Assembly (NCBI GenBank): GCA_964537555.1
Contig: CAZIAD010000001.1
Location: forward strand, 5,732 to 69,731
DNA: 64,000 nucleotides
Direction: 5' to 3'
From: an uncultured Brevinematales bacterium
GTDB lineage: Bacteria > Spirochaetota > Brevinematia > Brevinematales > CAYRWR01
Part shown: positions 1 through 64,000 of the stretch, piece after piece
How positions within the stretch are numbered: position 1 is the first letter of the stretch
Layout of the letters: each line of letters begins with the position of its first letter
The notes under the pieces: model-generated
The model's database searches: none
Told to the model about the DNA's origin: nothing
The model's input: only the letters and a program-made list of their open reading frames with translations
Translations under genes and position numbers: made by a program

Positions 1-72
1 CTTTACCGCTGAGGACGCAAAGGGCGCTGAGTTTGTGGGGCCAGATTCAGGCCTGAGTTGGATTTCTTCGCC

Positions 73-106
73 GACTTTCGACTTTCAACTTTTGACTTTT
101 GACTTA
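73..106. repeat. short tandem repeat (GACTTTY)x5
   Basis: gactttc gactttc aactttt gactttt gactta at the window edge, 3' of the hydrolase gene. Confidence 0.5.
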
Positions 107-186
107 TTCTGCCCGGTGCCTCGGTCTTGGCCGGAAGGTACCAGATGACGGAGAGGCCTGTGATATAGGAGGGATTCAACTATCTC

Positions 187-1584
187 TTACTTCTTTTTAC
201 TGAATAAACACCTGTCTACTTTTAAAAATACATTCTCCTCATTTTCAAAGAACAATATTGTTTCTTTATCAGAAAAATTATATGTGTAGAAGTTCATGCA
301 TTCACTATCATTGTTTTCCGGAAATATAGGGAAATCAAAAGGGTTTTCTTCCCTTAAAATTTTCACAGAAAGATAACCCGACTTATCACTGACTTCAAAT
401 TGATATATATCTTTGTAAGTGGAGTATTTTCCTGTTAATTTTTTCCAGTGTTTTTCCTTTTTATAGGCATAATTATTTTTCATGGGATCCACTCCAAGGT
501 ATGCCTGTAGTAGAGCTGTAGTGTGCCTAAAATAGGGAGAGGAAGAAGCATTGGAAAGAAGAATGACACCTGCCTCTAATTCCGGCAACAAAATAATTTG
601 AGTTGTGTAATTTGCGGTAGCTCCCCCGTGCCTGACAACTTTTTTTCCGTGAAAATCTGACAATAAAACCCAACCCAGGCCATATCCCTCACTCTTTGCC
701 TCTGGCATTGATAAAGCAAAATCATCTGAATAACTGTGTTTAGCAGTAAGATCATCCCAAGATTTCTTATTTTGTAATAAACTTTTATCCTGAGTCATCA
801 CTGCCTGAACATATTTCGCCAGATCCGGTATATTGCTTGTGATACCACCTGCCGCATAAAGATTGTTATCTATAGTTCTCTGGATAGCTAATATTGCTTT
901 AGCCTTGTTTACATAGCCTTTGGCTAATTCCGGGTTTTCCAGAAAATCCTTTTCATCTATGAAACTGGAATTCTTCATTTCCAAAGGAGTAAAAATATTT
1001 TGTGTGATATAGTCTTTATATTTCATTCCGGACAAGTCCTCAATGATAAATCCTAATAGATCATACCCTCCATTAAAATAGAAAAATTGCTCCCCGGGTG
1101 CAAACTGTACCTCATCTTGTGCGTTATTTATAAATCGCATAATGTCATCTCTACTGCTCATTGGGATGATGGGAATGTCTTTTTCGTCATCAGTAAAATA
1201 ATTGATTTTTACTGCTGTATCCAGGGCAGGAATTCCACTGGAATGACTGAGGAGGTGTTTTATAGTGATGGGTTTATCTTTATCACCAAGGGTAAAATCA
1301 AGATGTCTGGAAACAGGGTCATTGATATCCAGCAGGCCTTTCTCTGATAACTGAAGTATAGCGATAGCTGTGAATGCCTTGGTACACGATCCAATTCCGA
1401 ATACACTGTTTATAGTTATCGGTTCATTGGTACTCCTGTCTTTTGTGCCAAAACATGCTTCATATTTGATTTCACCTTTTTCTATTAGAGCCACAACTGT
1501 TCCGGGTATTCTACTCGTTGCCATATTATCCGCGATTTTATCTTCAAAAATGGGTATAAATTTCTGCAATTCTGTCTGATTCAT
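187..1584 (-). CDS. serine hydrolase of the beta-lactamase/penicillin-binding-protein (class C-like) family
   Basis: 465-aa ORF; SxxK active-site motif (GSCTKAF) near the N-terminus, fold-level resemblance to AmpC/esterase family VIII. Confidence 0.75.
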   Translation of the reverse strand: MNQTELQKFIPIFEDKIADNMATSRIPGTVVALIEKGEIKYEACFGTKDRSTNEPITINSVFGIGSCTKAFTAIAILQLSEKGLLDINDPVSRHLDFTLGDKDKPITIKHLLSHSSGIPALDTAVKINYFTDDEKDIPIIPMSSRDDIMRFINNAQDEVQFAPGEQFFYFNGGYDLLGFIIEDLSGMKYKDYITQNIFTPLEMKNSSFIDEKDFLENPELAKGYVNKAKAILAIQRTIDNNLYAAGGITSNIPDLAKYVQAVMTQDKSLLQNKKSWDDLTAKHSYSDDFALSMPEAKSEGYGLGWVLLSDFHGKKVVRHGGATANYTTQIILLPELEAGVILLSNASSSPYFRHTTALLQAYLGVDPMKNNYAYKKEKHWKKLTGKYSTYKDIYQFEVSDKSGYLSVKILREENPFDFPIFPENNDSECMNFYTYNFSDKETILFFENEENVFLKVDRCLFSKKK

Positions 1585-1770
1585 AGATATCTCCTTCTAG
1601 TGAAAGTAAATTCTTTATATTTTATTTCATAAAACTCATTTTCCATGTAATAGATGCCGCTTTATGCACCTCCATTAAAGATAACAGATAGGGTGACAGT
1701 GATTGTTCCTTATCCATTTCTTCAAATCTAATCACCGAGAGGCCTGTGTTGTATTATGGGCATTTATTAT

Positions 1771-2508
1771 TCACTTTATCATTTTTCCAAAATAGATATA
1801 AGAACTTAGGCTATAGAAGTACTCTTCCTTCTCATCTAGATCTTTCATTTCCTTAATGATCTTCAGATGGTCTTCGGACCCTATGACCCCTTTTTCCACA
1901 AGGGCATTAAGGTCCATCATTCGGTCGAATCCGTACGAGCCTTCTTCAAATCTGGTTTCAATGAGGTTGAAGATCTCGGGCTGACCCTGAAATCTGCCTG
2001 AACTTTGGAAGAATCCCCACAGCTTACGGCCCATCATTCCGTCACAGGCATCCATCCAGCCTTGTTCCCAGTCTGCAAATCTGTGCACAAAGTCCCGGAT
2101 CAAATCCTTGTTTTCTGAATTCCAGACCTGTGTGTCCCAATCCCAGTGGGCAAACAGAACCCGGCCTCCCGGTTTAAGAATACGGCACAATTCTTCCAGC
2201 AGCACTGTCTTGTCAGGGATACACTCCAGTACATCTACAGAAAGGATAACATCGAAGCTGTTGTCCGGGAAATCAAAGGCATCAACAAATTTTTGGACTT
2301 TGAAGTCTATACCGGGAAAATGCTCAGAGGCATAATCCTGTGATTCAGGCAGAGAATTCGTTCCGATCAGGATGCTGTTGGGTGAAACATGTTTCTTTAC
2401 TTCTCCCAGGAGCTGGCCATTACCGCAGCCAAAGTCGAGGATGCTATAATCCATATCCTTATCCAGGTTCAAAAGTTCGATTATTCTTTGGCTGAGATGA
2501 TGTTTCAT
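1771..2508 (-). CDS. class I SAM-dependent methyltransferase
   Basis: 245-aa ORF with glycine-rich SAM motif I (LDFGCGNGQLL) followed by acidic motif II region. Confidence 0.75.
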   Translation of the reverse strand: MKHHLSQRIIELLNLDKDMDYSILDFGCGNGQLLGEVKKHVSPNSILIGTNSLPESQDYASEHFPGIDFKVQKFVDAFDFPDNSFDVILSVDVLECIPDKTVLLEELCRILKPGGRVLFAHWDWDTQVWNSENKDLIRDFVHRFADWEQGWMDACDGMMGRKLWGFFQSSGRFQGQPEIFNLIETRFEEGSYGFDRMMDLNALVEKGVIGSEDHLKIIKEMKDLDEKEEYFYSLSSYIYFGKMIK

Positions 2509-2645
2509 CTGACACTCCCTGAAGGCCTAAAAAGTATTAGCCTCTCTTTTTTATCTATTAAGACCAGATCCAACCAGCCTGGCAAATGAAGTGAGGACAT
2601 TGCGCGGCAATAGTAGCGTCTGTGTCCTGCATTGAATTTGCTCAA

Positions 2646-3203
2646 TCACATTTTAAAATCTTTTTTAATGATTGAATACATTTTATAATTATGAAAAGTA
2701 CCATTATTATCAGGAGCATAATGTCTTAAGTTCCCTTCATACTTCATTTCTACTTTTTCTAATACTTTTTCAGAAGCAGTATTACTCTCATTAACAGTTG
2801 CCTGGACCCTTTCAAATCCTACATCGATTAAAAGAAATCTTATGATTTCTTTCAGTGCTTCTGTCATTATACTTTTATTCCAATATTTTTTTGAAATGCA
2901 ATAGCCTATCTCACATCTTTTATCTCTATCAGAACAATCTATTACTCCCACTGAGCCTATAACCTGATTATCCTCTTTATATTTTATTGCCCATTGATAC
3001 GACTCGGCATTGTCATATTCTTTGACCCAGGTATTTATTACACTCTTAGTTAGCTCAATATTTTCATGCGCCTTCCAGGTTAAGTATTTTGCTACCTCAT
3101 CATCGGAGGCCCAATTATTGAACATATTTTCAGAATCTTCTACTTTGAATTTTCTCAATATTAATCTCTTCGTCTCAATTTCTTTTGTTCCTAAATGATT
3201 CAT
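2646..3203 (-). CDS. GNAT family N-acetyltransferase (RimJ/RimL-like)
   Basis: 185-aa ORF; N-terminal 'ETKRLILRKF...YLTW' pattern typical of RimL-type GNATs. Confidence 0.7.
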   Translation of the reverse strand: MNHLGTKEIETKRLILRKFKVEDSENMFNNWASDDEVAKYLTWKAHENIELTKSVINTWVKEYDNAESYQWAIKYKEDNQVIGSVGVIDCSDRDKRCEIGYCISKKYWNKSIMTEALKEIIRFLLIDVGFERVQATVNESNTASEKVLEKVEMKYEGNLRHYAPDNNGTFHNYKMYSIIKKDFKM

Positions 3204-3245
3204 AAATTACTCTCTCATTTAATATTCCGCTACGGAACAGTCAAA

Positions 3246-3776
3246 CTATTTAACTCTAGCGTAAACTTTACAATCTCGCGGAATCAAGGAGATATTAGGA
3301 TGTATTATCCATTTTCTCAAGGTCCCTTCAAGTTCCATACCCAGTTTTTTCATGACACGTCCTGATGCAGGGTTATCTATATCGTGAACTGCCCAAATTC
3401 TCTGGATCTCAGGAATATTATATATCCAATTAAATACAGGGATTAATGCTTCAGTCATCAAACCTTTGTTCCAGTATTTTTTTGCTAATGCGTATCCAAA
3501 ATCAGCTTTAAATCCGTCTACTCTAAAATCAAGCATGCCAATGATCTCTTCTGCTTCTTTTAAATGAATCACAAAAGGAAATGCTTTACCAGTATCCCAG
3601 CTAGCAATTGCCATTTTAAGAAACTCTTGAATGGTTGATATTTTTTCATGTGGAGTCCAGGTGAGATATTTTACAACATCTGAGTCCTGGGCATAGTTCT
3701 TAAATATATCTTTCGCATCATTAAGGTCCGGTTTTCTTAAAATCAGTCGCTCAGTTTCAAATATCATATTTCTCAC
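3246..3776 (-). CDS. GNAT family N-acetyltransferase (paralog of upstream gene)
   Basis: 176-aa ORF; 'ETERLILRKP...YLTWTPH' plus conserved 'KKYWNKG(L/I)MTEAL' motif shared with 2646..3203. Confidence 0.7.
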   Translation of the reverse strand: MRNMIFETERLILRKPDLNDAKDIFKNYAQDSDVVKYLTWTPHEKISTIQEFLKMAIASWDTGKAFPFVIHLKEAEEIIGMLDFRVDGFKADFGYALAKKYWNKGLMTEALIPVFNWIYNIPEIQRIWAVHDIDNPASGRVMKKLGMELEGTLRKWIIHPNISLIPRDCKVYARVK

Positions 3777-3898
3777 CTGTATCAGGAATAATTTATCTTA
3801 TTCTAACTATCCTCTCCAAAATAATCCAGCATCCCGGCGTTACAGCGCCTTAAGGCCGACTCCTGTCCTGAGTTTATCAGATGTAAACAAATAAAAAC

Positions 3899-3927
3899 TT
3901 GACACACTAACGAACGTTAGCTATTAT
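3899..3927 (+). promoter_or_regulatory. sigma70-like promoter (TTGACA-17-TATTAT) with embedded palindromic operator CTAACGAACGTTAG (3907..3920) upstream of the TetR gene
   Basis: -35 TTGACA 3899-3904, -10 TATTAT 3922-3927, inverted repeat ctaacg-aa-cgttag between them; SD aaagggg before ATG 3956. Confidence 0.55.
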
Positions 3928-3955
3928 TTATATAGATAAAGGCAAAGGGGAAAGT

Positions 3956-4573
3956 ATGTCACCTAAACAGGCAGATACCAAAGAGCGAATATTTGAGACC
4001 GCTGTGGAGCTGTTTGCCACCCGGGGCTACCATGCCACCAGCATCCGGGACCTGGCGAAGGCAGTGGGAATAAAAGAGAGCTCCATCTACAACCATTTTT
4101 CGGGTAAGAGCGCCATCCTGGATGCTATACTGGAGTACCAGATGGAGGGATTCCGCTCACTGGGGGAGAACATCCGGGTACCCGCACTGGAGGATCCATC
4201 CATCCATGACGCGCTGACTCTGTGGATGAGCGCGTCCCAGGCCTATGTCCAGTACCAGCCCCCCTTGTCGGAGAAGATCTCCCGCATCCTGCTCAATGAG
4301 ATGTTTCTGCATGAAAAGTGCCGGGAGTTTGTGCTGGAGATCATGTTTAATATTCAGAAGGACATTACGGAAAAACTCCTGGTGGAACTGCAGCGCAGGG
4401 GATTGATCCGGGATATTGATATCCATGAGACCGCCCTGGAGTATGTCTATATGATACACGGGATGGATGTGGAAAACCGTCTCTTACTACTGGAGGGCCA
4501 TGACCCCCTGGCGCTGAGGCAGAAGCTGTTTGATCATGTGCGTCACTTTATTCAGGGTATCAGTAAGGACTGA
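3956..4573 (+). CDS. TetR/AcrR family transcriptional regulator
   Basis: 205 aa; N-terminal HTH signature 'RGYHATSIRDLAKAVGIKESSIYNHF'. Confidence 0.85.
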   Translation: MSPKQADTKERIFETAVELFATRGYHATSIRDLAKAVGIKESSIYNHFSGKSAILDAILEYQMEGFRSLGENIRVPALEDPSIHDALTLWMSASQAYVQYQPPLSEKISRILLNEMFLHEKCREFVLEIMFNIQKDITEKLLVELQRRGLIRDIDIHETALEYVYMIHGMDVENRLLLLEGHDPLALRQKLFDHVRHFIQGISKD

Positions 4574-4606
4574 TACAGCGTGGTGTTAATATCACTGGAG
4601 GTGAAT

Positions 4607-5107
4607 ATGAGAGGCATTATTATTTATCAATCAAATTACGGGGCTACCCGCCAGTACGCGGAGTGGCTGAGTGCAGATACGAGATATCCCCTCAGGGAAT
4701 CCAAATCGGTCAGCAGGAAAGAACTTCTGAACTATGATCAGGTATTGATCGGATGCCCGGTGTTTGCCAACCAGCCCCTGCTTAAAAGCTGGATCAAAAA
4801 GCAGTGGAGTATTCTGGCGAAAAAGCAGGTGATCCTGTTTACCACCTCGGGCACTCCCGGTGATGATCCTGCACTGTTACAAGGATTTGATCAGTGTTTT
4901 ATCCCTGAGATCCATGATCATATACGGTACTTTCCCCTGGGCGGCAGGATCATTCTGGATCAATTGAAGCCCCTGCACCGTTTTCTGATGAGACTAGGCA
5001 TGAAAATGGAGAAAGATCCCCGTGTCAGAGCGGAAATGGCTAAAGATAAAGATAATGTGGACAGGGAAAGCCTGAAAGCTTTGCTGAGCTTTATCCAGGC
5101 GGCCTGA
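4607..5107 (+). CDS. flavodoxin-like domain protein
   Basis: ORF 4580..5107; SD ggagg 6 nt before the internal ATG at 4607 (MRGIIIYQSNYGATRQYAEW...), flavodoxin-like N-terminus. Confidence 0.6.
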   Translation: MRGIIIYQSNYGATRQYAEWLSADTRYPLRESKSVSRKELLNYDQVLIGCPVFANQPLLKSWIKKQWSILAKKQVILFTTSGTPGDDPALLQGFDQCFIPEIHDHIRYFPLGGRIILDQLKPLHRFLMRLGMKMEKDPRVRAEMAKDKDNVDRESLKALLSFIQAA

Positions 5108-5117
5108 GGAGGGAAAT

Positions 5118-5510
5118 GTGGGTAGATTACTAGTAATATTATCTCTGGGAATCCTGTTCACGGGTTTATCTGCCGGATGTATGGGCCTGATCCGGGAACA
5201 TAAACAAGCCCGGGACATCTCCATTAAGGATATCGACTTCAGCCGACTAGAATCCGGCATCTGGAATGGACATTATGATGGGGGGATGTACGGCTGGCGG
5301 GAAAACAGTGTCATGGTCACGGTAGGGGATGGAAGAGTGACCCAGATAGTCCTCCAGCATTCAGCTGAGTCTAATGACTATACCCTAATATACCGTCAAA
5401 TCATTGCGGCTCAATCCCTGCTGGTAGATGGCATCTCAGGGGCCACCCTGACTTCCCGGGCTTATATAAAAGGTGTAGAAAACGCCCTTCTGCAGGCGAA
5501 AAAGGAGTGA
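5118..5510 (+). CDS. FMN-binding domain lipoprotein (GTG start)
   Basis: 130 aa; lipobox LSAGC; C-terminal 'DGISGATLTSRAYIKGVENAL' FMN_bind-type motif with the Thr that is flavinylated in homologs. Confidence 0.6.
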   Translation: MGRLLVILSLGILFTGLSAGCMGLIREHKQARDISIKDIDFSRLESGIWNGHYDGGMYGWRENSVMVTVGDGRVTQIVLQHSAESNDYTLIYRQIIAAQSLLVDGISGATLTSRAYIKGVENALLQAKKE

Positions 5511-5513
5511 TTC

Positions 5514-6269
5514 ATGTTCAAGATAATAGCTATTTCGGGAAGCGCCCGCAAGAAACATACTTATCAGGCAGTAGAGCAATTCCTGACTTTTGTCAGTGAA
5601 CAGGAAGATGTGGAATACGAGATCATACGGCTCAGCGACCTGGATATCCGCACCTGTACAGGCTGCATCCAGTGCCTGGACAAGGGGGAAGAATACTGTC
5701 CTCTGAAAGATGAGCGGGATATTGTCATACAGAAGATGATGGAGGCGGACGGGGTGATCCTGGCCACTCCCAATTACAGTTTTCACGTATCGGGAATGAT
5801 GAAGGTCTTCCTGGACCGGCTGGGATTTGTGTTTCACCGGCCCCGTTTTTTCGGCAAGGCCTTTACCGCCATTGTGACCCAGGGTGTTTATGGGGGTGGC
5901 AGCATTATAAAATACTTCCAGTTTATCAGCAAAGCCCTCGGTTTTAACCCGGTCAAAGGGGCCATTGTCACTACCCGTGTACCTATTGCGGAGAAGACCC
6001 GGATCAGGAATGAACGCAATCTCCGCAAGCTGGCAGTGAGATTCGCCCGCACTCTGCGTAAGAAAGCCTTGCCTCTGCCTTCTGTATTCGAGCTTATGCT
6101 GTTCCGGATGTCCCGCAGCACCATTAAAAACGAACTTAACCCCGAGTTTAGAGACTACAGCTACTTTCAAGAACAGGGCTGGTTTGAATCGCAATACTAT
6201 TATCCCGTACGCCTGGGGCCGCTAAAGCGCCTGCTGGGCCGGATGTTTGACGGCTTGTCAGTAAAGTAG
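5514..6269 (+). CDS. NADPH-dependent FMN reductase-like iron-sulfur flavoprotein
   Basis: 251 aa; 'IIAISGSARKKHTY' flavodoxin-fold N-terminus, CxxCxxC...C cluster (CTGCIQCLDKGEEYC). Confidence 0.65.
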   Translation: MFKIIAISGSARKKHTYQAVEQFLTFVSEQEDVEYEIIRLSDLDIRTCTGCIQCLDKGEEYCPLKDERDIVIQKMMEADGVILATPNYSFHVSGMMKVFLDRLGFVFHRPRFFGKAFTAIVTQGVYGGGSIIKYFQFISKALGFNPVKGAIVTTRVPIAEKTRIRNERNLRKLAVRFARTLRKKALPLPSVFELMLFRMSRSTIKNELNPEFRDYSYFQEQGWFESQYYYPVRLGPLKRLLGRMFDGLSVK

Positions 6270-6395
6270 ATTACCTTATCAATATATGAGTATTTTCACC
6301 CATACTCCAAATTACTCGCGTGTATTCTTGATTTCTTACAGACCCTGATATGATATCTTTTCTGCATGCTCTTTCAACAGCTTAATACACCATAC

Positions 6396-6424
6396 TTGCC
6401 TTCCCCGGCAAAATTGTCTATAAT
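6396..6424 (+). promoter_or_regulatory. candidate sigma70 promoter for mrp (TTGCCT-17-TATAAT)
   Basis: -35 at 6396-6401, -10 TATAAT at 6419-6424, about 35 nt before the ATG at 6461. Confidence 0.4.
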
Positions 6425-6460
6425 ATTCCTACTATAATAGAGGATTAACAAGGAGTCTCC

Positions 6461-7765
6461 ATGATAGATAAAGATATGGTCCTGACTGCCCTGAGCGCCA
6501 TACAGGACCCCGACCTCCATAAGGACATCGTGAGCCTGGGATTTGTAAAAGACATCAACATAGCAGAGGACAGCGTGTCTCTGTCCATAGAACTCACTAC
6601 CCCGGCCTGCCCCATCAAGGACCAGTTTAAAAACACTGCTGAGCAGCTCCTCCTGGCCCTGCCCGGCATTAAAAAGGCCGTTATCAAAATGACCAGCCGG
6701 CCCGCGCCCGTGCGCCAGGCTGTAGAGAGCAGCCTCAAGGATGTAAAAAACATCATTGCCGTAGCCAGCTGTAAGGGCGGGGTGGGTAAGTCCACCGTAG
6801 CCGCTAACCTGGCCATGGAGCTGTCCCGCCGGGGCCACCAGGTAGGCCTCCTCGATACCGACCTGTTCGGGCCCTCGGTGCCCACCCTGTTTCACATACA
6901 CGACCCCAAGATAGAACAGCTGGATAAGGGCTGGGTCTCTCCGGTAGAGTACAACGGGCTCAAGATGATGAGCTTCGGCTTTTTGTTTCCGGATCAGCCA
7001 ATGGTGATGCGGGGACCTATGGTGTCGGGCTACATCCAGCAGATCCTGCATGCCGTGGACTGGGGCGAGCTGGACTACCTGGTACTGGACATGCCTCCCG
7101 GAACCGGCGACATACAGCTCACTATCACCCAGTCGGTACGTATCACGGGAGCCCTCATCGTGACTACCCCCCAGTCCCTGGCCATCGCCGATGTGATCAA
7201 GGGCATACAGATGTTCGAAAAGGTCAATGTACCAATGCTGGGCATAGTGGAAAACATGTCCTACTTTGTGTGCGATAACTGCGATAAGAAACACTATATC
7301 TTCGGTACTGCGGACCAGATCCCCCTGGAAAAACGTTTCGGACTGACTACCCTGGCCCACCTCCCTCTGGAGAGGGTACTGACCGAGGGCCTGGCGATCT
7401 ACGAATCACGTCCCGATGTGGCAGCTATGACCGACGCAGTGGCTATGGCCCTGGGCCGCCGCACAGCCGGACAGGACGCCATCCCTACGGTGGAAAAGGC
7501 GGGCCGGGACCTCATCGTGCACTGGACAGATGGGAGCAGCTCCGATATCGCCTCACGCGACCTCCGGGCCGCCTGCCAGTGTGCCAGCTGTGTAGACGAG
7601 TACAGCGGTAAGCAGATCCTGGAGGTAGACAGTATCCCCTCCGACATAGAAGCCCTGGAGATAGTACCCATAGGCAGCTACGCCGTATCCATCAAGTGGT
7701 CCGACGGCCACAACAGCGGCATCTACAGCTGGAAGATGTTTAAAGAAGTGCTGGGCATTTCCTGA
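6461..7765 (+). CDS. apbC: Mrp/NBP35 family Fe-S cluster carrier ATPase (ApbC) with N-terminal DUF59/MIP18-like and C-terminal DUF971-like domains
   Basis: 434 aa; P-loop 'CKGGVGKST', deviant Walker A, CxxC 'VCDNCDKKHY'; N-terminal 'DPDLHKDIVSLGFVKDI' segment. Confidence 0.85.
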   Translation: MIDKDMVLTALSAIQDPDLHKDIVSLGFVKDINIAEDSVSLSIELTTPACPIKDQFKNTAEQLLLALPGIKKAVIKMTSRPAPVRQAVESSLKDVKNIIAVASCKGGVGKSTVAANLAMELSRRGHQVGLLDTDLFGPSVPTLFHIHDPKIEQLDKGWVSPVEYNGLKMMSFGFLFPDQPMVMRGPMVSGYIQQILHAVDWGELDYLVLDMPPGTGDIQLTITQSVRITGALIVTTPQSLAIADVIKGIQMFEKVNVPMLGIVENMSYFVCDNCDKKHYIFGTADQIPLEKRFGLTTLAHLPLERVLTEGLAIYESRPDVAAMTDAVAMALGRRTAGQDAIPTVEKAGRDLIVHWTDGSSSDIASRDLRAACQCASCVDEYSGKQILEVDSIPSDIEALEIVPIGSYAVSIKWSDGHNSGIYSWKMFKEVLGIS

Positions 7766-7777
7766 GTAAGAGGATAA

Positions 7778-7925
7778 TCTCTCACAAAGACACAAAGGGC
7801 ACAAAGTTTTTTGGTTTAGGTTTGATTTAATTTTCAGAGCATATCAGGAAATATACTCCTAAATTCTTTCTGTCTTACTTTGTGGTCTTCGTGTCTTTGT
7901 GAGAGGCTCTTTCCCCGCTGCTGGG
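7778..7925. repeat. composite palindromic repeat element, copy 1 (inverted-repeat arms ctctcacaaagacacRaag / cttcgtgtctttgtgagag plus GC-rich tail ggctctttccccgctgctggg)
   Basis: arm 1 7778-7810, arm 2 7874-7909, about 60-nt AT-rich spacer; tail 7905-7925 lies inside the 3' end of CDS 7875..8723. Confidence 0.7.
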
Positions 7926-8723
7926 TAAGCCCGGATAATACTTTTGGGCACAATCAGGGCACATACTGTGGGTAAAGTCTGCTTCTGAATGCCGGGAGAT
8001 ATAGGTCTCTACACTGCTCCAGGTACCCTGTTCATCTCTGATCTTTTTACAGGAGGAACAGATGGGCAGGAGGCCGCTGAGCTGCCTGACCCGGTCCAGG
8101 CTGGCTTTGAGTTCCCGGTTGACCCTAAAGGTCTGCCGGGAGCTGCGTTCTACCAGATAGGCGGCATAGGTAAATATCAGTATCATTCCAATCAGGAAGA
8201 AATCATAGACCATGAGAAGACCGGGAGCCAGGGGCACCACAAAAATAAAGACCACATTAAACACCAGCAGGTCTGTCAGCATAGCCAGGATACTGAATCT
8301 CAAGCCCATACCAGCTGTGGAAAATATGGCGGCAAATCCCATGACCAGGCCCAGGGAATAGAGGCTGAACTGCTGGGTAGAATCCCGGGACACCAGGAAA
8401 ATACTGAACAGGCCTACCAGAAGAATATACATTCCTGAACTCAGTATAAGATAGCGCCTCATACCCGGTATAAATGTCAGAACGAAGATCAGTAAGCCTA
8501 CCAGAATAAGAGATAAGCGTACCACGCTCACCTGAACTGCCGCCTCCCCGAACACCAGCTGGTCCAGGAGGGCAAAAGTGCCGCCCAGTAGCGGGATAAT
8601 GAGCCAGGCTATACGGCAGAAGACCAAGGTGTTATTTGCGGTCTGCTCCCTGTAGGCTGACTCAGTATTTTTATCTTCAAAGGGTAATGCAAGAAGCTTC
8701 ATACGGTTTTTCTTTTGTTTCAT
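7875..8723 (-). CDS. polytopic membrane protein with C-terminal cytoplasmic C4 zinc-ribbon (CSSCKK...CPDC)
   Basis: 282 aa; about 6 predicted TM helices, then 'LPICSSCKKIRDEQGTWSSVETYISRHSEADFTHSMCPDCAQKYY'; last about 16 codons are encoded by the repeat element. Confidence 0.65.
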   Translation of the reverse strand: MKQKKNRMKLLALPFEDKNTESAYREQTANNTLVFCRIAWLIIPLLGGTFALLDQLVFGEAAVQVSVVRLSLILVGLLIFVLTFIPGMRRYLILSSGMYILLVGLFSIFLVSRDSTQQFSLYSLGLVMGFAAIFSTAGMGLRFSILAMLTDLLVFNVVFIFVVPLAPGLLMVYDFFLIGMILIFTYAAYLVERSSRQTFRVNRELKASLDRVRQLSGLLPICSSCKKIRDEQGTWSSVETYISRHSEADFTHSMCPDCAQKYYPGLPSSGERASHKDTKTTK

Positions 8724-8825
8724 AATGTGTCCTGATATACATTATTCTCACAATAATATAACATAAGATAACCTAATAACTAATATATTGCAAGAGGATT
8801 TTTCATTCAGGGCTGCAATGGACGA

Positions 8826-8970
8826 TCTCTCACAAAGACACCAAGGGCACAAAGTTTTTTTTGAGATTTTTTTGTGTAATCCTTCTACTCTACTTAGTGA
8901 TCTTCGTGTCTTTGTGAGAGGCCTTTATCCCGCCACGGGATGGGTCAGACGGAGGGGGCTGAAGAGGAAC
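8826..8970. repeat. composite palindromic repeat element, copy 2 (same orientation as copy 1) with extended GC-rich tail
   Basis: arm 1 8826-8856 (tctcacaaagacaccaagggcacaaagtttt), arm 2 8899-8922 (cttcgtgtctttgtgagaggcc), tail 8921-8970. Confidence 0.7.
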
Positions 8971-9184
8971 AGACAAAGATGCCGCGGAGCAGGGTCCCGC
9001 TGGGGCAGGGGATATGCGCAACCCTGCCCGTCCTGCTTAGGGCCTGATCCCTTTGTACCGGGAAAGCAGGGAGTGAGGATGCAGCCCCGGAATATACATG
9101 GGGCTATGTTATGATTTATCTGTTTTATATAAGCTCATGCTGAGGGCCTGGCTTTGATTTTTCCCAGGACAAGGGAATACTGGT

Positions 9185-9838
9185 CTATCCTTCCAGAGTG
9201 CGGTCTTTGCCGGCTCCTTCGATATTGATGCCATCCAGACGGAAGGTGTTCTCCATGAGCTGTATCTCGGTATCCAGGTCCATGATATCATCCTGGAGCA
9301 GCTTGGCCAGCTGTTTTTCAAAGGCTTCTTCTATAGTGTCCAGCAGTTTTTCCACCTTGGTCAGAGAGCTGCGCACCTGCTCTGACACTCCGGCCTGTTT
9401 CTGGAGCTCGGTGTAACGGTTGATGATCTGGAGGGTCGCTTCAAAGGAATAATTGAGGAACTGACGGGCCGCCTTGATATCCTTGGGGTCTTTCTGGAAG
9501 TCCTCATAGATCTTCTCGATAAGGACGGTGATGGCCTCCAGTTTGGCCTTGATCTCGGTCTTTTTTACCTTAGGGATATAACTCCGCATGATCTTGATAC
9601 GCTGCGCCCCTTCTTTCAGGGTCTTATCCAGCATCTCCGGGGTCACCCCGTTCATGTGCAGTTCCACATCCTTTTCCTTTTCCGGAGCCAGTACAAAATA
9701 AATGCCGAAATAAGCGGCGGCAGAGATCAGTATAGCTACAATAGGGTTAAGCTTAAGAATGAATAAAAACAGAAGAAAAATAGCTCCCCCGGCAATTCCG
9801 GCCCAGAGAGATGCGGCACCTTTGGATTTTTCAGGCAT
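9185..9838 (-). CDS. membrane-anchored coiled-coil protein, XpaC (5-bromo-4-chloroindolyl phosphate hydrolysis protein)-like
   Basis: 217 aa; two N-terminal TM helices then long helical domain; family assignment from overall architecture only. Confidence 0.45.
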   Translation of the reverse strand: MPEKSKGAASLWAGIAGGAIFLLFLFILKLNPIVAILISAAAYFGIYFVLAPEKEKDVELHMNGVTPEMLDKTLKEGAQRIKIMRSYIPKVKKTEIKAKLEAITVLIEKIYEDFQKDPKDIKAARQFLNYSFEATLQIINRYTELQKQAGVSEQVRSSLTKVEKLLDTIEEAFEKQLAKLLQDDIMDLDTEIQLMENTFRLDGINIEGAGKDRTLEG

Positions 9839-9924
9839 GGATCACTCCTTGGATCTATTTGATTCCTAATACATCTATTATAACAGATATGATTAAAAAA
9901 AAACAGATTTCACGTTTAGTGGAT

Positions 9925-9952
9925 TTGACAAATCACATGCGGGTGCTATAAT
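9925..9952 (+). promoter_or_regulatory. sigma70-like promoter (TTGACA-16-TATAAT) for the ABC transporter operon
   Basis: TTGACA 9925-9930, TATAAT 9947-9952; SD ggagga at 10005-10010 before the ATG at 10019. Confidence 0.55.
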
Positions 9953-10018
9953 AGCATGAGTTTTTTACTTTTCTCATAGAGATTTATGTAATACAAGAAA
10001 TATATTGGAGGATTTGTT

Positions 10019-11074
10019 ATGAAAAAATTAGTGGTATTGTTGTCCCTGGGACTGATGTTGTTTGTTTCAGCCTGTGGCGGAGAAAAAGAACTGGTGATCA
10101 AGATACCTCTCGTGACCTGGGGTGGCTATGCAGCCCTGTTTGCTGCCAATGGCGGTGCCCAGCCCAGCACAAATTCACTGTTTTATAAATATGGAAAGTT
10201 TAAAGTAGAACTGGTACAGGAAGAAAACCCTGCCAACCAGCTCCAGGGATTTGCCAAGGGTAGCTACCAGATCATCTGGTCTACTATGGACATGCTGCCC
10301 CTGCACTATGACTCTCTGAGTAAGGATACCCGGACCGTACCCCAGGTCCTGGGCCTGTTTGACTTTTCAGCCGGGGGTGACGGTATCATCGTACGGGGAG
10401 ACATCAAGTCTGCGGCTGACATGAAAGGAAAGAAGATCGTCACTGCCCAGTATACCCCCTCACACTACTTTATCATGTGGTACCTGGACCAGGCCGGACT
10501 CACTGAAAAAGACGTAAACATGATCTACGTATCCGACGCCATCCTGGCCAAAGATACCTACATCAATGATAAAGACATATCGGTCTGTGTGACCTGGTCA
10601 CCCTTTATCTATGACATTACCGATCCCACCAAAGACACCTATGTGTCAGGCTCCAAGCTGCTCACCACTACCGCTCCCGGCAATGACTCCTATGGACTCA
10701 TCGCTGATGTCTACCTGGCCCGCAAGGACCTGGTGCAGGAGCATCCTGAAGTGATCGATGCCTTTGCCCGGGCCATGATCGAAGGTTATGACATCTTTAT
10801 GAGGGACCAGGATGCGGTAGCCGAGATGATCGCCGGCTTCTTCGGCCTCAAAGGCGGAGCAGAAGAGGTCAAGCTGATGTTCGGCGATGTCACTATAGGT
10901 GGAAAAAAAGAAAACCTGCAGTTCTTTGATGCTAAAAATAAATTTTCAGCATACAATATTTTCAATATCTCTACTGAACTGTATAAGAAGAACGGTGCGG
11001 TACTGCCGGCAGACTTTGCGGTAGACCCTAATTCTGTGATCTACAACCGGCCTATCATCACAGCTGCTCAATAA
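10019..11074 (+). CDS. ABC transporter substrate-binding lipoprotein, NMT1/SsuA/TauA (aliphatic sulfonate/nitrate/taurine) family
   Basis: 351 aa; signal peptide + lipobox (LFVSAC); 'KGKKIVTAQYTPSHYFIMWYL' SsuA-like motif. Confidence 0.75.
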   Translation: MKKLVVLLSLGLMLFVSACGGEKELVIKIPLVTWGGYAALFAANGGAQPSTNSLFYKYGKFKVELVQEENPANQLQGFAKGSYQIIWSTMDMLPLHYDSLSKDTRTVPQVLGLFDFSAGGDGIIVRGDIKSAADMKGKKIVTAQYTPSHYFIMWYLDQAGLTEKDVNMIYVSDAILAKDTYINDKDISVCVTWSPFIYDITDPTKDTYVSGSKLLTTTAPGNDSYGLIADVYLARKDLVQEHPEVIDAFARAMIEGYDIFMRDQDAVAEMIAGFFGLKGGAEEVKLMFGDVTIGGKKENLQFFDAKNKFSAYNIFNISTELYKKNGAVLPADFAVDPNSVIYNRPIITAAQ

Positions 11075-11091
11075 GACTAAGGGAGTATTAA

Positions 11092-12747
11092 ATGTCTAAA
11101 AAACTAATCGGGATCATTATCCTGGCTGCCATCATCATCGTAGGGGTGGTAGTGTATATATCTCAGTCCAAAGGCAGTGGCGGCGGATTCAGCGGCCAGT
11201 ATCAGGCCAAGCCTACCCCTGCCAGTATCACCGGTGTATCCGGATACAATATCTCTACCGTCAAGATAGACGGTAAAGACATACCTCTGATCAAAGTACC
11301 CCTGGTGACCTGGGGAGGTTATGCCGCCCTGTTTGCCGCCAATAAAGGGATCAAACCCAATAAAAACTCTCTGTTCTATAAGAACGGAGGATTTGTAGTA
11401 GAGCTGGTGCAGGAGGAAAATCCTATCACCCAGCTCCAGGAATATGCCAAGGGTAACTACCCCATCATCTGGTCAACTATGGACATGCTGCCCCTGATGT
11501 ATGACGTACTCAAGCAGGATAAACGGGTCATTCCCCAGGTGTTCGGTATATTTGACTGGTCCTTCGGGGGAGATGGAATTATCGTAAGAGGTAATATCAA
11601 GACCCCTAAAGACCTCAAAGGCAAGCGTATCGTGACTGCGGGGCATACCCCTTCCCACTACTTCCTGCTGTGGCTGCTGGCCCAGTCTGACATACAGCCC
11701 GCTGATGTACAGATCGTATATGTGGATGACGCGATCCAGGCCAAAGATGCCTTTATCAAAGACAAGAACATCGATGCCTGTGTGACCTGGTCACCCTTTA
11801 TCTATGACATCACCGACCCCAAGAACCGCTCCTACGTGGACGGGTCCCGCCTGCTCATCACCTCCAAGGATGCCAACCAGCTTATCGCTGACTGTTACCT
11901 GACCCGCCTGGACTTTGCCAAGGAACATCCTGAGATGGTAGAAGCCTTTTCCAAATCCATGATGGAGGGATTCCAGGAGTATACTGCCAATCCCGGTCCG
12001 GTGTACCAGTGGATCGCCGACCTGTTTAAGCTGCCCGGAGGAGCCAGTGATGCCAAGCTCATGATCGGAGATGTACATATTGCTAATTTCCCCGAGAACC
12101 TCATGTTCTTTGATATCAGTAATCCTATCAGCGCCTACAAGGTATTCTTCCTGTCCCACGAGTATTACAAGATGATAGGCAGTCTGCCCCAGGACTCCAG
12201 CTATGATGCAGAGACGGTGATCAACAGCTCCTTCCTGCAGAAGTTTAAGTCCCAGAACCTGTTTGCCTCCCAGCAGAATACCATCAAGAACTCCTTTAAC
12301 CGCCAGAGCAGCTTTAACATCGCTGACCTGGAGTCTAAAAAAGTAGTGCTGGCCCAGGACATCGAGATCTACTTCGACGCCCAGAGTGTGGACTTTGACT
12401 TTACTTCCAGCCGTGAAGAGATCGCCAATAACAAGAAGCTGCTGTCCAAAGTAGCCCAGCAGATGGACGTACTGGGTACCACCATCGTAAAGCTGGTAGG
12501 GCACCTGGACACCACCAAGGTAGCTGATTTTAAAGCCATGGGCGCTCAGGCCTTTATCGAAGCTTCCGCCCAGGCCAAGCTCATCTCCAAGAGAAGAGCC
12601 GAGTTTATCAAGACCATACTGGTAGAGAAGTACGGCTGTGACCCTCAGCGTATCATCACCGAGGGTAAGGGCTGGGACCAGCCTATAGACAGCACTGACC
12701 AGACCAAAAACCGCAGGGTGGAAGTACGCTTCCTGTCCTTTGAATAA
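11092..12747 (+). CDS. TM-anchored SsuA-like substrate-binding domain fused to C-terminal OmpA-like peptidoglycan-binding domain
   Basis: 551 aa; N-terminal TM helix, SBP core paralogous to 10019..11074 (VTWGGYAALFAAN shared), C-terminus 'GHLDTT...NRRVEVRF' OmpA_C signature. Confidence 0.7.
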   Translation: MSKKLIGIIILAAIIIVGVVVYISQSKGSGGGFSGQYQAKPTPASITGVSGYNISTVKIDGKDIPLIKVPLVTWGGYAALFAANKGIKPNKNSLFYKNGGFVVELVQEENPITQLQEYAKGNYPIIWSTMDMLPLMYDVLKQDKRVIPQVFGIFDWSFGGDGIIVRGNIKTPKDLKGKRIVTAGHTPSHYFLLWLLAQSDIQPADVQIVYVDDAIQAKDAFIKDKNIDACVTWSPFIYDITDPKNRSYVDGSRLLITSKDANQLIADCYLTRLDFAKEHPEMVEAFSKSMMEGFQEYTANPGPVYQWIADLFKLPGGASDAKLMIGDVHIANFPENLMFFDISNPISAYKVFFLSHEYYKMIGSLPQDSSYDAETVINSSFLQKFKSQNLFASQQNTIKNSFNRQSSFNIADLESKKVVLAQDIEIYFDAQSVDFDFTSSREEIANNKKLLSKVAQQMDVLGTTIVKLVGHLDTTKVADFKAMGAQAFIEASAQAKLISKRRAEFIKTILVEKYGCDPQRIITEGKGWDQPIDSTDQTKNRRVEVRFLSFE

Positions 12748-12759
12748 CAGGGCTGGTCT

Positions 12760-13608
12760 ATGAATCCTAAGAAAAAGATATGGATACGTAAAGAGATCGA
12801 CCCCTGGCAGAAGATTCTGCTGGGGGCGGTTTTTGTAGTCTCATTTTTAATACTGTGGTTTATCCTCACCACTGCCCCCACGGTGGAGCAGCGCATCATC
12901 TCCCGTAATGTACTGCCTAACCCTGTGGATATAGTCAAGGCCTTTCCTCAGCTCATTATAGGCACACCGGAAGCCTTTGTGTGGAAAAAATCCCTGTTTT
13001 ATGCGATCTGGCTCAGTCTGAGCCGGGAACTGCTGGCCTTTACAGTAGTGTGCGGCCTTTCTATACCGCTGGGGATCTTTATGAGCACCAGCCATAAGGT
13101 CCGTTCTTTCTTTAATCCCATGCTCATTGTCGGGACGTTTATCCCCATTGCCGCCCTGATCCCTCTGACTCAGGCTATTTTCGGGATCGATGAACTTCAA
13201 AAAGTGGTGTTCCTGGCCCTGGGTATGTTCTTTGTCCTGCTGGCCCTGGTCATTAAAGAGATGGATGAAGTGGAAGGTACCCTGCTCAATACCGCCTACA
13301 CCCTGGGGTTCACCCAGTTACAGACGGTATTTCGGGTGATCTTTCCCACCGCCCTGCCCCGTATCTGGAAGCACCTCAGTGCGGTATTCGGCCTGGGATG
13401 GGGCTATATTATCTTTGCCGAAATGATCAATACGGGAGGGGGTGACCAGGTCAATGGTATAGGCTGGCTCTTTATAGCCCGGCAGCGCCGTTTCCAGGTA
13501 GCCGATATGTATGCCATATTTATCGTGATCATTCTGTTCGCCTTCCTTTTTTCCTGGTTATTCCAGCTCAGTGCCCGCATCCTGTTTAAACACGAAAGGG
13601 AGAATTAA
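12760..13608 (+). CDS. ABC transporter permease (SsuC/TauC-like)
   Basis: 282 aa; 6 TM helices; BPD-transporter inner-membrane component pattern. Confidence 0.75.
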   Translation: MNPKKKIWIRKEIDPWQKILLGAVFVVSFLILWFILTTAPTVEQRIISRNVLPNPVDIVKAFPQLIIGTPEAFVWKKSLFYAIWLSLSRELLAFTVVCGLSIPLGIFMSTSHKVRSFFNPMLIVGTFIPIAALIPLTQAIFGIDELQKVVFLALGMFFVLLALVIKEMDEVEGTLLNTAYTLGFTQLQTVFRVIFPTALPRIWKHLSAVFGLGWGYIIFAEMINTGGGDQVNGIGWLFIARQRRFQVADMYAIFIVIILFAFLFSWLFQLSARILFKHEREN

Positions 13609-14502
13609 ATGAAAACACCAGAAACATTGATAAATATCCCTCCACAGGTAGACCCCGATGTCTTTAAAAAACTTAAAGAGTATGAAGCGAGCCGCAAACA
13701 GGAAGTACTCCGGCCCGTACCGGTTCTGGAAGCCATCCACGCGGTAAAAAGTTTTGGTTCCAACCTGGTCATTCCCGATCTGGATTTCAGGATCGATGAC
13801 ATCCAGGACAAGTCTGAGATCATTTCAGTGATAGGCCCCTCGGGATGTGGAAAGTCCACTATTCTCAAACTCATAGCCGGACTGCTGGAACCTACCGACG
13901 GGGAAATACGGGTGTTTGGGAAAAAAGTGACCGGGCCCGGCATGGACCGGGGTATGATCTTCCAGAAATATTCCTCCTTTCCATTTCTCACTGTCCTGGA
14001 CAATGTAGCCTATCCCCTCATCCATATAAAGAAAATGAACCGCAGTGATGCTCTGGACATAGCCCGGGAATGGGTCATAAAGATGTACCTCAATGGCGCA
14101 GAGGACAAGTATCCCTATCAGCTCTCGGGCGGTATGCAGCAGAGAGTGGCCATAGCCCGTACCCTGGCCATGAATGCCAAGATCGTGCTCATGGATGAAC
14201 CTTTTGGAGCCCTGGACCGTAAAATCCGCTGGGAAATGCAGGATCTGATCGCTGAGCTGGCTTTTATCAAACCCACGACAGAATTTACCATACTCATAGT
14301 CACTCATGATATTCCTGAGGCCATCTATCTGGGTGACCGGATTTGGACTATATTTAACGGGGATATATATAAAAGTGACCATGTAGAGCGTCCCATAGAA
14401 CCGGCCCGGGTCGCCCAGAGCCGCAAGGAATTTCAGGATATGGTGTCCCACTTTAATGAGCTAATAGATAAGCTGGCCCTCAACAGCCCGGAATCAGAAT
14501 AG
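13609..14502 (+). CDS. ABC transporter ATP-binding protein
   Basis: Walker A GPSGCGKST, signature LSGGMQQRVAIARTL, Walker B VLMDEP; start overlaps the permease stop. Confidence 0.9.
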   Translation: MKTPETLINIPPQVDPDVFKKLKEYEASRKQEVLRPVPVLEAIHAVKSFGSNLVIPDLDFRIDDIQDKSEIISVIGPSGCGKSTILKLIAGLLEPTDGEIRVFGKKVTGPGMDRGMIFQKYSSFPFLTVLDNVAYPLIHIKKMNRSDALDIAREWVIKMYLNGAEDKYPYQLSGGMQQRVAIARTLAMNAKIVLMDEPFGALDRKIRWEMQDLIAELAFIKPTTEFTILIVTHDIPEAIYLGDRIWTIFNGDIYKSDHVERPIEPARVAQSRKEFQDMVSHFNELIDKLALNSPESE

Positions 14503-14530
14503 AATTTAAAAGAGTATTCAGGAGAATAAC

Positions 14531-15370
14531 ATGGCAAATAGTTCAAAGAAAAGTAATCCTATTGCTATTATAATCACCGCCGTCATATTTATCATCACCA
14601 TCAGGATCATACGAAATGCGGATAATCCCAAAACTAAGGATAATGTCAGTAGCCCCCGCTCCAAAGGCTATGAGATCACGTTTGGAGAAAACTTTAAAAA
14701 AGGCCTGGCCTCTCAGGATGACCTAGGCATATCTATCATAGTAGGAGTGGATACTTCCGGATCCATGGGTGAGACAGCCCGGGGAGACAATGCCCCTAAA
14801 TACCGTATAGCCTCCCAGTCCATGTCCGAGATAGTAGGCTTTCTGGAGAGTATCTATAACACTCAGTTTAAAAAAGAAAACCTCAAGTTAAAACTGGGAA
14901 TACTGAAATTCAGCTCCAGTGTGGATGTTTTGTACGATCTCACCGAGATGGATATGGAAAAATTTAAGGACCTGAAACGCATAGTAGGCAATCCCAATAC
15001 TTTCTCACCCGATGGAGGTACTGCCATCGGAGATACTATGGAAAAAGGGATAGAGATGCTGTCCCAGTCCGGTACTATCTTCCGCAGCCTCATCGTTATC
15101 ACTGACGGAGAGAATACCCAGGGGGTAGATCCGGCTAAAGTCATGAAAGCTATGGTGGAAAACCGGAATAATAAAAATACGGAAGATTATCCCGTACTCA
15201 CCTCTACCATACTGACCAGTTTTGTAGGCTTTGATATCAATGCCAGTGTCTTCCAGAACCTGAATGATCTGGGGGCCCGGGTCACTTCCGCCCAGAACCG
15301 TGAGCAGCTGAACCAGTCTCTGCGCACTATCTTTGTAGCTGACATCACCAAGCTGGAGTCTGGAAAGTAG
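14531..15370 (+). CDS. membrane-anchored von Willebrand factor A (VWA) domain protein
   Basis: 279 aa; N-terminal TM; MIDAS motif DTSGSMG and 'VITDGENT'. Confidence 0.7.
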   Translation: MANSSKKSNPIAIIITAVIFIITIRIIRNADNPKTKDNVSSPRSKGYEITFGENFKKGLASQDDLGISIIVGVDTSGSMGETARGDNAPKYRIASQSMSEIVGFLESIYNTQFKKENLKLKLGILKFSSSVDVLYDLTEMDMEKFKDLKRIVGNPNTFSPDGGTAIGDTMEKGIEMLSQSGTIFRSLIVITDGENTQGVDPAKVMKAMVENRNNKNTEDYPVLTSTILTSFVGFDINASVFQNLNDLGARVTSAQNREQLNQSLRTIFVADITKLESGK

Positions 15371-15384
15371 GATTAATAAAAAAC

Positions 15385-15420
15385 CAGAAAGGGCTGTCTT
15401 ATTGGCAGCCCTTTTTTTAT
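15385..15420. terminator. bidirectional rho-independent terminator
   Basis: hairpin aaagggctg-tcttattg-cagcccttt flanked by A-run and T-run, between convergent genes. Confidence 0.7.
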
Positions 15421-16643
15421 TTAATTGATATATTATTTATCTTTATCCATTCATCGACAGATCTGTCATCGATTTTGGTATTGCTATCCTTCAGGGCCTT
15501 ATAGGTTTTCCTGGAAATCGATACGACCGGATTCCCTTTGAGCCATAACTTTTTGAGATCTCTCTGATTTTCCAGGCCTTCTATATGAGAGATTCTGTTT
15601 TTTTCCAGGTCCAGTTCTTTAAGTCTGACCAGAGTACTGAGGCCTTCTATCTTCTCAATGTGGTTACCATGCAGGATCAGGACCTCCAGTTCAGTCAGAT
15701 TTTCCAGATTTTCTATTCTGCTGATCTGATTATCATAGATCTTGAGTAAGTTCAGTTTTTTCAGATTTTCCAGGCCTTCTATCCTGGTATATCGGCTCTG
15801 TGACAGCTTGAGCTCACGAAGATTGACGAGCTTATCCAGATTCTCAATTTTAGAAATAGGGTTTTCAGCTACATAGAGTTTTTTAAGGGTGACCAGCTTA
15901 TCCAGATTTTCCAGCCGGGAGATCCGGTTACTGGTTATGTTGAGATAAGTCAGTTGAGGCAGCTCATCCAGATTTTCTATTTTGCTGATCTGATTAAGAT
16001 ACAGAGAAAGGGTCTTTAGCTTTTTTAAGGCACTGACATTTTCTATCTTAGTGATACGGTTGTTATCCAGATTAATATATTTCAGATTTTTCAGAGAAGA
16101 GATATGGTCTATCTTCCCGATCTTATTCAGATAGATCTCAATATGCTCCAGTGAGGTGAGATCTTCCAGGCCCTGCAGACTCTGTATCTGATTATTATCC
16201 AGGAGTATCTTTTTTAGATGCTGTAGTTTGCTTAAACCTTCTATCTTCATTATCTTACAGCCATTCAGGGTAAGGGTACTGAGCTCAGTCAATGGATCCA
16301 GATTTTCGATCCTGGTGATGGGATTTCCGCCCAGATACAGATTTTGCAATCCGCGCAAGCTGTCCAGGTTCTCTATTTTACTGATCTGATTTTCACCCAG
16401 ATACAGATCTCTCAGCATAGTAAGGCTGGACAGATTTTCTATCCGAGTAATACGGTTTTTAGATAAATACAAAGATCTCAAGGCGTGAAATTCATCCAGG
16501 CCTTCGATCTTAGTGATTGCTTTGGACTGGAGACGCAGGATCGAGGTATCTGCAGGCCATTGCCTGCCCATAAATTCTATAGTATTACTAAAAGAAAAGG
16601 TGCTGCATAATAAAAGAATGCTGATCACAAGTGTTTTTTTCAT
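15417..16643 (-). CDS. secreted leucine-rich repeat (LRR) protein, internalin-like 22-residue repeats
   Basis: ORF 15417..16715; likely start at internal Met (MKKTLVISILLLCSTFSFS signal peptide); about 17 tandem 'LxxLxxLxLxxNxIxxIENL' units. Confidence 0.8.
   Translation of the reverse strand: MKKTLVISILLLCSTFSFSNTIEFMGRQWPADTSILRLQSKAITKIEGLDEFHALRSLYLSKNRITRIENLSSLTMLRDLYLGENQISKIENLDSLRGLQNLYLGGNPITRIENLDPLTELSTLTLNGCKIMKIEGLSKLQHLKKILLDNNQIQSLQGLEDLTSLEHIEIYLNKIGKIDHISSLKNLKYINLDNNRITKIENVSALKKLKTLSLYLNQISKIENLDELPQLTYLNITSNRISRLENLDKLVTLKKLYVAENPISKIENLDKLVNLRELKLSQSRYTRIEGLENLKKLNLLKIYDNQISRIENLENLTELEVLILHGNHIEKIEGLSTLVRLKELDLEKNRISHIEGLENQRDLKKLWLKGNPVVSISRKTYKALKDSNTKIDDRSVDEWIKINNISIK
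15520..16500. repeat. tandem 66-bp DNA repeats encoding the LRR units
   Basis: periodic recurrence of 'ccagattttc(t/c)a' style motifs every 66 nt along the CDS. Confidence 0.6.
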
Positions 16644-16767
16644 GTATTTGCGCCTCTTAGCTAAATTTTCATCTATTTTAGCCTGAAATCCCGTAAAAAG
16701 CGAAATTCCATACAAAAAGACCCGCCTTTAAAAAGACGGGACTTTTACTTATCTACATGAATGTTCT

Positions 16768-17562
16768 TTATCTCTCGAATTCCCTGATCTCCCCGGCGCA
16801 GATACTGGCTCCCCCGTCCACATAGAGGACCTGGCCGGTGATCTTTTTGGAATACTGTCCCAGGAGGTAGACCACCGCATTGGCTACTTCCTGCTTGTCA
16901 GCCTGGGTGTCCCAGGGCAGAGGGCTGATAGCCTGCCACATATCAGTGAGGCCGCCGAATCCGGGGATCTTGGATGCAGCTTTGGTGTGGAGAGGGCCGG
17001 CTGATACGGCATTGATACGCACCAGGTCTTTACCATGACGTCGGGCCAGGCCCCGTACCACCGCTTCCAGGGCGGCTTTATTGACACTCATCCAGTTGTA
17101 ATAGGGATAGGCCCTCTGGGAGTCAAAACTCATGGCTACCACGGCTCCGCCCTCTTTCATATTAGGCTGGGCATAGCGGGTCACCGGAGCCAGGGAGGCT
17201 GCGGATATGTAGTAACCCAGCTTGAGGTCATCTACGGCATCAGTATGGAACTCCTCACCGAGGCAGGTCTGGGGATTGGCAAAGGCTATAGAGTGCACTA
17301 CCCCCTTGATTGGCCCCAGTTCCTCAAACAGTTTTTTTATTTCTTCTGTTATGGTGATATCACAGTAGCGAATATCCAGGCTGTCCCTTTCATCCTTACT
17401 CAGTGCTTTACTGCGGTCAAAAAATATAGTTTTCATACGTTCATTTTGTACAGTATAGATCACTTTTCCACCCATGGCTTCTATAGTTTTGCCGGTCCAA
17501 TAGGCTATGGAATCACTATCCAGCAGCCCCATCACTACATAAGTCTCGCCTTTTTCGATCAT
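16768..17562 (-). CDS. fabI: enoyl-[acyl-carrier-protein] reductase (NADH), FabI
   Basis: 264 aa; 'GVVHSIAFA', Y-x6-K catalytic pair in 'YNWMSVNKAALEAVVR', 'VRINAVSAGPLHTKAAS' match FabI. Confidence 0.85.
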   Translation of the reverse strand: MIEKGETYVVMGLLDSDSIAYWTGKTIEAMGGKVIYTVQNERMKTIFFDRSKALSKDERDSLDIRYCDITITEEIKKLFEELGPIKGVVHSIAFANPQTCLGEEFHTDAVDDLKLGYYISAASLAPVTRYAQPNMKEGGAVVAMSFDSQRAYPYYNWMSVNKAALEAVVRGLARRHGKDLVRINAVSAGPLHTKAASKIPGFGGLTDMWQAISPLPWDTQADKQEVANAVVYLLGQYSKKITGQVLYVDGGASICAGEIREFER

Positions 17563-17785
17563 GATTTTCTCCTCTTCACTAATTCTTACTTTGTTAGTAT
17601 GAATTATACAATGAGACGGAAGAAAAAGCTAAAAAACTAATATAATGAAAGGCACAAATACCTCAAATTATTTCAAAGTACTTTAAAAACCGGGGTTTTG
17701 GATGTATCTTATAGTATCTTGATATTTTCTGGCTATTTTAACAGGCTCTGAATAAAATAAATGATTCAATATAGGAGGATTCTTT

Positions 17786-18412
17786 ATGATTAAGAAATAT
17801 GTAATAGCACTGTCTGCACTGGTATTGGCCGGCTCGATACTATCCTGTAACCAGCCCAAGGCGGATATGAAACCTGAAGCTATAGTCCTGTTAAGAAGCC
17901 CTGACCCGGCACCCAAGTGGGTTACAGATGAAAACTATAAAGTTATGCGAAAAAACGGGGTTAAACAGATCTTTTTTATTATTGAGACCATCCGGCCTAC
18001 CCTGGAGAAGGCCAAACAGGAGGCGGATATCAACAAAAATGCCTATGTGGCCAACATGATACAGCAGTTTACCTCTACTGAGATGGTAAAAGCCCTGGAG
18101 GGAATGCTCAATGAAACTGAAGACGCCGATGTCTACTTCTCCCAGATCAGTGCCTCTATTTCCCGCAATGTCAACACCGGTGGTATTATGCCTGCCGGAG
18201 AATATTATGAAAAGCTGTCCGAAGCAAAGGGAACGACCAATATCATCAGTTACCGCTATAACCTGAGAGTCTCCCTGGATTATGACACACTGCAGCAGAG
18301 AATACTGAATGCTACTCAGCTCGAAGAAGCAAAGATAAAGGCCAAACTTAAAGACCCTGAGATGGATATAAACGGAAAACTGAAAAAACAACTGGAGCAG
18401 ATCGGAGAATAA
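17786..18412 (+). CDS. lipoprotein of unknown function
   Basis: 208 aa; signal peptide with lipobox ILSC; SD aggagg before ATG. Confidence 0.55.
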   Translation: MIKKYVIALSALVLAGSILSCNQPKADMKPEAIVLLRSPDPAPKWVTDENYKVMRKNGVKQIFFIIETIRPTLEKAKQEADINKNAYVANMIQQFTSTEMVKALEGMLNETEDADVYFSQISASISRNVNTGGIMPAGEYYEKLSEAKGTTNIISYRYNLRVSLDYDTLQQRILNATQLEEAKIKAKLKDPEMDINGKLKKQLEQIGE

Positions 18413-18440
18413 TTTTAATGAAGCAATATCAATAAGAAAA

Positions 18441-18470
18441 ACCCGTCTCCAGAGGAGACGGGTTTGATTT
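18441..18470. terminator. bidirectional rho-independent terminator
   Basis: hairpin acccgtctcc-agag-gagacgggtt followed by T-rich run. Confidence 0.75.
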
Positions 18471-18484
18471 TGCAATAATAGAGC

Positions 18485-19483
18485 TTATTTCTTTTCGAAT
18501 AAAGCGCGGATCTTTTTTCCCACGATCTCGATCTCGTGATTACCCAGCTCTTCCCGTTTCTTGAGCAGGACTTTCTTTCCGCTGCGAGCTTCTTCCAGCC
18601 ATTCTTTAGCGAACTGGCCGCTTTCGATACGCTTCAGAGATTCTTTCATGCGTACTTTTACGGAAGGATCGATGATGCGGGGTCCATTGTAGTATTCGCC
18701 CCACTCAGCAGTGTTGGAGATGACTGCATTCATCTTCTGGATACCGCCTTCGAAGATCAGGTCTACGATGAGCTTAAGCTCGTGCAGTACTTCAAAGTAT
18801 GCCATTTCGGGGGGATAACCGCCCTCTACCAGTACTTCAAAACCGTACTTGATAAGGTCTACGGTACCGCCGCACAGGACGTTCTGCTCACCAAACAGGT
18901 CTTCATAGGTCTCCTGTTCAAAAGTACATTCCAGTACACCGGCTCTGGTGAATCCCATAGCTTTAGCCATAGCCATGACTACATCTTTAGCCTTTCCGGT
19001 TGCATCCTGATGGACAGAGATCAGTCCGGGAACACCGAAACCTTCCAGATAAGCTTTGCGCTCTTCTGTAGCAGGTGACTTGGGAGCGACCATGATCACG
19101 TCTACATCTTTGGGTGCGACGATCTCTTTATATACGATATTGAAACCATGAGAGCAGCTCAGGGCATTTCCGGGTTTCATGTGTTTTGCGATCTGTTCTT
19201 TATAGACAGGCCCGTGGAATTCATCGGGAAGCAGGATATGGACGATATCTGCTTTTTCAGCTGCTTCATCGATAGTCATTACATCGAAGCCGTCAGCTTT
19301 AGCTCTTTCCCATGAGGGATTTACTTCACCACCCAGTTTAGGGGTTTCTCCGATAATCACTTTTACACCTGAATCTTTCATACAAAGAGCCTGGGCACTA
19401 CCCTGGCTACCATATCCGATTACTGCAACTATTTTGCCGTTGAGGACGTTTATATCCGCGTCAGCATCATGATAGATCTTCAT
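18485..19483 (-). CDS. ilvC: ketol-acid reductoisomerase (class I)
   Basis: 332 aa; 'KIVAVIGYGSQGSAQALCMKDSG' NADP-binding N-terminus. Confidence 0.9.
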   Translation of the reverse strand: MKIYHDADADINVLNGKIVAVIGYGSQGSAQALCMKDSGVKVIIGETPKLGGEVNPSWERAKADGFDVMTIDEAAEKADIVHILLPDEFHGPVYKEQIAKHMKPGNALSCSHGFNIVYKEIVAPKDVDVIMVAPKSPATEERKAYLEGFGVPGLISVHQDATGKAKDVVMAMAKAMGFTRAGVLECTFEQETYEDLFGEQNVLCGGTVDLIKYGFEVLVEGGYPPEMAYFEVLHELKLIVDLIFEGGIQKMNAVISNTAEWGEYYNGPRIIDPSVKVRMKESLKRIESGQFAKEWLEEARSGKKVLLKKREELGNHEIEIVGKKIRALFEKK

Positions 19484-19676
19484 GTATTGCCTCCTGTTTG
19501 TTTAAAATGGACTAATTTTAGGGATAATTATAGCATAATAGCGAATTATTGTCCAGAACAGGGTGTGGAGTTGACTCATTTTTTAATGCTTAAATCCACT
19601 TAATTATAAGGCTATCCAGTAATTGACAGATACGGCCTTTGATAATATAGTATGGCTGAAATTCGGGAGGTGCACT

Positions 19677-20075
19677 ATGGCAGACAAGGAACTCAGTTTT
19701 AAAAAAGGGGAGAAGATCATACAGGCCGGCGAAAAAGAGCAGCGTATGTACATCATAAAAAGAGGGGATGTGGAAGTATCCATGACTGAGGATATGAAGA
19801 AAGTAGTCCTGGCTAAACTTAAAAGGGATGACTTTTTTGGAGAGATGTCCCTCTTTAACAAGACTCCGCGTAGTGCCGATGCTACTGCTTTAAGCGATAC
19901 TATCGTAGTATGTATTGAAAACCAGAGGGAACTGGATAAATACCTCAGTGAAAATCCCCGTTTTTCCAACCAGATGGTACAGATCCTGGTCTCCCGGCTG
20001 GCCAAGACCAATGAACTGTTAAAAAAAGAGATGATAGGTAAAAGCCAGGCTACCCTGACCGGATTTATGTGGTAG
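19677..20075 (+). CDS. stand-alone cyclic-nucleotide-binding (cNMP) domain protein
   Basis: ORF 19623..20075; SD gggagg before internal ATG 19677; 'FFGEMSLFNKTPRSADATAL' cNMP-binding signature; no HTH domain. Confidence 0.65.
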   Translation: MADKELSFKKGEKIIQAGEKEQRMYIIKRGDVEVSMTEDMKKVVLAKLKRDDFFGEMSLFNKTPRSADATALSDTIVVCIENQRELDKYLSENPRFSNQMVQILVSRLAKTNELLKKEMIGKSQATLTGFMW

Positions 20076-20097
20076 CCAGATATCTTATTACAAATTC

Positions 20098-20123
20098 AGG
20101 CTGTCTTTAGGGCAGCCTTTTTA
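20098..20123. terminator. bidirectional rho-independent terminator
   Basis: hairpin aggctgtc-tttag-ggcagcct followed by ttttt. Confidence 0.7.
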
Positions 20124-21047
20124 TTTACCCTCAGAAGCAATCGTCTGGTAAAACTCTTCCAGAAACAAAGGCACATACTGACTATTGACCGCGGAGGCGT
20201 GGGGGAGAATCAATACCCCGGGATGCTGCCATAAAAGAGAGGATTCCGGCAGAGGCTCTTCGGCAAATACATCCAGTCCCGCCCCGGCAATGATCCCCTC
20301 TTCCAGGGCCCACAGCAGATCTTTTTCAATATAGCAATTACCCCGCCCCAGGTTGTAGATATAGCATCCCCGCTTCAGGAGGGAAAAGTCTTCACGGGTA
20401 AATATTCCCTGGGTTTCTTCACCCCCCGGCAGGATAAAAACCAGGTGGTCTATTTGCCCCAGCCTCTCTCTCAGAGCTTCCAGGGACAGTATCTCCTGTG
20501 CATCCCGGTCCAGAGCCGTATCACGGGGAGAACGTTTTACTCCCCACACAGTGGTCCCGAATCCCTGTAATACCCGGGCACAGTGCCGTCCAATAGCCCC
20601 ATAGCCCAGTATTGCCACTGTCTGATCTCTTAAGGGGACAGTGTGGGAAAGATGGCCTGGTTCCCACTGCCGGGCAGCCTGGAACTGGACACAGGCATTG
20701 ATGCGGCGGTTCCAGTACAGCATCATGGCCAGAAGAGTCTCCGACATGAGCAGGCCGTGAAAATGGCCGTGATGGACCTGTACCTGCCCCCTGGGGTCAG
20801 ACTCCACCCAGTCCCGTCCTGCGGCCGGAGTATAGATAGCCTGCAGCCGGGGGGCCAGGGTGTACCAGTCCTGCTTCATGGTCCACAGGATACACATCTC
20901 TGCCTCGGGCAGGGCTGCCAGAAAATCCTGCTTGCTGGTGACATGGGTAATAGTCCAGTCCGGGAAGTGAGACTGGATGTCAGACACCTGGGCAGGAGTG
21001 ATGGTAAATGCCTGTACCCGGTTTTTCAGATAGATGAGCAGATGCAT
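20121..21047 (-). CDS. D-isomer-specific 2-hydroxyacid dehydrogenase family, NAD-binding
   Basis: 308 aa; GxGxxG 'ILGYGAIGRHCARVL', conserved catalytic His region 'LPHASAVN'. Confidence 0.8.
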   Translation of the reverse strand: MHLLIYLKNRVQAFTITPAQVSDIQSHFPDWTITHVTSKQDFLAALPEAEMCILWTMKQDWYTLAPRLQAIYTPAAGRDWVESDPRGQVQVHHGHFHGLLMSETLLAMMLYWNRRINACVQFQAARQWEPGHLSHTVPLRDQTVAILGYGAIGRHCARVLQGFGTTVWGVKRSPRDTALDRDAQEILSLEALRERLGQIDHLVFILPGGEETQGIFTREDFSLLKRGCYIYNLGRGNCYIEKDLLWALEEGIIAGAGLDVFAEEPLPESSLLWQHPGVLILPHASAVNSQYVPLFLEEFYQTIASEGK

Positions 21048-21229
21048 AAAGGCCTCCTGTTTATGCTATAATGTAACCTGATTTGCATTATTTGTCTATC
21101 CACAAGCTATATTGCAGTATTATCATAGACCTTTGTCTTAGGAATTGCATATTTCAGCCTCTTCCCGCTTATAATTGTTTTTAACTCCCAGTGATGTTAT
21201 ATTATTTCAATGAATAGGGAGGTTTTCTC

Positions 21230-22603
21230 ATGTTAGTATTATTAGTGATCACAATCCTGATCTCATCTTGTGCCAGTCCCGCTCCGGACTTATTTGTAAT
21301 AGAAGATTATCCCTGTGTGACCAATACCGGGACCCGTTATTATGTGGATGCCAGCCTGGGCAGCGATTCTAATGACGGGAGTATAAGCTCCCCCTGGAAG
21401 ACTGTGGCTAAGGTCAATAGTTTTACCTTCAGCCCGGGTGATAATATACTCTTTAAAAAAGGGGAGCAATGGCGGGAAAGAATAATCCCCCAGTCCGGAT
21501 ACAGGACGGGCTGGCTGTTCTACGGCAGCTATGGTGCCGGAAGTGCTCCCACCTTCATCGGCTCGGTCAACCGCAGCCAGGCCAGTGACTGGACCGACAC
21601 CGGGGGCAATATCTGGACCTGTAATACCCCCACTTCTGAAGATATTGGAAATATCATCTTTAATAACGAGGCATCTGTGGGCTATAAAAAGTTCAGTGCC
21701 GGGGCATTGGTATCACAGGGGGATTTCTATTACAACCCCGCCAATGGTGTGCTCAGTCTGTACTCGGGGGGCAATCCCGGCTCAGTGTACACCGACATAG
21801 AATGCGCCCTGGCCCAGCACATGGTCTATATCCCCCACGGCACCTATCCTCATATAGGGGCAGTCAGTGTCAGCAACATCGTGTTCAAGGGCCTGGCCTT
21901 TAAGTACGGCGGGGCTTATGCCTTTAAGTTTCAGAGTGTGCACCACATCTTTGTGCTGGACAACGAGATCAGCTGGATGGGGGGCGGTGAAGTCGACGGC
22001 CAGGCAGATGTACGCTACGGCAACGGGGTGGAGTTCTTTGACTACGCCTATTACTGTAAGGCCAATGGAAACCGGATCTGGGAGATCTATGACTCCGGCC
22101 TGTCGGTGCAGGGAATAGAAAATGCCACAGCCGCAGTAGGCATAGAATTTAAAGACAATATCATCTGGAACTGCGCCTATGCCAGCTACGAACTGTGGTA
22201 TAAATACGGCAGCGGTGGTGAAGAATCTGTACTGTCTAAGATCACCTTTATCAATAATATATGTTCCAATGCCGGGGGAGGCTGGGGTAGTCAGCGTCCG
22301 GGTAACGGGGGATTTCATGTCCTCATGGACCGCACCCTGGCCCAGAGTTCTCAAATCGTGATCAGCAATAACAGCTTTGTCAATACCGGGACGGTGATGC
22401 TGGCCGTAAATCAGGACTTCGACAATCTCTCTTCAGTACTGATGGATTACAACTCCTACAGTTCTCCCACCAATGCTTTATTGTACTATTACTTCAGCAC
22501 TGCAGGCGGGTCTCCGGTAGTAGTCCAGCAGTACCAGCTGTCCCAGTCCAACAGCTACCAGGCATTTAGCGGGAAGGATGCTCATTCCCGCTTTAGTTAT
22601 TAA
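21230..22603 (+). CDS. secreted/lipoprotein right-handed parallel beta-helix (pectate-lyase-fold) protein
   Basis: 457 aa; lipobox ILISSCAS; repeated 'N-x-I/V-x-N' beta-helix rungs (NNICSNAGGG, ISNNSFVNTG). Confidence 0.55.
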   Translation: MLVLLVITILISSCASPAPDLFVIEDYPCVTNTGTRYYVDASLGSDSNDGSISSPWKTVAKVNSFTFSPGDNILFKKGEQWRERIIPQSGYRTGWLFYGSYGAGSAPTFIGSVNRSQASDWTDTGGNIWTCNTPTSEDIGNIIFNNEASVGYKKFSAGALVSQGDFYYNPANGVLSLYSGGNPGSVYTDIECALAQHMVYIPHGTYPHIGAVSVSNIVFKGLAFKYGGAYAFKFQSVHHIFVLDNEISWMGGGEVDGQADVRYGNGVEFFDYAYYCKANGNRIWEIYDSGLSVQGIENATAAVGIEFKDNIIWNCAYASYELWYKYGSGGEESVLSKITFINNICSNAGGGWGSQRPGNGGFHVLMDRTLAQSSQIVISNNSFVNTGTVMLAVNQDFDNLSSVLMDYNSYSSPTNALLYYYFSTAGGSPVVVQQYQLSQSNSYQAFSGKDAHSRFSY

Positions 22604-22608
22604 ACAAT

Positions 22609-22638
22609 CAAGCCCGTCTGATAAAACAGACGGGCTTG
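22609..22638. terminator. bidirectional rho-independent terminator
   Basis: 12-bp stem caagcccgtctg-ataaaa-cagacgggcttg. Confidence 0.75.
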
Positions 22639-22660
22639 ATCTTAAACTGAATTGAGATCG

Positions 22661-23446
22661 TTATAGAGTCGCTGGAACAGGGAAATAATCTGTTTCCTGT
22701 ACAGGTGCAGACACATAAGGCTGTACATTAGAGATAAACATGCCTTCTGTCATATCAGACTGCCGGAACCGTATAAAAGTATCATCATCAAATACCAGTA
22801 CAAAATGGGTCTCATCCAGGATAGCGCCGTTGGGGGCAATATAATGGGACACCCGGTATACCGCCTTTACTTCATTATATTCCAGGTGTTTTTCCTTAAG
22901 CTGAAAATACGCATTCTGCCTCAATCCGGTTTTTTCAAATGAAGTATACTGATTCAGGCCCAGGATAATAAATACCAGCATCACAGGTACCAGTACATGA
23001 AATATCACTTTTACCACCTTCAGTACATCCAGGGGCATCCATGCTTCATCGACTGTTAAATACAATGCATAATATGCGGGATACACTAACTTTAAAGAAA
23101 GAAGTGCCAGGTAATAGGCAAAAGGAAAAGCCAGGAATATCCCTGCTACCATCCAGTAAGCCGGATCGACACGGATCATAAAAATACACTCCTTCCATGC
23201 GGGGTCATTTAAGGCTGCAATCCAGGCCAGGCCCCTGCTGAACAACAGGATCAGCAGTACCATAGCGATGATGGCAGTCAGGACGACCTGAACATTCATA
23301 CGGGACCTGACAGACTTTTCTATTGCCTTTTTATCCTCTTTATGTGGCCGTGGTCTCAGACTTACCAACAGGGGAAGGGCCCAGGCAGGATATAAGGCCA
23401 AAACAACAACAAAGATCCAGCAGTATTGATTCATACATTTCTCCAA
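22661..23446 (-). CDS. integral membrane protein of unknown function
   Basis: 261 aa; 4-5 predicted TM helices then soluble C-terminal domain. Confidence 0.5.
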   Translation of the reverse strand: MEKCMNQYCWIFVVVLALYPAWALPLLVSLRPRPHKEDKKAIEKSVRSRMNVQVVLTAIIAMVLLILLFSRGLAWIAALNDPAWKECIFMIRVDPAYWMVAGIFLAFPFAYYLALLSLKLVYPAYYALYLTVDEAWMPLDVLKVVKVIFHVLVPVMLVFIILGLNQYTSFEKTGLRQNAYFQLKEKHLEYNEVKAVYRVSHYIAPNGAILDETHFVLVFDDDTFIRFRQSDMTEGMFISNVQPYVSAPVQETDYFPVPATL

Positions 23447-23497
23447 AAAAATTAAGAATAAAACCCTGATTTTGTACTTAATAGGTCCATAAAATTT

Positions 23498-24562
23498 CTA
23501 TTTTCCCACTTTATCCATATTCAACAGTAAAAATCTTTGGCTTCTGATGTTTTTACTATTCCCATCCACTGTAATAGTGAGAGTGTCACTGAATAATGAC
23601 TCTGTTTTTTTAGTCTTTGAATCCGTCCATCCCCCATCCGAGGTATAGGCATTATGGGCTTCCCAGTACCTTTTGCTGCTTTCTGTGTGCAGGCCGTAGA
23701 TCTTCAGCACTATTTTATTTCCGGACTGGGAGGCTATACTCCAGTTCCCTTTGAATACATCCTCAAACACATCATATTCTACTTTGAATCCCCCATTGTT
23801 GTCGAGGTCTTTAAACAGCTCCCTGATCTCACTTTCGGGCTGAGTAGAGTTCCACTGGCTGATCTCTATCTTAAAGCTGCCCGTAGAGCTAAAGTAAGCT
23901 TTGTAGCTTTTTTTATTCTTAATGTCTGGGTGAGTTGATTTTTCCTCTTTCACTATATCGGTATCCAGGGCTGCTGTAAAGGGATGCTTAGCCAGCTGTT
24001 CCCTGAAGTACTGCCTCAGTTCATCCTCAAAAGAAGTCTGTAATTCCCGGTAGCTGCTGTCATCTCCCAACTTGATCTCAGATATACAGGTATCCTGATA
24101 CTGGGTCCCGGGGTAGACTGAGTCTATTCTGATCTCGATAGTCCTGACCCCTGCCTGAAATCCCAGAGGCACTGCCTGGTATTCCATATTATCCTTGAGG
24201 GTCTTTTTTATGATCTCGGTGCCATTTATAGTAACAGTAATGGCCCGGGGACGGCTGTTTTTAGTAAAATGGGAGGCTGACCTCTGGTAGCCATTGGCTA
24301 TGTAGAGCACCGAGATGTCCTGGCTCTGCTCCAGGGTGATCTTGATAGTACTGCCTATGCCCTGTCCCCGGTCCCCTTCTACCCAGGCCCGGAACAGACT
24401 GTCATCACACAGAAATCCTGCACCATAAGAGCTGAAAGGATCCAGGGTTGAGCTGGCTGTGATGGTAGCCCGGACAGAGCCGGTATACTCCAGGTTTTCC
24501 AGTGTCATTGGATAGACGCGGGAGATCATTAACACCGAAAGAATAAAGACGAACTGTTTCAT
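23498..24562 (-). CDS. secreted protein with N-terminal discoidin/galactose-binding-like domain
   Basis: 354 aa; signal peptide; 'DDSLFRAWVEG...GIGSTIKITL...YIANGY...ISEIKL' jelly-roll pattern. Confidence 0.5.
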   Translation of the reverse strand: MKQFVFILSVLMISRVYPMTLENLEYTGSVRATITASSTLDPFSSYGAGFLCDDSLFRAWVEGDRGQGIGSTIKITLEQSQDISVLYIANGYQRSASHFTKNSRPRAITVTINGTEIIKKTLKDNMEYQAVPLGFQAGVRTIEIRIDSVYPGTQYQDTCISEIKLGDDSSYRELQTSFEDELRQYFREQLAKHPFTAALDTDIVKEEKSTHPDIKNKKSYKAYFSSTGSFKIEISQWNSTQPESEIRELFKDLDNNGGFKVEYDVFEDVFKGNWSIASQSGNKIVLKIYGLHTESSKRYWEAHNAYTSDGGWTDSKTKKTESLFSDTLTITVDGNSKNIRSQRFLLLNMDKVGK

Positions 24563-24644
24563 GACTTCCTCCTGATTTTAAATATTTTAATGTGCAACTA
24601 TACGCTTGTCTAATATCAATACAGTCACTCGTGTTAGCATGATT

Positions 24645-24673
24645 AAAAAACCCGCCTCCACAGGGAGACGGGC
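24645..24673 (-). terminator. rho-independent terminator after ilvH
   Basis: hairpin cccgcctcc-acag-ggagacggg with T-run on the minus strand. Confidence 0.6.
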
Positions 24674-24700
24674 TAAAATCAGTCCATTATACTACGACAC

Positions 24701-25189
24701 TTAACCCCGCATGAGTGCTACTTTACCGGTGCGGGCCATTTCCTTGATCTCATAATCCTTGAGCAGGTTGACGATGGCATCGATCTTATTGGAATTTCCA
24801 GTGACCTCGATAGCAATAATATCCTGGGATATATCTACCACATGGCCTTTGAAAATATCCGCGATCTCGATGATCTCTTTCCGCTTCTGGGGATCTATGT
24901 TGACCTTGATCAGGGCCAGCTCCCGGGAGATATAGTCGGTATCCGTGAGGTCACGGACCTTGATGACCTCTATCAGCTTATTGAGCTGCTTTTTTACCTG
25001 GTCGATAATGCGGTCGTCTCCCTCTACTACGATAGTCATAATAGAAGCGGTGGGGTCCTCAGTCTCAGACACAGTCAGCGAAGCGATGTTATATCCCCGG
25101 GCTGAAAACAGTCCGGATATACGGGACAGGACTCCAAAGTGGTTTTCGACCAGAACGGATAGTGTGTGCCTGTTGGTATCTTTTATCAT
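24701..25189 (-). CDS. ilvH: acetolactate synthase small (regulatory) subunit
   Basis: ORF 24701..25267; functional start at the Met overlapping the ilvB stop (ATGA); ACT-domain 'HTLSVLVENHFGVLSRISGLFSARGYNI'. Confidence 0.85.
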   Translation of the reverse strand: MIKDTNRHTLSVLVENHFGVLSRISGLFSARGYNIASLTVSETEDPTASIMTIVVEGDDRIIDQVKKQLNKLIEVIKVRDLTDTDYISRELALIKVNIDPQKRKEIIEIADIFKGHVVDISQDIIAIEVTGNSNKIDAIVNLLKDYEIKEMARTGKVALMRG

Positions 25190-26916
25190 GCCATCCCTCC
25201 TATAACCTGAGTCAGACTGGCTCCGGCAGGAACCATGGGGAATACATTTTCTGTGGTATCGGTCCATACATCCATGAGGTAAGGGCCTTTGTGAGCCAGC
25301 ATCTCTTTGTAGGCATCTTCCAGTTCTTCGGGTTTAGTGACCCTGCGGGACTTGATGCCGTAGGCTTCACCCAGTTTTACAAAGTCGGGGTAATACTCCC
25401 CGGTCGGTGCGGTGTCCTTGCCTTTACCCAGCAGTACTCCGGAATAGCGGTTCTCATAGAACAGCTGCTGCCACTGCCGTACCATACCCAGATACTGGTT
25501 ATTCAGGATGATGATCTTGATATCAATATCATAAGTACTTACGGTTGCCAGCTCCTGAACATTCATCTGTATGGAACCGTCACCGGCTACACAGATGACT
25601 GTCTCTTTGGGCAGGGCTACCTTGGCCCCGATAGCCGCGGGCAGGGCGAATCCCATAGTCCCCAGTCCACCGGAGTTGATCCACTTATGGGTGTCTTTAA
25701 ACTGGTAGTACTGGGCTAGCCACATCTGGTGCTGTCCTACGTCACCGACTACGATTGCATCGGAGTGAGTGACCTTGTCCAGCAGCTCGACGGCATACTG
25801 GGGCTTTATGATCTCGGTGGAGTTTTTGTATCCCATGGGATGCTCTTTTTTCCAGTCTTTGATCTGGGCCTTCCAGTCGTCGATCTTCGCTTCTTTGACG
25901 ATCTTATTCAGTTCTTTGAGCACTTCTTTTACATCTCCGACTATGGGTATGTCTACCTTTACAGTCTTGGAGATAGAGGCAGGATCGATGTCGATATGGA
26001 TGATCTTGGCAAAGGGTGCGAATTCATCGATCTTACCGGTAACACGGTCGTCGAAACGACTGCCGATGGCTATGATAAGGTCTGAATGGGAGATAGCATA
26101 GTTAGCATAGACGGTACCATGCATACCCAGCATTCCCAGGTAGTGTTCATCATCATAGACATTAGGATAGGCTCCCAGCCCCATCAGGGTAGAAGTCACA
26201 GGGATCTTGGTCTTTTTGACCAGTTCCTTGAGCTCTTCCTGGGCACGGGACAGTACCACACCACCGCCATAGTAGATGATAGGCTTTTTAGCTTCGGCGA
26301 TCATATCCGCTGCTTTTTTGACCTGTCCGGCGTGGGGCTTGGTACTGGGTTTGTAGTTGCGCAGCTCGACGGTATCGGGCCATACGACTTCTACTTTTGC
26401 GTTCTGGACATCCTTGGGTATATCGATCAGTACAGGGCCGGGACGTCCGGTAGAGGCGATGTGAAAGGCCTCCTTGACGATGCGGGGAATGTCCGCCGCA
26501 TCCTTGATCAGGTAGTTGTGCTTGGTCACAGGGCGGGTGATGCCTGTGATGTCTGCTTCCTGAAATGCGTCGCTGCCGATGGCATAGGTAGGTACCTGTC
26601 CGGTGATAGCGACTATGGGAATGGAATCCATGTTGGCTGTGGCCAGTCCGGTAACGAGGTTGGTCGCTCCGGGCCCACTGGTGGCCAGACATACACCGAC
26701 TTTACCGGTGGCTCTGGCGAATCCTTCCGCATTATGAGCACTGCCCAGTTCGTGACGAACCAGGTAGAGATCGATGTCTTTGGCATCATAGAGTACATCA
26801 AAGATAGGTATGACTGACCCTCCGGGGTATCCGAAGATGGCAGTGACCTTTTCCCGTCTCAAGCTTTCGATGAGTAATTGTGCGCCTGTCATTTCCACTT
26901 TCTTTCTCCTTAACAT
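25186..26916 (-). CDS. ilvB: acetolactate synthase large (catalytic) subunit, biosynthetic type
   Basis: 576 aa; TPP-binding 'GDGSIQMNVQEL', FAD-binding region; the true start may be the internal Met (MTGAQLL, 26892). Confidence 0.9.
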   Translation of the reverse strand: MLRRKKVEMTGAQLLIESLRREKVTAIFGYPGGSVIPIFDVLYDAKDIDLYLVRHELGSAHNAEGFARATGKVGVCLATSGPGATNLVTGLATANMDSIPIVAITGQVPTYAIGSDAFQEADITGITRPVTKHNYLIKDAADIPRIVKEAFHIASTGRPGPVLIDIPKDVQNAKVEVVWPDTVELRNYKPSTKPHAGQVKKAADMIAEAKKPIIYYGGGVVLSRAQEELKELVKKTKIPVTSTLMGLGAYPNVYDDEHYLGMLGMHGTVYANYAISHSDLIIAIGSRFDDRVTGKIDEFAPFAKIIHIDIDPASISKTVKVDIPIVGDVKEVLKELNKIVKEAKIDDWKAQIKDWKKEHPMGYKNSTEIIKPQYAVELLDKVTHSDAIVVGDVGQHQMWLAQYYQFKDTHKWINSGGLGTMGFALPAAIGAKVALPKETVICVAGDGSIQMNVQELATVSTYDIDIKIIILNNQYLGMVRQWQQLFYENRYSGVLLGKGKDTAPTGEYYPDFVKLGEAYGIKSRRVTKPEELEDAYKEMLAHKGPYLMDVWTDTTENVFPMVPAGASLTQVIGGMA

Positions 26917-27060
26917 TAAAAAAGAAATGCCTTATATTTTCTAACACATTGGCTTACTTGTCAATTATTGGGCTGGTATAGGCCCCTAAATCTATGCGCT
27001 TCAGGCCTTTACCATGAATCTGAGGGCAGAATGGACTCCTTGCCTCATAATTTCCTCCTT

Positions 27061-27093
27061 AAAAAGAAAAACCCCGTCTTCTGTAAAGACGGG
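27061..27093 (-). terminator. attenuator (rho-independent) terminator between leader peptide and ilvB
   Basis: minus-strand hairpin ccccgtctt-tacag-aagacgggg followed by tttttcttttt. Confidence 0.75.
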
Positions 27094-27117
27094 GTCGAAA
27101 TTTTCCACTTATTGTTT

Positions 27118-27216
27118 TCTAAACAACACCCGCCAGGCCATTCACTACGACTACCACCACTACGACAACTACAAGAAGAACATCAGCGATGCAAAAGCGG
27201 GTTAATAATGCTTTCA
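27118..27216 (-). CDS. ivbL: ilvB leader peptide, Val-rich (MKALLTRFCIADVLLVVVVVVVVVVNGLAGVV)
   Basis: 32-codon ORF with 10 consecutive Val codons, SD aagga 7 nt upstream, followed by the terminator hairpin; resembles E. coli ivbL (…AAVVVVRVVVVVGNAP). Confidence 0.75.
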
Positions 27217-27241
27217 TTATTTTTCCTTGGTTTAGTAAATA

Positions 27242-27270
27242 ATAATAACATTCCTACAGATTTGTGTCAA
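27242..27270 (-). promoter_or_regulatory. sigma70-like promoter for the ilv leader (TTGACA-17-TATTAT)
   Basis: minus-strand TTGACA at 27265-27270 and TATTAT at 27242-27247, about 25 nt upstream of leader ATG. Confidence 0.55.
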
Positions 27271-27330
27271 CATTTAACTGAAACTATACGTGTACTGTTG
27301 CTTAGTAAATACAGTTAGACTTTTATTAAA

Positions 27331-27360
27331 TAAAAACTCCGGTGAGGTTTCACCGGAGTC
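27331..27360 (-). terminator. rho-independent terminator after the outer-membrane protein gene
   Basis: hairpin actccggtga-ggttt-caccggagt, T-run on minus strand. Confidence 0.65.
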
Positions 27361-27377
27361 TTTAGTTTACACTTAGA

Positions 27378-28715
27378 TTATTGCAGCCTAAAACCAAAGC
27401 CCATTTCAAAACCAAATTTGATTTCCTGCATAATGAATGCCTGTCTGTTTGCAGGAATGGACGCCGGATCATTCCAGAAAAACTGATTCTGATCGGTAGT
27501 CAGGACCATGCCATTATTCATAATCTGTGGAGAAGCATCCAGAGAGAGGAAGAATCCATACTGCCAGTAGGGCACTTTAAGATTATTTATAGTGAATTTA
27601 ATACCGGAGAAGCTCCATCTGCGTCTCTGTATCCAGCGGATAGCAAAATGAGAATTAAATACTAGTGCATTAAATTCATCAGAAACTGGTGTTATGTCTG
27701 AATCATTATATCCCAGGTAGAATGTTTTTAAACCCACTCCCGCCTCCAGGGAAAGCGTAGTAAAATGTTTCGAGTTTATCCGGGATCTGAGGTTAATGGC
27801 CAGACCGACATTACCGGAAATAGTATTGAACATAAAATTCCCTCGTGAGATATTGAGAAAATCAAGGTTTCCGACTATACCCCATAACCAGTGGGGATTA
27901 ATACTTTTATTCCATCGTACATCCACACCGAATACGGATGGATTACTGGCAATACCGGGATCATAATCATAAAAATCTATAATGCTCACTAAGGAATTCA
28001 TAGGATTGAAATTTGAAGTATAGGGACTAAATTCCAGTGATTTCATAGTGTAGGGAGCAGCCAGAAATTCCTGAAAGACAGATGTATATTTATTCACAGC
28101 AGCCAGTCTCGTTCCCATCATAAGATCCAGAAGAAATGCTTCCGGTTTCTTTCTATATACAGACTTTGTTGCGTAACTTACTGTAGTAAAGTTTTCTATC
28201 ATAAATGACGTTGATTTCCAGACCCTCAAGCCCTTGTCATTTATCAGGGACCATTGTCCCATCAGCCATACTTCACTCCAGGTATAACCCATACCACTTT
28301 GAGCAACATCTTTCAGGGATACATCCAGTATCATAATATTTTTACCAGGATATTGTTGCTTTAATTTCTTGGTACTGGTTTTTCTATAATTATTCGAGAC
28401 CACTTCCAGTTTTACAAATACTGGTTCTAAGCCTTTTGTGTCGTATAATTGATTTAGGCTTAGACTGTAATTGGACACCTGATGTAACAGAGTGACATAA
28501 TTTGATTCAATAAATGTCAGATATATGCCAGCCGCTTCTTTTTGATTCATATTAAATTTCAAAATCCGGAAAAAATAATCTTCATCGAAATTTATTCGTG
28601 TCAGCAGCACTACATCTTGAGAACTTTTTACCAGTTTTGAATGAGACGGGATAGCAAAAGAATGCGAAAAAGCAAACAAAAACACAATAATACACAATAT
28701 CTTAACTTTAACCAT
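27378..28715 (-). CDS. predicted outer-membrane beta-barrel protein of unknown function
   Basis: 445 aa; signal peptide; alternating amphipathic beta pattern; C-terminal ...FGFRLQ aromatic terminus. Confidence 0.55.
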   Translation of the reverse strand: MVKVKILCIIVFLFAFSHSFAIPSHSKLVKSSQDVVLLTRINFDEDYFFRILKFNMNQKEAAGIYLTFIESNYVTLLHQVSNYSLSLNQLYDTKGLEPVFVKLEVVSNNYRKTSTKKLKQQYPGKNIMILDVSLKDVAQSGMGYTWSEVWLMGQWSLINDKGLRVWKSTSFMIENFTTVSYATKSVYRKKPEAFLLDLMMGTRLAAVNKYTSVFQEFLAAPYTMKSLEFSPYTSNFNPMNSLVSIIDFYDYDPGIASNPSVFGVDVRWNKSINPHWLWGIVGNLDFLNISRGNFMFNTISGNVGLAINLRSRINSKHFTTLSLEAGVGLKTFYLGYNDSDITPVSDEFNALVFNSHFAIRWIQRRRWSFSGIKFTINNLKVPYWQYGFFLSLDASPQIMNNGMVLTTDQNQFFWNDPASIPANRQAFIMQEIKFGFEMGFGFRLQ

Positions 28716-28812
28716 AACAACCTCACAGATATTTTATATATTTTAACATTAATTCAGTTAAAAATCAAATCAATAGTCTCAGTATTTAAAAAAGCACGGA
28801 CAAGAAATAGCA

Positions 28813-28848
28813 AAAAGCCCCGGATGTTTTACCAGTCCGGGGCCTTTT
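28813..28848. terminator. bidirectional rho-independent terminator
   Basis: hairpin gccccgga-tgttttaccag-tccggggc followed by ctttt. Confidence 0.6.
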
Positions 28849-28956
28849 GCATGAGTGAAGAGGTGTTTTGGAGGGTTGTATGAAAAATTGTTGTTGTCCA
28901 ATTTAATAGATAAGAGACAAGGGGGCTGAAAACGGTTAGATACATACCAGTTTTAT

Positions 28957-29289
28957 TTAAATGAGTGTTTGAAGGTCTTTAATTAGGACAGGAATATTAT
29001 TGATAATAGTATCCCATACTATGTCATCACTTAGGGCATCATATCCATGAATGATAACATTTCTAAAACCAATAATTTCTTTCCAGGAATTCACAGAAAT
29101 CAGGATTTCTTCATTCATTTTAAATACTCTATTGAAAGCTTCGCCGATTATCTCAAATTGTCTTTCTACAGCAGATTGTGTTTTTAAATCATTTCGATAT
29201 TCTTCAAAACTCATATTTAAAGTAAATTCCTTTATTAAAAGAGCTGCATTTAGAGCATCTTCCAGGCAGACTTTTGGGTCATGCAGCAT
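28957..29289 (-). CDS. hepT: HepT-like (DUF86) toxin RNase of a HepT/MntA toxin-antitoxin pair
   Basis: 110 aa; Rx4HxY motif 'FRNVIIHGY'. Confidence 0.8.
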   Translation of the reverse strand: MLHDPKVCLEDALNAALLIKEFTLNMSFEEYRNDLKTQSAVERQFEIIGEAFNRVFKMNEEILISVNSWKEIIGFRNVIIHGYDALSDDIVWDTIINNIPVLIKDLQTLI

Positions 29290-29575
29290 AAAGTTCTCTG
29301 GTTTTATTATAAATATTTTGTTTCAGTCGTGCGTTTTTAATGGCATCTGGCATAAGAAGATCAACCGGTCTTTTCAGAATTAATTCCAGCTCACTTTTTA
29401 ATGCCATATATCTATGTAGACCATTAGTTGAATGGGATAATTCCAGTAGAAAATCCACATCGCTATTCTTTTGAAATTCTTTAGTTAATGCACTGCCGAA
29501 TAGAGTCAGTTTTTTTACTTCATACTTTTCGCACAGTGATTTAATTCTGTCCAGATAGGGTTCGATTTTCAACAT
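29279..29575 (-). CDS. mntA: MntA-like minimal nucleotidyltransferase antitoxin
   Basis: 98 aa; 'FGSALTKEFQKNSDVDFLLE' GSx(n)DxD nucleotidyltransferase motif; 11-nt overlap with hepT. Confidence 0.8.
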   Translation of the reverse strand: MLKIEPYLDRIKSLCEKYEVKKLTLFGSALTKEFQKNSDVDFLLELSHSTNGLHRYMALKSELELILKRPVDLLMPDAIKNARLKQNIYNKTRELYAA

Positions 29576-29632
29576 TCATTATTCCTTGATTAATGATACA
29601 GGATAATGAAATGGAGGTCAAGATTCTACTAA

Positions 29633-30478
29633 TTAATTATCCTGTGTCCTGGCCAGGCTGATGTGATCCTCTTCTATGACAATCAGGCGTTGTTTGTACA
29701 GCACCCCGATCGCTTTTTTAAAGGCCTTTTTACTGACCCCGAAGGCCCGGGAGATATCGTCAGGATCGCTCTTGTCCGACAGGGGGAGAGTGCCGCCCCG
29801 CTCCCGGAGACGTTCCAGGATGACCTGGGACAGGTCCTTGACCTGGCCGAAGCCCTGCTTCTGCAGAGCCAGGTCGATCTTTCCGTCCTCCCGGATATTC
29901 TTGATATAGCCGGTGAGACGATCTCCCACCTGGACCTTTTTGAAGATGTCGTTATAAAAGATGACCCCGGAGTGGGTGTTATTGATGATGGCCTTGTAGC
30001 CCAGGTCGGTAGCATAGGCGATCATGAGGTCCACCTCCTGGCCTACTTCATAGTCTCCCCCTGTTTTTTCCAGCTCAAAATCGATCTTGGAGCTGGCGGC
30101 CAGGCGGTCGCTCACTTCATCGTGGTAGATAAATACGACATAGTACTTTCCCACCTGCATTTTCTCTTTCTGCTCCTTGAAGGGCACAAAGAGATCCTGG
30201 GGCAGGCCCCAGTCCAGAAAGGCTCCTATTTCAGTAGCGGCCTTACACTGCAGGCAGGCAAATTCTCCTACCTGACCCTTGGGCATGTGTGGTGTGGCTA
30301 CCAGGCGCTCCAGGGGGTCCAGGTAGATAAAGACATCGATCTCATCACCCTCGCTTAGAGGCTTTTCCAGGAAGACCCGGGGTATAAGGACCTCACCCAG
30401 CTCACCGGCATCCACAAAGGGGCCGAAGTCAGTGACCTTGATGACGGGTAGTACCTGGCTCTTGCCCAGCTGTGCCAT
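29633..30478 (-). CDS. cvfB: CvfB/YitL-like S1-domain RNA-binding protein
   Basis: ORF 29633..30514; likely start at MAQLGK; tandem S1-like segments and C-terminal winged-helix-like region. Confidence 0.6.
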   Translation of the reverse strand: MAQLGKSQVLPVIKVTDFGPFVDAGELGEVLIPRVFLEKPLSEGDEIDVFIYLDPLERLVATPHMPKGQVGEFACLQCKAATEIGAFLDWGLPQDLFVPFKEQKEKMQVGKYYVVFIYHDEVSDRLAASSKIDFELEKTGGDYEVGQEVDLMIAYATDLGYKAIINNTHSGVIFYNDIFKKVQVGDRLTGYIKNIREDGKIDLALQKQGFGQVKDLSQVILERLRERGGTLPLSDKSDPDDISRAFGVSKKAFKKAIGVLYKQRLIVIEEDHISLARTQDN

Positions 30479-30563
30479 GTGATGCTCCTTGGAAGTATTA
30501 CTATAGTATAGCATGAAAGAGGGAATAGTACATAAAACATACTGATTCAGGGTATCCTTATGA

Positions 30564-30956
30564 TCAAATATATTCTACTCTCAGGCCTTTTATATATCCA
30601 AAATGCCGGTCATGTGTGATTACGATAGATGCGGTCTGCATAGCATGGGCAGCTATCCATATATCATTGAGAGGAATGGGACGTCCATCTTTTTTTAGCT
30701 GGTCTTTGATGAGGGCAAAATACTCTGCAGTGACCATCCCTGCTTCCAGAATATTCACCCCAGGCTTATCCAAAAAGACTGCCAGATATTGTTTATTTAA
30801 TTCTTCTTTGGTCCCGCCTCTAAATCCGGCCAGCAATTCTGCCATCACAAAAATGGAGAAATGGATCCATTCAGACTGACTTATAATATCGAGTACCTTT
30901 GGATGGCCGGATAAAAATTCATCGTAGGCATTGGTATCCAGCAATATATTCTTCAT
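30564..30956 (-). CDS. vapC: PIN-domain toxin (VapC/FitB-like)
   Basis: 130 aa; 'ILLDTNAY' N-terminal acidic PIN motif, further conserved D residues. Confidence 0.75.
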   Translation of the reverse strand: MKNILLDTNAYDEFLSGHPKVLDIISQSEWIHFSIFVMAELLAGFRGGTKEELNKQYLAVFLDKPGVNILEAGMVTAEYFALIKDQLKKDGRPIPLNDIWIAAHAMQTASIVITHDRHFGYIKGLRVEYI

Positions 30957-31204
30957 TTCCAGTCCTGGGGATCGATCTGCGCGAAATCCTTAGTGTTTTT
31001 TCTAAATTGCTCCTGATCTTCTTTTGTCCAGACTCCAAACAGATCCATAAACTGTTCTTTACGGTCTGCATACTTATCCAGGTTCAAAGCCCGTCTTAAG
31101 ATCTCCTGAATAGTTTTATTGAGGCTTTTATGCTGATTATGAGCTATTTCCGTGATTTTTTGTTCCAGATTATCATCCATATTATGCAGGGTTATCGACT
31201 TCAT
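30953..31204 (-). CDS. vapB: ribbon-helix-helix antitoxin (VapB/FitA/StbC-like)
   Basis: 83 aa; 'ITLHNMDDNLEQKITEIAHNQHKSLNKTIQEILRRAL' RHH pattern; 4-nt overlap with vapC. Confidence 0.65.
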   Translation of the reverse strand: MKSITLHNMDDNLEQKITEIAHNQHKSLNKTIQEILRRALNLDKYADRKEQFMDLFGVWTKEDQEQFRKNTKDFAQIDPQDWK

Positions 31205-31295
31205 AGATTCCTCCCCTAAAAATAATGAACCATTTTATAGTATGTGTGGTTCATTATACTTCCCAATAAAATATTATTCAAGTAAAAGCAGGCAT

Positions 31296-31325
31296 TAAAA
31301 AACGGCTCCCCTGCCGGGAGCCGTT
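31296..31325 (-). terminator. rho-independent terminator after the flotillin gene
   Basis: hairpin aacggctccc-ctgcc-gggagccgtt with T-run on minus strand. Confidence 0.65.
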
Positions 31326-31343
31326 CCTGTTTTATTATGCGAC

Positions 31344-32666
31344 TTATTCCACTATCTCACTATCTCCCTTTTTCCGGGATGATCCACTCTTCTGGGGTAC
31401 AATCGTGTCTATCACGCTCTTGAGCTGGGCCAGGGCTTCGGGATTAGTCTTTTTGAGACTGTCCAGCATGGCTCCCAGGTTGGCTCCCCCTTTGGCGGTA
31501 AAGAGGTCCACAAAGTTGGTGATCTCACCCGTGGATATGAGCTTGAGGTCTGCGGTAGACAGGGCATTCATCCCAGCCAGGCCTACTTTTTCCTCTTTTT
31601 CTATGCTGCGGATGATCTTGGCCGCTTCGTTAAACTTATTGAGCGCTTCAGCCATCTTTTCCTTGGCCATAGCTTCAGACAGTCCCTTGGCTTTGATGAC
31701 GTCGGCTTCGGCTTGTCCCACCCGGGCCAGACCTTCCGCTTCCCCTTCCTTGACCTTGATCTGGGCCATCTTCTTACCCTCAGCCTGCTCTACGATAGCT
31801 TCCTTTTCGATCTCAGCCAGGCGGACTTTCTGGATACGCTGTACTTTCATGGCCTCTTCCTGGGCCTTTTGCTCGGCTATGTAGATGGCTTCCTGCTTGG
31901 TCTGCTCGGCCTGTCCTACCTGCTGTTCCGCCTGTCTCTTACGTACTTCGGACTTTTCCATGGAGTCGGCTTCCACGATCTCTGCGTCTTTCTGCTTGAT
32001 AGCGATCTGCTTGCGGGACTCGGCATTGATCTCGGCTTCCATCTTGGCCGAGATATCCCGGATTACGGTAGTCTTGGCGTCATCGGGGTCGGAGATTCCC
32101 ACTACAGCTACGTTAGTGACGTCGAATCCATACACTCTCATATCTTCTTCCAGGGATTCCTGGATACCGCTGGCGATCTCCTGCTTCTTGGCGATCACAT
32201 CTTCCACGGGGAACTTAGTGGTAGTATTACGGATAGCCGCTACGATGATCTCCTTGATACCGTCACGGAACTCCTGTATGGAGTTGCCGGGCCAGCGCTG
32301 AGCGGCGATGGTGGGGTCATTGACCTTTCCATAGACCGACACATCACAGATAAAGCGGGCATTTCTCTGGGCGAAGGTCTCATAGTCCTTGACCCCGATC
32401 TCGATGACCTTGAGGGGGATACGCTTCACATACATACCTACCCAGGGCACCCAGCGGGGGATCTTGTAGTAGATGGACTTACGCTGAGGATTGATCTTTT
32501 CGTCTGAGCAGTAGACCTTGCGGTTTCGTCGGCGGATGATCACATCAGCATATTCCGGGGGAACGATGACACGGAATAAAAACGGGAATACAAAAAACAC
32601 CCCTACCAGGACCAGGACCACCCAGCCCCAGTTTACACTTAACCATTCGAAAATCATCTTACACAC
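31344..32666 (-). CDS. SPFH/band-7 flotillin-like protein (YqiK/FloA-type)
   Basis: 440 aa; N-terminal TM, SPFH domain, long Ala/Glu-rich coiled coil 'QAEQQVGQAEQTKQEA...'. Confidence 0.8.
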   Translation of the reverse strand: MCKMIFEWLSVNWGWVVLVLVGVFFVFPFLFRVIVPPEYADVIIRRRNRKVYCSDEKINPQRKSIYYKIPRWVPWVGMYVKRIPLKVIEIGVKDYETFAQRNARFICDVSVYGKVNDPTIAAQRWPGNSIQEFRDGIKEIIVAAIRNTTTKFPVEDVIAKKQEIASGIQESLEEDMRVYGFDVTNVAVVGISDPDDAKTTVIRDISAKMEAEINAESRKQIAIKQKDAEIVEADSMEKSEVRKRQAEQQVGQAEQTKQEAIYIAEQKAQEEAMKVQRIQKVRLAEIEKEAIVEQAEGKKMAQIKVKEGEAEGLARVGQAEADVIKAKGLSEAMAKEKMAEALNKFNEAAKIIRSIEKEEKVGLAGMNALSTADLKLISTGEITNFVDLFTAKGGANLGAMLDSLKKTNPEALAQLKSVIDTIVPQKSGSSRKKGDSEIVE

Positions 32667-32693
32667 TCCAATAATATTATTTACTTATGTTCA

Positions 32694-32812
32694 TCACTTT
32701 TTTTCTTGACCAGGTACAAGGCCAGGGCCAGGGTGACGACTGCCACCGACAGTATGACTCTCCAGTTTGATCTGAAAAAATCCAGAATCCCCCATCCGGG
32801 CAACATTTCCAT
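32694..32812 (-). CDS. 39-aa single-TM small protein immediately upstream of flotillin (below ORF-track size cutoff)
   Basis: ATG at 32812, MEMLPGWGILDFFRSNWRVILSVAVVTLALALYLVKKK; stop 28 nt before flotillin start. Confidence 0.4.
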
Positions 32813-32813
32813 A

Positions 32814-33030
32814 CTACACCTTCTCACTCGAAGTGAGCTTCACTTTTCCATCCATGATGTCGGAAAAGACCTTCCCGGGCAGTATCTCCGCATTTTTTTC
32901 ATCTCCCTCTTCTATATAGAGGATGATATCCCGTCCATCAGCCAGAAGATTGTAGGCGATCTCCATATCTGCAATAGAAGAAAAGGTGATCTCTTCCGCA
33001 GACTTTTCCACTACTTTAAACTTGTCCATT
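32814..33030 (-). CDS. 72-aa small soluble protein, first gene of the flotillin operon
   Basis: internal start of ORF 32814..33182 with SD gaggtgtgg; MDKFKVVEKSAEEITFSS...; beta-rich, possibly NfeD-like OB-fold fragment (speculative). Confidence 0.4.
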
Positions 33031-33228
33031 CCACACCTCGTATTGTTTGGTTTATTATAACTCATACCATCAAAAATGCCAGAAATCAATTTGTAATTGT
33101 CAGGACAGAGGATTTTCAGGATATTATTATTTTTGATATTTATGTCATCTCGCTTACTCATATACTGGACCAAATTACCCATTCTTATTATATTCTGCTA
33201 TAATACCTAAAAGAACTAAGAGGACCCC

Positions 33229-34944
33229 ATGCCTGAAAAAATACAAAAGAAAACCCGACGCTACTTCCCGGCTGACTTTGAGGTCACACAGTGGCCCGCA
33301 CTCCAGGCTGCCCTGGATGAGATCCTGGCCCGTGATATCACCGATACCGCCGCTCTGGAAGACTATCTGCTGCAGACCAGTGAGCTGGGTGAGATCATAG
33401 AGGAAGAGATGGCCTGGCGCTATATCGGCATGACCTGCCACGCCAGTGAAGAGCAGTACAGCCAGGCCTTTAACGACTTTTACCGGGACATCATCTCCCC
33501 CTATAAGGACTACTCCCATAAGCTCAGGAAAAAGTACTACGATAGCCCCCTCCGCCACCAGCTGTCCCCGGAGCGCTATGCCCAGCTGGACCGTCTGGTG
33601 TCCAATGACATCGAGCTCTTCCGCAGCGAGAACATCCCTCTGCAGAACCAGGAGCAGGAGCTGTCTAATAAATACGGGGCCCTTATGTCTGAGATGACTG
33701 TGACTTACAGGGGTGAGGAAAAGACCCTGCCTCAGCTGTCCATTTTTCTCAAAGACCCGGACCGCTCGGTCAGAGAGGAGGTGTGGAGACTCATCCAGGA
33801 CAGGCTGGCCCGGGATGCTGAGCAGCTTAATTCCCTGTTTGATGAATTGAAGGATCTGCGCCGTAGGGAAGCAAAAAATGCCGGGTATACTAATTACAGA
33901 GATTATAAACACCAGGAAATGGGCAGGTTCGCTTACAGCCCTCAGGACCTGGAGATCTTTCATACATCCGTAGAAAAGGTGGTAGTACCTTTTATCCGGG
34001 AACTGAACCAGGATCGAAAAGCCACACTGGGAGTAGACAGCCTCCGTCCCTGGGACCTCAACGTGGATACCGACGGCCGCTTACTCAAACCCTTCGGCAC
34101 CGGTGATGAGCTCTACCAGGGCTGCCGGGACATCCTGGGCCGGGTCCATCCCGACTTCGGCCGGCGCCTGGAGCTGATGCACCACAGCGGCTTTTTAGAC
34201 CTGGACAACCGCAAGGGCAAGGCCCCCGGCGGCTACAACTATCCCCTCCAGGAACACGGGGCCAGCTTTATCTTTATGAACGCGGTAGGACTGCACCGGG
34301 ATGTGATCACCCTCCTCCATGAGGCGGGCCACGCCCTGCATAGTGCCGCCATGGCTCCGGAACCTCTGGGTACCTATAAGTCTCCTCCCATGGAGGTAGC
34401 CGAGCTGGCCTCCATGAGCATGGAGCTCCTGTCCATGCCCTACTGGGATGTATTCTACAGTGATGATGCCGACCTGCGCAAGGCTCGGGTGGAGCAGCTG
34501 GAAGACACCATAAAGCTCCTGCCCTGGATCATGATCGTGGATGCTTTCCAGCACTGGATCTACACCCACCCGGAACACACTGTGGAGGAGCGTAATACCT
34601 GCTTTGTATCCCTCCTGGACCGTTATGACACCGGTGTGGACTATAGCGGCATCGAGCATACCCGGGCTAATTCCTGGCTGAGACAGCTCCATATCTTTGA
34701 GGTACCCTTCTACTACATAGAGTATGCTATGGCCCAGCTGGGGGCCCTGGCTGTCTATAAGAACTACCGGGAACAGGGGCCCCGGGCCCTGGAGCAGTAC
34801 CAGGCCTTTATGAACCTGGGATATTCACTGCCCATTCCCGACATCTACCGGGCTGCAGGCATACGTTTCGACTTCAGTGAAGAATACATCCGGGAGTTAC
34901 TGGAATTTGTAAAGACTGAGCTGGAGCTGGTGAAGGGAGCATAG
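33229..34944 (+). CDS. pepF: M3-family oligoendopeptidase (PepF-like)
   Basis: 571 aa; zinc motif HEAGHALH with downstream Glu. Confidence 0.85.
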   Translation: MPEKIQKKTRRYFPADFEVTQWPALQAALDEILARDITDTAALEDYLLQTSELGEIIEEEMAWRYIGMTCHASEEQYSQAFNDFYRDIISPYKDYSHKLRKKYYDSPLRHQLSPERYAQLDRLVSNDIELFRSENIPLQNQEQELSNKYGALMSEMTVTYRGEEKTLPQLSIFLKDPDRSVREEVWRLIQDRLARDAEQLNSLFDELKDLRRREAKNAGYTNYRDYKHQEMGRFAYSPQDLEIFHTSVEKVVVPFIRELNQDRKATLGVDSLRPWDLNVDTDGRLLKPFGTGDELYQGCRDILGRVHPDFGRRLELMHHSGFLDLDNRKGKAPGGYNYPLQEHGASFIFMNAVGLHRDVITLLHEAGHALHSAAMAPEPLGTYKSPPMEVAELASMSMELLSMPYWDVFYSDDADLRKARVEQLEDTIKLLPWIMIVDAFQHWIYTHPEHTVEERNTCFVSLLDRYDTGVDYSGIEHTRANSWLRQLHIFEVPFYYIEYAMAQLGALAVYKNYREQGPRALEQYQAFMNLGYSLPIPDIYRAAGIRFDFSEEYIRELLEFVKTELELVKGA

Positions 34945-34948
34945 AATA

Positions 34949-35761
34949 ATGAAAAAATGGATCTTTCTGGCTCTTTTCCTCAGTTTGAACACCTGTAGCC
35001 TGCAGTTAGGGGAAAACTATGAAGTATTCACATTATCCCGTAACGGCCTGGATTATTATCAGGTACAGGTCTATTCGGGCAGCATCCCCATAAAGGATCT
35101 GGATTCAGCATCAGCTGTCTTTACACTGGATGGTAATTTCCTGTTTTCCCAAGTATATCCTATAGTCGACAGACTGCATCAAAGTGGTGATATACTACCT
35201 CTGGTCGTAATATCTATAGGCTATGCAGAAGGGATCAACCCGGACATAGTACGCTTTAATGACTATACTCCCAGTTCTGACCCGCAATTAAGTCAGGTGA
35301 CCGGGGGTCTGGAATCTTTCCTGGATGACCTGGAAAATCTCATTCTACCTGCTGTTTACAGTCGATACTCTATATCTACCAATCGCTCAGAACACGCTCT
35401 GGTAGGATGGTCTCTCTCAGGACTGGCAGCTTTTTATCTGGCGCTGCAACGACCGGGTAACTTCGGTACAGTAATCGCATCCAGCCCCTCCCTTCAGTGG
35501 GATGGCGGTATGATCTTCAGCATAGAGACCAATTATGCTATATCCAATACCAATCTTTCCCTTAATCTTTTCCTGGGCAGCGGCAGCCTGGAAGCATATG
35601 GTATGAATGAGTACTGTACAGAGATGTTCCAGCGCCTCAGTAACCGCAATTATCAGGATCTGTCTGTGACAAGGGAAATAATGAGGGCCAGGAACCATAA
35701 TTCCGCAGTTCCAGAAGTAATAGAGAGAGGTCTGATATGGGCATATGGAGTAAATCCATGA
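34949..35761 (+). CDS. alpha/beta-hydrolase esterase (putative esterase/enterochelin-esterase-like)
   Basis: 270 aa; signal peptide; nucleophile elbow GWSLSG. Confidence 0.65.
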   Translation: MKKWIFLALFLSLNTCSLQLGENYEVFTLSRNGLDYYQVQVYSGSIPIKDLDSASAVFTLDGNFLFSQVYPIVDRLHQSGDILPLVVISIGYAEGINPDIVRFNDYTPSSDPQLSQVTGGLESFLDDLENLILPAVYSRYSISTNRSEHALVGWSLSGLAAFYLALQRPGNFGTVIASSPSLQWDGGMIFSIETNYAISNTNLSLNLFLGSGSLEAYGMNEYCTEMFQRLSNRNYQDLSVTREIMRARNHNSAVPEVIERGLIWAYGVNP

Positions 35762-36285
35762 AAAAATCTATATTCATCCTTCTGTTCACCAGTCTGGCAA
35801 TGTCTCCTGTATTTAGTACTTCATTATCTCTTAATTTAGGTATAGGTTTGAGAAACGGGGTGATAATCCAGATCGAGAAAGAGCTCTTACCGCATGTTAA
35901 TTTTCTCGCCTATACTCATCTCAACTCAATGAGTTATGAATCTACCGGTAACTATTCACTGAATGGAATCATACCGATTTATAATCTGAAAGTGGCTGCT
36001 ATGGCCGGATTAAATTACCGCCTGGGTAATCCTGACCGATTCTCTATAGGATTAAATGTTTTAGCCGGCCTGAACATTACTTTTCTGAAGGAAGGAGTCA
36101 GTCTCCCTGATTATAGTATCAGCCGGGAATATCAGACGACAGAAGCTGGTCTTTTAGGGCTGGGCCTTCTGGATTTTCGCTGGAATTTTACACCTCACTG
36201 GGGCATCCAACTACTGGCTGAAGTACCTTTACCTTTTTATTATGAAGAGATCATGCTGGGCATAGGTGTAGTATTCCGCTGGTAA
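35758..36285 (+). CDS. small outer-membrane beta-barrel protein (unknown function)
   Basis: ORF 35737..36285, start at MKKSIFILLFTSLAMSPVFS signal peptide; C-terminal ...GVVFRW. Confidence 0.5.
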   Translation: MKKSIFILLFTSLAMSPVFSTSLSLNLGIGLRNGVIIQIEKELLPHVNFLAYTHLNSMSYESTGNYSLNGIIPIYNLKVAAMAGLNYRLGNPDRFSIGLNVLAGLNITFLKEGVSLPDYSISREYQTTEAGLLGLGLLDFRWNFTPHWGIQLLAEVPLPFYYEEIMLGIGVVFRW

Positions 36286-36327
36286 ATAATAGTCTCTATT
36301 TAGATTTTAATGATCATTCATTAACAC

Positions 36328-36747
36328 TCAGACTGATCCTATTTGCTGACTGGCTGCATCATACTTATTTTTACTCATCTCCACAATAAGCGTGACTATA
36401 GCGCCTCCCATGGAGGAACCTTCTATAAATGCCTGTTGCGGTTTTCCATATTTAACATCTATATATTCCCTGAGATAGTCCAGGTCCTCTACCGCTTCCA
36501 GAAAAATCTGGCCGTTCCTGCGGTAGCTGGTGGATGCGATCATCCATCCTACATCCAGTAATTGTTTATACAGCTTTTTTGTCAGATTGATATCGGCTGT
36601 CAGCGGTAGATTTTCGGTACGCAGCCCATGGGCCACTACCAGAAATTTTTTATTCCAATCTTCAGGAACTGCGATCAGCACTTGTGTGTTGGTGACCACT
36701 GCCTTATTCAGGGTATAAGTAGTGTCGTTTCTATAAAAGATTAGCAA
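36328..36747 (-). CDS. short alpha/beta-hydrolase-like ORF (possibly truncated)
   Basis: 139 aa; 'FLVVAHG' oxyanion-region and 'EGSSMGGAI' GxSxG elbow but no downstream Asp/His region. Confidence 0.4.
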   Translation of the reverse strand: MLIFYRNDTTYTLNKAVVTNTQVLIAVPEDWNKKFLVVAHGLRTENLPLTADINLTKKLYKQLLDVGWMIASTSYRRNGQIFLEAVEDLDYLREYIDVKYGKPQQAFIEGSSMGGAIVTLIVEMSKNKYDAASQQIGSV

Positions 36748-36919
36748 AGGTGTAGTGATATGTAAATATTTAGTGTTTTCTCTCTGAAAACCCCATACTA
36801 TAGGCTATAGCTTTCTTTTTCTATAAAAAACCCATATTTCCAATGATTCCTTTTGCATTAAATAGCAGAGGGGTATATACTGGAAAATGGCCGTTAAAAA
36901 AATAATACGGGGGAATTTT

Positions 36920-38572
36920 ATGTTAAAACAAAATTTCGTAAAGACCATCGCTGATGCTTTAAATACTCACTGGAGCAGGCCTGCATTTTCAGACTACCAG
37001 GGAAAAGCCTATAGTTATGAAGCAGTCTCAAGGGAGATAGCCCGATACCATGTGACCTTCTCCCATCTGGGAATCAAAACGGATCAGAAGGTAGCTTTAT
37101 TAGGTAGAAATTCCGCGCACTGGGCTATTTCCTACCTGGCTATCATCACTTATGGTGCGGTGGTAGTCCCTATCCTGCCTGACTTTATGCCCGAGGACAT
37201 CCACCATATCGTAAACCACTCCGACTCTGCCCTGCTTATAGCGGTAGATGACCTCTATACTACTCTGGATATCAGCCAGATGTCCCGGCTCAAGGCGGTA
37301 TTCAGCCTGAATACTATGCGTATCACCTATAAAAAGTCCGGCACAGCCGATGCTTTCTACAAAAAGATCGATAAAGAGCTCATTAAAAAGTCCGGGCCCG
37401 ACTGTAAGCAGGGCAAGGTCAGCTTCCCCGCCCGGTCCAATAAAGAGCTGGAGTCCATAGTCTATACTTCCGGTACTACCGGGTTCTCCAAAGGCGTGAT
37501 GTTGTCCCACAACAGCCTTATGGCTAATGTGAAGTTCGGACATGAAAACATGCCCCTCAAAGCGGGTGACACCATATTATCCTTCCTCCCTATCTCTCAT
37601 GCTTTCGGCTGTGCCTTTGAGTACCTGTTTCCCTTTACGGTGGGATGTCATATTACCTTCCTGGGACGTATCCCCGCCCCGGCTGTACTGGTCAAGGCCT
37701 TTTCCGAGATCCGTCCGGGCCTCATCCTGTCGGTACCCCTGGTCATAGAAAAGATCTACTTTAAACGCATCCTTCCCAAACTGTCCGGCGCGGTCATGAA
37801 GGCCCTCCTGGCCCTGCCCGGTATCAATACACTTCTCTATAAAAAAGTGCGGGCCAGCCTTATGGAGACCTTCGGAGACAACTTCATCGAGATCATAGTA
37901 GGCGGTGCCGCCTTTAACCCGGAAGTGGAGTCCTTCCTGCGAAAAGTAGGCTTTCCCTTTACAGTAGGCTACGGCATGACAGAGTGCGGGCCTCTGATAT
38001 CCTATGCTCCCTGGGACAGCTATGCCCCCGGGTCGGTAGGCCGCATCGTGGACACCCTGGAGGTACGTATCGACTCCGATGATCCTCAAAACCATATCGG
38101 TGAGATACAGGTACGGGGGGATAATGTGATGGAGGGCTATTATAAGAATAAAGAAGCCACTCATGCTTCCTTTACCAAAGACAAATGGCTGCGTACCGGA
38201 GATCTGGGGATCATAGACCCCGAAGGTAATATCACTATCCGGGGGCGTTCCAAGACCATGCTCCTGGGATCAGGAGGGCAGAATATCTTTCCCGAAGAGA
38301 TAGAGGCCCGGCTCAACATCCTCCCCTATGTAGGTGAGTCCCTTATAGTAGACAAGGACAATACTCTGGTGGGACTGGTCTATCCGGATATGGAAAGGGT
38401 CGATAAAGAAAACCTGTCCGAATCCCATCTCAATAAGATCATGGAGGATAACCGTAAACACCTTAATGAAAAACTACCCGTCTATAGTAAGATAACAGAG
38501 ATACGTATTATGCCGGAGGAGTTTGAAAAAACTCCGAAAAAGAGCATAAAACGCTTTAAATACAGCCTATAA
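36920..38572 (+). CDS. AMP-dependent synthetase/ligase (long-chain fatty-acid--CoA ligase-like)
   Basis: ORF 36887..38572; AMP-binding motif 'YTSGTTGFSKGVMLSH'. Confidence 0.85.
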   Translation: MLKQNFVKTIADALNTHWSRPAFSDYQGKAYSYEAVSREIARYHVTFSHLGIKTDQKVALLGRNSAHWAISYLAIITYGAVVVPILPDFMPEDIHHIVNHSDSALLIAVDDLYTTLDISQMSRLKAVFSLNTMRITYKKSGTADAFYKKIDKELIKKSGPDCKQGKVSFPARSNKELESIVYTSGTTGFSKGVMLSHNSLMANVKFGHENMPLKAGDTILSFLPISHAFGCAFEYLFPFTVGCHITFLGRIPAPAVLVKAFSEIRPGLILSVPLVIEKIYFKRILPKLSGAVMKALLALPGINTLLYKKVRASLMETFGDNFIEIIVGGAAFNPEVESFLRKVGFPFTVGYGMTECGPLISYAPWDSYAPGSVGRIVDTLEVRIDSDDPQNHIGEIQVRGDNVMEGYYKNKEATHASFTKDKWLRTGDLGIIDPEGNITIRGRSKTMLLGSGGQNIFPEEIEARLNILPYVGESLIVDKDNTLVGLVYPDMERVDKENLSESHLNKIMEDNRKHLNEKLPVYSKITEIRIMPEEFEKTPKKSIKRFKYSL

Positions 38573-38631
38573 GACTTACATTTGCAATACCCTCCTTCTT
38601 AATATAGAATAAAATACCGGAAGGAGGAAAT

Positions 38632-39423
38632 ATGAATAGACTATGCTTAATGCTATTATTTTTAACCATTACTGCCACTGCCTTTTCCCAGGAAACGAAT
38701 CAGATCACAAACCAGATGACCAATACTGTCAGTTCATCTCCGGATGAAGTAGATACCCGGGTCAAGGGTGAGATCAAGTGGAACAACAAACTCACTGCCG
38801 GTTTTTCCCTCACCAGTGGTAACTCCGCTCTGATGAACCTCAGTGCCGGGCTTTCCTTGAACCGTAACCGTTTGTGGATCAATGAATATGACTTTAAAGC
38901 GATGATAGACTGGCGGACTGACGAAAATGTGAAGACCTATCTAAAGATCTCCTCTCTGTTTCGTTATGGACACAGTTTCACAAAAAAGTTTTATGGCTTT
39001 GTAGGAATAAGTGCCAAGTCGGATTATGCCGCCCTCATCGATTATAACCTCTATCCCAATCTGGGGGTGGGTTACTGGTTCTTTGATACCGGAAGGATCA
39101 AATTGATGAACGAACTGGGAACCGCCTATAATTACTACCTGTATCTGGACCAAACCACTTCTGAAAACCTGGGCTTGTATTATAAGCTCTTCCTGGAATG
39201 GAAGATATGGCCGGAAGTAATATGGAGTGAGACATTTAGTATTAAACCGGCCTGGGCGGATTTTTCTGACTTCGTTCTCAAAAACATCAGTCAGATCAAG
39301 ATAAAGATTAAAAAGGACCTGGACCTGACCCTGACCCACACCTATGATTTTGACAATATCCCCGCTGCCGGAGCCGAAAAATCCGACGTCAGCTTTGTGA
39401 CCGGCCTGGAATGGAAATTTTAA
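38632..39423 (+). CDS. outer-membrane protein, DUF481-like
   Basis: 263 aa; signal peptide; beta-barrel pattern; C-terminal ...GLEWKF. Confidence 0.5.
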   Translation: MNRLCLMLLFLTITATAFSQETNQITNQMTNTVSSSPDEVDTRVKGEIKWNNKLTAGFSLTSGNSALMNLSAGLSLNRNRLWINEYDFKAMIDWRTDENVKTYLKISSLFRYGHSFTKKFYGFVGISAKSDYAALIDYNLYPNLGVGYWFFDTGRIKLMNELGTAYNYYLYLDQTTSENLGLYYKLFLEWKIWPEVIWSETFSIKPAWADFSDFVLKNISQIKIKIKKDLDLTLTHTYDFDNIPAAGAEKSDVSFVTGLEWKF

Positions 39424-40247
39424 GATCAGTCCCCGGGCTGCTATTACTGTTTCTGTCCTTCACCAGCCTGGCCGCACAGTCCACCCTGCCCCCTGAGTAT
39501 ATGCGGGTACAGCAGAGCCCCCATTCTCCCCGTGCCCTGTTTGATCTGGGAGAATATTATTATCGCCAGGAGGACTATGCCCGGGCCCTCCCCCTCTATC
39601 TTCTGGCTCTCACCAATGGTAAAAAAGATGCCTGGCTTTTTATCAAGCTGGGCCGCTGCTATAATAAACTGGATCATCCAGAACAGGCTCTGCCGGTATT
39701 TAAACGGGGCATTCAGCTCTATCCTTCACACAGTACACTCTTGATCAGCCTGGCCCACTGTCACTATCTTCTGGGGCATTATAATACCTCGGTATCCCTT
39801 TGGAAGAAGAGTCTGGGCTCGGGAGCTAATAATCCCTCTCAGTATGGCTTTGTCTATGCAGGTATAGCCAAGGCCTATCGTGAGATGGGTCAGTACACCA
39901 ATAGTCAGAACTATTTTTTAAGATCCCTGTCTTATAAAAAGGACTTCTGGCTTTGTTATGAATATGCCAAACTGCTGGAAAACATGGATCTCCCCCTGGA
40001 GGCTGCGCATTACTATGGGGAGGCCAGGACACTGGAAAAAAAACAGGACTGGATGTATCAGGTTCTGATCCGTGAGAAAGAAGCAGGTATATATTACAGG
40101 CTGGCTATGCAATATAAAAAGCAGAAAGACTGGAAACAGGCACTATCCTCTCTTCAAAAGATCCTGGATGAGCCTGAATTGCACCAGACCAGTAGCCATG
40201 AAAAGGCCTTGTTCTGGATAAAGAGAATAAGTCTTAAACCTCAATAG
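39411..40247 (+). CDS. tetratricopeptide-repeat (TPR) protein, secreted
   Basis: 278 aa; signal peptide; multiple 34-aa TPR-like units (ALxxGxYxxA patterns). Confidence 0.65.
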   Translation: MEILRSVPGLLLLFLSFTSLAAQSTLPPEYMRVQQSPHSPRALFDLGEYYYRQEDYARALPLYLLALTNGKKDAWLFIKLGRCYNKLDHPEQALPVFKRGIQLYPSHSTLLISLAHCHYLLGHYNTSVSLWKKSLGSGANNPSQYGFVYAGIAKAYREMGQYTNSQNYFLRSLSYKKDFWLCYEYAKLLENMDLPLEAAHYYGEARTLEKKQDWMYQVLIREKEAGIYYRLAMQYKKQKDWKQALSSLQKILDEPELHQTSSHEKALFWIKRISLKPQ

Positions 40248-41611
40248 GTGTAGACTTTGATCTCCGTCCTTCGATTGAGTTTTTTCCCTGTCTCAGTCCT
40301 GTTGTCAGCAATCGGCTGGGAATCTCCATATCCATTGGCAGTGATATCTTCCCTGGAGATCCCGTTTTTAATCAGGTAGTAGCGAACCGAATCTGCTCTA
40401 TTTTTAGATAGCTTCAGATTCTCACTGAAATCACCTTCACTATCCGTATGTCCCTGGACTTCAATTTTTATTTTAGGACTTTGTTTATACAACAGGATCA
40501 ATTTATTCAATTCGGCTATACTGACTTCACTTAATCCCTCCTGACCGCTCTCAAAATTAATAGTAGAGACGGAGACTTTAGCATCGATCTTATTGAGCCT
40601 TTCCGGAGTGTTTATCTTATTCATTACCTCAGTGTATATTTCAGGATTTTCTATTTTCCTAATTTTTTCAGCCTCAGCTGACTGATACTGTTCAGTATAT
40701 TTTTTAGCCTGAGTAATGTCCTCTACATTTTGGAAATTTGAAGTAAGCTCCCGGGACAATTTGATATTATCCTCATTTTTTACAGAAAATATTTGATTAC
40801 TGCTGATTTTGATTTCCATGCCTTCTTCTAAAATACTCTTAATTTCCTCAGACGCTGAAAATTTCAGATTTCTTTTCAGATTAATAGTCCCTTCCAGCAG
40901 GACAGCATTTATACCATCTTCCTCTTTTTCTATAAAAAATCTGGTGCCCCTTACAGATGCGACCGCCACATCTGTCTCTACCATAAATATCTCATCCTTT
41001 TTAAGTTTCTTAGTCACATTCATAGCGATCTTTCCTTTCACCATCTTTAGATTTTCCAGATTCCCGCTTAATTGTCCGATATGTATTTCACTTTGCTCCA
41101 GTATTCTAAAAATCCCTCTCCCCGTCATTATGATATCGCAGTAGGAATCTTGTTTTGTCTTAATAATATCATTCTGATTTATGGTCATGCCCGGTTCTAC
41201 CGCTAACCAGTTAGTACGCTGATCATGGGATAAGTATACATCTCCCACAGAAATATCCAGAACATAGGAATGAGATATTTTTGGGGCCGGATTTCGTGTT
41301 TTCATCCTTAAAACCACAGCTGTTAGCGTAATCAGGCCGATTGCCACAACAGTACTTAAAAACCTTCCAACCCGGTTTTTGTCCCTGGGATCTGTGACCA
41401 GAGCTTGCTTCCGGTTTAGATGCCTGTTAACCCGGTTTCTTAATTCTGCTTCGGCGATGCGCCAGTCACTGTCATTATCTCCCTCTATGCCCTTCTTTTG
41501 TCTCTCAGTGTAGATCTCATAGGCTCTTTTTTGTATCTCATCTCTTGTGACAGTATTTTGAGTGTCAGTTGCCGTGATATTTTTTCCGGTGGCTTTTTGC
41601 GATTTTCCCAC
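40241..41611 (-). CDS. membrane protein with FecR-like periplasmic domain and C-terminal OmpA-like domain
   Basis: 456 aa; N-terminal cytoplasmic segment + TM; 'IIMTGRGIFRILEQSEIHIG' FecR-like; C-terminal 'GHTDSEGD...NRRTEIKV' OmpA_C. Confidence 0.65.
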   Translation of the reverse strand: MGKSQKATGKNITATDTQNTVTRDEIQKRAYEIYTERQKKGIEGDNDSDWRIAEAELRNRVNRHLNRKQALVTDPRDKNRVGRFLSTVVAIGLITLTAVVLRMKTRNPAPKISHSYVLDISVGDVYLSHDQRTNWLAVEPGMTINQNDIIKTKQDSYCDIIMTGRGIFRILEQSEIHIGQLSGNLENLKMVKGKIAMNVTKKLKKDEIFMVETDVAVASVRGTRFFIEKEEDGINAVLLEGTINLKRNLKFSASEEIKSILEEGMEIKISSNQIFSVKNEDNIKLSRELTSNFQNVEDITQAKKYTEQYQSAEAEKIRKIENPEIYTEVMNKINTPERLNKIDAKVSVSTINFESGQEGLSEVSIAELNKLILLYKQSPKIKIEVQGHTDSEGDFSENLKLSKNRADSVRYYLIKNGISREDITANGYGDSQPIADNRTETGKKLNRRTEIKVYTY

Positions 41612-41759
41612 ATTACACCTCTAATAGATATATTGGATCCTGATGTAAGTCTTTAAAAAACAAGGAAATACTATATAGAATATATTTGATATTTGTTTTT
41701 TTGTCCATTAAACCAGATCTTTATATAGTGTAACTTAAATTGAGGGGAGCAGCAGGTAG

Positions 41760-43133
41760 TCACTTCCCTATACAAAACTGGCTGAATATACGGTCCAGGA
41801 TAGCTTCATCATCGCTTTTTCCGGTGATCTCTTCTACAGCCCGGCGGAGCTGTCTGAGGTCACTGGCTACGAATTCTTCGGACATACCCTGGTCCAGAGC
41901 CGACAGGGCTTTATTCAGGTAATCCTGGGCATTACGCAACAGGTTTTCCTGGCGGACATTTGCTACCATTACTTCCTGTTCCGGGTCGTGGCCCAGAGAG
42001 AAATAATAGTCGTATACTGACTGTTCCAGCTCATGTATGCCTCTATTATCCTGTACTGAAAGAGAGAGGGCATTGATACCCCAGCGTTTATGGAGATCCT
42101 GCTGATCAGTCTTCCGGGGAAGGTCGGATTTGGTGAGCAGGTAGATATTATCCTGTTCGGGCAGTATCTTCATGAGTTCCTCATCTTCCTCATTCAGTTC
42201 CCGGCTGCTGTCAAACAGGACCAGGCGAAGGTGGGCCTTTTCCATGATATTGCGGCTCCGTTCCACCCCGTGCTGTTCTACTATGTCGGTGGACTCCCTC
42301 AACCCGGCCGTGTCGATAAGACGAACCGGTATTCCCTTAATGTTCAGCTCGTCCTCTACTACATCCCGGGTAGTGCCGGGTATGTCAGTGACAATGACCC
42401 TGTCCTCCCGCAGGAGGGCATTCATGAGGCTGGATTTACCCACATTAGGTGCACCTATGAGGGCCAGCCTGAGCCCACCCGACAGTATCTTACCGGCCCG
42501 GGCGCTGGACAGGAGGGCCTGTATCTGGTCCAGAATATCCAGGAGGCGCTGCCTGATCCGGTCGTGATGCTCCAGATCCAGCTCTTCGTCAGAATGATCG
42601 ATGGCCACCTCCACCTGGGCCAGGGCATCCAGGATAGACTCCTGTAATGTATGCACCCGCTGGGACAAAGCTCCCTCCAGGCGGCTCAGGGCTTGAATAC
42701 GGGCATATCGGGTATGGGCTTTGATGAGGTCATTGACTGCCTCAGCCCGGGCCAGGTCCATCTTGTCATTGAGATAAGCCCGCTGGGTGAATTCACCAGG
42801 CTGGGCCGGACGGGCGCCCAGTTCCAGAAAGAGCGTCATAATATCTTTAAGAATATGAATATTGCCATGTCCGGATATCTCTACCACATCCTCTCCGGTA
42901 TAAGATTTCGGCCCCTGAAAGTAGGTGGCCAGCACCTCATCCAGTATCTCGCCTTTCTGATTCTTTATGGTACCAAAATATTGTTTATGACTGGAAAATA
43001 ACCCCTTCTGTGCCGCAGGCCAAAAGGCCTTTTTCAAGATATCCAATGCCTTAGGCCCGGATATCCGGATGACTCCAATGGCGGACTCTCCCGGGGTGGT
43101 AGCCAGTGCGATGATGGTATCTTCTGTTATCAT
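41760..43133 (-). CDS. mnmE: tRNA modification GTPase MnmE
   Basis: 457 aa; G-domain 'GAPNVGKSSLMNAL', 'DTAGLR', C-terminal CIGK. Confidence 0.9.
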   Translation of the reverse strand: MITEDTIIALATTPGESAIGVIRISGPKALDILKKAFWPAAQKGLFSSHKQYFGTIKNQKGEILDEVLATYFQGPKSYTGEDVVEISGHGNIHILKDIMTLFLELGARPAQPGEFTQRAYLNDKMDLARAEAVNDLIKAHTRYARIQALSRLEGALSQRVHTLQESILDALAQVEVAIDHSDEELDLEHHDRIRQRLLDILDQIQALLSSARAGKILSGGLRLALIGAPNVGKSSLMNALLREDRVIVTDIPGTTRDVVEDELNIKGIPVRLIDTAGLRESTDIVEQHGVERSRNIMEKAHLRLVLFDSSRELNEEDEELMKILPEQDNIYLLTKSDLPRKTDQQDLHKRWGINALSLSVQDNRGIHELEQSVYDYYFSLGHDPEQEVMVANVRQENLLRNAQDYLNKALSALDQGMSEEFVASDLRQLRRAVEEITGKSDDEAILDRIFSQFCIGK

Positions 43134-43155
43134 GCTTTCCTCGCAGTATAAATAG

Positions 43156-43180
43156 TAAAGCCCCCTTTTACAGGGGGCTT
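43156..43180 (-). terminator. candidate terminator between yidC and mnmE
   Basis: hairpin aaagccccct-tttac-agggggcttt. Confidence 0.45.
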
Positions 43181-43213
43181 TAATGCTATATTAGTTACAG
43201 GACTATTTCAAGT

Positions 43214-44914
43214 TTAGATGAGCTTCACATACTTGTCTTTGTTGATGATGTACTGCTCGATGATGGTATAGACGTTCTGAATGGTCCAGTACAGTACCAG
43301 TCCGGCAGGCATATTCCAGAACAGGAACAGGAACATCACAGGCAGCATATAGGTCTGCAGCTTACTCTGCTGAGCCATAGTAGCATTGGTAGTGGACTGC
43401 AGCTTGGTCTGTACCAGCTGTATTCCAGTCATGAGAAGGGGCAAGAGGTTAAAATGGAAGGTACCTATCATGAACAGGGTATCTGGCTGAGTGAGGTCCT
43501 TGATCCACATAAAGGCTGCTCCGCGCAGCTCTACAGAGGTAGAGAGCACCCGGTACAGTGCGAAAAACACAGGGATCTGTAATATCATAGGCAGACATCC
43601 GCCTAAAGGATTGACCTTTTCCTTTTTGTAGAGCTCCATAGTCTTTGCCTGAAGCTTCTGCTGGTCGTCTTTGTATTTTTCCTGGAGGTTTTTAAGCTTG
43701 GGCTGCAGCATATTCATACGTTTGATAGAAATAGCGGCCTTGATGGACAGAGGGGAGAGCAGCAGTTTGATGACCAGGGCCATCAGGATGATGACCAGTC
43801 CCCAGCTCTTGATCACTTTACCCAGGAGGAAGATACCGCCATTGATAGCCCACTCGATGGGCTTCATAAGCCAGTTAAACAGACTTCCCCATCTGAATAC
43901 GACCTTCAGACTGTCATCCACAGCCTTGGCAATGTTTTCTTTACGTGGGCCAACAAAATATTTGATAGCAAAAGACTTAGTCTCTCCTGATTCCAGTACA
44001 AAAGGCTTCTGTTCTACACTCATAGAGATCTGTCTGTACTGCCCTTTCTTGGCGGTACTGACTTCTTTAAACTTACCATCCCAGTTACTGCCCAGAGGGA
44101 TCATGGCGGCCATGAAGTAGTTGTCATATAATACCATCCACTTAGGCCCTGCAATGAGGCTGTCCCCTACTTTTTTACCTTTGATCCGGTCAACCAGCCC
44201 GATATTAAGAGCCTTTTCCTTTTTACCATTGACATAATACTGGGTCTCGATACGGTTACGGGGACTGGCTTCATCAAATGGAACCAGTTCAAATAAGGTC
44301 CCTACCGAGAAACTCTTGCCATCCAGGTCCATATTCATGGTCTGGCCGGTAAGATTTCTAAAGGAGATCTCTTCATTGATCTGATAATTTGAAGAAAGAG
44401 TAAATGTGCGTTTTAGCTCTACTGCTTTTCCTTTCAGATTGACCCGGGCAGCCAGTACTATGGAGTTACTAGTCTGGGACTGGACTGTGTAGAGAGGGCG
44501 GGCTTTATAAAGGAGAAGCTTCTCAGTGTCCCCAAAAGCAAGGTCACCGTTCTGGTATGCCCTGTTAGTAGAAAGCAGTGACACGGAGTTGGAGTAACGG
44601 TTCCATTCTCCATCTATGTTCAGTTCATTGATGACAGCCCCTTTACTATTGATGACCAGGCTGATCTCTCCATCATAGCTGATGCTGTAGTCCTTGCCTT
44701 CACCTGAGGTGACAAACTTGACTGCATCAGGTGCTGTAGGCAGGCTCTGCTGTACCGGGGTCTGAGCAGTCTGGGGGGTTACAGCCGGTGCATTGGTCTG
44801 CTGTACTGCCATTTCGTTTTTTTGATTGTTGCGGGTATTCCACCACATGACGCCTATAAGTATAAAAGAGATAATAAATGCGAGTAGCATCCTCTTTTCA
44901 TAATCTTTATTCAT
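43214..44914 (-). CDS. yidC: membrane protein insertase YidC
   Basis: 566 aa; N-terminal TM, large periplasmic domain, conserved C-terminal 5-TM core. Confidence 0.9.
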   Translation of the reverse strand: MNKDYEKRMLLAFIISFILIGVMWWNTRNNQKNEMAVQQTNAPAVTPQTAQTPVQQSLPTAPDAVKFVTSGEGKDYSISYDGEISLVINSKGAVINELNIDGEWNRYSNSVSLLSTNRAYQNGDLAFGDTEKLLLYKARPLYTVQSQTSNSIVLAARVNLKGKAVELKRTFTLSSNYQINEEISFRNLTGQTMNMDLDGKSFSVGTLFELVPFDEASPRNRIETQYYVNGKKEKALNIGLVDRIKGKKVGDSLIAGPKWMVLYDNYFMAAMIPLGSNWDGKFKEVSTAKKGQYRQISMSVEQKPFVLESGETKSFAIKYFVGPRKENIAKAVDDSLKVVFRWGSLFNWLMKPIEWAINGGIFLLGKVIKSWGLVIILMALVIKLLLSPLSIKAAISIKRMNMLQPKLKNLQEKYKDDQQKLQAKTMELYKKEKVNPLGGCLPMILQIPVFFALYRVLSTSVELRGAAFMWIKDLTQPDTLFMIGTFHFNLLPLLMTGIQLVQTKLQSTTNATMAQQSKLQTYMLPVMFLFLFWNMPAGLVLYWTIQNVYTIIEQYIINKDKYVKLI

Positions 44915-45001
44915 GGTCTCTCCTGTGAATTTGTGTCCATAAGTATAATCACTTTAGCTTAAAAAATCAAACCGGGGTAGTAAATTAGACAGTTTTTGCA
45001 G

Positions 45002-45913
45002 CTATTTTCTTAATTTTTCCAGATAATCTCTGAAATGGGGGGGTAATTCACACTCAAAGCTCATTTCCCGGCCTGTCACCGGATGAGTAAAACTGAGCCT
45101 GCGGGCACAGAGGGCCAGGCCTTTTTTAGGTGAACGGGAGTATATGGGGTCCCCTAATACCGGGAAGCCGAGATGGGAGAAATGTACCCGGATCTGGTGG
45201 GTACGGCCGGTATGAAGCCGGATCTCAATATAAGCATAGTGCTCGAAATACTCCAGCACTTTCCATTCAGTATGGGCTTCCTTGCCGTCTTCCCGCACCG
45301 CCATCTTTTTACGGTCATGGCGGGAACGGGCTATGGGCTCACGGATCTCCCCTTCCTGTTCGGGGTGTCCCATGACAATGGCTTCATAGTGCTTTTCTAT
45401 GGTACGCTCTTTAAAATCCCGGACCAGCTGCCGGTGGGCCTGGTCGGACAGGGCGATGATCATGAGTCCGGCAGTGTCCTTGTCCAGGCGGTGTACTATA
45501 CCGGGACGTTCCACCCCCCCGATGCCGGATAGCTGCCCCCCCAGGTGAAACAGCAGGGCGTGTACCAGGGTGTGGTCCCAGTTTCCCTGGGCCGGATGTA
45601 CCGCAAGGCCAGCCTGTTTGTTGATGACAGCGATGTGTTCATCCTGATAAAGGATATCCAGAGGAATGTCCCGGGGGCTGAGATCCAGTTCCTGCATGGG
45701 GTGCAGCTTCAGACTGACTTCCTCACCTGTCCTGGCTTTATGTGATAGTTTGGAAGAAGTGCCATTGACATAGAGGGTTTTTATCCGGGTCTTGAGTGAA
45801 GAACGGCTCAGCTCCGGATAGAGTTCAGGAATGATGATATCCAGCCGTTTTCCCGCAAAATCCGGAGATACAACAAAGGCTTTAAGATTATTCTGCTCAT
45901 TCAATCTCGTCAT
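45002..45913 (-). CDS. RluA-family pseudouridine synthase (RluD-like)
   Basis: 303 aa; S4-like N-terminus, catalytic 'HRLDKDTAGLM'. Confidence 0.85.
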   Translation of the reverse strand: MTRLNEQNNLKAFVVSPDFAGKRLDIIIPELYPELSRSSLKTRIKTLYVNGTSSKLSHKARTGEEVSLKLHPMQELDLSPRDIPLDILYQDEHIAVINKQAGLAVHPAQGNWDHTLVHALLFHLGGQLSGIGGVERPGIVHRLDKDTAGLMIIALSDQAHRQLVRDFKERTIEKHYEAIVMGHPEQEGEIREPIARSRHDRKKMAVREDGKEAHTEWKVLEYFEHYAYIEIRLHTGRTHQIRVHFSHLGFPVLGDPIYSRSPKKGLALCARRLSFTHPVTGREMSFECELPPHFRDYLEKLRK

Positions 45914-46454
45914 CCTCTGTGAGCATCAGTGTTTTAGGGTCTTTGCTCCAGTCAAATTGGGCGTATTTTTGCAGGGCTGCACCCTTCACACAATAATAGG
46001 TCTGCCACTCCCAGGTATCATAATAAAAATGCCATTCAGACTCATCACCGTCCAGGTACACTTCTATAGTCTGCTGTATATACTTTTCAGAGAGATCTCC
46101 ATTGATATTAGCATCCGGAAGAAGCTGCTCGATTTCCAGGCGCCACAATCCATTGTCCTCACTGGCCTCCACTATCCTGTATCCTACATTAGATACTGCC
46201 CTGCCCTGGAACCGGGGCTGATAATGTATCTCCTGGATCCGGTATTGTCCAACCTCCAGCTGATGGATGTATTTTTCTGCTTTTGCGGATCCATCTGTCT
46301 CCAGACCATCCTGCCACTTTCCCTGGATCGGGATATGACTGAGGATGGCCCATGATCCAATAAGTTCAGCAGGGAGGGATACTTTGAGGAGGGACCCCTG
46401 ACCACAGGAAGAGATTAAAAAAAACATTGATAATAATATACTTTTGTTTAGCAT
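45897..46454 (-). CDS. lipoprotein of unknown function
   Basis: 185 aa; signal peptide + lipobox ISSCGQ. Confidence 0.5.
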   Translation of the reverse strand: MLNKSILLSMFFLISSCGQGSLLKVSLPAELIGSWAILSHIPIQGKWQDGLETDGSAKAEKYIHQLEVGQYRIQEIHYQPRFQGRAVSNVGYRIVEASEDNGLWRLEIEQLLPDANINGDLSEKYIQQTIEVYLDGDESEWHFYYDTWEWQTYYCVKGAALQKYAQFDWSKDPKTLMLTEDDEIE

Positions 46455-46517
46455 TCTGTGACCTCCCTAAAACTGGATATATAGCTTAAGGGAGGATTAA
46501 AAATATGACAAGCTAAC

Positions 46518-47285
46518 TTAAAGACCCCGGATTATATCCTTCAGTTTCACCGCTTTGTATTGCAGCCCATAATTCCCCAATGATAAGGCCTGTTCGGGGC
46601 AGTAGGAGACACAGCGGACGCAGAGCTCACATTTATTACCCGGAACCGGATAATCCGGGATGGTAAAATTCTGTACGGGACAGATCTTCACACAGATACC
46701 ACATTTTGTACATTTTAGCTGGTCCAGGCGGATAGGAGAGGCCCATCGATACAGTCTTTGAAACACCCTGGCCCGGGAAAACAGGCTCATTAGGTCTGAT
46801 AAGACCGGGATCCTTCTCCACCGGGCTGTCTGATCGATCAGATCACGGGCGTACTGACGGGCCTGGATCAGCCCTTTTTGCCGTTTCTGTTCATCTTTTT
46901 GATCCCGGATGGATCGGCGGTAGATATTTACAGGCATCATGATCTCTCTGGCCCCGATAGTATGATAACCTTTTCGGCGCAGTATTGTACGCAGGGGGCC
47001 CACTACACCCCCACTGTACAGCATCATAGTGTCTACCATAAAGACATCGTTTTTTCCCTGAGGCAGGCTTTTTACAAAGTCCCAGATAAATGGAAAAGTG
47101 CCCTGCATGGCTACCGGAAAGGCCAGGCCCAGGGTCACACCAGCTTCAATGCCCCTAACACTAGCCCCCTGAATGGGCCCTACTTCCACCTCTATCCCTT
47201 CTCCTTCAAACACTTCCTGCATAGCCCGCAGGACGAGCAGGGTATTGCCGGTACTGCTGAATTGATAGAATAGTATTTTTTTCAT
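46518..47285 (-). CDS. flavodoxin-like domain fused to 2x[4Fe-4S] ferredoxin (EFR1-family-like)
   Basis: 255 aa; 'ILFYQFSSTGNT' flavodoxin start; CTKCGICVKICP and CELCVRCVSYCP clusters. Confidence 0.75.
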   Translation of the reverse strand: MKKILFYQFSSTGNTLLVLRAMQEVFEGEGIEVEVGPIQGASVRGIEAGVTLGLAFPVAMQGTFPFIWDFVKSLPQGKNDVFMVDTMMLYSGGVVGPLRTILRRKGYHTIGAREIMMPVNIYRRSIRDQKDEQKRQKGLIQARQYARDLIDQTARWRRIPVLSDLMSLFSRARVFQRLYRWASPIRLDQLKCTKCGICVKICPVQNFTIPDYPVPGNKCELCVRCVSYCPEQALSLGNYGLQYKAVKLKDIIRGL

Positions 47286-47831
47286 CTATGGCTCCAGAAC
47301 TGGCCTTTTCACAGAAAATCCAATCAATAATTTAACCATAAATAAAGGGGCAAATGCATATAAGACCTGGACTTCGGCCTGCAGGTACAGGGACCCCAAT
47401 ACACCTAATACCAGCAGGGCAGCAGCCAGGACCTGCCTTTTTTCATTATCAGGAATGAAATGCAGAGCCACACCTCCCATCAGGGTAAGTGCCGCCACTC
47501 CTCCGATCAAAATCCAGGATGAAGGAAACACCCATATCACTACAGCAGGATGCAGAATGTGCAGTAACAGAAAGATTATCCTGATCCTTTCATTTTTCTG
47601 ATAATACTGATTAGTAGAACTGCTCAGATTGGCGATTACCCCTCCCGCAATATCGAAGAAAATAAATGAGACAATGATCCTTTTTATAAGAGATATACCG
47701 CTATTCTCCAGGGATAAAAATACCAGGAAAAATGCTATCAGCCCTATAAAATATACCAGTATTATATTAAACAGCGGACTATTCTCTCCATGCAGTTCCT
47801 GCAATGCTTTGGGGATCTTTATTGTCTTCAT
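47286..47831 (-). CDS. integral membrane protein of unknown function, translationally coupled to downstream ferredoxin
   Basis: 181 aa; 5-6 TM helices; stop/start abut at 47285/47286. Confidence 0.5.
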   Translation of the reverse strand: MKTIKIPKALQELHGENSPLFNIILVYFIGLIAFFLVFLSLENSGISLIKRIIVSFIFFDIAGGVIANLSSSTNQYYQKNERIRIIFLLLHILHPAVVIWVFPSSWILIGGVAALTLMGGVALHFIPDNEKRQVLAAALLVLGVLGSLYLQAEVQVLYAFAPLFMVKLLIGFSVKRPVLEP

Positions 47832-47997
47832 TAAATACTCCTGTATTGATGTCTAACCCACTTCTTACTATCATAACATACAAGGAATACTTTGTGAAAA
47901 TATTAAATATTTTTTCTCTGAATAGTACCTTCTTTCTATTGAGACTTTTCAGGGTATTGTCTATAATAAATAGGGGAAAAGAGATATTTTAAGGAAG

Positions 47998-50268
47998 ATG
48001 GTGTCTATGAAAAAAGAACCCGCCCAACAGTCATTCATCCGCAATGTAGTACTCAGCCTCAAGATGAAGATCACCGTGCTGGTAATGATTGTCCTGATAT
48101 TCACAACATATCTGGTAGTACGCTTCAATATCATTAATCAGTCAGCTGTGTTAAAACAACAGCAGCAGCAGACCATGAGTGGGTATTTGCTTCCCTTCAA
48201 ACAGAACATACTTAAACTATATCTCAATAAAAAAGAACAGGATTTTAAGACTCTGCAGACCTATGTCCGTTCATTCAAAGATATTCCTTCTTTTAAAATG
48301 GCAATGTTCGTAGATACTTATGGCACTATATTGTTCCATTCCGATTCCCGCAACATCGGCTTGAGGGTGCAGTCTTCTTCCCGCACCCTGTTTTATACCA
48401 ACTATTCTGAACAGATCCATTCCGATTTCCGTATTTACGAAGCAGAAATATCCACCTGGACCGACAAAAAAGGGAGAAAGCGGGCCTATACCAACGACCG
48501 TCCCGATAGTTATGATGGTTTTCTACCGGTTTATTCTGATTACGACAAACACCGCTGGTTTGGTGGCATCACTCAATATTATAATTATTTCAAAGAGGGT
48601 AATCTTTTTCACACTTCCAAACTCAATGAAGAAGTACTGAATAATTTCCGTTTTAGCAAGGCAATTGCTGATATTTACAATAGAATGTACACTGATGGAA
48701 AAATCTCGGAAACTGCCAAAAAACTCCTGGAAGAAAAAAAACTGGAGGAGACTGACCTTAAAAGGATAGAGTATTATTTCACCAAAGTGCAGGCTTATCA
48801 GGATCAGCTCTATAACCTCATCATCAGTGATAAATATTTTGAGGGACTGATGGAGACGCTATTTAAGGCAGGCATGCCCCTCAAGGAAACTGCCGACTAC
48901 ATCAAATGGAAAGAAAAGAAAAAGCTCTTTTCCAATAAAGACCTCATTAGCCCGGAACAAAAAAGAAATCTGAAATTTATTGTCTTCCTGGAACAGTTTA
49001 TTAAGCAGTATTATGATAAAAATGAGTTCACTCCCTCTTTTGAAGAATTTCAGACGCTGGTCAAAGAAAAAAATATCAATGTTCCCGCCGCTTATTATAA
49101 GGCCCGCATAAATAAACTGATCAAATCCCTGAGTTCTCTGGAAAAGTATCGCACGGATCTGAATGTCATACCTAAAGACCTGCTGGATTCCATATTCGCC
49201 GATATGTACGGATTCTACCGTTTAGGCACAGTGCGGGTTATTCTCAACCTGGAAGATATCGAACAGCAAAAACGCCATGTCTTTAATTCTACCATCGATA
49301 TAGCGGTCATGTTTATTCTGAGGATGCTGGTAGTAGTCTTCCTGATCGTAGCATTTATCATCGCTCCCCTCAATGACCTGGCTGCCGGAACAGATGAGAT
49401 AGCTCACGGCAATCTGGATAAAGCCATAGAGATACATACCCATGATGAGATCGGGCAGCTGGCGGATAAGTTTAATTATATGACCACCAGCCTTAAAAAA
49501 GCCTTTGATGAAGTCAAAGATAAGACCCGCATGGAAGAAGAACTGCGTATTGCCCAGGAGATACAGACGGCTATCCTGCCCCAGTCCTTACCGGAGCTGG
49601 ATGGCTATGACTTTGCCGTCTACTATGAGCCCCAGACCGAATCGGGAGGGGATTATTACGATTTTATCCCCCTGGATAATGACCTCTTTGCCATCGTGGT
49701 GGCAGATGTCACCAATCACGGAGTAGGGGCTGCCATGGTCATGTCTATCCTGCGATCGGCTCTGCGTACCTTCTCAGTCCGGGGTAAAAATGCAGCCCAG
49801 GTGATCAAAGATATCAATCCGGTGTTATTAAGAGATACTCCGGCTAACATGTTTGCCACTGTCTTCTATGGGGTGCTTAACCTGGAGACTAAAGAAATGT
49901 TTTATTCCATAGCAGGGCACAACCAGGGTATCGTGTTCGATGCCAAAAGTAAAAAGATCCGCCTCATGAAAGCGGGAGGTATGCCGGTAGGTATGCTCGC
50001 TTCTGAGATCTTTAACCCTCATATTGAACTCTATAAATCCCAGCTTAAATCAGGGGAATACTTTATCCAGTATTCAGACGGCATCACCGAGGCAAAATCA
50101 GCCAGTGACGAAGAATACGGGGAAGACCGCTTTTACCAGTCAATATTAAAGCATGTATCTGAAGACCTGGACGAGATGAAAAACAATATCATACAGGACG
50201 TAAAAGCCTTTACAGCCGGTGCATCACAAAGTGATGATATTACTCTCCTGATCATGAAACTACACTAA
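47998..50268 (+). CDS. membrane sensor with periplasmic domain, HAMP and PP2C/SpoIIE-type serine phosphatase (RsbU-like)
   Basis: 756 aa; two TM segments, HAMP 'IAPLNDLAAGTDEIAHGNLDKAIE', PP2C 'SGGDYYDF...VADVTNHGVGAAM'. Confidence 0.8.
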   Translation: MVSMKKEPAQQSFIRNVVLSLKMKITVLVMIVLIFTTYLVVRFNIINQSAVLKQQQQQTMSGYLLPFKQNILKLYLNKKEQDFKTLQTYVRSFKDIPSFKMAMFVDTYGTILFHSDSRNIGLRVQSSSRTLFYTNYSEQIHSDFRIYEAEISTWTDKKGRKRAYTNDRPDSYDGFLPVYSDYDKHRWFGGITQYYNYFKEGNLFHTSKLNEEVLNNFRFSKAIADIYNRMYTDGKISETAKKLLEEKKLEETDLKRIEYYFTKVQAYQDQLYNLIISDKYFEGLMETLFKAGMPLKETADYIKWKEKKKLFSNKDLISPEQKRNLKFIVFLEQFIKQYYDKNEFTPSFEEFQTLVKEKNINVPAAYYKARINKLIKSLSSLEKYRTDLNVIPKDLLDSIFADMYGFYRLGTVRVILNLEDIEQQKRHVFNSTIDIAVMFILRMLVVVFLIVAFIIAPLNDLAAGTDEIAHGNLDKAIEIHTHDEIGQLADKFNYMTTSLKKAFDEVKDKTRMEEELRIAQEIQTAILPQSLPELDGYDFAVYYEPQTESGGDYYDFIPLDNDLFAIVVADVTNHGVGAAMVMSILRSALRTFSVRGKNAAQVIKDINPVLLRDTPANMFATVFYGVLNLETKEMFYSIAGHNQGIVFDAKSKKIRLMKAGGMPVGMLASEIFNPHIELYKSQLKSGEYFIQYSDGITEAKSASDEEYGEDRFYQSILKHVSEDLDEMKNNIIQDVKAFTAGASQSDDITLLIMKLH

Positions 50269-50284
50269 ACAGGGAGTTTGAAAT

Positions 50285-51011
50285 ATGGCCAAAGTCAAAA
50301 TACTCCTTTATACCTGTGATCCGGATGTAGCCAAATCTTTTTCTCTGTCCCTCCCTCCTGAACAGTTTTCTCTTCAATGTGTAAGTGAGCTCCATGAAGT
50401 CATGGAAAAAGCTATGGAAGATATTCCCCAGTTCTGTATTTTTGATGAAAAAGAGACTAAAGGGGAGTGGGTGGATATCTCCCTATCTATGAGTGAGATC
50501 ATGGATCTCAGCCATGTGGAGAAACTACTGATCGCACGTAAAGAGATCACTCCAGGCCTGGTATCTCTGGCCGTCCAGGCGGGGATTTCAGAGATCATAC
50601 ACCGGGATATCGATCCTCTGATGCTGCTCCTTAAGATCGATGCCCTCCTGCTGAGACATGACCGATGCAAGTCCCTCATACAGACCCATCAGGACACAGC
50701 CGCTAAAAGGGTGGGTTATTCTGTAGAGCATTATGTAGGCCAGCCTCTCACTGCAGTCATGGGAGCTATACAGATGATCAATCTTATGAAAAACGAAGAT
50801 AAAAAAACTCAATGACCCGGAGATAGAGGAACTGGTTAAAATCGGACTCAAAGCTTCTGAGGAATTATCTAAGACTATTCATAAATTTGCCAGCCTCAAA
50901 AGTTTTAAGATCCAGGAACATATTAAGAACCACGACCTTATTGATCTGGAGCATCTGGATGAATCGGTCAATGAGGGTGATACAGAAATAGAAGACTTCG
51001 AGATGTTTTGA
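50285..51011 (+). pseudogene. receiver-like (REC) + HisKA/DHp-only phosphotransfer-type protein interrupted by a frameshift in an A7 tract (50801-50807)
   Basis: frame 1 (50285..50815) ends ...NLMKNEDKKTQ*; frame +1 continues LNDPEIEELVKIGLKASEELSKTIHKF...EDFEMF* to 51011; H-box-like 'VEHYVGQPLTAV'. Confidence 0.55.
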
Positions 51012-51078
51012 AGTAAAAGTATCATAAACAATAAAAAGCGCCCTCTTTTCAGAGAGCGCTTTTGTTTTTTTTGAGTTT

Positions 51079-52188
51079 TTATCTCCAGCTAATATCTGTA
51101 TGCCAGTCCTGTCCAAAATTATTTTCCCAGTCGCCGCTGTTATTTCTGAATGCAACATCAAATACGGAAGCATCTACACTGACAGTCACTGACTGGCTGT
51201 ATACCGCACTGACATAACCGTTATAGCGGAAGGGGTAGCACTGGGCTTCTGCCACATTCTGCCATCCGTTTACACCGTAGTGTGCCCAGACTGTATCACC
51301 CAGGTCGCCATTGGCGTAGCTGATACTGACAGTCTTGATGATATCACCGTTATAATTTTTGTAGGTGCTGTTAGGCTGCACTGTAACCAGGGGACGTACT
51401 GAGGTATGGAAGTCCTGTCCCTGGTTATTATCCCATATGCCGTTTCCGAAGATGGCAAAATCCAGGTATTCAGCATCTGTGGGGAGCTGGACTCTGGCGG
51501 TTGCATAGTCCGAAGCATAGCTGTAGGATGAATTAGTGATCCAGTCCATGGCTACGTCACTGACCTGGTTCCAGCTGTTCCAGCCGAAATGCAGCAGCAT
51601 ACCAGCTCCAGTAGAAGGCCCACTGTAGTTTATATAGATACCATCATTAATGCTGGTATGATAAGACTCAGAATATGAGTATGATACTATGGTGTCGTAC
51701 AAAAATGCGTTATATAACTGGCCTTCTTTGAGGTACTCTATACCATCACTGTCTACTACTTTCCAGAATATCTGTCCGGGAGCGTTGGCAGGAATACTGA
51801 TACGGGCATACCAGGAAGAATACACATTAGTGGCATTTACAGTCTGATTTACCGCATCAGCGCTAAAGCCGTATTTTACGACATAGCTCTTATTGGTATC
51901 TGAAGGGTAGATACTAAAAGAGTAGGTCTTTCCCTTTACTCCGCGATTATCAAACAGAGGGCCTCTTCCGGCTGAGTAGACGGTATTGGCTTCTACTACA
52001 GCATCACCTTCGGCCAGTCCCATGATCTGAAGTTCCTGTTCAGAAAAGAGGGGTATGGCAGCATTTACCGCAGGGTCATCGGTAGATATCACATTGATCA
52101 CTTTAACGTTATTTTCAGTATTATCCTGGTTCAGGCTACATGCACCTGCCAGAAGAGCAACCATCATCAACAACAAAACCTTTTTCAT
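51079..52188 (-). CDS. lipoprotein with CBM25/CBM26-like (starch-binding-type) repeats
   Basis: ORF 51079..52224; start at MKKVLLLMMVALLAGAC; repeated 'GNGIWDNNQGQDFHT' / 'NSGDWENNFGQDWHT' and 'HFGWNSWN' motifs. Confidence 0.5.
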   Translation of the reverse strand: MKKVLLLMMVALLAGACSLNQDNTENNVKVINVISTDDPAVNAAIPLFSEQELQIMGLAEGDAVVEANTVYSAGRGPLFDNRGVKGKTYSFSIYPSDTNKSYVVKYGFSADAVNQTVNATNVYSSWYARISIPANAPGQIFWKVVDSDGIEYLKEGQLYNAFLYDTIVSYSYSESYHTSINDGIYINYSGPSTGAGMLLHFGWNSWNQVSDVAMDWITNSSYSYASDYATARVQLPTDAEYLDFAIFGNGIWDNNQGQDFHTSVRPLVTVQPNSTYKNYNGDIIKTVSISYANGDLGDTVWAHYGVNGWQNVAEAQCYPFRYNGYVSAVYSQSVTVSVDASVFDVAFRNNSGDWENNFGQDWHTDISWR

Positions 52189-52389
52189 AATTTTCTCCTC
52201 GCATTTAATTAGTGCGCATTGCACTCATAATGTGCATTAGTATATTTTTTTTTGCGGATTAAGTCAAGAAAAATGAAATTTGTTTGTAAGCGCTTGCATC
52301 ATTAAATGCCTTTATCGAGAAGAAAGGGGCATACTTTCTTTTTTTCTGTTTTTAACTTAAAATATGGGACATTCCTGAAGGAGAGCAGT

Positions 52390-53925
52390 ATGACCGGACC
52401 AGTGATTATTTTAGACTTTGGATCCCAGTATACTCAGCTCATAGCGAGGCGGGTACGTGAGCTGGGAGTATATTCTATTGTATATGCCTACTCTCATGAC
52501 CTGGCAGAGCTCCGTTCCCTGAATCCTCAGGCTATCATCCTTTCAGGGGGCCCTTCCTCAGTACTGGAAGAGGATGCGCCTTTTATCGACCGGTCCATTT
52601 ATGAATGGGGCATCCCTGTATTGGGAATCTGCTATGGTATGCAGCTCACCGCCATCCTGATGGGGGGCAAAGTAGAACGGTCTCATCAGCGTGAATACGG
52701 CCGGGCTCACATCCAGTTTAAGATTAAAAACAGTCCCCTGTTCAAAGACGTCAAAGAAGACTCGGTGGTATGGATGAGCCATGGTGACACCGTGGTAGAA
52801 TTCCCGGCTGGATTTGAACTGGCAGCCACTACACGTGACGGAGCCTATGCAGGCATGCAGAACCTGGAAAAGTCCATTTATGCCGTCCAGTTCCACCCCG
52901 AAGTAGTACACAGCGAGTATGGTAAGCAGGTCCTGTCCAATTTTGTATTCGATATAGCCCACATAGAGCCCAACTGGTCCATGGAAAATTTCGTAGAAAA
53001 AGAGATCGCAGACCTTAAAAAGACCTGTGCCGGCAAGAAAGTAGTACTGGGAGTGTCCGGGGGGGTAGACTCTACCACCCTGGCCGTGCTGATGCACAAG
53101 GCCCTGGGAGACGATGTGACGGCCGTATTTGTCAATAATGGACTACTGCGGGGCAATGAAGAGAATGAAGTCCAGCATGCCCTCCGGGAACGCCTGGGCC
53201 TCAAAGTAGAATATGTGGATGCCTCAGACCGTTTTCTGGATGCTCTGGCCGGCGTGGATGACCCTGAGCAGAAGCGTAAGATCATCGGTAAAGAATTTAT
53301 CGATGTGTTCTTCCACTCCCTGCCTGATTTTGACTACCTGGTGCAGGGTACCCTCTACCCCGATGTCATAGAAAGTGCTCCCGTCAAAGGGCCCAGCCAG
53401 ACCATCAAGACCCACCATAATAGGGTCAAGGAAGTAGAGACCCTGGAAAAACAGGGGCGTATCCTCGAACCCTTTAAGTTCCTGTTTAAGGACGAAGTCA
53501 GGGAAGTAGCCCGTATCCTAGGCATGCCCGAAGATATACTGAACCGCCACCCCTTCCCCGGGCCGGGACTGGCTGTACGGGTACTGGGTGATATCACCCG
53601 GGAAAAGCTGAACATCCTCAAACAGGCCGATACCATCTTTATCAAAGCCCTTAAGGACAGCGGCTGGTACGACAAGACCTGGCAGAGCTTCTGTGTCTTT
53701 CTACCCGTAAAAAGTGTGGGTGTGATGGGAGATGAGAGAGCCTATGGCTACGTCATCGCGCTGAGGGCTATCACCTCGGTGGACGCCATGACTGCCACCT
53801 GGGCCCACCTGCCCTATGAGCTCCTGGATGAAGTGGCCAATAAGATCGTGCGCCAGATCAAAGAGGTAAACCGGGTAGTCTATGACGTGACATCCAAGCC
53901 TCCCGCCACTATTGAGTGGGAATAG
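52390..53925 (+). CDS. guaA: GMP synthase (glutamine-hydrolysing)
   Basis: ORF 52306..53925; start at MTGPVIILDFGSQYTQ; PP-loop 'GVSGGVDSTT'; class-I amidotransferase Cys in 'GICYGMQ'. Confidence 0.9.
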   Translation: MTGPVIILDFGSQYTQLIARRVRELGVYSIVYAYSHDLAELRSLNPQAIILSGGPSSVLEEDAPFIDRSIYEWGIPVLGICYGMQLTAILMGGKVERSHQREYGRAHIQFKIKNSPLFKDVKEDSVVWMSHGDTVVEFPAGFELAATTRDGAYAGMQNLEKSIYAVQFHPEVVHSEYGKQVLSNFVFDIAHIEPNWSMENFVEKEIADLKKTCAGKKVVLGVSGGVDSTTLAVLMHKALGDDVTAVFVNNGLLRGNEENEVQHALRERLGLKVEYVDASDRFLDALAGVDDPEQKRKIIGKEFIDVFFHSLPDFDYLVQGTLYPDVIESAPVKGPSQTIKTHHNRVKEVETLEKQGRILEPFKFLFKDEVREVARILGMPEDILNRHPFPGPGLAVRVLGDITREKLNILKQADTIFIKALKDSGWYDKTWQSFCVFLPVKSVGVMGDERAYGYVIALRAITSVDAMTATWAHLPYELLDEVANKIVRQIKEVNRVVYDVTSKPPATIEWE

Positions 53926-53928
53926 GCC

Positions 53929-54165
53929 TTAAGGCAAGCCCGGAAAGCTATCCACATATTTGATCTTGAAATCACCGAAAGAATCCACGATCTGTATCTT
54001 GTAATCAGGAAAACTGTCTACTATCTCCCACTTCCCTACACTATCTGCAAATGCAGACACCTTTTGGACATGCAGGTCCGCAAAACTGTCTACTACCTCG
54101 ACTTTATAATCGGGAAAAGAATCTACAAATTGTATCTTTCCGTATATCCGGGATACATCCGCCAT
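53929..54165 (-). CDS. 78-aa protein made of six tandem 11-residue 'VDSF(P/A/G)D(Y/F)K(I/V)x(I/V)' repeats
   Basis: ORF 53929..54264, likely start at MADVSRIYGK just after the GGDEF stop; repeats VDSFPDYKVEV / VDSFADLHVQK / ... / VDSFGDFKIKY. Confidence 0.5.
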   Translation of the reverse strand: MADVSRIYGKIQFVDSFPDYKVEVVDSFADLHVQKVSAFADSVGKWEIVDSFPDYKIQIVDSFGDFKIKYVDSFPGLP

Positions 54166-54175
54166 CACATCCTCC

Positions 54176-55435
54176 TCAATTGACCTTAAATTCTCCGGTA
54201 TTGAGTACAAAGCGGTCCTTACCCAGGCGCTTGGCCTCATAGACCGCGTTATCGGCCAGCACAAGAATATCCTCGGTGCTCATCATCTCTTCAATCACTT
54301 TGTTATCCAGGTAGGCTCCCCCGAAGCTGCAGCTCACCTGTATGACTTCACCATTAAACACAAATTCCCGCCCATGGATGGCTTCCAGTATACGTTCCAT
54401 CATCCGGTATATATCCATATCGGGCGGACTGTATTCCACCAGGAGGAGAAATTCATCTCCCCCGAATCGGGCCAGGATATCACTTTTACGCAGCTGGTCC
54501 CGCACTGTCTTAATGAGCTCCTTGAGTATAAAATCCCCACAGACATGGCCATGTTCATCATTTATCTTTTTAAAATCATCTATATCAAATACCACCAGGT
54601 AGTGCCTCCCCGGCTCCCGGCGCAGCTTGGCCATCACTTTATTAAGCTCTATATCGAAATAGGACTTGGAAAAGGCCCCGGTGAGGGCATCATGGATGAG
54701 CTCATCATAGAGGCGGTGTACCGTATTATCCAGGTGCTCATAGCTGTTTAACAGCAGGATAGCCGCAGTGATGACAATACTCATACTGCCTATCCAGCTG
54801 ACCGGGGGCAGATCCAGTATTTTCATAGAGGTCAGGGCATCGATGCCCCCGCTGATCACCCAGAATATCGAAAAGATCAGAAGAATAAACACTGAGTTTT
54901 TATATTTTTTCTGTTTCCCGGGAATCCTCACATAGGTCACATAGAGGAAAAAGGCAGAATAGACCAGCAGGAAGAGCATAAAAATACCCCAGATCTTATG
55001 TACTATCCCTCTTTGCAGCGCCTTATAAAAGCTGGAGGTCTGCTCCAGAGGAGTGGTCAATATAAGAGGGTGGTCTATACATAGGATAATAGTAAACACG
55101 GTAGCAATGCTAAAAAATACCCTTATTGCGACTTTCTGTTTCAGGTCAAACATACTGTTCAAAAGCATAAAAAAGAAGACCACTACAAACATAGAAGCTA
55201 TCAATGTGGCCCGGTTCAGAATGTTGATAGCCCCTTCATTATCTCCCATATTAAGCAGGAGGCCAAACAAGACCATATAGATGGAATTACCGATCGTAAG
55301 GACGACGAACTTTCTAAAATGCTGCCTGGTATGTGAATCTTTCATGAATATAGTAAAAAAGACTATGGAGAATATTAAAAAGGTAAGCCCCACCACTCCG
55401 GCAATAAACATGGGAAGCGACACTAATGTAATCAA
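54176..55435 (-). CDS. diguanylate cyclase (GGDEF) with N-terminal multi-TM sensor domain
   Basis: 419 aa; about 7 TM helices; 'RFGGDEFLLL' GGDEF motif. Confidence 0.85.
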   Translation of the reverse strand: MITLVSLPMFIAGVVGLTFLIFSIVFFTIFMKDSHTRQHFRKFVVLTIGNSIYMVLFGLLLNMGDNEGAINILNRATLIASMFVVVFFFMLLNSMFDLKQKVAIRVFFSIATVFTIILCIDHPLILTTPLEQTSSFYKALQRGIVHKIWGIFMLFLLVYSAFFLYVTYVRIPGKQKKYKNSVFILLIFSIFWVISGGIDALTSMKILDLPPVSWIGSMSIVITAAILLLNSYEHLDNTVHRLYDELIHDALTGAFSKSYFDIELNKVMAKLRREPGRHYLVVFDIDDFKKINDEHGHVCGDFILKELIKTVRDQLRKSDILARFGGDEFLLLVEYSPPDMDIYRMMERILEAIHGREFVFNGEVIQVSCSFGGAYLDNKVIEEMMSTEDILVLADNAVYEAKRLGKDRFVLNTGEFKVN

Positions 55436-55501
55436 TAATCTTCCTTAACTTTATTGATTCCCCTCACGCTTATATTAACTTCAAACTGATAATTGTCAAG
55501 A

Positions 55502-56395
55502 TTATTTATTTTTCAAAGCGTCATTCCCGAGATATTTTGTAAAATGCTGATAGTACCCCGAGAGTTCTTGCAGCTCCTGGAGTTTAGACTTTTTCAACTG
55601 GTGAGCCAGGTCATATCCTTCCTTTAAGACCAGGAACTTCAAACCCCAACGGGGTAAAATAGCCTTACGCGGACATATATAGACACAGCGCATACAAAAC
55701 TCACAGGACCATTTCCAGCGGGGCTTATTACTTGTCCATGATATGTTTTGTGCCGGGCAAGTGCTAACACAGACTCGACACAGATTGCATTCAGGGCCTG
55801 CATGCAGGCTTTTTCCAAAAAATCTACGTCCCGGGCCTGCCTCCAGGAGACTGGAGATCCAGCTTATAAAGCGAAGCATGAGGCCATTCCTCTGTAGGCT
55901 GGTTTTTACACTGATCAGATCTTCAGCCCATGAGGGTACTTTTTTCAGAATATTTTCAAATAGTCTTTTCTGAAAATGCAAAGGGTAAGACACAAAAACA
56001 TTGGAAGGCATTATAGCCAATATCTCATAAAACACCTGATATCCCTGTTTTCTGAGCAGACGCCGTATAGGGCTGGTGCTTCCTCCGTTACCCAGACTGT
56101 CAGCAGCGCACTTTATCAAAAAAACCTTCCTGTTTTCATAGCGGGGAAGACTGCGGATAAAGCGGTACACCAGTGCCGGGGCATCAAATGAATGCACAGG
56201 ATAGGCTATGCCCAGCATGGCCTTTTTATCGATTGATATGAGATCCTGGATTCCAGCCTGGTTTTCCATGGCCCTCATTTCTAGCTCACAGCCTCTGGAC
56301 TGGAGCTCATTTTTAAGCTGGGTACAGACCCACTTAGTATTTCCTGTTCCGCTGAAATAAAATAGGATGATCTTTTTCACACCCACCCCTGTCAT
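55502..56395 (-). CDS. flavodoxin-like domain fused to 2x[4Fe-4S] ferredoxin (EFR1-family-like), paralog of 46518..47285
   Basis: 297 aa; 'IILFYFSGTGNT'; CRVCVSTCP and CEFCMRCVYICP. Confidence 0.75.
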   Translation of the reverse strand: MTGVGVKKIILFYFSGTGNTKWVCTQLKNELQSRGCELEMRAMENQAGIQDLISIDKKAMLGIAYPVHSFDAPALVYRFIRSLPRYENRKVFLIKCAADSLGNGGSTSPIRRLLRKQGYQVFYEILAIMPSNVFVSYPLHFQKRLFENILKKVPSWAEDLISVKTSLQRNGLMLRFISWISSLLEAGPGRRFFGKSLHAGPECNLCRVCVSTCPAQNISWTSNKPRWKWSCEFCMRCVYICPRKAILPRWGLKFLVLKEGYDLAHQLKKSKLQELQELSGYYQHFTKYLGNDALKNK

Positions 56396-56562
56396 TTAGA
56401 ATCATATAGCTTACTCAGTTTATAAATAGAATAATTATTCTGCAAATTCTGTATTCTTTGCCCAAATAAACCTTAAAAATGGAGGCTTTTTATGTAAAAT
56501 TGAATTTTCCCCCCTTCTCCTTTAAAATATACTCCACTATTCTAAACCCTATGGAGGACTCT

Positions 56563-58212
56563 ATGTTAAAAGCCATTGACCCCACCCGCACTGACGCCTG
56601 GAAAAAACTGGAAAAACATTATGCAGCTATGAAGAATGTAAAAATGACAGATCTCTTTAAAAAAGACTCTAAACGCTTTGATAGATTTTCACTGTATTTC
56701 GAGGACATCCTGTTTGATTATTCCAAAAACCGTATCACTGAGGAGACTGTGTCTCTTCTCACTGATCTGGCTAAACAGGCCGGCCTCTCTGATGCCATCA
56801 GGGACATTTTCGCCGGAGAAAAGATCAATGTGACCGAAGGCCGCTCGGTCCTCCATGTAGCCCTGCGCAATCGGGCCAATACCCCTATCCTGGTGGATGG
56901 AGAAGACGTGATGCCGGGAGTCAATGCCGTTCTGGATAAAATGAAAGCATTTGCTCATCGCCTCCACTCCGGCGAGATGAAGGGCTACACCGGTAAAAAG
57001 ATCACCCAGATCGTCAATATCGGTATCGGCGGTTCCGACCTGGGCCCGGTGATGGTCACCGAAGCTCTCAAGCCCTACTGGGTCAAGGGCATCGAGACCT
57101 ATTTCGTATCCAACGTAGACGGCAGCCATATCGCTGAGACTGTAAAAAAGGTCAATCCCGAGACTACCCTGTTCATCGTGGCATCCAAGACCTTTACCAC
57201 CCAGGAGACTATGACCAATGCCTTATCGGCCCGCTCCTGGTTTCTGGAACAGACAAAAGATGAGTCCGCTATCGCCAAACACTTTGTGGCTGTATCCACT
57301 AATGCGGAAGCGGTATCCAAATTCGGTATCGATACCGCTAATATGTTCGAATTCTGGGACTGGGTAGGGGGACGTTATTCCCTGTGGTCCGCTATCGGGC
57401 TGTCCATAGTATGTACTCTGGGTTACGATAACTATATACAGATCCTGGAAGGGGGGCATGCCGTAGACCAGCACTTTAAGAGCGCTGACTTCAGCAAAAA
57501 CATCCCTGTACTGATGGCCCTCTTAGGCATCTGGTACAATAACTTTTTCGGAGCTGAGACTCAGGCCATCCTCCCCTATGACCAGTATATGCACCGCTTT
57601 GCGGCTTACTTCCAGCAGGGGGATATGGAGTCCAATGGTAAGCTGGTAGCCCGTGACGGAAAGACCGTGACTTATGAGACAGGCCCCATTATCTGGGGAG
57701 AACCCGGTACCAACGGACAGCATGCCTTCTACCAGCTCATACACCAGGGTACCAAGCTCATCCCCTGTGACTTTATCGCCCCGGCCCAGACCCATAATCC
57801 CCTGTCAGACCACCACCCTAAGCTCCTGGCCAATTACTTTGCCCAGCCCGAAGCCCTGATGGAAGGAAAGTCTGAAGCAGAAGTAAGGGCTGAGCACAAA
57901 GCCGCCGGCCTCAGTAAAGAGGAAGATGACCTGCTGACCCCCTTCAAAGTATTCGAAGGTAACCGCCCCACCAACTCATTCTTATTGAAGAAAGTGACCC
58001 CCCGCAGCCTGGGCAGCCTGATCGCCATGTACGAGCACAAGATATTTACCCAGGGTGTGATCTGGAATATCTACTCCTTTGACCAGTGGGGAGTACAGCT
58101 GGGTAAGCTCCTGGCCAACCGTATCCTGCCCGAGCTGTCAGGAAATGAAGAAGTAAAGAGCCATGATTCCTCCACCAATGGCCTCATCAATGCCTACAAA
58201 AAGATGCGTTAA
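56563..58212 (+). CDS. pgi: glucose-6-phosphate isomerase
   Basis: ORF 56479..58212; start at [10 protein letters not shown]; '[10 protein letters not shown]', '[11 protein letters not shown]' PGI signatures. Confidence 0.9.
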
Positions 58213-58226
58213 TACTGTGAAAATAA

Positions 58227-58262
58227 AAAAACGGCTCCTGAAATATAGGAGCCGTTTTCTGT
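58227..58262. terminator. bidirectional rho-independent terminator
   Basis: hairpin aaaacggctcct-gaaatat-aggagccgtttt. Confidence 0.75.
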
Positions 58263-58308
58263 TTAAATTCTTTTATTTAATTCACTATCTAATCAAATCT
58301 TAGGACAC

Positions 58309-59472
58309 TTAACGGGGATAGACTTCTCCATCCACAGGATAGTTATACCAGTCCATATCCATTTTACCATTTGATTCATACCAGGACTTAAACTTAGGAT
58401 AAGCATTGGTGATAAAGTTGCGCTCATAGGGCCACAGGAAGTCCATGGGCACGACCATTGCCCAGGGGAATCCATCCTCATCGATCACAATGCCGCTATA
58501 ATCTGTATTCACAAAAGGAAGGTGTACTTCCTGCCTGTTGCCATTGGTATCCACGGGCACGGCTTGATTGCCATTCGGGACAAGGAAGGGGTCATAAGGC
58601 ATAGGCTGAATAGTATGGCGCATCACCGGGACATCCAGGAGTATCTGGTTGGTCCTGATAATAGCCGCAGGAATATACTGTGCGTCAGCAGGGTCTTCCT
58701 TGGAGTTAAACTTGGAAGCCAGATCGGCCTTGTAACTCAGGATCAGGGGATATTCCTGTCCCATAATGTTGATAAAGAGCTGGTTATCATAGCCGGCTCC
58801 ACTGGCAAGGGCCTGAGCAGTCACTATCACGGCTGCCACTTCATTTGAGACATTGATGCGCTCTTCAAAAGTCATAGTGGTGACAGCATCATTAAAGTCA
58901 GCATCCCCCTTTACGGGATAAAGGTCTTCATAGACCAGGGTATACTGGCCCCGGATAGCTTTGGCATAGCGGGCATCATCCGGGAAATCATCCTGGTCAT
59001 CCGGTACTCCGTCCTGATCAGTATCTATGATCACAGGAGGAGCTATCCCTTTGACCACTGTCAGAGAACGGTCTATGGTCTGATACTGAGCCAGATTATC
59101 GACCTGGGATGTATAAGCAGTGATCTGAGGATGTGTCACTACTATAGTAGCATCCCCTTCATCATTGGGTGTAGTCACTGAGAACAGGGCCAGTCCTTTT
59201 GAATCAGAAAAAGCATAGGATATGGCCTGCCCCTCTGCATTGTATACAGTGACCAGAGCACCCTGTAGTGGCGAATGAGCCGTGGACTGAATACCCATAC
59301 GGATCTCTACTACGGATACAGTATCAAAGTTAAAGTCCTGCTCTGACTTTAACACATCATTGATCACTTCAGTGGCACCAGGAACGACAGAGACATCTTC
59401 GGAAACGGCTGAACAGGCAGCCAGGAGTGAGATGCAGACTATAAGGCCTGCACCCAGGATTCTATTTTTCAT
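58309..59472 (-). CDS. LruC-domain lipoprotein
   Basis: ORF 58309..59517; start at MKNRILGAGLIVCISLLAAC; 'DTDQDGVPDDQDDFPDD' acidic repeat typical of LruC-like proteins. Confidence 0.6.
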   Translation of the reverse strand: MKNRILGAGLIVCISLLAACSAVSEDVSVVPGATEVINDVLKSEQDFNFDTVSVVEIRMGIQSTAHSPLQGALVTVYNAEGQAISYAFSDSKGLALFSVTTPNDEGDATIVVTHPQITAYTSQVDNLAQYQTIDRSLTVVKGIAPPVIIDTDQDGVPDDQDDFPDDARYAKAIRGQYTLVYEDLYPVKGDADFNDAVTTMTFEERINVSNEVAAVIVTAQALASGAGYDNQLFINIMGQEYPLILSYKADLASKFNSKEDPADAQYIPAAIIRTNQILLDVPVMRHTIQPMPYDPFLVPNGNQAVPVDTNGNRQEVHLPFVNTDYSGIVIDEDGFPWAMVVPMDFLWPYERNFITNAYPKFKSWYESNGKMDMDWYNYPVDGEVYPR

Positions 59473-59734
59473 TTGTACCCCCCGATACGGAATGGGGGTA
59501 TGCACCATAACCCCCATATAACATTACTAATAAAATATGTTAATGCTTAAGAAATATTATGTCAAGAAACGAATGTGTTTACAGATAATTACCGGTGCCC
59601 ATGTCATTATTATAGATAAAGATGTCATCTAATTTCTTAGTTTTGATGAGGCCAATTCTACTGAAAAGGGGCTCCATGTTTTGATTTTAATTATAGGCTA
59701 ATTTACAATTAACCCTGAACAGAAGGAGAAAATA

Positions 59735-60982
59735 ATGTCACACAAAGAGTATATAGAGAAAATCGCCCAACAGGCCCGCAAAGTGTCCTACCAGGTGGCC
59801 TCCAAAAGCACCCGGGAAAAGAATGCGGCCCTAGAGGCCATAGCAGGACAGATCAGTGCTGCCAGGCAGGCCATACAGAAGGAAAATGCCAAAGATATAG
59901 AGTATGCCCGTAATAATAATATCAGTGAAGCGGTAATAGACCGGCTCTTACTCACTGATGCCCGTATCGACACTATGGTACAGGCTATCCGGGATATTAT
60001 TCAGCTGGACGACCCGGTGGGATCAGGAGACCTGATTCGCACCCTGCCTAACGGCCTCCAGCTCAACAAGATAAAAGTACCCCTGGGGGTGGTGGCCATG
60101 ATCTATGAGTCCCGCCCTAACGTGACCAGCGATGCCGCCAGCCTCACCCTCAAATCAGGAAATACCGTGATCCTCCGGGGGGGCAAGGAATCACTTCACT
60201 CCAATAAGATCATTGCTGACCTGATACGTAAAGGCCTGGAATCGGTAGCTTTTCCTGTGGACGCGGTGCAGTTTATCGATCAGACGGACAGGGAAATAGT
60301 AGACGAGATGCTCAGGCTGAACCAGTACATCGATGTCGTCATACCCCGGGGTGGTGAGGGCCTGATCCGGGCTGTGTCTGAAAAGTCCAGTATCCCTGTG
60401 ATTAAACACGATAAAGGGGTGTGCCATGTATTTGTCGATGCCAGCGCAGACCGGGCCAAAGCTGAAGCCATAGCGGTCAATGCCAAAGTACAGAGGCCCA
60501 GCGTGTGTAATGCCGCCGAGACCCTGCTTATCCATAAAGACTATCCTTATAAAAAAGAGATTATTGCCGCCCTGCTTAAGGAAAACGTGGAAGTGCGGGC
60601 TGATAAAGCCCTGCGCCATGTAGTAAATGGCCTGCCTGCCGCTACCGAAGAGGACTGGACTACCGAGTACCTCGACCTCATCATCTCTGCCAAAGAAGTA
60701 GAGTCAGTACAGGCAGCAGTGGACCATATAAATACCTACGGCTCCCATCATTCTGACGCCATAGTCAGTGAGCATTATGGCTCTACTCAGCTCTTTTTAC
60801 AGCAGGTAGACTCCGCTGCAGTGTACGCCAATGCCTCCACCCGCTTCACCGACGGGAGTGAGTTCGGGCTGGGAGCGGAGATCGGCATCTCCACCCAGAA
60901 GCTGCATGTCCGGGGCCCCATGGGGCTGGAGGGGCTGTGTTCCGAGAAGTGGGTGATCTACGGCCAGGGGCAGGTCCGCTGA
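59735..60982 (+). CDS. proA: glutamate-5-semialdehyde dehydrogenase (gamma-glutamyl phosphate reductase)
   Basis: 415 aa; ALDH-superfamily; catalytic Cys in 'RPSVCNAAETLL'. Confidence 0.9.
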   Translation: MSHKEYIEKIAQQARKVSYQVASKSTREKNAALEAIAGQISAARQAIQKENAKDIEYARNNNISEAVIDRLLLTDARIDTMVQAIRDIIQLDDPVGSGDLIRTLPNGLQLNKIKVPLGVVAMIYESRPNVTSDAASLTLKSGNTVILRGGKESLHSNKIIADLIRKGLESVAFPVDAVQFIDQTDREIVDEMLRLNQYIDVVIPRGGEGLIRAVSEKSSIPVIKHDKGVCHVFVDASADRAKAEAIAVNAKVQRPSVCNAAETLLIHKDYPYKKEIIAALLKENVEVRADKALRHVVNGLPAATEEDWTTEYLDLIISAKEVESVQAAVDHINTYGSHHSDAIVSEHYGSTQLFLQQVDSAAVYANASTRFTDGSEFGLGAEIGISTQKLHVRGPMGLEGLCSEKWVIYGQGQVR

Positions 60983-61034
60983 TAGAACAGGGGCATCCTG
61001 AGTATATACCTTATACTGTACCGCCCTACCGGGG

Positions 61035-61071
61035 CTCTTTCCCTGTCGGTGGGCGACAGGGCAGGGGCTGG
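61035..61071 (+). repeat. GC-rich hairpin-forming repeat A (ctctttccctgtcggtgggcgacagggcaggggctgg)
   Basis: near-identical copy at 61503-61539; related to the tail of the palindromic element at 7905-7925 / 8921-8970. Confidence 0.6.
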
Positions 61072-61404
61072 CATAAGGTGCCTATGCCGGAGACAACCGG
61101 AGGGCTTTCCGCTTTCTTTTCGGGAAGAAAAGAAAGCTTGGCAAAGAAAATTCCTTTTTTGGCTGGTGGAACTATAGGGCATCACCCCGCGAATTGGTGG
61201 CTGATAGATTAGCAGACAATGTGCCGGGCGGGCTGAATGTCCTGGCGGAGAGGCGCAGACTAGGGTATTTCAGCCCTTAGTAGCGTAGGGTGGGGTGCAC
61301 ATTGAGGAGCGGGACAGCCCCCTTCGGCGGGGAATTGGAGCCTGGTTTAGTTGAAGTTTTTTAGTCGGTTTGAGGGTTAGGGCTCGGACTTAAAAGATTT
61401 GTCC

Positions 61405-61450
61405 ACTATAGACTATAAGCTAATGACTAGTGACTCATTTTGACTCTACC
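61405..61450. repeat. island-associated imperfect palindrome R1 (ccactatagactataagctaatgactagtgactcattttgactc)
   Basis: shares 'ccactatag' and 'gagtcat/gactcat' blocks with R2/R3. Confidence 0.4.
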
Positions 61451-61502
61451 TGTTACTGTCTTCCTGAGTCTCTACCCTTTACTTTACCCCACTATCGAAG
61501 GA

Positions 61503-61539
61503 TTTTTCCCTGTCGTTGGGAGACCTGGCAGGGGGCTGA
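61503..61539 (+). repeat. GC-rich hairpin-forming repeat B (tttttccctgtcgttgggagacctggcagggggctga)
   Basis: 29/34 identity with repeat A, direct orientation, 468 bp apart. Confidence 0.6.
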
Positions 61540-61569
61540 TGGTAAACAGTAGTTAGGTGCAATTCAGCA

Positions 61570-62427
61570 TTGATAAAAGTAGGAGCAATTATTATAAAAT
61601 ATCACTCTTTCTTACTGATAATAGTCTTATTTCTAACATCTTGTAGTCCTCGTATACTAGAAAGAAAAGAAATTCCAAGTCCTAGAGATGGAATAAAGAG
61701 AGAATCTATACAGTATGTAAGTCAAGGCATATCTGTTCGAGGGTATATACTTCAACCTGAATCCGATACTAAAAGTCTACCTGTAATTATTTATATTCGT
61801 GGTGGACATTCAAAATTGGGATTTATATCTGAAGAGTTTTTTGATTATCTTGCATTCATATCTAGTCTAGGATATGCAGTATTTATAAATGAACAACGTG
61901 GAGCTACTTTTACAGATGGAAAAGATGAATATGGTGGCAAAGAAATAAATGATGTGAAAGCACTTATTCGTATTGCTCTCAAAGAAAAAAATATTGATAA
62001 GAATAAAATATATATGTGGGGTAATTCTAGGGGTGGAATGATGGCATATCTCTTCCAGAAATATCAGCTACCAATAAAGGCAATGGCAGTAACCGGAGGA
62101 ATCTCTGATTTGTCTTTTTCATATAGCAATCGTGAAAAGAGTTTCCAAGATGTGCTTGATGATGCAATCGGTGGACCTCCTGCAAAATACCCTAAAGATT
62201 ATCAGTCTCGATCAGCAGTATGTTGGCCAGAAAAGTTTCACATTCCAGTAATTATTATACATGGAGAAGATGACTGGAGAGTTCCTGTTTCTCAGGTTTC
62301 AAATTTGGTTACAAAATTAGAGAACCTCAGCAAAGAGTTCGAGGTTCATATTCTACCTGACCAACCACATTTTACAGATACAAATATTTCAATTCCTTTA
62401 ATTAAAGGTTGGTTTGAGAAATATTAG
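61570..62427 (+). CDS. alpha/beta-hydrolase lipoprotein (S9 peptidase/dienelactone-hydrolase-like) in AT-rich island
   Basis: 285 aa; lipobox LTSCS; GxSxG 'WGNSRGGMMA'; 'IIHGEDDWRVP'; GC about 33%. Confidence 0.7.
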   Translation: MIKVGAIIIKYHSFLLIIVLFLTSCSPRILERKEIPSPRDGIKRESIQYVSQGISVRGYILQPESDTKSLPVIIYIRGGHSKLGFISEEFFDYLAFISSLGYAVFINEQRGATFTDGKDEYGGKEINDVKALIRIALKEKNIDKNKIYMWGNSRGGMMAYLFQKYQLPIKAMAVTGGISDLSFSYSNREKSFQDVLDDAIGGPPAKYPKDYQSRSAVCWPEKFHIPVIIIHGEDDWRVPVSQVSNLVTKLENLSKEFEVHILPDQPHFTDTNISIPLIKGWFEKY

Positions 62428-62475
62428 GTTTTTGAAATTAGAATAATATGATATTAAAATATAACACAGTACCTA

Positions 62476-62520
62476 ACTAGGACTCTGCAGCCACTATAGC
62501 GGCGCTGAGTCATGTACGTT
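62476..62520. repeat. island-associated GC-rich imperfect palindrome R2 (aactaggactctgcagccactatagcggcgctgagtcatgtacg)
   Basis: dyad gactctgc...gctgagtc; about 80% identical to R3; between genes. Confidence 0.6.
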
Positions 62521-62549
62521 ATCTACCATTTAAATAGGAAGAGAAAAAT

Positions 62550-63044
62550 ATGGATAGAATTTTTGAATTAGTTTCTAAAGCTTATACAACTAATGAGTTA
62601 GATGCACTAGTAAATGGTCAAAAAAACTATGGTTTACAAACACCTTATATGTGTCCTGTAAAAGAACTTCCAACAGACTGGCAAAAATTATTAATAGAAG
62701 GGATTTATCCCTTCTATATGAATAGTGATAAGCAGATAAAAAATAAAATGGAAAAAATGTTACTCAGCAATATGGATTCAATATTGGGATTGTATTGCAC
62801 AATAAATTTGTTTTTCAGACAAATAATGAATGAGTCTTTTGGCAATTCCCCATTCATAATGGATAAAGAAGCTATCATACATGATATACCAATAAAAATA
62901 AAAATGTTTAAAAGTGACTTGAAAAAAGATTTTCGATGGATGGGCGAGCATTTAGCCCAAGGACTTTATGATGAAATTCAAAGGATGATTTCAATTCTTA
63001 ATACTGATTTTAAAGTTAAATTAAGTAATACGCTAGATAACTAG
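62550..63044 (+). CDS. hypothetical protein (helical, no recognisable motif) in AT-rich island
   Basis: 164 aa; GC about 28%; SD ggaagag before ATG. Confidence 0.6.
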   Translation: MDRIFELVSKAYTTNELDALVNGQKNYGLQTPYMCPVKELPTDWQKLLIEGIYPFYMNSDKQIKNKMEKMLLSNMDSILGLYCTINLFFRQIMNESFGNSPFIMDKEAIIHDIPIKIKMFKSDLKKDFRWMGEHLAQGLYDEIQRMISILNTDFKVKLSNTLDN

Positions 63045-63085
63045 GACTCCGCCGCCACTAGCCCAGTGCAGAGTCATTTCATCAT
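63043..63085. repeat. island-associated GC-rich imperfect palindrome R3 (aactaggactccgccgccactagcccagtgcagagtcatttcat)
   Basis: dyad gactccgc...gcagagtc; overlaps the TAG stop of 62550..63044. Confidence 0.6.
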
Positions 63086-63114
63086 ACACCTTAAAAAAAC
63101 AGAGAGGACACCTT

Positions 63115-63741
63115 ATGAAAAAAACACTCTTCAGCACCCTTTGTCTTTTGACCCTCTTATCCTGTCAGACACAGTCTGAGCCTAAAAAGGATTACCTTAA
63201 TGCCTATAAGACAAAAAATTACATTTGGTATAAGAATAAGATCTTGAGTAAAAAAATTTATCTGGGAGAGCATCTGGATACTGTGCTCCCAAAAGTCAAA
63301 GATAAAGACTTAGAGGTCAAACTTCAGGATAATATGCCTGAAGTGAAATACTTCGTAAGCAGTACCAGACTGTTTGGATATGACAGCGATGCATTATTCA
63401 GGTTTGGTTTTGACTATCTGGTATATGTAAAATATATGATAGTAGTACATGATGAGGCATATAATTCTGTCTACTCTAAAATAGAGCGTATTTTGAGCAA
63501 AAAATACGGCCCTTACAGATTAGATGCTTCCCATGAAAAACAATGGGTCATAGCTGAAACCTATTCTGTCACTTTAGGTAAATTTATCCATACTGGTAAT
63601 GAGCCCTATGATGCCATTACAGTTACCTACCGAGAGCACCGTGTCACTTCCAAAATCATTGAAAGGGCGAGGCAGGATCTGGAAAAAAAGGAAGAAATCG
63701 ACACCGTTCTGGATCTGGCCTATAATCCTCATAATCAATAA
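63115..63741 (+). CDS. lipoprotein of unknown function in AT-rich island
   Basis: 208 aa; signal peptide + lipobox LLSCQ; SD gagagga. Confidence 0.6.
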   Translation: MKKTLFSTLCLLTLLSCQTQSEPKKDYLNAYKTKNYIWYKNKILSKKIYLGEHLDTVLPKVKDKDLEVKLQDNMPEVKYFVSSTRLFGYDSDALFRFGFDYLVYVKYMIVVHDEAYNSVYSKIERILSKKYGPYRLDASHEKQWVIAETYSVTLGKFIHTGNEPYDAITVTYREHRVTSKIIERARQDLEKKEEIDTVLDLAYNPHNQ

Positions 63742-63753
63742 GGATCTTTAAAA

Positions 63754-64000
63754 ATGGAAAGACTACATATCAGGAAAATCGGAAAAGAAAACATCAAGCT
63801 TCATATCCAGTGTCGCATGACATATTGCCTCAGGGACTCTAAAGATGTGGCTCAAAAAGAGTATGAAGCCTTTTTTAAGGATGTAGAGGAATGGACCCTG
63901 GAGCAGCTGAAATCAGATTCCTATTATACCTATGCGGGTTATTTAGGTGATGAATTAATTTGCTTTGCCGGGGTTCTGATATATGAGCTGCCTCCCATTC
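63754..64000 (+). CDS. GNAT-family acetyltransferase-like, 5' part (runs off window)
   Basis: MERLHIRKIGKENI... 'YAGYLGDELICFAGVLIYE'; GC returns to about 45%. Confidence 0.45.
   Translation, partial: MERLHIRKIGKENIKLHIQCRMTYCLRDSKDVAQKEYEAFFKDVEEWTLEQLKSDSYYTYAGYLGDELICFAGVLIYELPPI

What the first reader, a model, noticed from the sequence alone, without database searches (positions are those of the whole stretch)
60983..61569. GC-rich structured non-coding block after proA bounded by 34-bp direct repeats, at the junction with an AT-rich island
The 590 nt between proA and the next gene contain two near-identical direct repeats (61035-61071, 61503-61539; tttccctgtcgNtggg...ggcaggggGctg), each able to fold as a hairpin. 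They flank about 430 nt of about 58% GC sequence with multiple perfect stems (gctttctttt-cgggaag-aaaagaaagc at about 61120-61150, a UUCG-tetraloop stem cccccuucggcgggg at about 61330). The repeats are related to the tail of the palindromic element at 7905-7925 / 8921-8970, which suggests a dispersed repeat family. GC content drops abruptly to about 33% right after repeat B. This is compatible with an integration scar or att-like duplication, or with an unrecognised structured RNA.
Basis: seen in the sequence. Interest (0 to 1): 0.6.

Follow-up and report, generated by a model that had tools for sequence, protein, structure and literature searches.

The report
Imperfect repeat scar downstream of proA
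The stretch after proA holds a real but imperfect 76-78 base direct repeat around about 390 bases of orphan non-coding DNA, next to a patch of AT-rich accessory genes; it looks like a leftover of DNA insertion or recombination, not a structured RNA gene.

Summary
Copy A is 60996-61071 and copy B is 61462-61539, identical in 60 of 78 aligned columns (77%), blastn E 1e-10. These are the only two copies in the 64 kb window.

Several other claims do not hold:
- Only copy A forms a strong hairpin.
- Only the first ~135 nt, which holds two palindromes, folds better than shuffled sequence. The remaining ~270 nt, including the 'UUCG' stem, does not.
- The interior is 50% GC, not 58%, and GC falls from about 61340, before copy B.
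- The link to 7905/8921 is chance. Shared 11-mers number 15, against 16.5 in shuffles.

There are no Rfam, tRNA/tmRNA or Pfam matches, and no homologue in phages, plasmids, viral or JGI metagenome contigs. None was found downstream of proA in six relatives (70-73% ProA identity). No recombinase gene lies in the window.

The flanking AT-rich genes (S9 hydrolase, IFS immunity protein, lipoprotein) are cassette-like and are separated by imperfect palindromes.

Best reading (confidence ~0.4): an att-like or recombination duplication that encloses a decayed, gene-less remnant. Interest is low.

The parts
60996..61071 (+). Direct repeat copy A (76 nt, 60.5% GC). It starts 13 nt after the proA stop codon.
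   Evidence: 77% identical to copy B, blastn E 1e-10. GC.
61034..61068 (.). Hairpin H1 inside copy A. It has an 8-bp perfect core (CCCTGTCG/CGACAGGG). On the + strand, G-U pairs extend it to 14 paired positions of a 15-position stem.
   Evidence: I1; DNA fold z -3.7.
61111..61137 (.). Hairpin H2: a perfect 11-bp palindrome, GCTTTCTTTTC-GGGAA-GAAAAGAAAGC. It is probably a gene-end (terminator-type) hairpin.
   Evidence: It is one of 11 loci with perfect stems of 9 bp or more in the window, against about 1.3 in shuffles. By position, most of these sit at gene ends.
61072..61340 (.). G-rich part of the interior (55% GC, GC skew +0.24). It is orphan non-coding sequence.
   Evidence: composition. 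(no coding signal). (no Rfam match). (no excess folding beyond H1 and H2).
61341..61461 (.). AT-rich part of the interior (39% GC). It contains GACTC...GAGTC (61432-61470), which may be a decayed copy of the island's inter-gene palindrome. The evidence for that is weak.
   Evidence: this pattern occurs only here and at the two island palindromes, with 0.64 expected; alignment to E2 is marginal (4 of 300 shuffles score as well); an HMM of E1 and E2 does not detect it.
61462..61539 (+). Direct repeat copy B (78 nt, 52.6% GC). Its hairpin is degraded.
   Evidence: fold z -0.9.
61553..61572 (+). GTTAGGT / AGGTG ribosome-binding site and the TTG start codon of the first AT-rich gene (S9-family hydrolase lipoprotein, 61570-62427).
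   Evidence: Sequence, ORF, Pfam PF00326.
62462..62522 (+). Island inter-gene imperfect palindrome E1. It lies after ORF1.
63026..63077 (+). Island inter-gene imperfect palindrome E2. It overlaps the 3' end of ORF2 (IFS-like immunity protein).
   Evidence: Pfam PF16718.

Best explanation
The 590-nt spacer is most likely a recombination scar with no function of its own.

Proposed history (inferred):
- DNA was inserted into the 3' flank of proA by site-specific or homology-assisted (Campbell-type) recombination.
- The incoming molecule carried a stretch about 77% similar to the chromosomal target. The target is therefore now present twice, as copy A and copy B.
- Whatever lay between the copies has decayed to about 390 nt of gene-less DNA. 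This resembles a CIME, an element that keeps its attL and attR sites but has lost its genes.
- The AT-rich cassette-like genes beyond copy B are either a separate acquisition at the same hotspot (tandem accretion) or the DNA that was already there.

The two strong palindromes just after proA (H1 in copy A, and H2) probably act as proA's gene-end hairpins.

What is shown: the repeat, its sharp edges, the lack of any coding or RNA signal, the lineage specificity, and the composition. What is inferred: the recombination event, its order and its enzyme.
For: - The repeat is statistically solid and limited to this locus.
- Similarity stops sharply on both sides of each copy, and the flanks are unrelated. 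That is expected for an att-type or insertion duplication, and not for a segmental tandem duplication.
- The copies are only 77% identical, and the longest identical runs are 11, 8 and 8 nt. This fits two sequences of different origin better than a recent in-situ duplication.
- The locus lies at a composition boundary: 46% GC for the window, against 35% for 61540-64000.
- The genes beyond it are typical accessory cargo: an S9 hydrolase lipoprotein, an IFS-type immunity protein and an orphan lipoprotein. ORF2 has no homologue other than itself among 5.8 billion proteins.
- In six relatives (70-73% ProA identity) the DNA after proA differs. Three have proA followed within 10-37 nt by a lipoprotein gene and a CTP_transf_like gene read as nadD. 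Three have other neighbours. None has anything similar to the block. The proA 3' flank is therefore a variable site, and the block is lineage-specific.
- The interior has no ORF with a Pfam hit, no remnant of the relatives' downstream genes, and no Rfam, tRNA or tmRNA match.
- CIMEs and tandem accretion at att sites are documented (PMC5704250).
Against: - No integrase, transposase or other recombinase domain was found in any main ORF of the 64 kb window.
- The island's far end lies beyond the window, so no third repeat copy or integrase could be sought there.
- An intergenic target has no obvious reason to be mimicked over 76 nt by an incoming element.
- 61072-61340 is not compositionally foreign in the way the island is: 55% GC, against 46% for the window.
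- No closely related genome exists in the searchable collections (ProA identity jumps from 100% to 73%). The empty-site test could therefore not be run.
Confidence: 0.4

Rival explanations
1. The two copies are independent members of a short dispersed intergenic repeat family. The family would be REP/BIME-, MITE- or IS200/IS605-PATE-like, with hairpin-bearing units in direct orientation. The copies would merely happen to cluster in one spacer.
For: - 77% identity between copies is typical of such families.
- Each unit carries a hairpin or the remains of one.
- Copy B (53% GC) sits as a discrete block inside AT-rich DNA.
- The Logan unitig L001 carrying the identical proA ends 7 nt after copy A. 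A graph branch at a repeat could cause that.
Against: - There are only two copies in 64 kb, both in this spacer.
- There are no terminal inverted repeats and no target-site duplication (sequence).
- No RAYT, TnpA or TnpB gene lies in the window.
- The repeat core has no match in viral contigs or JGI metagenomes, nor in 94 fetched loci.
Confidence: 0.2
2. A local duplication arose without any mobile element, through replication slippage, unequal crossing-over or repair at a rearrangement breakpoint. The copies then drifted neutrally. The block is junk DNA at a synteny breakpoint.
For: - Gene order differs extensively between this genome and its relatives. The NMT1-to-VWA gene cluster that lies downstream of proA in L082 sits 45 kb upstream of it here.
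- No recombinase gene is visible, and no function was detected.
Against: - 23% divergence implies a long persistence of about 590 nt of useless DNA, despite the deletion bias of bacterial genomes.
- The repeats enclose unique sequence and do not form a tandem array.
Confidence: 0.15
3. A lineage-specific structured non-coding RNA of about 0.4-0.5 kb is encoded between the repeats, or the repeats are RNA-level elements of the proA 3' UTR and the ORF1 5' UTR.
For: - The + strand is G-rich (GC skew up to +0.36).
- H1 uses G-U pairs that work only on the + strand.
- The whole region on the - strand folds with z -3.9, and the interior with z -2.7.
Against: - There is no Rfam match at gathering thresholds or at E<=10, and ARAGORN finds nothing.
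- The + strand interior folds with z -0.98.
- Sub-windows 61160-61300 and 61290-61425 give z between -0.5 and +1.1 on both strands. Only the two DNA-symmetric palindromes are significant.
- No promoter-like site was found.
- No homologue exists, so covariation cannot be tested. Nothing similar follows proA in six relatives.
Confidence: 0.1
4. The block is the attI-like entry platform, or the first degenerate attC, of an integron-type cassette array that lacks an adjacent integrase (CALIN-like). Copy B would be a hybrid junction.
For: - The island genes are short, lie on the same strand, and are followed by imperfect palindromes. One palindrome overlaps an ORF end.
- A similar palindrome gives a weak hit (E 0.016) in the other AT-rich array at 2581-2628.
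- GACTC...GAGTC is confined to the block's 3' end and the two island palindromes.
- GTTAGGT (a GTTRRRY match) lies 10 nt before ORF1.
- CALINs are common and integrons occur in Spirochaetes (PMC4889954).
Against: - Strict R''/R' boxes (RYYYAAC...GTTRRRY) are essentially absent, and E2 has no GTT box (sequence).
- There is no intI gene in the window.
- Similarity of the block to E1/E2 is marginal.
- Integron recombination does not create 76-nt duplications.
Confidence: 0.05

Closest known systems
CIME (cis-mobilizable element) and tandem accretion at att sites of integrative elements (Pavlovic 2004 and Bellanger 2011, as reviewed in PMC5704250)
   Same: Imperfect direct repeats bound a gene-less remnant next to a conserved gene's 3' end. 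Further foreign DNA lies immediately beyond the second repeat.
   Different: - No cognate integrase gene was seen.
- The target is an intergenic flank and not a tRNA or gene end.
- The repeats are only 77% identical.
- Neither excision nor an empty site was shown.
CALIN / sedentary integron cassette arrays (Cury et al. 2016, PMC4889954)
   Same: The neighbouring AT-rich genes are small, co-oriented accessory genes separated by imperfect palindromes. No integrase gene is nearby.
   Different: The canonical attC R''/R' boxes are not met. The 76-nt duplication and the 390-nt block have no counterpart in integron architecture.
REP/BIME-type or PATE-type hairpin repeats (from my own knowledge of these families)
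   Same: These are short hairpin-containing units in direct orientation, found in a spacer downstream of a gene.
   Different: Only two copies were seen. The unit is long (76 nt), with a 38-nt non-palindromic part. No RAYT or TnpA gene is present.

Membership tests
att duplication of an integrative element / CIME | Direct repeats flank the inserted DNA and have sharp ends of similarity. | tested here: met
   60996-61071 versus 61462-61539, 77% identical, with unrelated flanks.
att duplication of an integrative element / CIME | The repeats contain an identical core long enough for strand exchange (7 bp or more). | tested here: met
   Identical runs are TTTCCCTGTCG (11 nt), TCCTGAGT (8 nt) and GGCAGGGG (8 nt). 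The criterion is weak and non-specific.
att duplication of an integrative element / CIME | A cognate integrase or recombinase lies in the element, in a tandem partner, or elsewhere in the genome. | tested here: inconclusive
   None was found in the main ORFs of the 64 kb window. The island continues beyond 64000, and the rest of the genome could not be reached.
att duplication of an integrative element / CIME | Close relatives show an empty site with a single repeat copy, or excision junctions are detectable. | not testable with these tools
   The nearest ProA is 73% identical. The island ORFs are not on record elsewhere. No read-level data were available.
Known structured RNA families (Rfam 15), tRNA/tmRNA | A covariance-model match at or near the family threshold. 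| tested here: not met
   There were 0 matches at gathering thresholds over the whole window and 0 at E<=10 for 60900-61700. ARAGORN found 0 genes.
Novel structured RNA | Folding stability beyond that expected from composition, and conserved, covarying structure. | tested here: not met
   Stability: only 61030-61165 is significant, because of palindromes that fold on both strands. The remainder gives z between -0.5 and +1.1. Covariation could not be tested, because no homologues were found.
Integron attC / attI (CALIN) | R'' RYYYAAC and R' GTTRRRY boxes bracket an imperfect palindrome of about 50-150 nt. | tested here: not met
   A strict scan found no properly paired site. The R' of E1 is GTTATCT, and E2 has no GTT box (and the sequence). 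The IntegronFinder covariance model was not available.
Integron attC / attI (CALIN) | An integron integrase gene lies nearby. For a CALIN, at least two bona fide attC sites are required. | tested here: inconclusive
   There is no intI gene. Two similar palindromes exist, but their attC status is unproven.
Dispersed REP/MITE/PATE repeats | Many copies are spread over the genome, with TIR/TSD or an associated RAYT/TnpA gene. | tested here: not met
   There are two copies in 64 kb, both at this locus. No TIR or TSD is present. No Y1 transposase gene was found. The rest of the genome was not searchable.
Diversity-generating retroelement (TR/VR pair) | Mismatches between the repeats are confined to adenines of one copy, a reverse transcriptase gene is nearby, and the VR lies inside a gene. 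| tested here: not met
   Mismatches involve all four bases in both copies. Both copies are intergenic. There is no reverse transcriptase gene.

The most novel reading that the evidence does not exclude
Copy A and copy B could be the two similar, same-strand hairpin ends of a small non-autonomous element about 540 nt long, spanning 60996-61539. Alternatively they could form the entry platform of an integrase-less cassette system specific to Brevinematia. Either would be a mobile-DNA architecture not yet described for this phylum, possibly carrying a lineage-specific RNA.
Probability: 0.07. Interest if true: 0.5.

Novelty: new member of a known kind. Interest (0 to 1): 0.15.

Why it matters
If the scar reading is right, this locus marks the proA 3' flank as an insertion hotspot in a poorly studied spirochaete lineage (Brevinematia). 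It also gives a handle for tracing how that lineage's AT-rich accessory gene arrays are acquired. By itself this is ordinary genome archaeology. The main value of this check is negative: it removes a candidate 'structured RNA', and it corrects the repeat boundaries and the composition claims.

Tried and rejected
- Rfam at gathering thresholds and at E<=10, and ARAGORN: nothing found.
- Pseudogene idea. tblastn of the relatives' downstream proteins (the lipoprotein, the CTP_transf_like protein read as NadD, and the GNAT) against the window found nothing. tblastn of the block's own stop-free segments against the fetched loci found only the identical Logan contig. A Pfam scan of those segments found nothing.
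- Homologue hunts for the block. blastn and nhmmer against the 94 fetched loci matched only the identical Logan contig L001.
- Walking beyond 64000, or finding alternative junctions, through exact look-ups of island ORFs 1-3: none is on record.
- Searching for this species' orthologue of the relatives' lipoprotein, to reach the far junction: none found.
- ORF2 homologues: only the protein itself.
- DGR, tmRNA, RNase P, SRP RNA, dif/IMEX and oriC ideas were rejected on reading the sequence. Mismatches are not adenine-specific. There is no T-arm and none of the conserved motifs. The XerD-arm match is poor. There is one DnaA-like box, with two mismatches.
- Strict attC box scan: negative.
- Link to 7905/8921: at chance level.
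- Chimeric assembly join was considered unlikely. A second AT-rich array with similar architecture lies inside normal sequence at 1-3900.

Full report
**What is there**

proA (59735-60982, + strand) is followed by 587 nt without a credible ORF. Then comes a TTG-initiated gene at 61570.

Copy A is 60996-61071 and copy B is 61462-61539. They are identical in 60 of 78 aligned columns (77%), with two single-base indels.
- blastn of the block against the whole window finds this pair at E 1e-10, and nothing else of note.
- The conserved core TTTCCCTGTCGNTGGGNGAC occurs exactly twice, against 0.02 expected by chance.
- Similarity ends sharply on both sides of each copy.

**Corrections to the observation**

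- Hairpins. Copy A contains a good hairpin (61034-61068; DNA fold -11.4 kcal/mol, z -3.7). The equivalent in copy B has decayed (-5.3 kcal/mol, z -0.9).
- Perfect stem. The 11-bp stem lies at 61111-61137.
- 'UUCG' stem. It has only 4-5 base pairs.
- GC content. The interior is 50% GC, not 58%. It is 55% for 61072-61340 and 39% for 61341-61461. The fall in GC therefore starts about 120 nt before copy B, and copy B (53% GC) is an island inside AT-rich sequence.
- Link to 7905/8921. This rests on one shared 11-mer. The block shares 15 such 11-mers with the rest of the window, against 16.5 in shuffles. blastn and a four-way alignment show no relationship.

**Is it an RNA?**

- Rfam 15 gives no match at gathering thresholds over the whole window, and none even at E<=10 over 60900-61700. 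ARAGORN finds no tRNA or tmRNA.
- Whole-region folding gives z -1.6 on the + strand and -3.9 on the - strand. For the interior alone the values are -0.98 and -2.7.
- In sub-windows, only 61030-61165 beats shuffles, at z -3.3 on the + strand and -4.0 on the - strand. This stretch holds the two DNA-symmetric palindromes H1 and H2.
- 61160-61300 and 61290-61425 give z between -0.5 and +1.1 on both strands.
- Perfect hairpins of 9 bp or more occur at 11 loci in the window, against about 1.3 in shuffles. By position, most lie at gene ends, for example 58228-58258 after pgi. H2 belongs to this ordinary class.
- No sigma-70-like promoter was found.

**Is it a dead gene?**

Stop-free segments have no Pfam match. 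They do not resemble the genes that follow proA in relatives.

**Comparative evidence**

The organism is a member of Brevinematales/Brevinematia. Its ProA has one exact match, and the next-best proteins are 70-73% identical. No strain-level comparison was therefore possible.

I fetched the proA locus of six relatives.
- In three, proA is followed within 10-37 nt by a ~360-aa lipoprotein gene and then a CTP_transf_like gene that I read as nadD.
- In the other three, other genes follow.
- None has anything resembling the block or the repeat.

Neither of those two downstream genes occurs in the window. Gene order has been rearranged between these genomes.

The block also has no match elsewhere:
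- none in plasmids or phages;
- none in viral contigs;
- none in JGI metagenomes, for either an interior 26-mer or the repeat core.

A Logan unitig carrying the identical proA ends 7 nt after copy A. This is compatible with a branch point in the assembly graph, but it is not evidence for one.

**The neighbourhood**

The sequence from 61540 to the end of the window (64000) is 35% GC, against 46% for the window. It encodes an S9-family hydrolase lipoprotein, an IFS-type immunity protein, an orphan lipoprotein and a further partial ORF that has no Pfam hit and that I took by eye for an acetyltransferase. ORF2 has no homologue but itself.

ORF1 and ORF2 are each followed by a 52-nt imperfect palindrome, E1 at 62462-62513 and E2 at 63026-63077, which are 75% identical. 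E2 overlaps the ORF2 stop codon.
- The motif GACTC-N18-32-GAGTC occurs only at E1, at E2 and at 61432-61470 in the block's AT-rich tail, with 0.64 expected by chance.
- An HMM of E1 and E2 does not detect the block. Alignment against shuffles is marginal, with 4 of 300 shuffles scoring as well for E2 and no significance for E1. I treat that third copy as a hint only.
- The same HMM gives a weak hit (E 0.016) at 2581-2628. This lies in a second AT-rich gene array at 1-3900, which I read by eye as two acetyltransferases, a methyltransferase and a beta-lactamase-like protein; these four genes were not scanned. That array has its own gene-end repeat.
- Strict integron attC boxes are not met.
- No integrase or transposase domain occurs in any main ORF of the window.

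**Interpretation**

The pattern has these features:
- a discrete, imperfect 76-78-nt duplication;
- unique gene-less DNA enclosed between the copies;
- a position between a core gene and foreign-looking cargo;
- a site that varies among relatives.

This is best explained as an att-like or Campbell-type recombination duplication enclosing a decayed remnant. It is comparable to a CIME with tandem accretion (PMC5704250). I give this reading about 0.4.

The 23% divergence between copies argues that they came from different molecules and not from a recent in-situ duplication. The missing recombinase gene and the invisible far end of the island keep the case open.

Rival readings and my confidence in each:
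- a clustered pair from a dispersed hairpin-repeat family (0.2);
- neutral duplication at a rearrangement breakpoint (0.15);
- a lineage-specific RNA (0.1);
- an integron-like platform (0.05; CALINs are described in PMC4889954).

**Verdict**

The repeat is real, and the RNA idea is unsupported. The att-scar idea is plausible but unproven. The feature is ordinary in kind and of low interest.

Noticed in passing
window 62462-62522 and 63026-63077; weak relative at 2581-2628 (- strand): The AT-rich accessory genes are separated by imperfect palindromes (CTAGGACTC-N21-GAGTCAT). One of them overlaps an ORF's stop codon. The arrangement is cassette-like (integron/CALIN-like), but it lacks canonical attC boxes, and no integrase gene lies in the window.
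   Followed up: partly
window 1-3900 (- strand genes); repeats at 145-167 and 1731-1753: A second AT-rich (38% GC) array holds four genes that I read by eye (no Pfam scan) as two GNAT acetyltransferases, a methyltransferase and a beta-lactamase-like protein. An 83%-identical 23-nt motif (CACAGGCCTCTC...) lies just downstream of two of the genes.
   Followed up: partly
window 7772-7925 and 8820-8935: Two copies of an element about 150 nt long flank the membrane-protein gene 7875-8723 (- strand). The element has terminal inverted repeats (CTCTCACAAAGACAC ... GTGTCTTTGTGAGAG) and looks MITE-like. It is unrelated to the proA repeats.
   Followed up: partly
window 62550-63044 and 23498-24562: The island's ORF2 matches Pfam IFS (immunity factor for the SPN NAD-glycohydrolase toxin). 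A protein with the NADase_transloc domain (PF25302) is encoded 38 kb away. This could be a separated toxin and immunity pair.
   Followed up: no
window 10019-12747: Adjacent paralogous NMT1-family binding-protein genes share 300-nt and 158-nt repeats at 73-75% identity. The same transporter cluster lies downstream of proA in the relative L082, so the genomes are rearranged relative to each other.
   Followed up: partly
window 28716-29632: An AT-rich (~37% GC) stretch of about 0.9 kb has no ORF of 120 aa or more and no Rfam match. Its content was not examined.
   Followed up: no
window 15417-16715 (- strand): A leucine-rich-repeat protein gene is built from 66-nt periodic repeats (8 copies detected).
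   Followed up: no
L001 (Logan SRR13617046), equal to window 59605-61078: The only other public contig carrying the identical proA ends 7 nt after repeat copy A. None of the island ORFs is on record in that collection. Possible causes are population heterogeneity at this junction or simply low coverage.
   Followed up: partly

What the first reader, a model, noticed from the sequence alone, without database searches (positions are those of the whole stretch)
61560..63753. AT-rich three-gene array punctuated by GC-rich imperfect palindromes at gene junctions (cassette-like, probably horizontally acquired)
Three same-strand genes sit between proA and a GNAT gene: a lipoprotein alpha/beta hydrolase, a 164-aa helical protein of unknown function and a 208-aa lipoprotein. 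They are at 28-38% GC versus about 48% elsewhere. Related about 45-bp GC-rich elements with dyad symmetry (gactcYgc-N15-gcWgagtc; R1 61405-61450, R2 62476-62520, R3 63043-63085) sit just upstream of each gene; R3 overlaps the preceding stop codon. The layout resembles integron gene cassettes (ORF + recombination site) or polymorphic-toxin immunity-gene arrays. R2 carries an RYYYAAC-like inverse core (acctaac), but neither element has a proper GTTRRRY core, and no integrase is in the window.
Basis: partly seen in the sequence, partly recalled or inferred. Interest (0 to 1): 0.65.

Follow-up and report, generated by a model that had tools for sequence, protein, structure and literature searches.

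The report
Relic integron gene cassettes beside proA
The AT-rich genes after proA are integron-type gene cassettes separated by attC recombination hairpins, a known kind of gene-capture array, here partly decayed, with no integrase in view, in a probable Brevinematales spirochaete.

Summary
Two of the three reported palindromes are real and related: R2 (62471-62524) and R3 (63035-63087). R1 is not a member. The same element occurs 24 times, always co-oriented with the local AT-rich gene array, in 54 kb of a related Brevinematales MAG. There it shows full attC anatomy: RYYYAAC, an asymmetric unpaired spacer, an imperfect hairpin with a conserved bulge, then GTTRRRY. Compensatory changes support the fold. 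R2 keeps ACCTAAC and GTTATCT. R3 has lost its GTT. A canonical GTTAGGT half-site (61552-61558) marks the left edge of the array, exactly where GC falls from about 47% to 35%. No tyrosine recombinase lies in the window, so this is a CALIN (attC cluster lacking an integrase), or the start of a longer array cut by the window end. Cassette 1 encodes an S9/alpha-beta hydrolase lipoprotein. Cassette 2 encodes an orphan IFS-family NADase immunity protein. Cassette 3 encodes an ORFan lipoprotein plus a truncated ORF. A second, more decayed array lies at 1-3805 on the minus strand. One of its cassettes is shared with the MAG, and the homology starts right after the upstream attC. Verdict: the integron-cassette reading is supported. 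This is a new member of a known kind, of modest interest.

The parts
61552..61558 (+). GTTAGGT half-site (canonical GTTRRRY). It marks the left boundary of the cassette array, with the inferred crossover between G61552 and T61553.
   Evidence: Read directly from the sequence. GC drops from about 0.44-0.50 to about 0.32 within the next 100 nt. Two other array starts show the same RTA|GTTA junction: L005 and window 3799-3805 on the minus strand.
61553..62518 (+). Cassette 1 (966 nt): hydrolase ORF plus attC R2.
   Evidence: Boundaries inferred from the GTT positions of the half-site and of R2.
61570..62427 (+). ORF of 285 aa with a TTG start: a predicted lipoprotein (lipobox LTSC) of the alpha/beta-hydrolase / Peptidase_S9 type.
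   Evidence: Pfam Peptidase_S9 E 6e-22 and BD-FAE E 1e-15. GC 0.337, GC3 0.196. It is the sole member of its 90% cluster.
62471..62524 (+). attC site R2 (54 nt): ACCTAAC-TAG-GACTC.GC.GCC-loop-GGCGC.GAGTC-ATGTAC-GTTATCT. It is the best preserved site in the window.
   Evidence: Covariance model 71.6 bits, E 2e-19. Alignment A1. The bottom-strand fold gives the L-stem with a mismatch and a bulge.
62519..63081 (+). Cassette 2 (563 nt): IFS-like ORF plus attC R3.
   Evidence: Boundaries inferred from the GTT of R2 and the aligned (mutated) position in R3.
62550..63044 (+). ORF of 164 aa: an orphan homologue of IFS, the immunity factor for the SPN NAD+ glycohydrolase toxin.
   Evidence: Pfam PF16718, 31.8 bits against a cutoff of 30, E 1.9e-7. 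PDB 3QB2/3PNT 'Immunity factor for SPN', E 1.4e-3. No other word-sharing relative among 5.8e9 clusters.
63035..63087 (+). attC site R3 (53 nt), decayed: the R'' box is AGATAAC, the inner stem is weakened, and the R' core GTT is replaced by ATC. The TAG stop of the IFS gene lies in its R''-L'' spacer.
   Evidence: Covariance model 58.9 bits, E 2e-15, with non-pairing positions marked. Alignment A1.
63082..64000 (+). Cassette 3, open-ended at the window end: a 208-aa ORFan lipoprotein (63115-63741, lipobox LLSC) and a truncated ORF (63754-63999). No attC lies between them.
   Evidence: ORFs. No attC hit after 63092. The 208-aa protein has no relative in 1.84e9 representatives and no Pfam or NCBIfam match. 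The truncated ORF has no family match and no entry in the protein database.
2579..2634 (-). Decayed attC of the same family, in a second AT-rich cassette array (1-3805, minus strand).
   Evidence: Covariance model 46.6 bits, E 1e-11. It has lost the R boxes but keeps one compensatory change in the L stem (GGACA/TGTCC). It abuts the methyltransferase (MTase) cassette shared with the MAG.
60996..61540 (+). Context, not part of the cassettes: an ~80-nt direct repeat (60996-61075 and 61462-61540, about 80% identical). It duplicates the proA-downstream hairpin region and brackets 390 nt of GC-rich non-coding DNA. The second copy ends 12 nt before the GTTAGGT boundary.
   Evidence: No Rfam match. 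Fold z-score -1.65. Origin unexplained.

Best explanation
The region is a short array of integron-type gene cassettes: at least three cassettes and two recognisable attC sites. It sits downstream of proA in the chromosome of a probable Brevinematales-lineage spirochaete. No integron integrase is in view, so it is a CALIN, or the proximal end of a longer array cut by the window or contig end.

Each cassette is an ORF followed by a ~54-nt attC. In integrons, the folded bottom strand of attC is bound by the tyrosine recombinase IntI and cut between the G and TT of the GTTRRRY core. Cassettes are excised by attC x attC recombination. They are inserted by attC x attI recombination or, less specifically, at genomic GWT 'attG' sites.

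Here the array starts at a bare G|TTAGGT junction with no attI or intI beside it. That fits insertion at a secondary genomic site, or separation from a parent integron by rearrangement. R2 still looks recombination-competent. R3 has lost its cleavage core, so cassettes 2 and 3 are probably fused and immobile. The array is therefore decaying.

Shown: the site family, its covarying structure, its orientation rule, the composition break, the cassette contents, and the sharing of one cassette of the window's other array (1-3805) between genomes. Inferred: IntI as the recombinase, the insertion route, the host taxon, and the current immobility.
For: (1) The family is real. R2 and R3 are unique to this spot among the 64 kb, apart from one decayed copy at 2579-2634. 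An exact-pattern scan of 185,579 species genomes found 10 copies on 6 contigs of one Brevinematales MAG. The covariance model finds 24 copies in 54 kb of that MAG, and all are co-oriented with their local array. It finds only one marginal hit (15 bits, E 0.69) in 637 kb of unrelated proA loci.

(2) The anatomy is that of attC: RYYYAAC in 12 of 19 copies and AAC in 18 of 20; then TAG; then a 5-bp L stem, a mismatch, 2 bp, one bulged base, 3-5 bp and a loop; then a 5-6 nt spacer; then GTT in 17 of 20. Total length is 53-54 nt. MAG bottom strands fold into an R stem, an asymmetric 6/3-nt internal loop, an L stem and a single bulge on the R''/L'' side.

(3) Covariation: 84% of cells are paired, against 26-36% when partners are slid. 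Seven pairs show double changes, for example GACTC/GAGTC to GGCAC/GTGCC. None of 500 shuffles reaches the observed score.

(4) Array properties. The ORFs are co-oriented and AT-rich (GC 0.23-0.37 in the MAG, 0.29-0.37 here), each with an attC just 3' of it. Spacing is 0.16-3.5 kb, mostly 0.4-2.5 kb. MAG arrays are at least 12 kb and at least 9 kb long.

(5) Mobility signature. The methyltransferase (MTase) cassette (window 1771-2508) is 82% identical in protein to a MAG cassette. The homology starts just after the R' core of the upstream attC in both genomes. The upstream attCs and the neighbouring cassettes differ.

(6) A GTTAGGT half-site lies exactly at the GC break.

(7) The contents are typical of cassettes: a singleton ORFan, lipoproteins and an immunity protein.

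(8) Literature. CALIN is defined as at least 2 attC sites without a nearby intI. Spirochaetes carry chromosomal integrons with lineage-specific attCs (PMC4889954, PMC8352920). IntI inserts cassettes at genomic GWT sites (bioRxiv 10.1101/2022.09.11.507474).
Against: No IntI or any tyrosine recombinase was found in the 64-kb window or in the 54 kb of MAG sequence held, so the recombinase is inferred. IntegronFinder's attC model could not be run. My family-specific model does not detect class 1 attCs. At 53-54 nt the sites are at or below the usual lower size limit, and the unpaired spacer is unusually asymmetric (3 vs 5-6 nt). Single-site fold z-scores are modest (-1.3 to -2.1). Only two sites lie in the reported region, and one is defective. 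Presence or absence of the array in sister strains could not be tested, because no close relative of this locus was retrievable. None of the three genes of this array was itself seen in another context.
Confidence: 0.8

Rival explanations
1. An integron-like but non-integron gene-capture array, such as the rAID-1 systems of Bacteroidales. A different tyrosine recombinase (XerD-like) would stockpile low-GC orphan immunity genes separated by repeats.
For: The array is low in GC and co-directional, and one gene is an IFS-family immunity protein. No IntI was seen, so the recombinase is unknown. rAID-1 is described as having intergenic repeats 'reminiscent of integrons' (bioRxiv 10.1101/471110).
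Against: The rAID-1 criteria require a 5' XerD-like recombinase gene. Here proA and 570 nt of non-coding DNA lie upstream, and there is no recombinase in 61.5 kb. The sites carry the integron-specific AAC...GTT inverse cores and a bulged hairpin. Only 1 of 3 proteins is immunity-like. The closest relative is a spirochaete MAG, not a member of the Bacteroidales.
Confidence: 0.07
2. An ordinary horizontally acquired AT-rich islet whose GC-rich palindromes are terminators or REP-like intergenic repeats, unrelated to site-specific recombination.
For: The sites are GC-rich hairpins at gene 3' ends. Individual fold energies are only 1.3-2 sd better than shuffles.
Against: There is no T-tract, and the terminator scan does not call them. 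There are zero copies in 57.7 kb of native-GC sequence and none in 637 kb of control loci. Conserved flanking AAC/GTT boxes lie outside the hairpin, orientation is strict, and cassette-level homology breakpoints fall at the sites.
Confidence: 0.07
3. A polymorphic-toxin locus remnant: an array of immunity genes left behind next to a lost or off-window toxin gene.
For: An IFS-family protein is present without a neighbouring NADase toxin. The proteins are small and rapidly evolving.
Against: I saw no toxin gene beside the array. Immediately upstream are proA, a DUF4842 lipoprotein gene and pgi, and most of the rest of the window was not annotated by family search. The first gene is a hydrolase lipoprotein and the third is an ORFan lipoprotein with no immunity-family match. 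The junction repeats are explained by attC anatomy rather than by toxin C-terminal/immunity modular repeats.
Confidence: 0.04

Closest known systems
CALIN (cluster of attC sites lacking an integron integrase), as defined by IntegronFinder (Cury et al. 2016, PMC4889954)
   Same: There are at least 2 attC sites within 4 kb on one strand (564 nt apart) and no intI nearby. The cassettes are mostly of unknown function and not resistance genes. The cluster is small, as in most CALINs.
   Different: The window ends 0.9 kb after the last site, so the array may be longer. One site is defective. The left edge is a bare GTTAGGT half-site rather than an attC.
Sedentary chromosomal integrons of Spirochaetes, e.g. 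Treponema denticola (from my own knowledge), and the 'Spirochaetes-type' attC class (Ghaly et al. 2021, PMC8352920)
   Same: The phylum is the same (inferred). The attC sequence family is homogeneous and lineage-specific, and the related MAG carries long AT-rich arrays (at least 12 kb).
   Different: No integrase is seen here. The order appears to be Brevinematales, and a full-text search found no paper that mentions it together with integrons. I could not compare these attCs with the published Spirochaetes model.
Cassette insertion at genomic attG / secondary sites (Loot et al., bioRxiv 10.1101/2022.09.11.507474)
   Same: The array begins at a G|TT junction in otherwise native intergenic DNA, with no attI or intI. 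This is the product expected from attC x GWT recombination.
   Different: The event is not observed, only its presumed product. The empty site in a relative could not be retrieved.
rAID-1 recombinase-associated orphan-immunity arrays of Bacteroidales (Ross et al. 2019, bioRxiv 10.1101/471110)
   Same: It is a low-GC, co-directional array with intergenic repeats, and it contains an orphan interbacterial-immunity gene.
   Different: There is no 5' XerD-like recombinase, the phylum differs, the repeats are attC-type, and most genes are not immunity genes.

Membership tests
Integron gene cassette / attC site | Inverse core sites: R'' RYYYAAC at the 5' end and R' GTTRRRY at the 3' end, complementary to each other | tested here: met
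   In alignment A1, AAC is present in 18 of 20 copies, the full RYYYAAC in 12 of 19, GTT in 17 of 20 and GTTA in 14 of 20. The R-box helix is 74% paired, with 4 pairs covarying. R2 has ACCTAAC / GTTATCT. R3 has AGATAAC / ATCATAC, so its R' is lost.
Integron gene cassette / attC site | Imperfect hairpin of the folded bottom strand, with an unpaired central spacer between the R and L boxes and extrahelical base(s) on the R''/L'' arm | tested here: met
   Predicted DNA folds of MAG bottom strands show an R stem, a 6/3-nt internal loop, an L stem, a mismatch and one bulged base. The L-stem helix is 92% paired, with 3 covarying pairs, and the bulge column is conserved. This is prediction, not experiment.
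Integron gene cassette / attC site | The site lies at the 3' end of a co-oriented, usually single ORF, and the units are arranged in tandem arrays | tested here: met
   Window: ORF-R2-ORF-R3-ORF. MAG: 24 of 24 sites share the strand of their array, with spacing 0.16-3.5 kb.
Integron gene cassette / attC site | Recognition by the general attC covariance model of IntegronFinder | not testable with these tools
   That model is not available here, and Rfam holds no attC family (no relevant hit). As a surrogate, my family-specific model R1 gave no significant hit on the class 1 integron locus L011. That result is uninformative, because attCs share structure rather than sequence.
Integron gene cassette / attC site | Cassette mobility: the same cassette in different contexts, with breakpoints at the attC core | tested here: met
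   This is met for the methyltransferase (MTase) cassette of the window's other array compared with MAG L003. It is not shown for the three genes of the reported array, which are singletons.
Complete integron | An intI gene (tyrosine recombinase with the IntI-specific insertion) next to an attI at the 5' end of the array | tested here: not met
   Upstream of the array are 570 nt of non-coding DNA and proA. tblastn with IntI1 gave no hit at E<0.1 in the window or the MAG loci. A regex for the tyrosine-recombinase motif was negative. Ten large MAG ORFs gave no Phage_integrase match. The rest of either genome could not be examined.
CALIN | At least 2 attC sites clustered within 4 kb and no intI nearby | tested here: met
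   R2 and R3 are 564 nt apart. There is no intI in the 61.5 kb upstream. The downstream side beyond 64000 was not seen.
rAID-1 (Ross et al. 2019) | [quoted passage not shown] | tested here: not met
   The gene and GC criterion is met, but no recombinase lies 5' of the array. The criteria are taken from bioRxiv 10.1101/471110.
Intrinsic terminator | A GC-rich stem-loop followed by a T-tract | tested here: not met
   R2 and R3 are followed by ATGTACGTTATC and ATTTCATCATAC, and the scan does not list them.
REP/BIME-type dispersed palindromes | Many copies in intergenic regions throughout the chromosome, in either orientation | tested here: not met
   There are no copies in the 57.7 kb of native-GC window sequence. 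In the MAG all copies lie in AT-rich arrays, in one orientation per array.
IFS (PF16718), immunity factor for the SPN NADase (the 164-aa protein) | A Pfam score above the gathering threshold and similarity to solved IFS structures | tested here: met
   31.8 bits against a cutoff of 30, E 1.9e-7, covering profile positions 48-136 of 164. 3QB2_A E 1.4e-3 over residues 7-147. The margin is narrow. Function was not tested, and I saw no NADase toxin gene in the window (not searched for systematically).

The most novel reading that the evidence does not exclude
The lineage may carry an active, undescribed Brevinematales chromosomal integron that uses unusually short (~54 nt) attC sites with a 3/6-nt asymmetric spacer. 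On this reading it seeds small cassette clusters at ordinary genomic GTT sites (here next to proA and next to a tetR gene). It would also stockpile orphan interbacterial-immunity genes such as IFS, making it an integron-based counterpart of the Bacteroidales rAID defence arrays.
Probability: 0.3. Interest if true: 0.5.

Novelty: new member of a known kind. Interest (0 to 1): 0.33.

Why it matters
It adds a probable Brevinematales lineage to the bacteria known to carry integron cassettes. It also supplies a compact, well-defined attC family (a 20-copy alignment with covariation) that could improve attC models for non-proteobacterial phyla. It gives a natural example of what the attG/secondary-site insertion model predicts: a cassette cluster starting at a bare G|TT junction in housekeeping DNA, now decaying. 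An orphan NADase-immunity gene carried as a cassette hints that integrons, like rAID systems, may bank interbacterial immunity genes. None of this changes current understanding. It is a clean annotation result rather than a discovery.

Tried and rejected
R1 as a third site: rejected.

Rfam scan of 60800-64000 at E<=10: only noise.

Extending beyond the window failed. Exact-product look-ups of the 208-aa, 164-aa and 285-aa proteins found nothing. proA is found only on a 1.5-kb Logan contig. The source is a 176,144-nt NCBI contig that could not be fetched. The truncated last ORF is not in the protein database, so the window end may be the contig end.

The attC pattern gave 0 hits in JGI metagenomes and in IMG/VR.

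Sister-locus comparison failed. The best metagenomic proA relatives are only 47-55% identical, so they were used only as a negative control for the model.

Search for intI: regex, IntI1 tblastn, and Pfam on 10 large MAG ORFs were all negative.

A conserved attI-like sequence at array starts: only a short RTA|GTTA motif is shared, with no significant similarity.

The 390-nt GC-rich spacer as a structured RNA or intI pseudogene: no Rfam hit, fold z-score -1.65, no IntI1 tblastn hit.

Function of the 208-aa protein: no homologues at all. Single-sequence AlphaFold gave pLDDT 31, which is unusable, so no fold search was run.

Cross-detection of class 1 attCs by model R1: negative and uninformative.
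Full report
**The observation**

The three co-oriented ORFs exist at 61570-62427, 62550-63044 and 63115-63741. They are compositionally foreign. Their GC is 0.337, 0.285 and 0.373, and their GC3 is 0.20-0.40. The other ORFs of the window have mean GC 0.47 (sd 0.05) and mean GC3 0.54 (profile).

Two of the three reported palindromes are real. R2 and R3 are 75% identical over 52 nt. The dyad pattern occurs twice in the window and never in 100 shuffles. R1 is not a member: it has no motif match, no fold, and no covariance-model hit even with filters off. R3 does contain the TAG stop of the 164-aa ORF.

**What the elements are**

I scanned one genome from each of 185,579 species for GGACTCNGCNGCCACTA-N6-14-GAGTC. 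This gave 10 copies on six contigs of a single MAG, an uncultured Brevinematales bacterium (CAYRWR01), plus one likely chance hit.

The window is not that MAG. They share one gene at about 80% DNA identity. The host assignment is therefore an inference from the shared site family and that shared gene.

The MAG copies reveal the whole element:
- YCTAAC, then TAG
- GACTC, one mismatch, GC, one bulged base, GCC, an 8-nt loop, GGC, GC, one mismatch, GAGTC
- 5-6 nt of spacer, then GTTAKNN

This is the layout of an integron attC: R'' (RYYYAAC), unpaired spacer, L'', variable loop, L', spacer, R' (GTTRRRY). The length is 53-54 nt.

On a 20-copy alignment the structure is 84% paired, against 26-36% when the partners are slid. 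Seven pairs show changes on both sides, for example GACTC/GAGTC to GGCAC/GTGCC. None of 500 shuffles reaches the observed covariation score.

Bottom strands of MAG sites fold into an R stem, a 6/3-nt internal loop, an L stem and a single bulge on the R''/L'' arm. From my own knowledge of attC biology, that is where the extrahelical bases lie that direct bottom-strand choice.

A covariance model built from the alignment gave these results:
- Three copies in the window: R2 at 71.6 bits, R3 at 58.9 bits, and a decayed one at 2579-2634 on the minus strand at 46.6 bits.
- 24 copies in 54 kb of the MAG, seven of them not in the training set, and every one on the strand of its local array.
- Only one marginal hit (15 bits, E 0.69) in 637 kb of unrelated proA loci.

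The sites are not terminators (no T-tract). They are not dispersed REP-like repeats either, since none lies in the 57.7 kb of native-GC window sequence.

**Array properties**

In the MAG the sites sit immediately 3' of co-oriented ORFs with GC 0.23-0.37, spaced 0.16-3.5 kb apart. Adjacent 8-kb chunks join across open reading frames, which gives arrays of at least 12 kb and at least 9 kb.

In the window the layout is:
- a GTTAGGT half-site (61552-61558), exactly at the GC break
- cassette 1 (61553-62518), with attC R2 (ACCTAAC...GTTATCT)
- cassette 2 (62519-63081), with attC R3, whose R' core is ATC instead of GTT and whose inner stem is weakened
- cassette 3, running to the window end, with two ORFs and no further site

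**Mobility**

The window holds a second AT-rich array on the minus strand (1-3805). It contains a beta-lactamase-fold gene, a SAM methyltransferase (MTase) gene and two GNAT genes.

Its methyltransferase is 82% identical to a MAG cassette that is flanked by attCs. In both genomes the homology begins a few bases after the R' core of the upstream attC. The upstream attCs and the neighbouring genes differ. The window's downstream attC is reduced to a remnant.

This is the footprint of cassette exchange at attC cores, followed in the window genome by decay.

**Integrase**

None was found. IntI1 was taken from a class 1 integron retrieved for this purpose. It gave no tblastn hit in the window or the MAG loci. 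A tyrosine-recombinase motif search and Pfam on ten large MAG ORFs were also negative.

Upstream of the array lie proA and 570 nt of non-coding DNA. The structure therefore meets the published definition of a CALIN, not of a complete integron (PMC4889954).

A bare G|TT junction at the head of the array is what IntI-mediated insertion at a genomic GWT (attG) site would leave (bioRxiv 10.1101/2022.09.11.507474). Separation from a parent integron by rearrangement is the alternative. Two other array starts show the same RTA|GTTA junction, but there is no extended conserved attI-like sequence.

**Contents**

- Cassette 1 encodes a predicted lipoprotein of the Peptidase_S9 / alpha-beta hydrolase type.
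- Cassette 2 encodes a member of Pfam IFS, the immunity factor for the streptococcal NADase SPN. The score is 31.8 bits against a cutoff of 30, and PDB 3QB2 matches at E 1.4e-3. I saw no toxin gene beside the array, so it is an orphan immunity gene.
- Cassette 3 encodes a lipoprotein with no detectable relative among 1.84 billion representative proteins. Its single-sequence structure model was unusable. A truncated ORF follows, and its GNAT label could not be confirmed.

ORFans and secreted proteins are typical cassette cargo.

**Comparison and rivals**

The rAID-1 arrays of Bacteroidales are functionally similar: low GC, orphan immunity genes and integron-like repeats. They are defined by a 5' XerD-like recombinase, which is absent here, and the sites here are attC-type.

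The polymorphic-toxin reading accounts for one gene only. The terminator and REP readings fail their defining tests.

**What remains open**

- Whether the array continues past position 64000. The source contig could not be fetched.
- Whether the genome encodes IntI.
- Whether relatives have an empty site. No close relative was retrievable.
- The origin of the 80-nt direct repeat that brackets 390 nt of GC-rich DNA just upstream.

**Verdict**

The feature is a new member of a known kind: a CALIN or relic cassette array with a lineage-specific short attC family in a probable Brevinematales genome. Interest is modest.

Noticed in passing
window 1-3805 (minus strand): A second AT-rich cassette-like array. 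It holds a beta-lactamase-fold/Pab87 protein (187-1584), a SAM methyltransferase (1771-2508) and two Acetyltransf_3 GNATs (2646-3203, 3246-3776). One decayed attC lies at 2579-2634, and a GTTAGAA half-site (3799-3805, minus strand) sits next to a native tetR gene. The array runs off the window start.
   Followed up: partly
window 1700-1760 and 140-170 (minus strand): A shared motif, CACAGGCCTCTC, lies about 20 nt downstream of the stops of the methyltransferase and beta-lactamase-fold genes. At the methyltransferase it aligns with an internally deleted attC (AAC...ATTTGAA) when compared with the intact MAG site. It is probably a second, decayed junction element.
   Followed up: partly
window 60996-61075 and 61462-61540: An ~80-nt direct repeat (about 80% identical) duplicates the proA-downstream hairpin region (CCCTGTCG-N5-CGACAGGG). 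It brackets 390 nt of GC-rich (0.55-0.60) non-coding DNA with positive GC skew. There is no Rfam hit and no significant fold. The second copy ends 12 nt before the cassette boundary. Origin unexplained.
   Followed up: partly
L001 (Logan SRR13617046 contig) = window 59605-61078: The only public contig with an exact proA match ends at 61078, just after the first copy of the direct repeat. This could reflect low coverage or strain heterogeneity at that point.
   Followed up: no
L003 7089-7517, L008 4445-4666: The MAG arrays contain very short inter-attC units (366 nt and 156 nt). These are near-empty cassettes or tandem attCs. They include a divergent attC subtype (CTGGCAGCCAGTCGCC...GGCGGCGCCGAGCGCC) that has the same R boxes.
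   Followed up: no
MAG L010 3756-3817, L004 227-288, L010 2077-2139, L003 7455-7517; window 2579-2590: Several cassettes begin with the same extension after the GTT core (TTATATGCCAGGC...). The window's methyltransferase cassette does too (TTCATTTGCCAGGC). This may be a conserved cassette 5' leader, or a sign of recent common origin.
   Followed up: no
window 28950-29580 (minus strand): A low-GC (about 0.31) small-gene module lies between native genes, with a hairpin (CAGGATAAT...ATTATCCTG) at 29596-29646. That hairpin scored weakly with the attC model (11 bits, E 1.1), so it is probably unrelated. Protein families were not checked.
   Followed up: no
window 3907-3920: A perfect palindrome, CTAACGAACGTTAG, lies 36 nt upstream of the tetR start. 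It is probably the TetR operator. Its resemblance to paired attC R boxes (CTAAC/GTTAG) is probably coincidental.
   Followed up: no
L011 (class 1 integron, plasmid NZ_CP096354) vs alignment A1: The classical aadA-type attC shares the 9-mer TCGCGGCGC with the core of this family. The family model does not detect it as a whole, however.
   Followed up: partly
L002 1134-2036: An AraC/GyrI-like regulator beside a MAG array gives a sub-threshold match to Pfam Cass2, 'integron-associated effector binding protein' (25.9 bits against a cutoff of 27).
   Followed up: no
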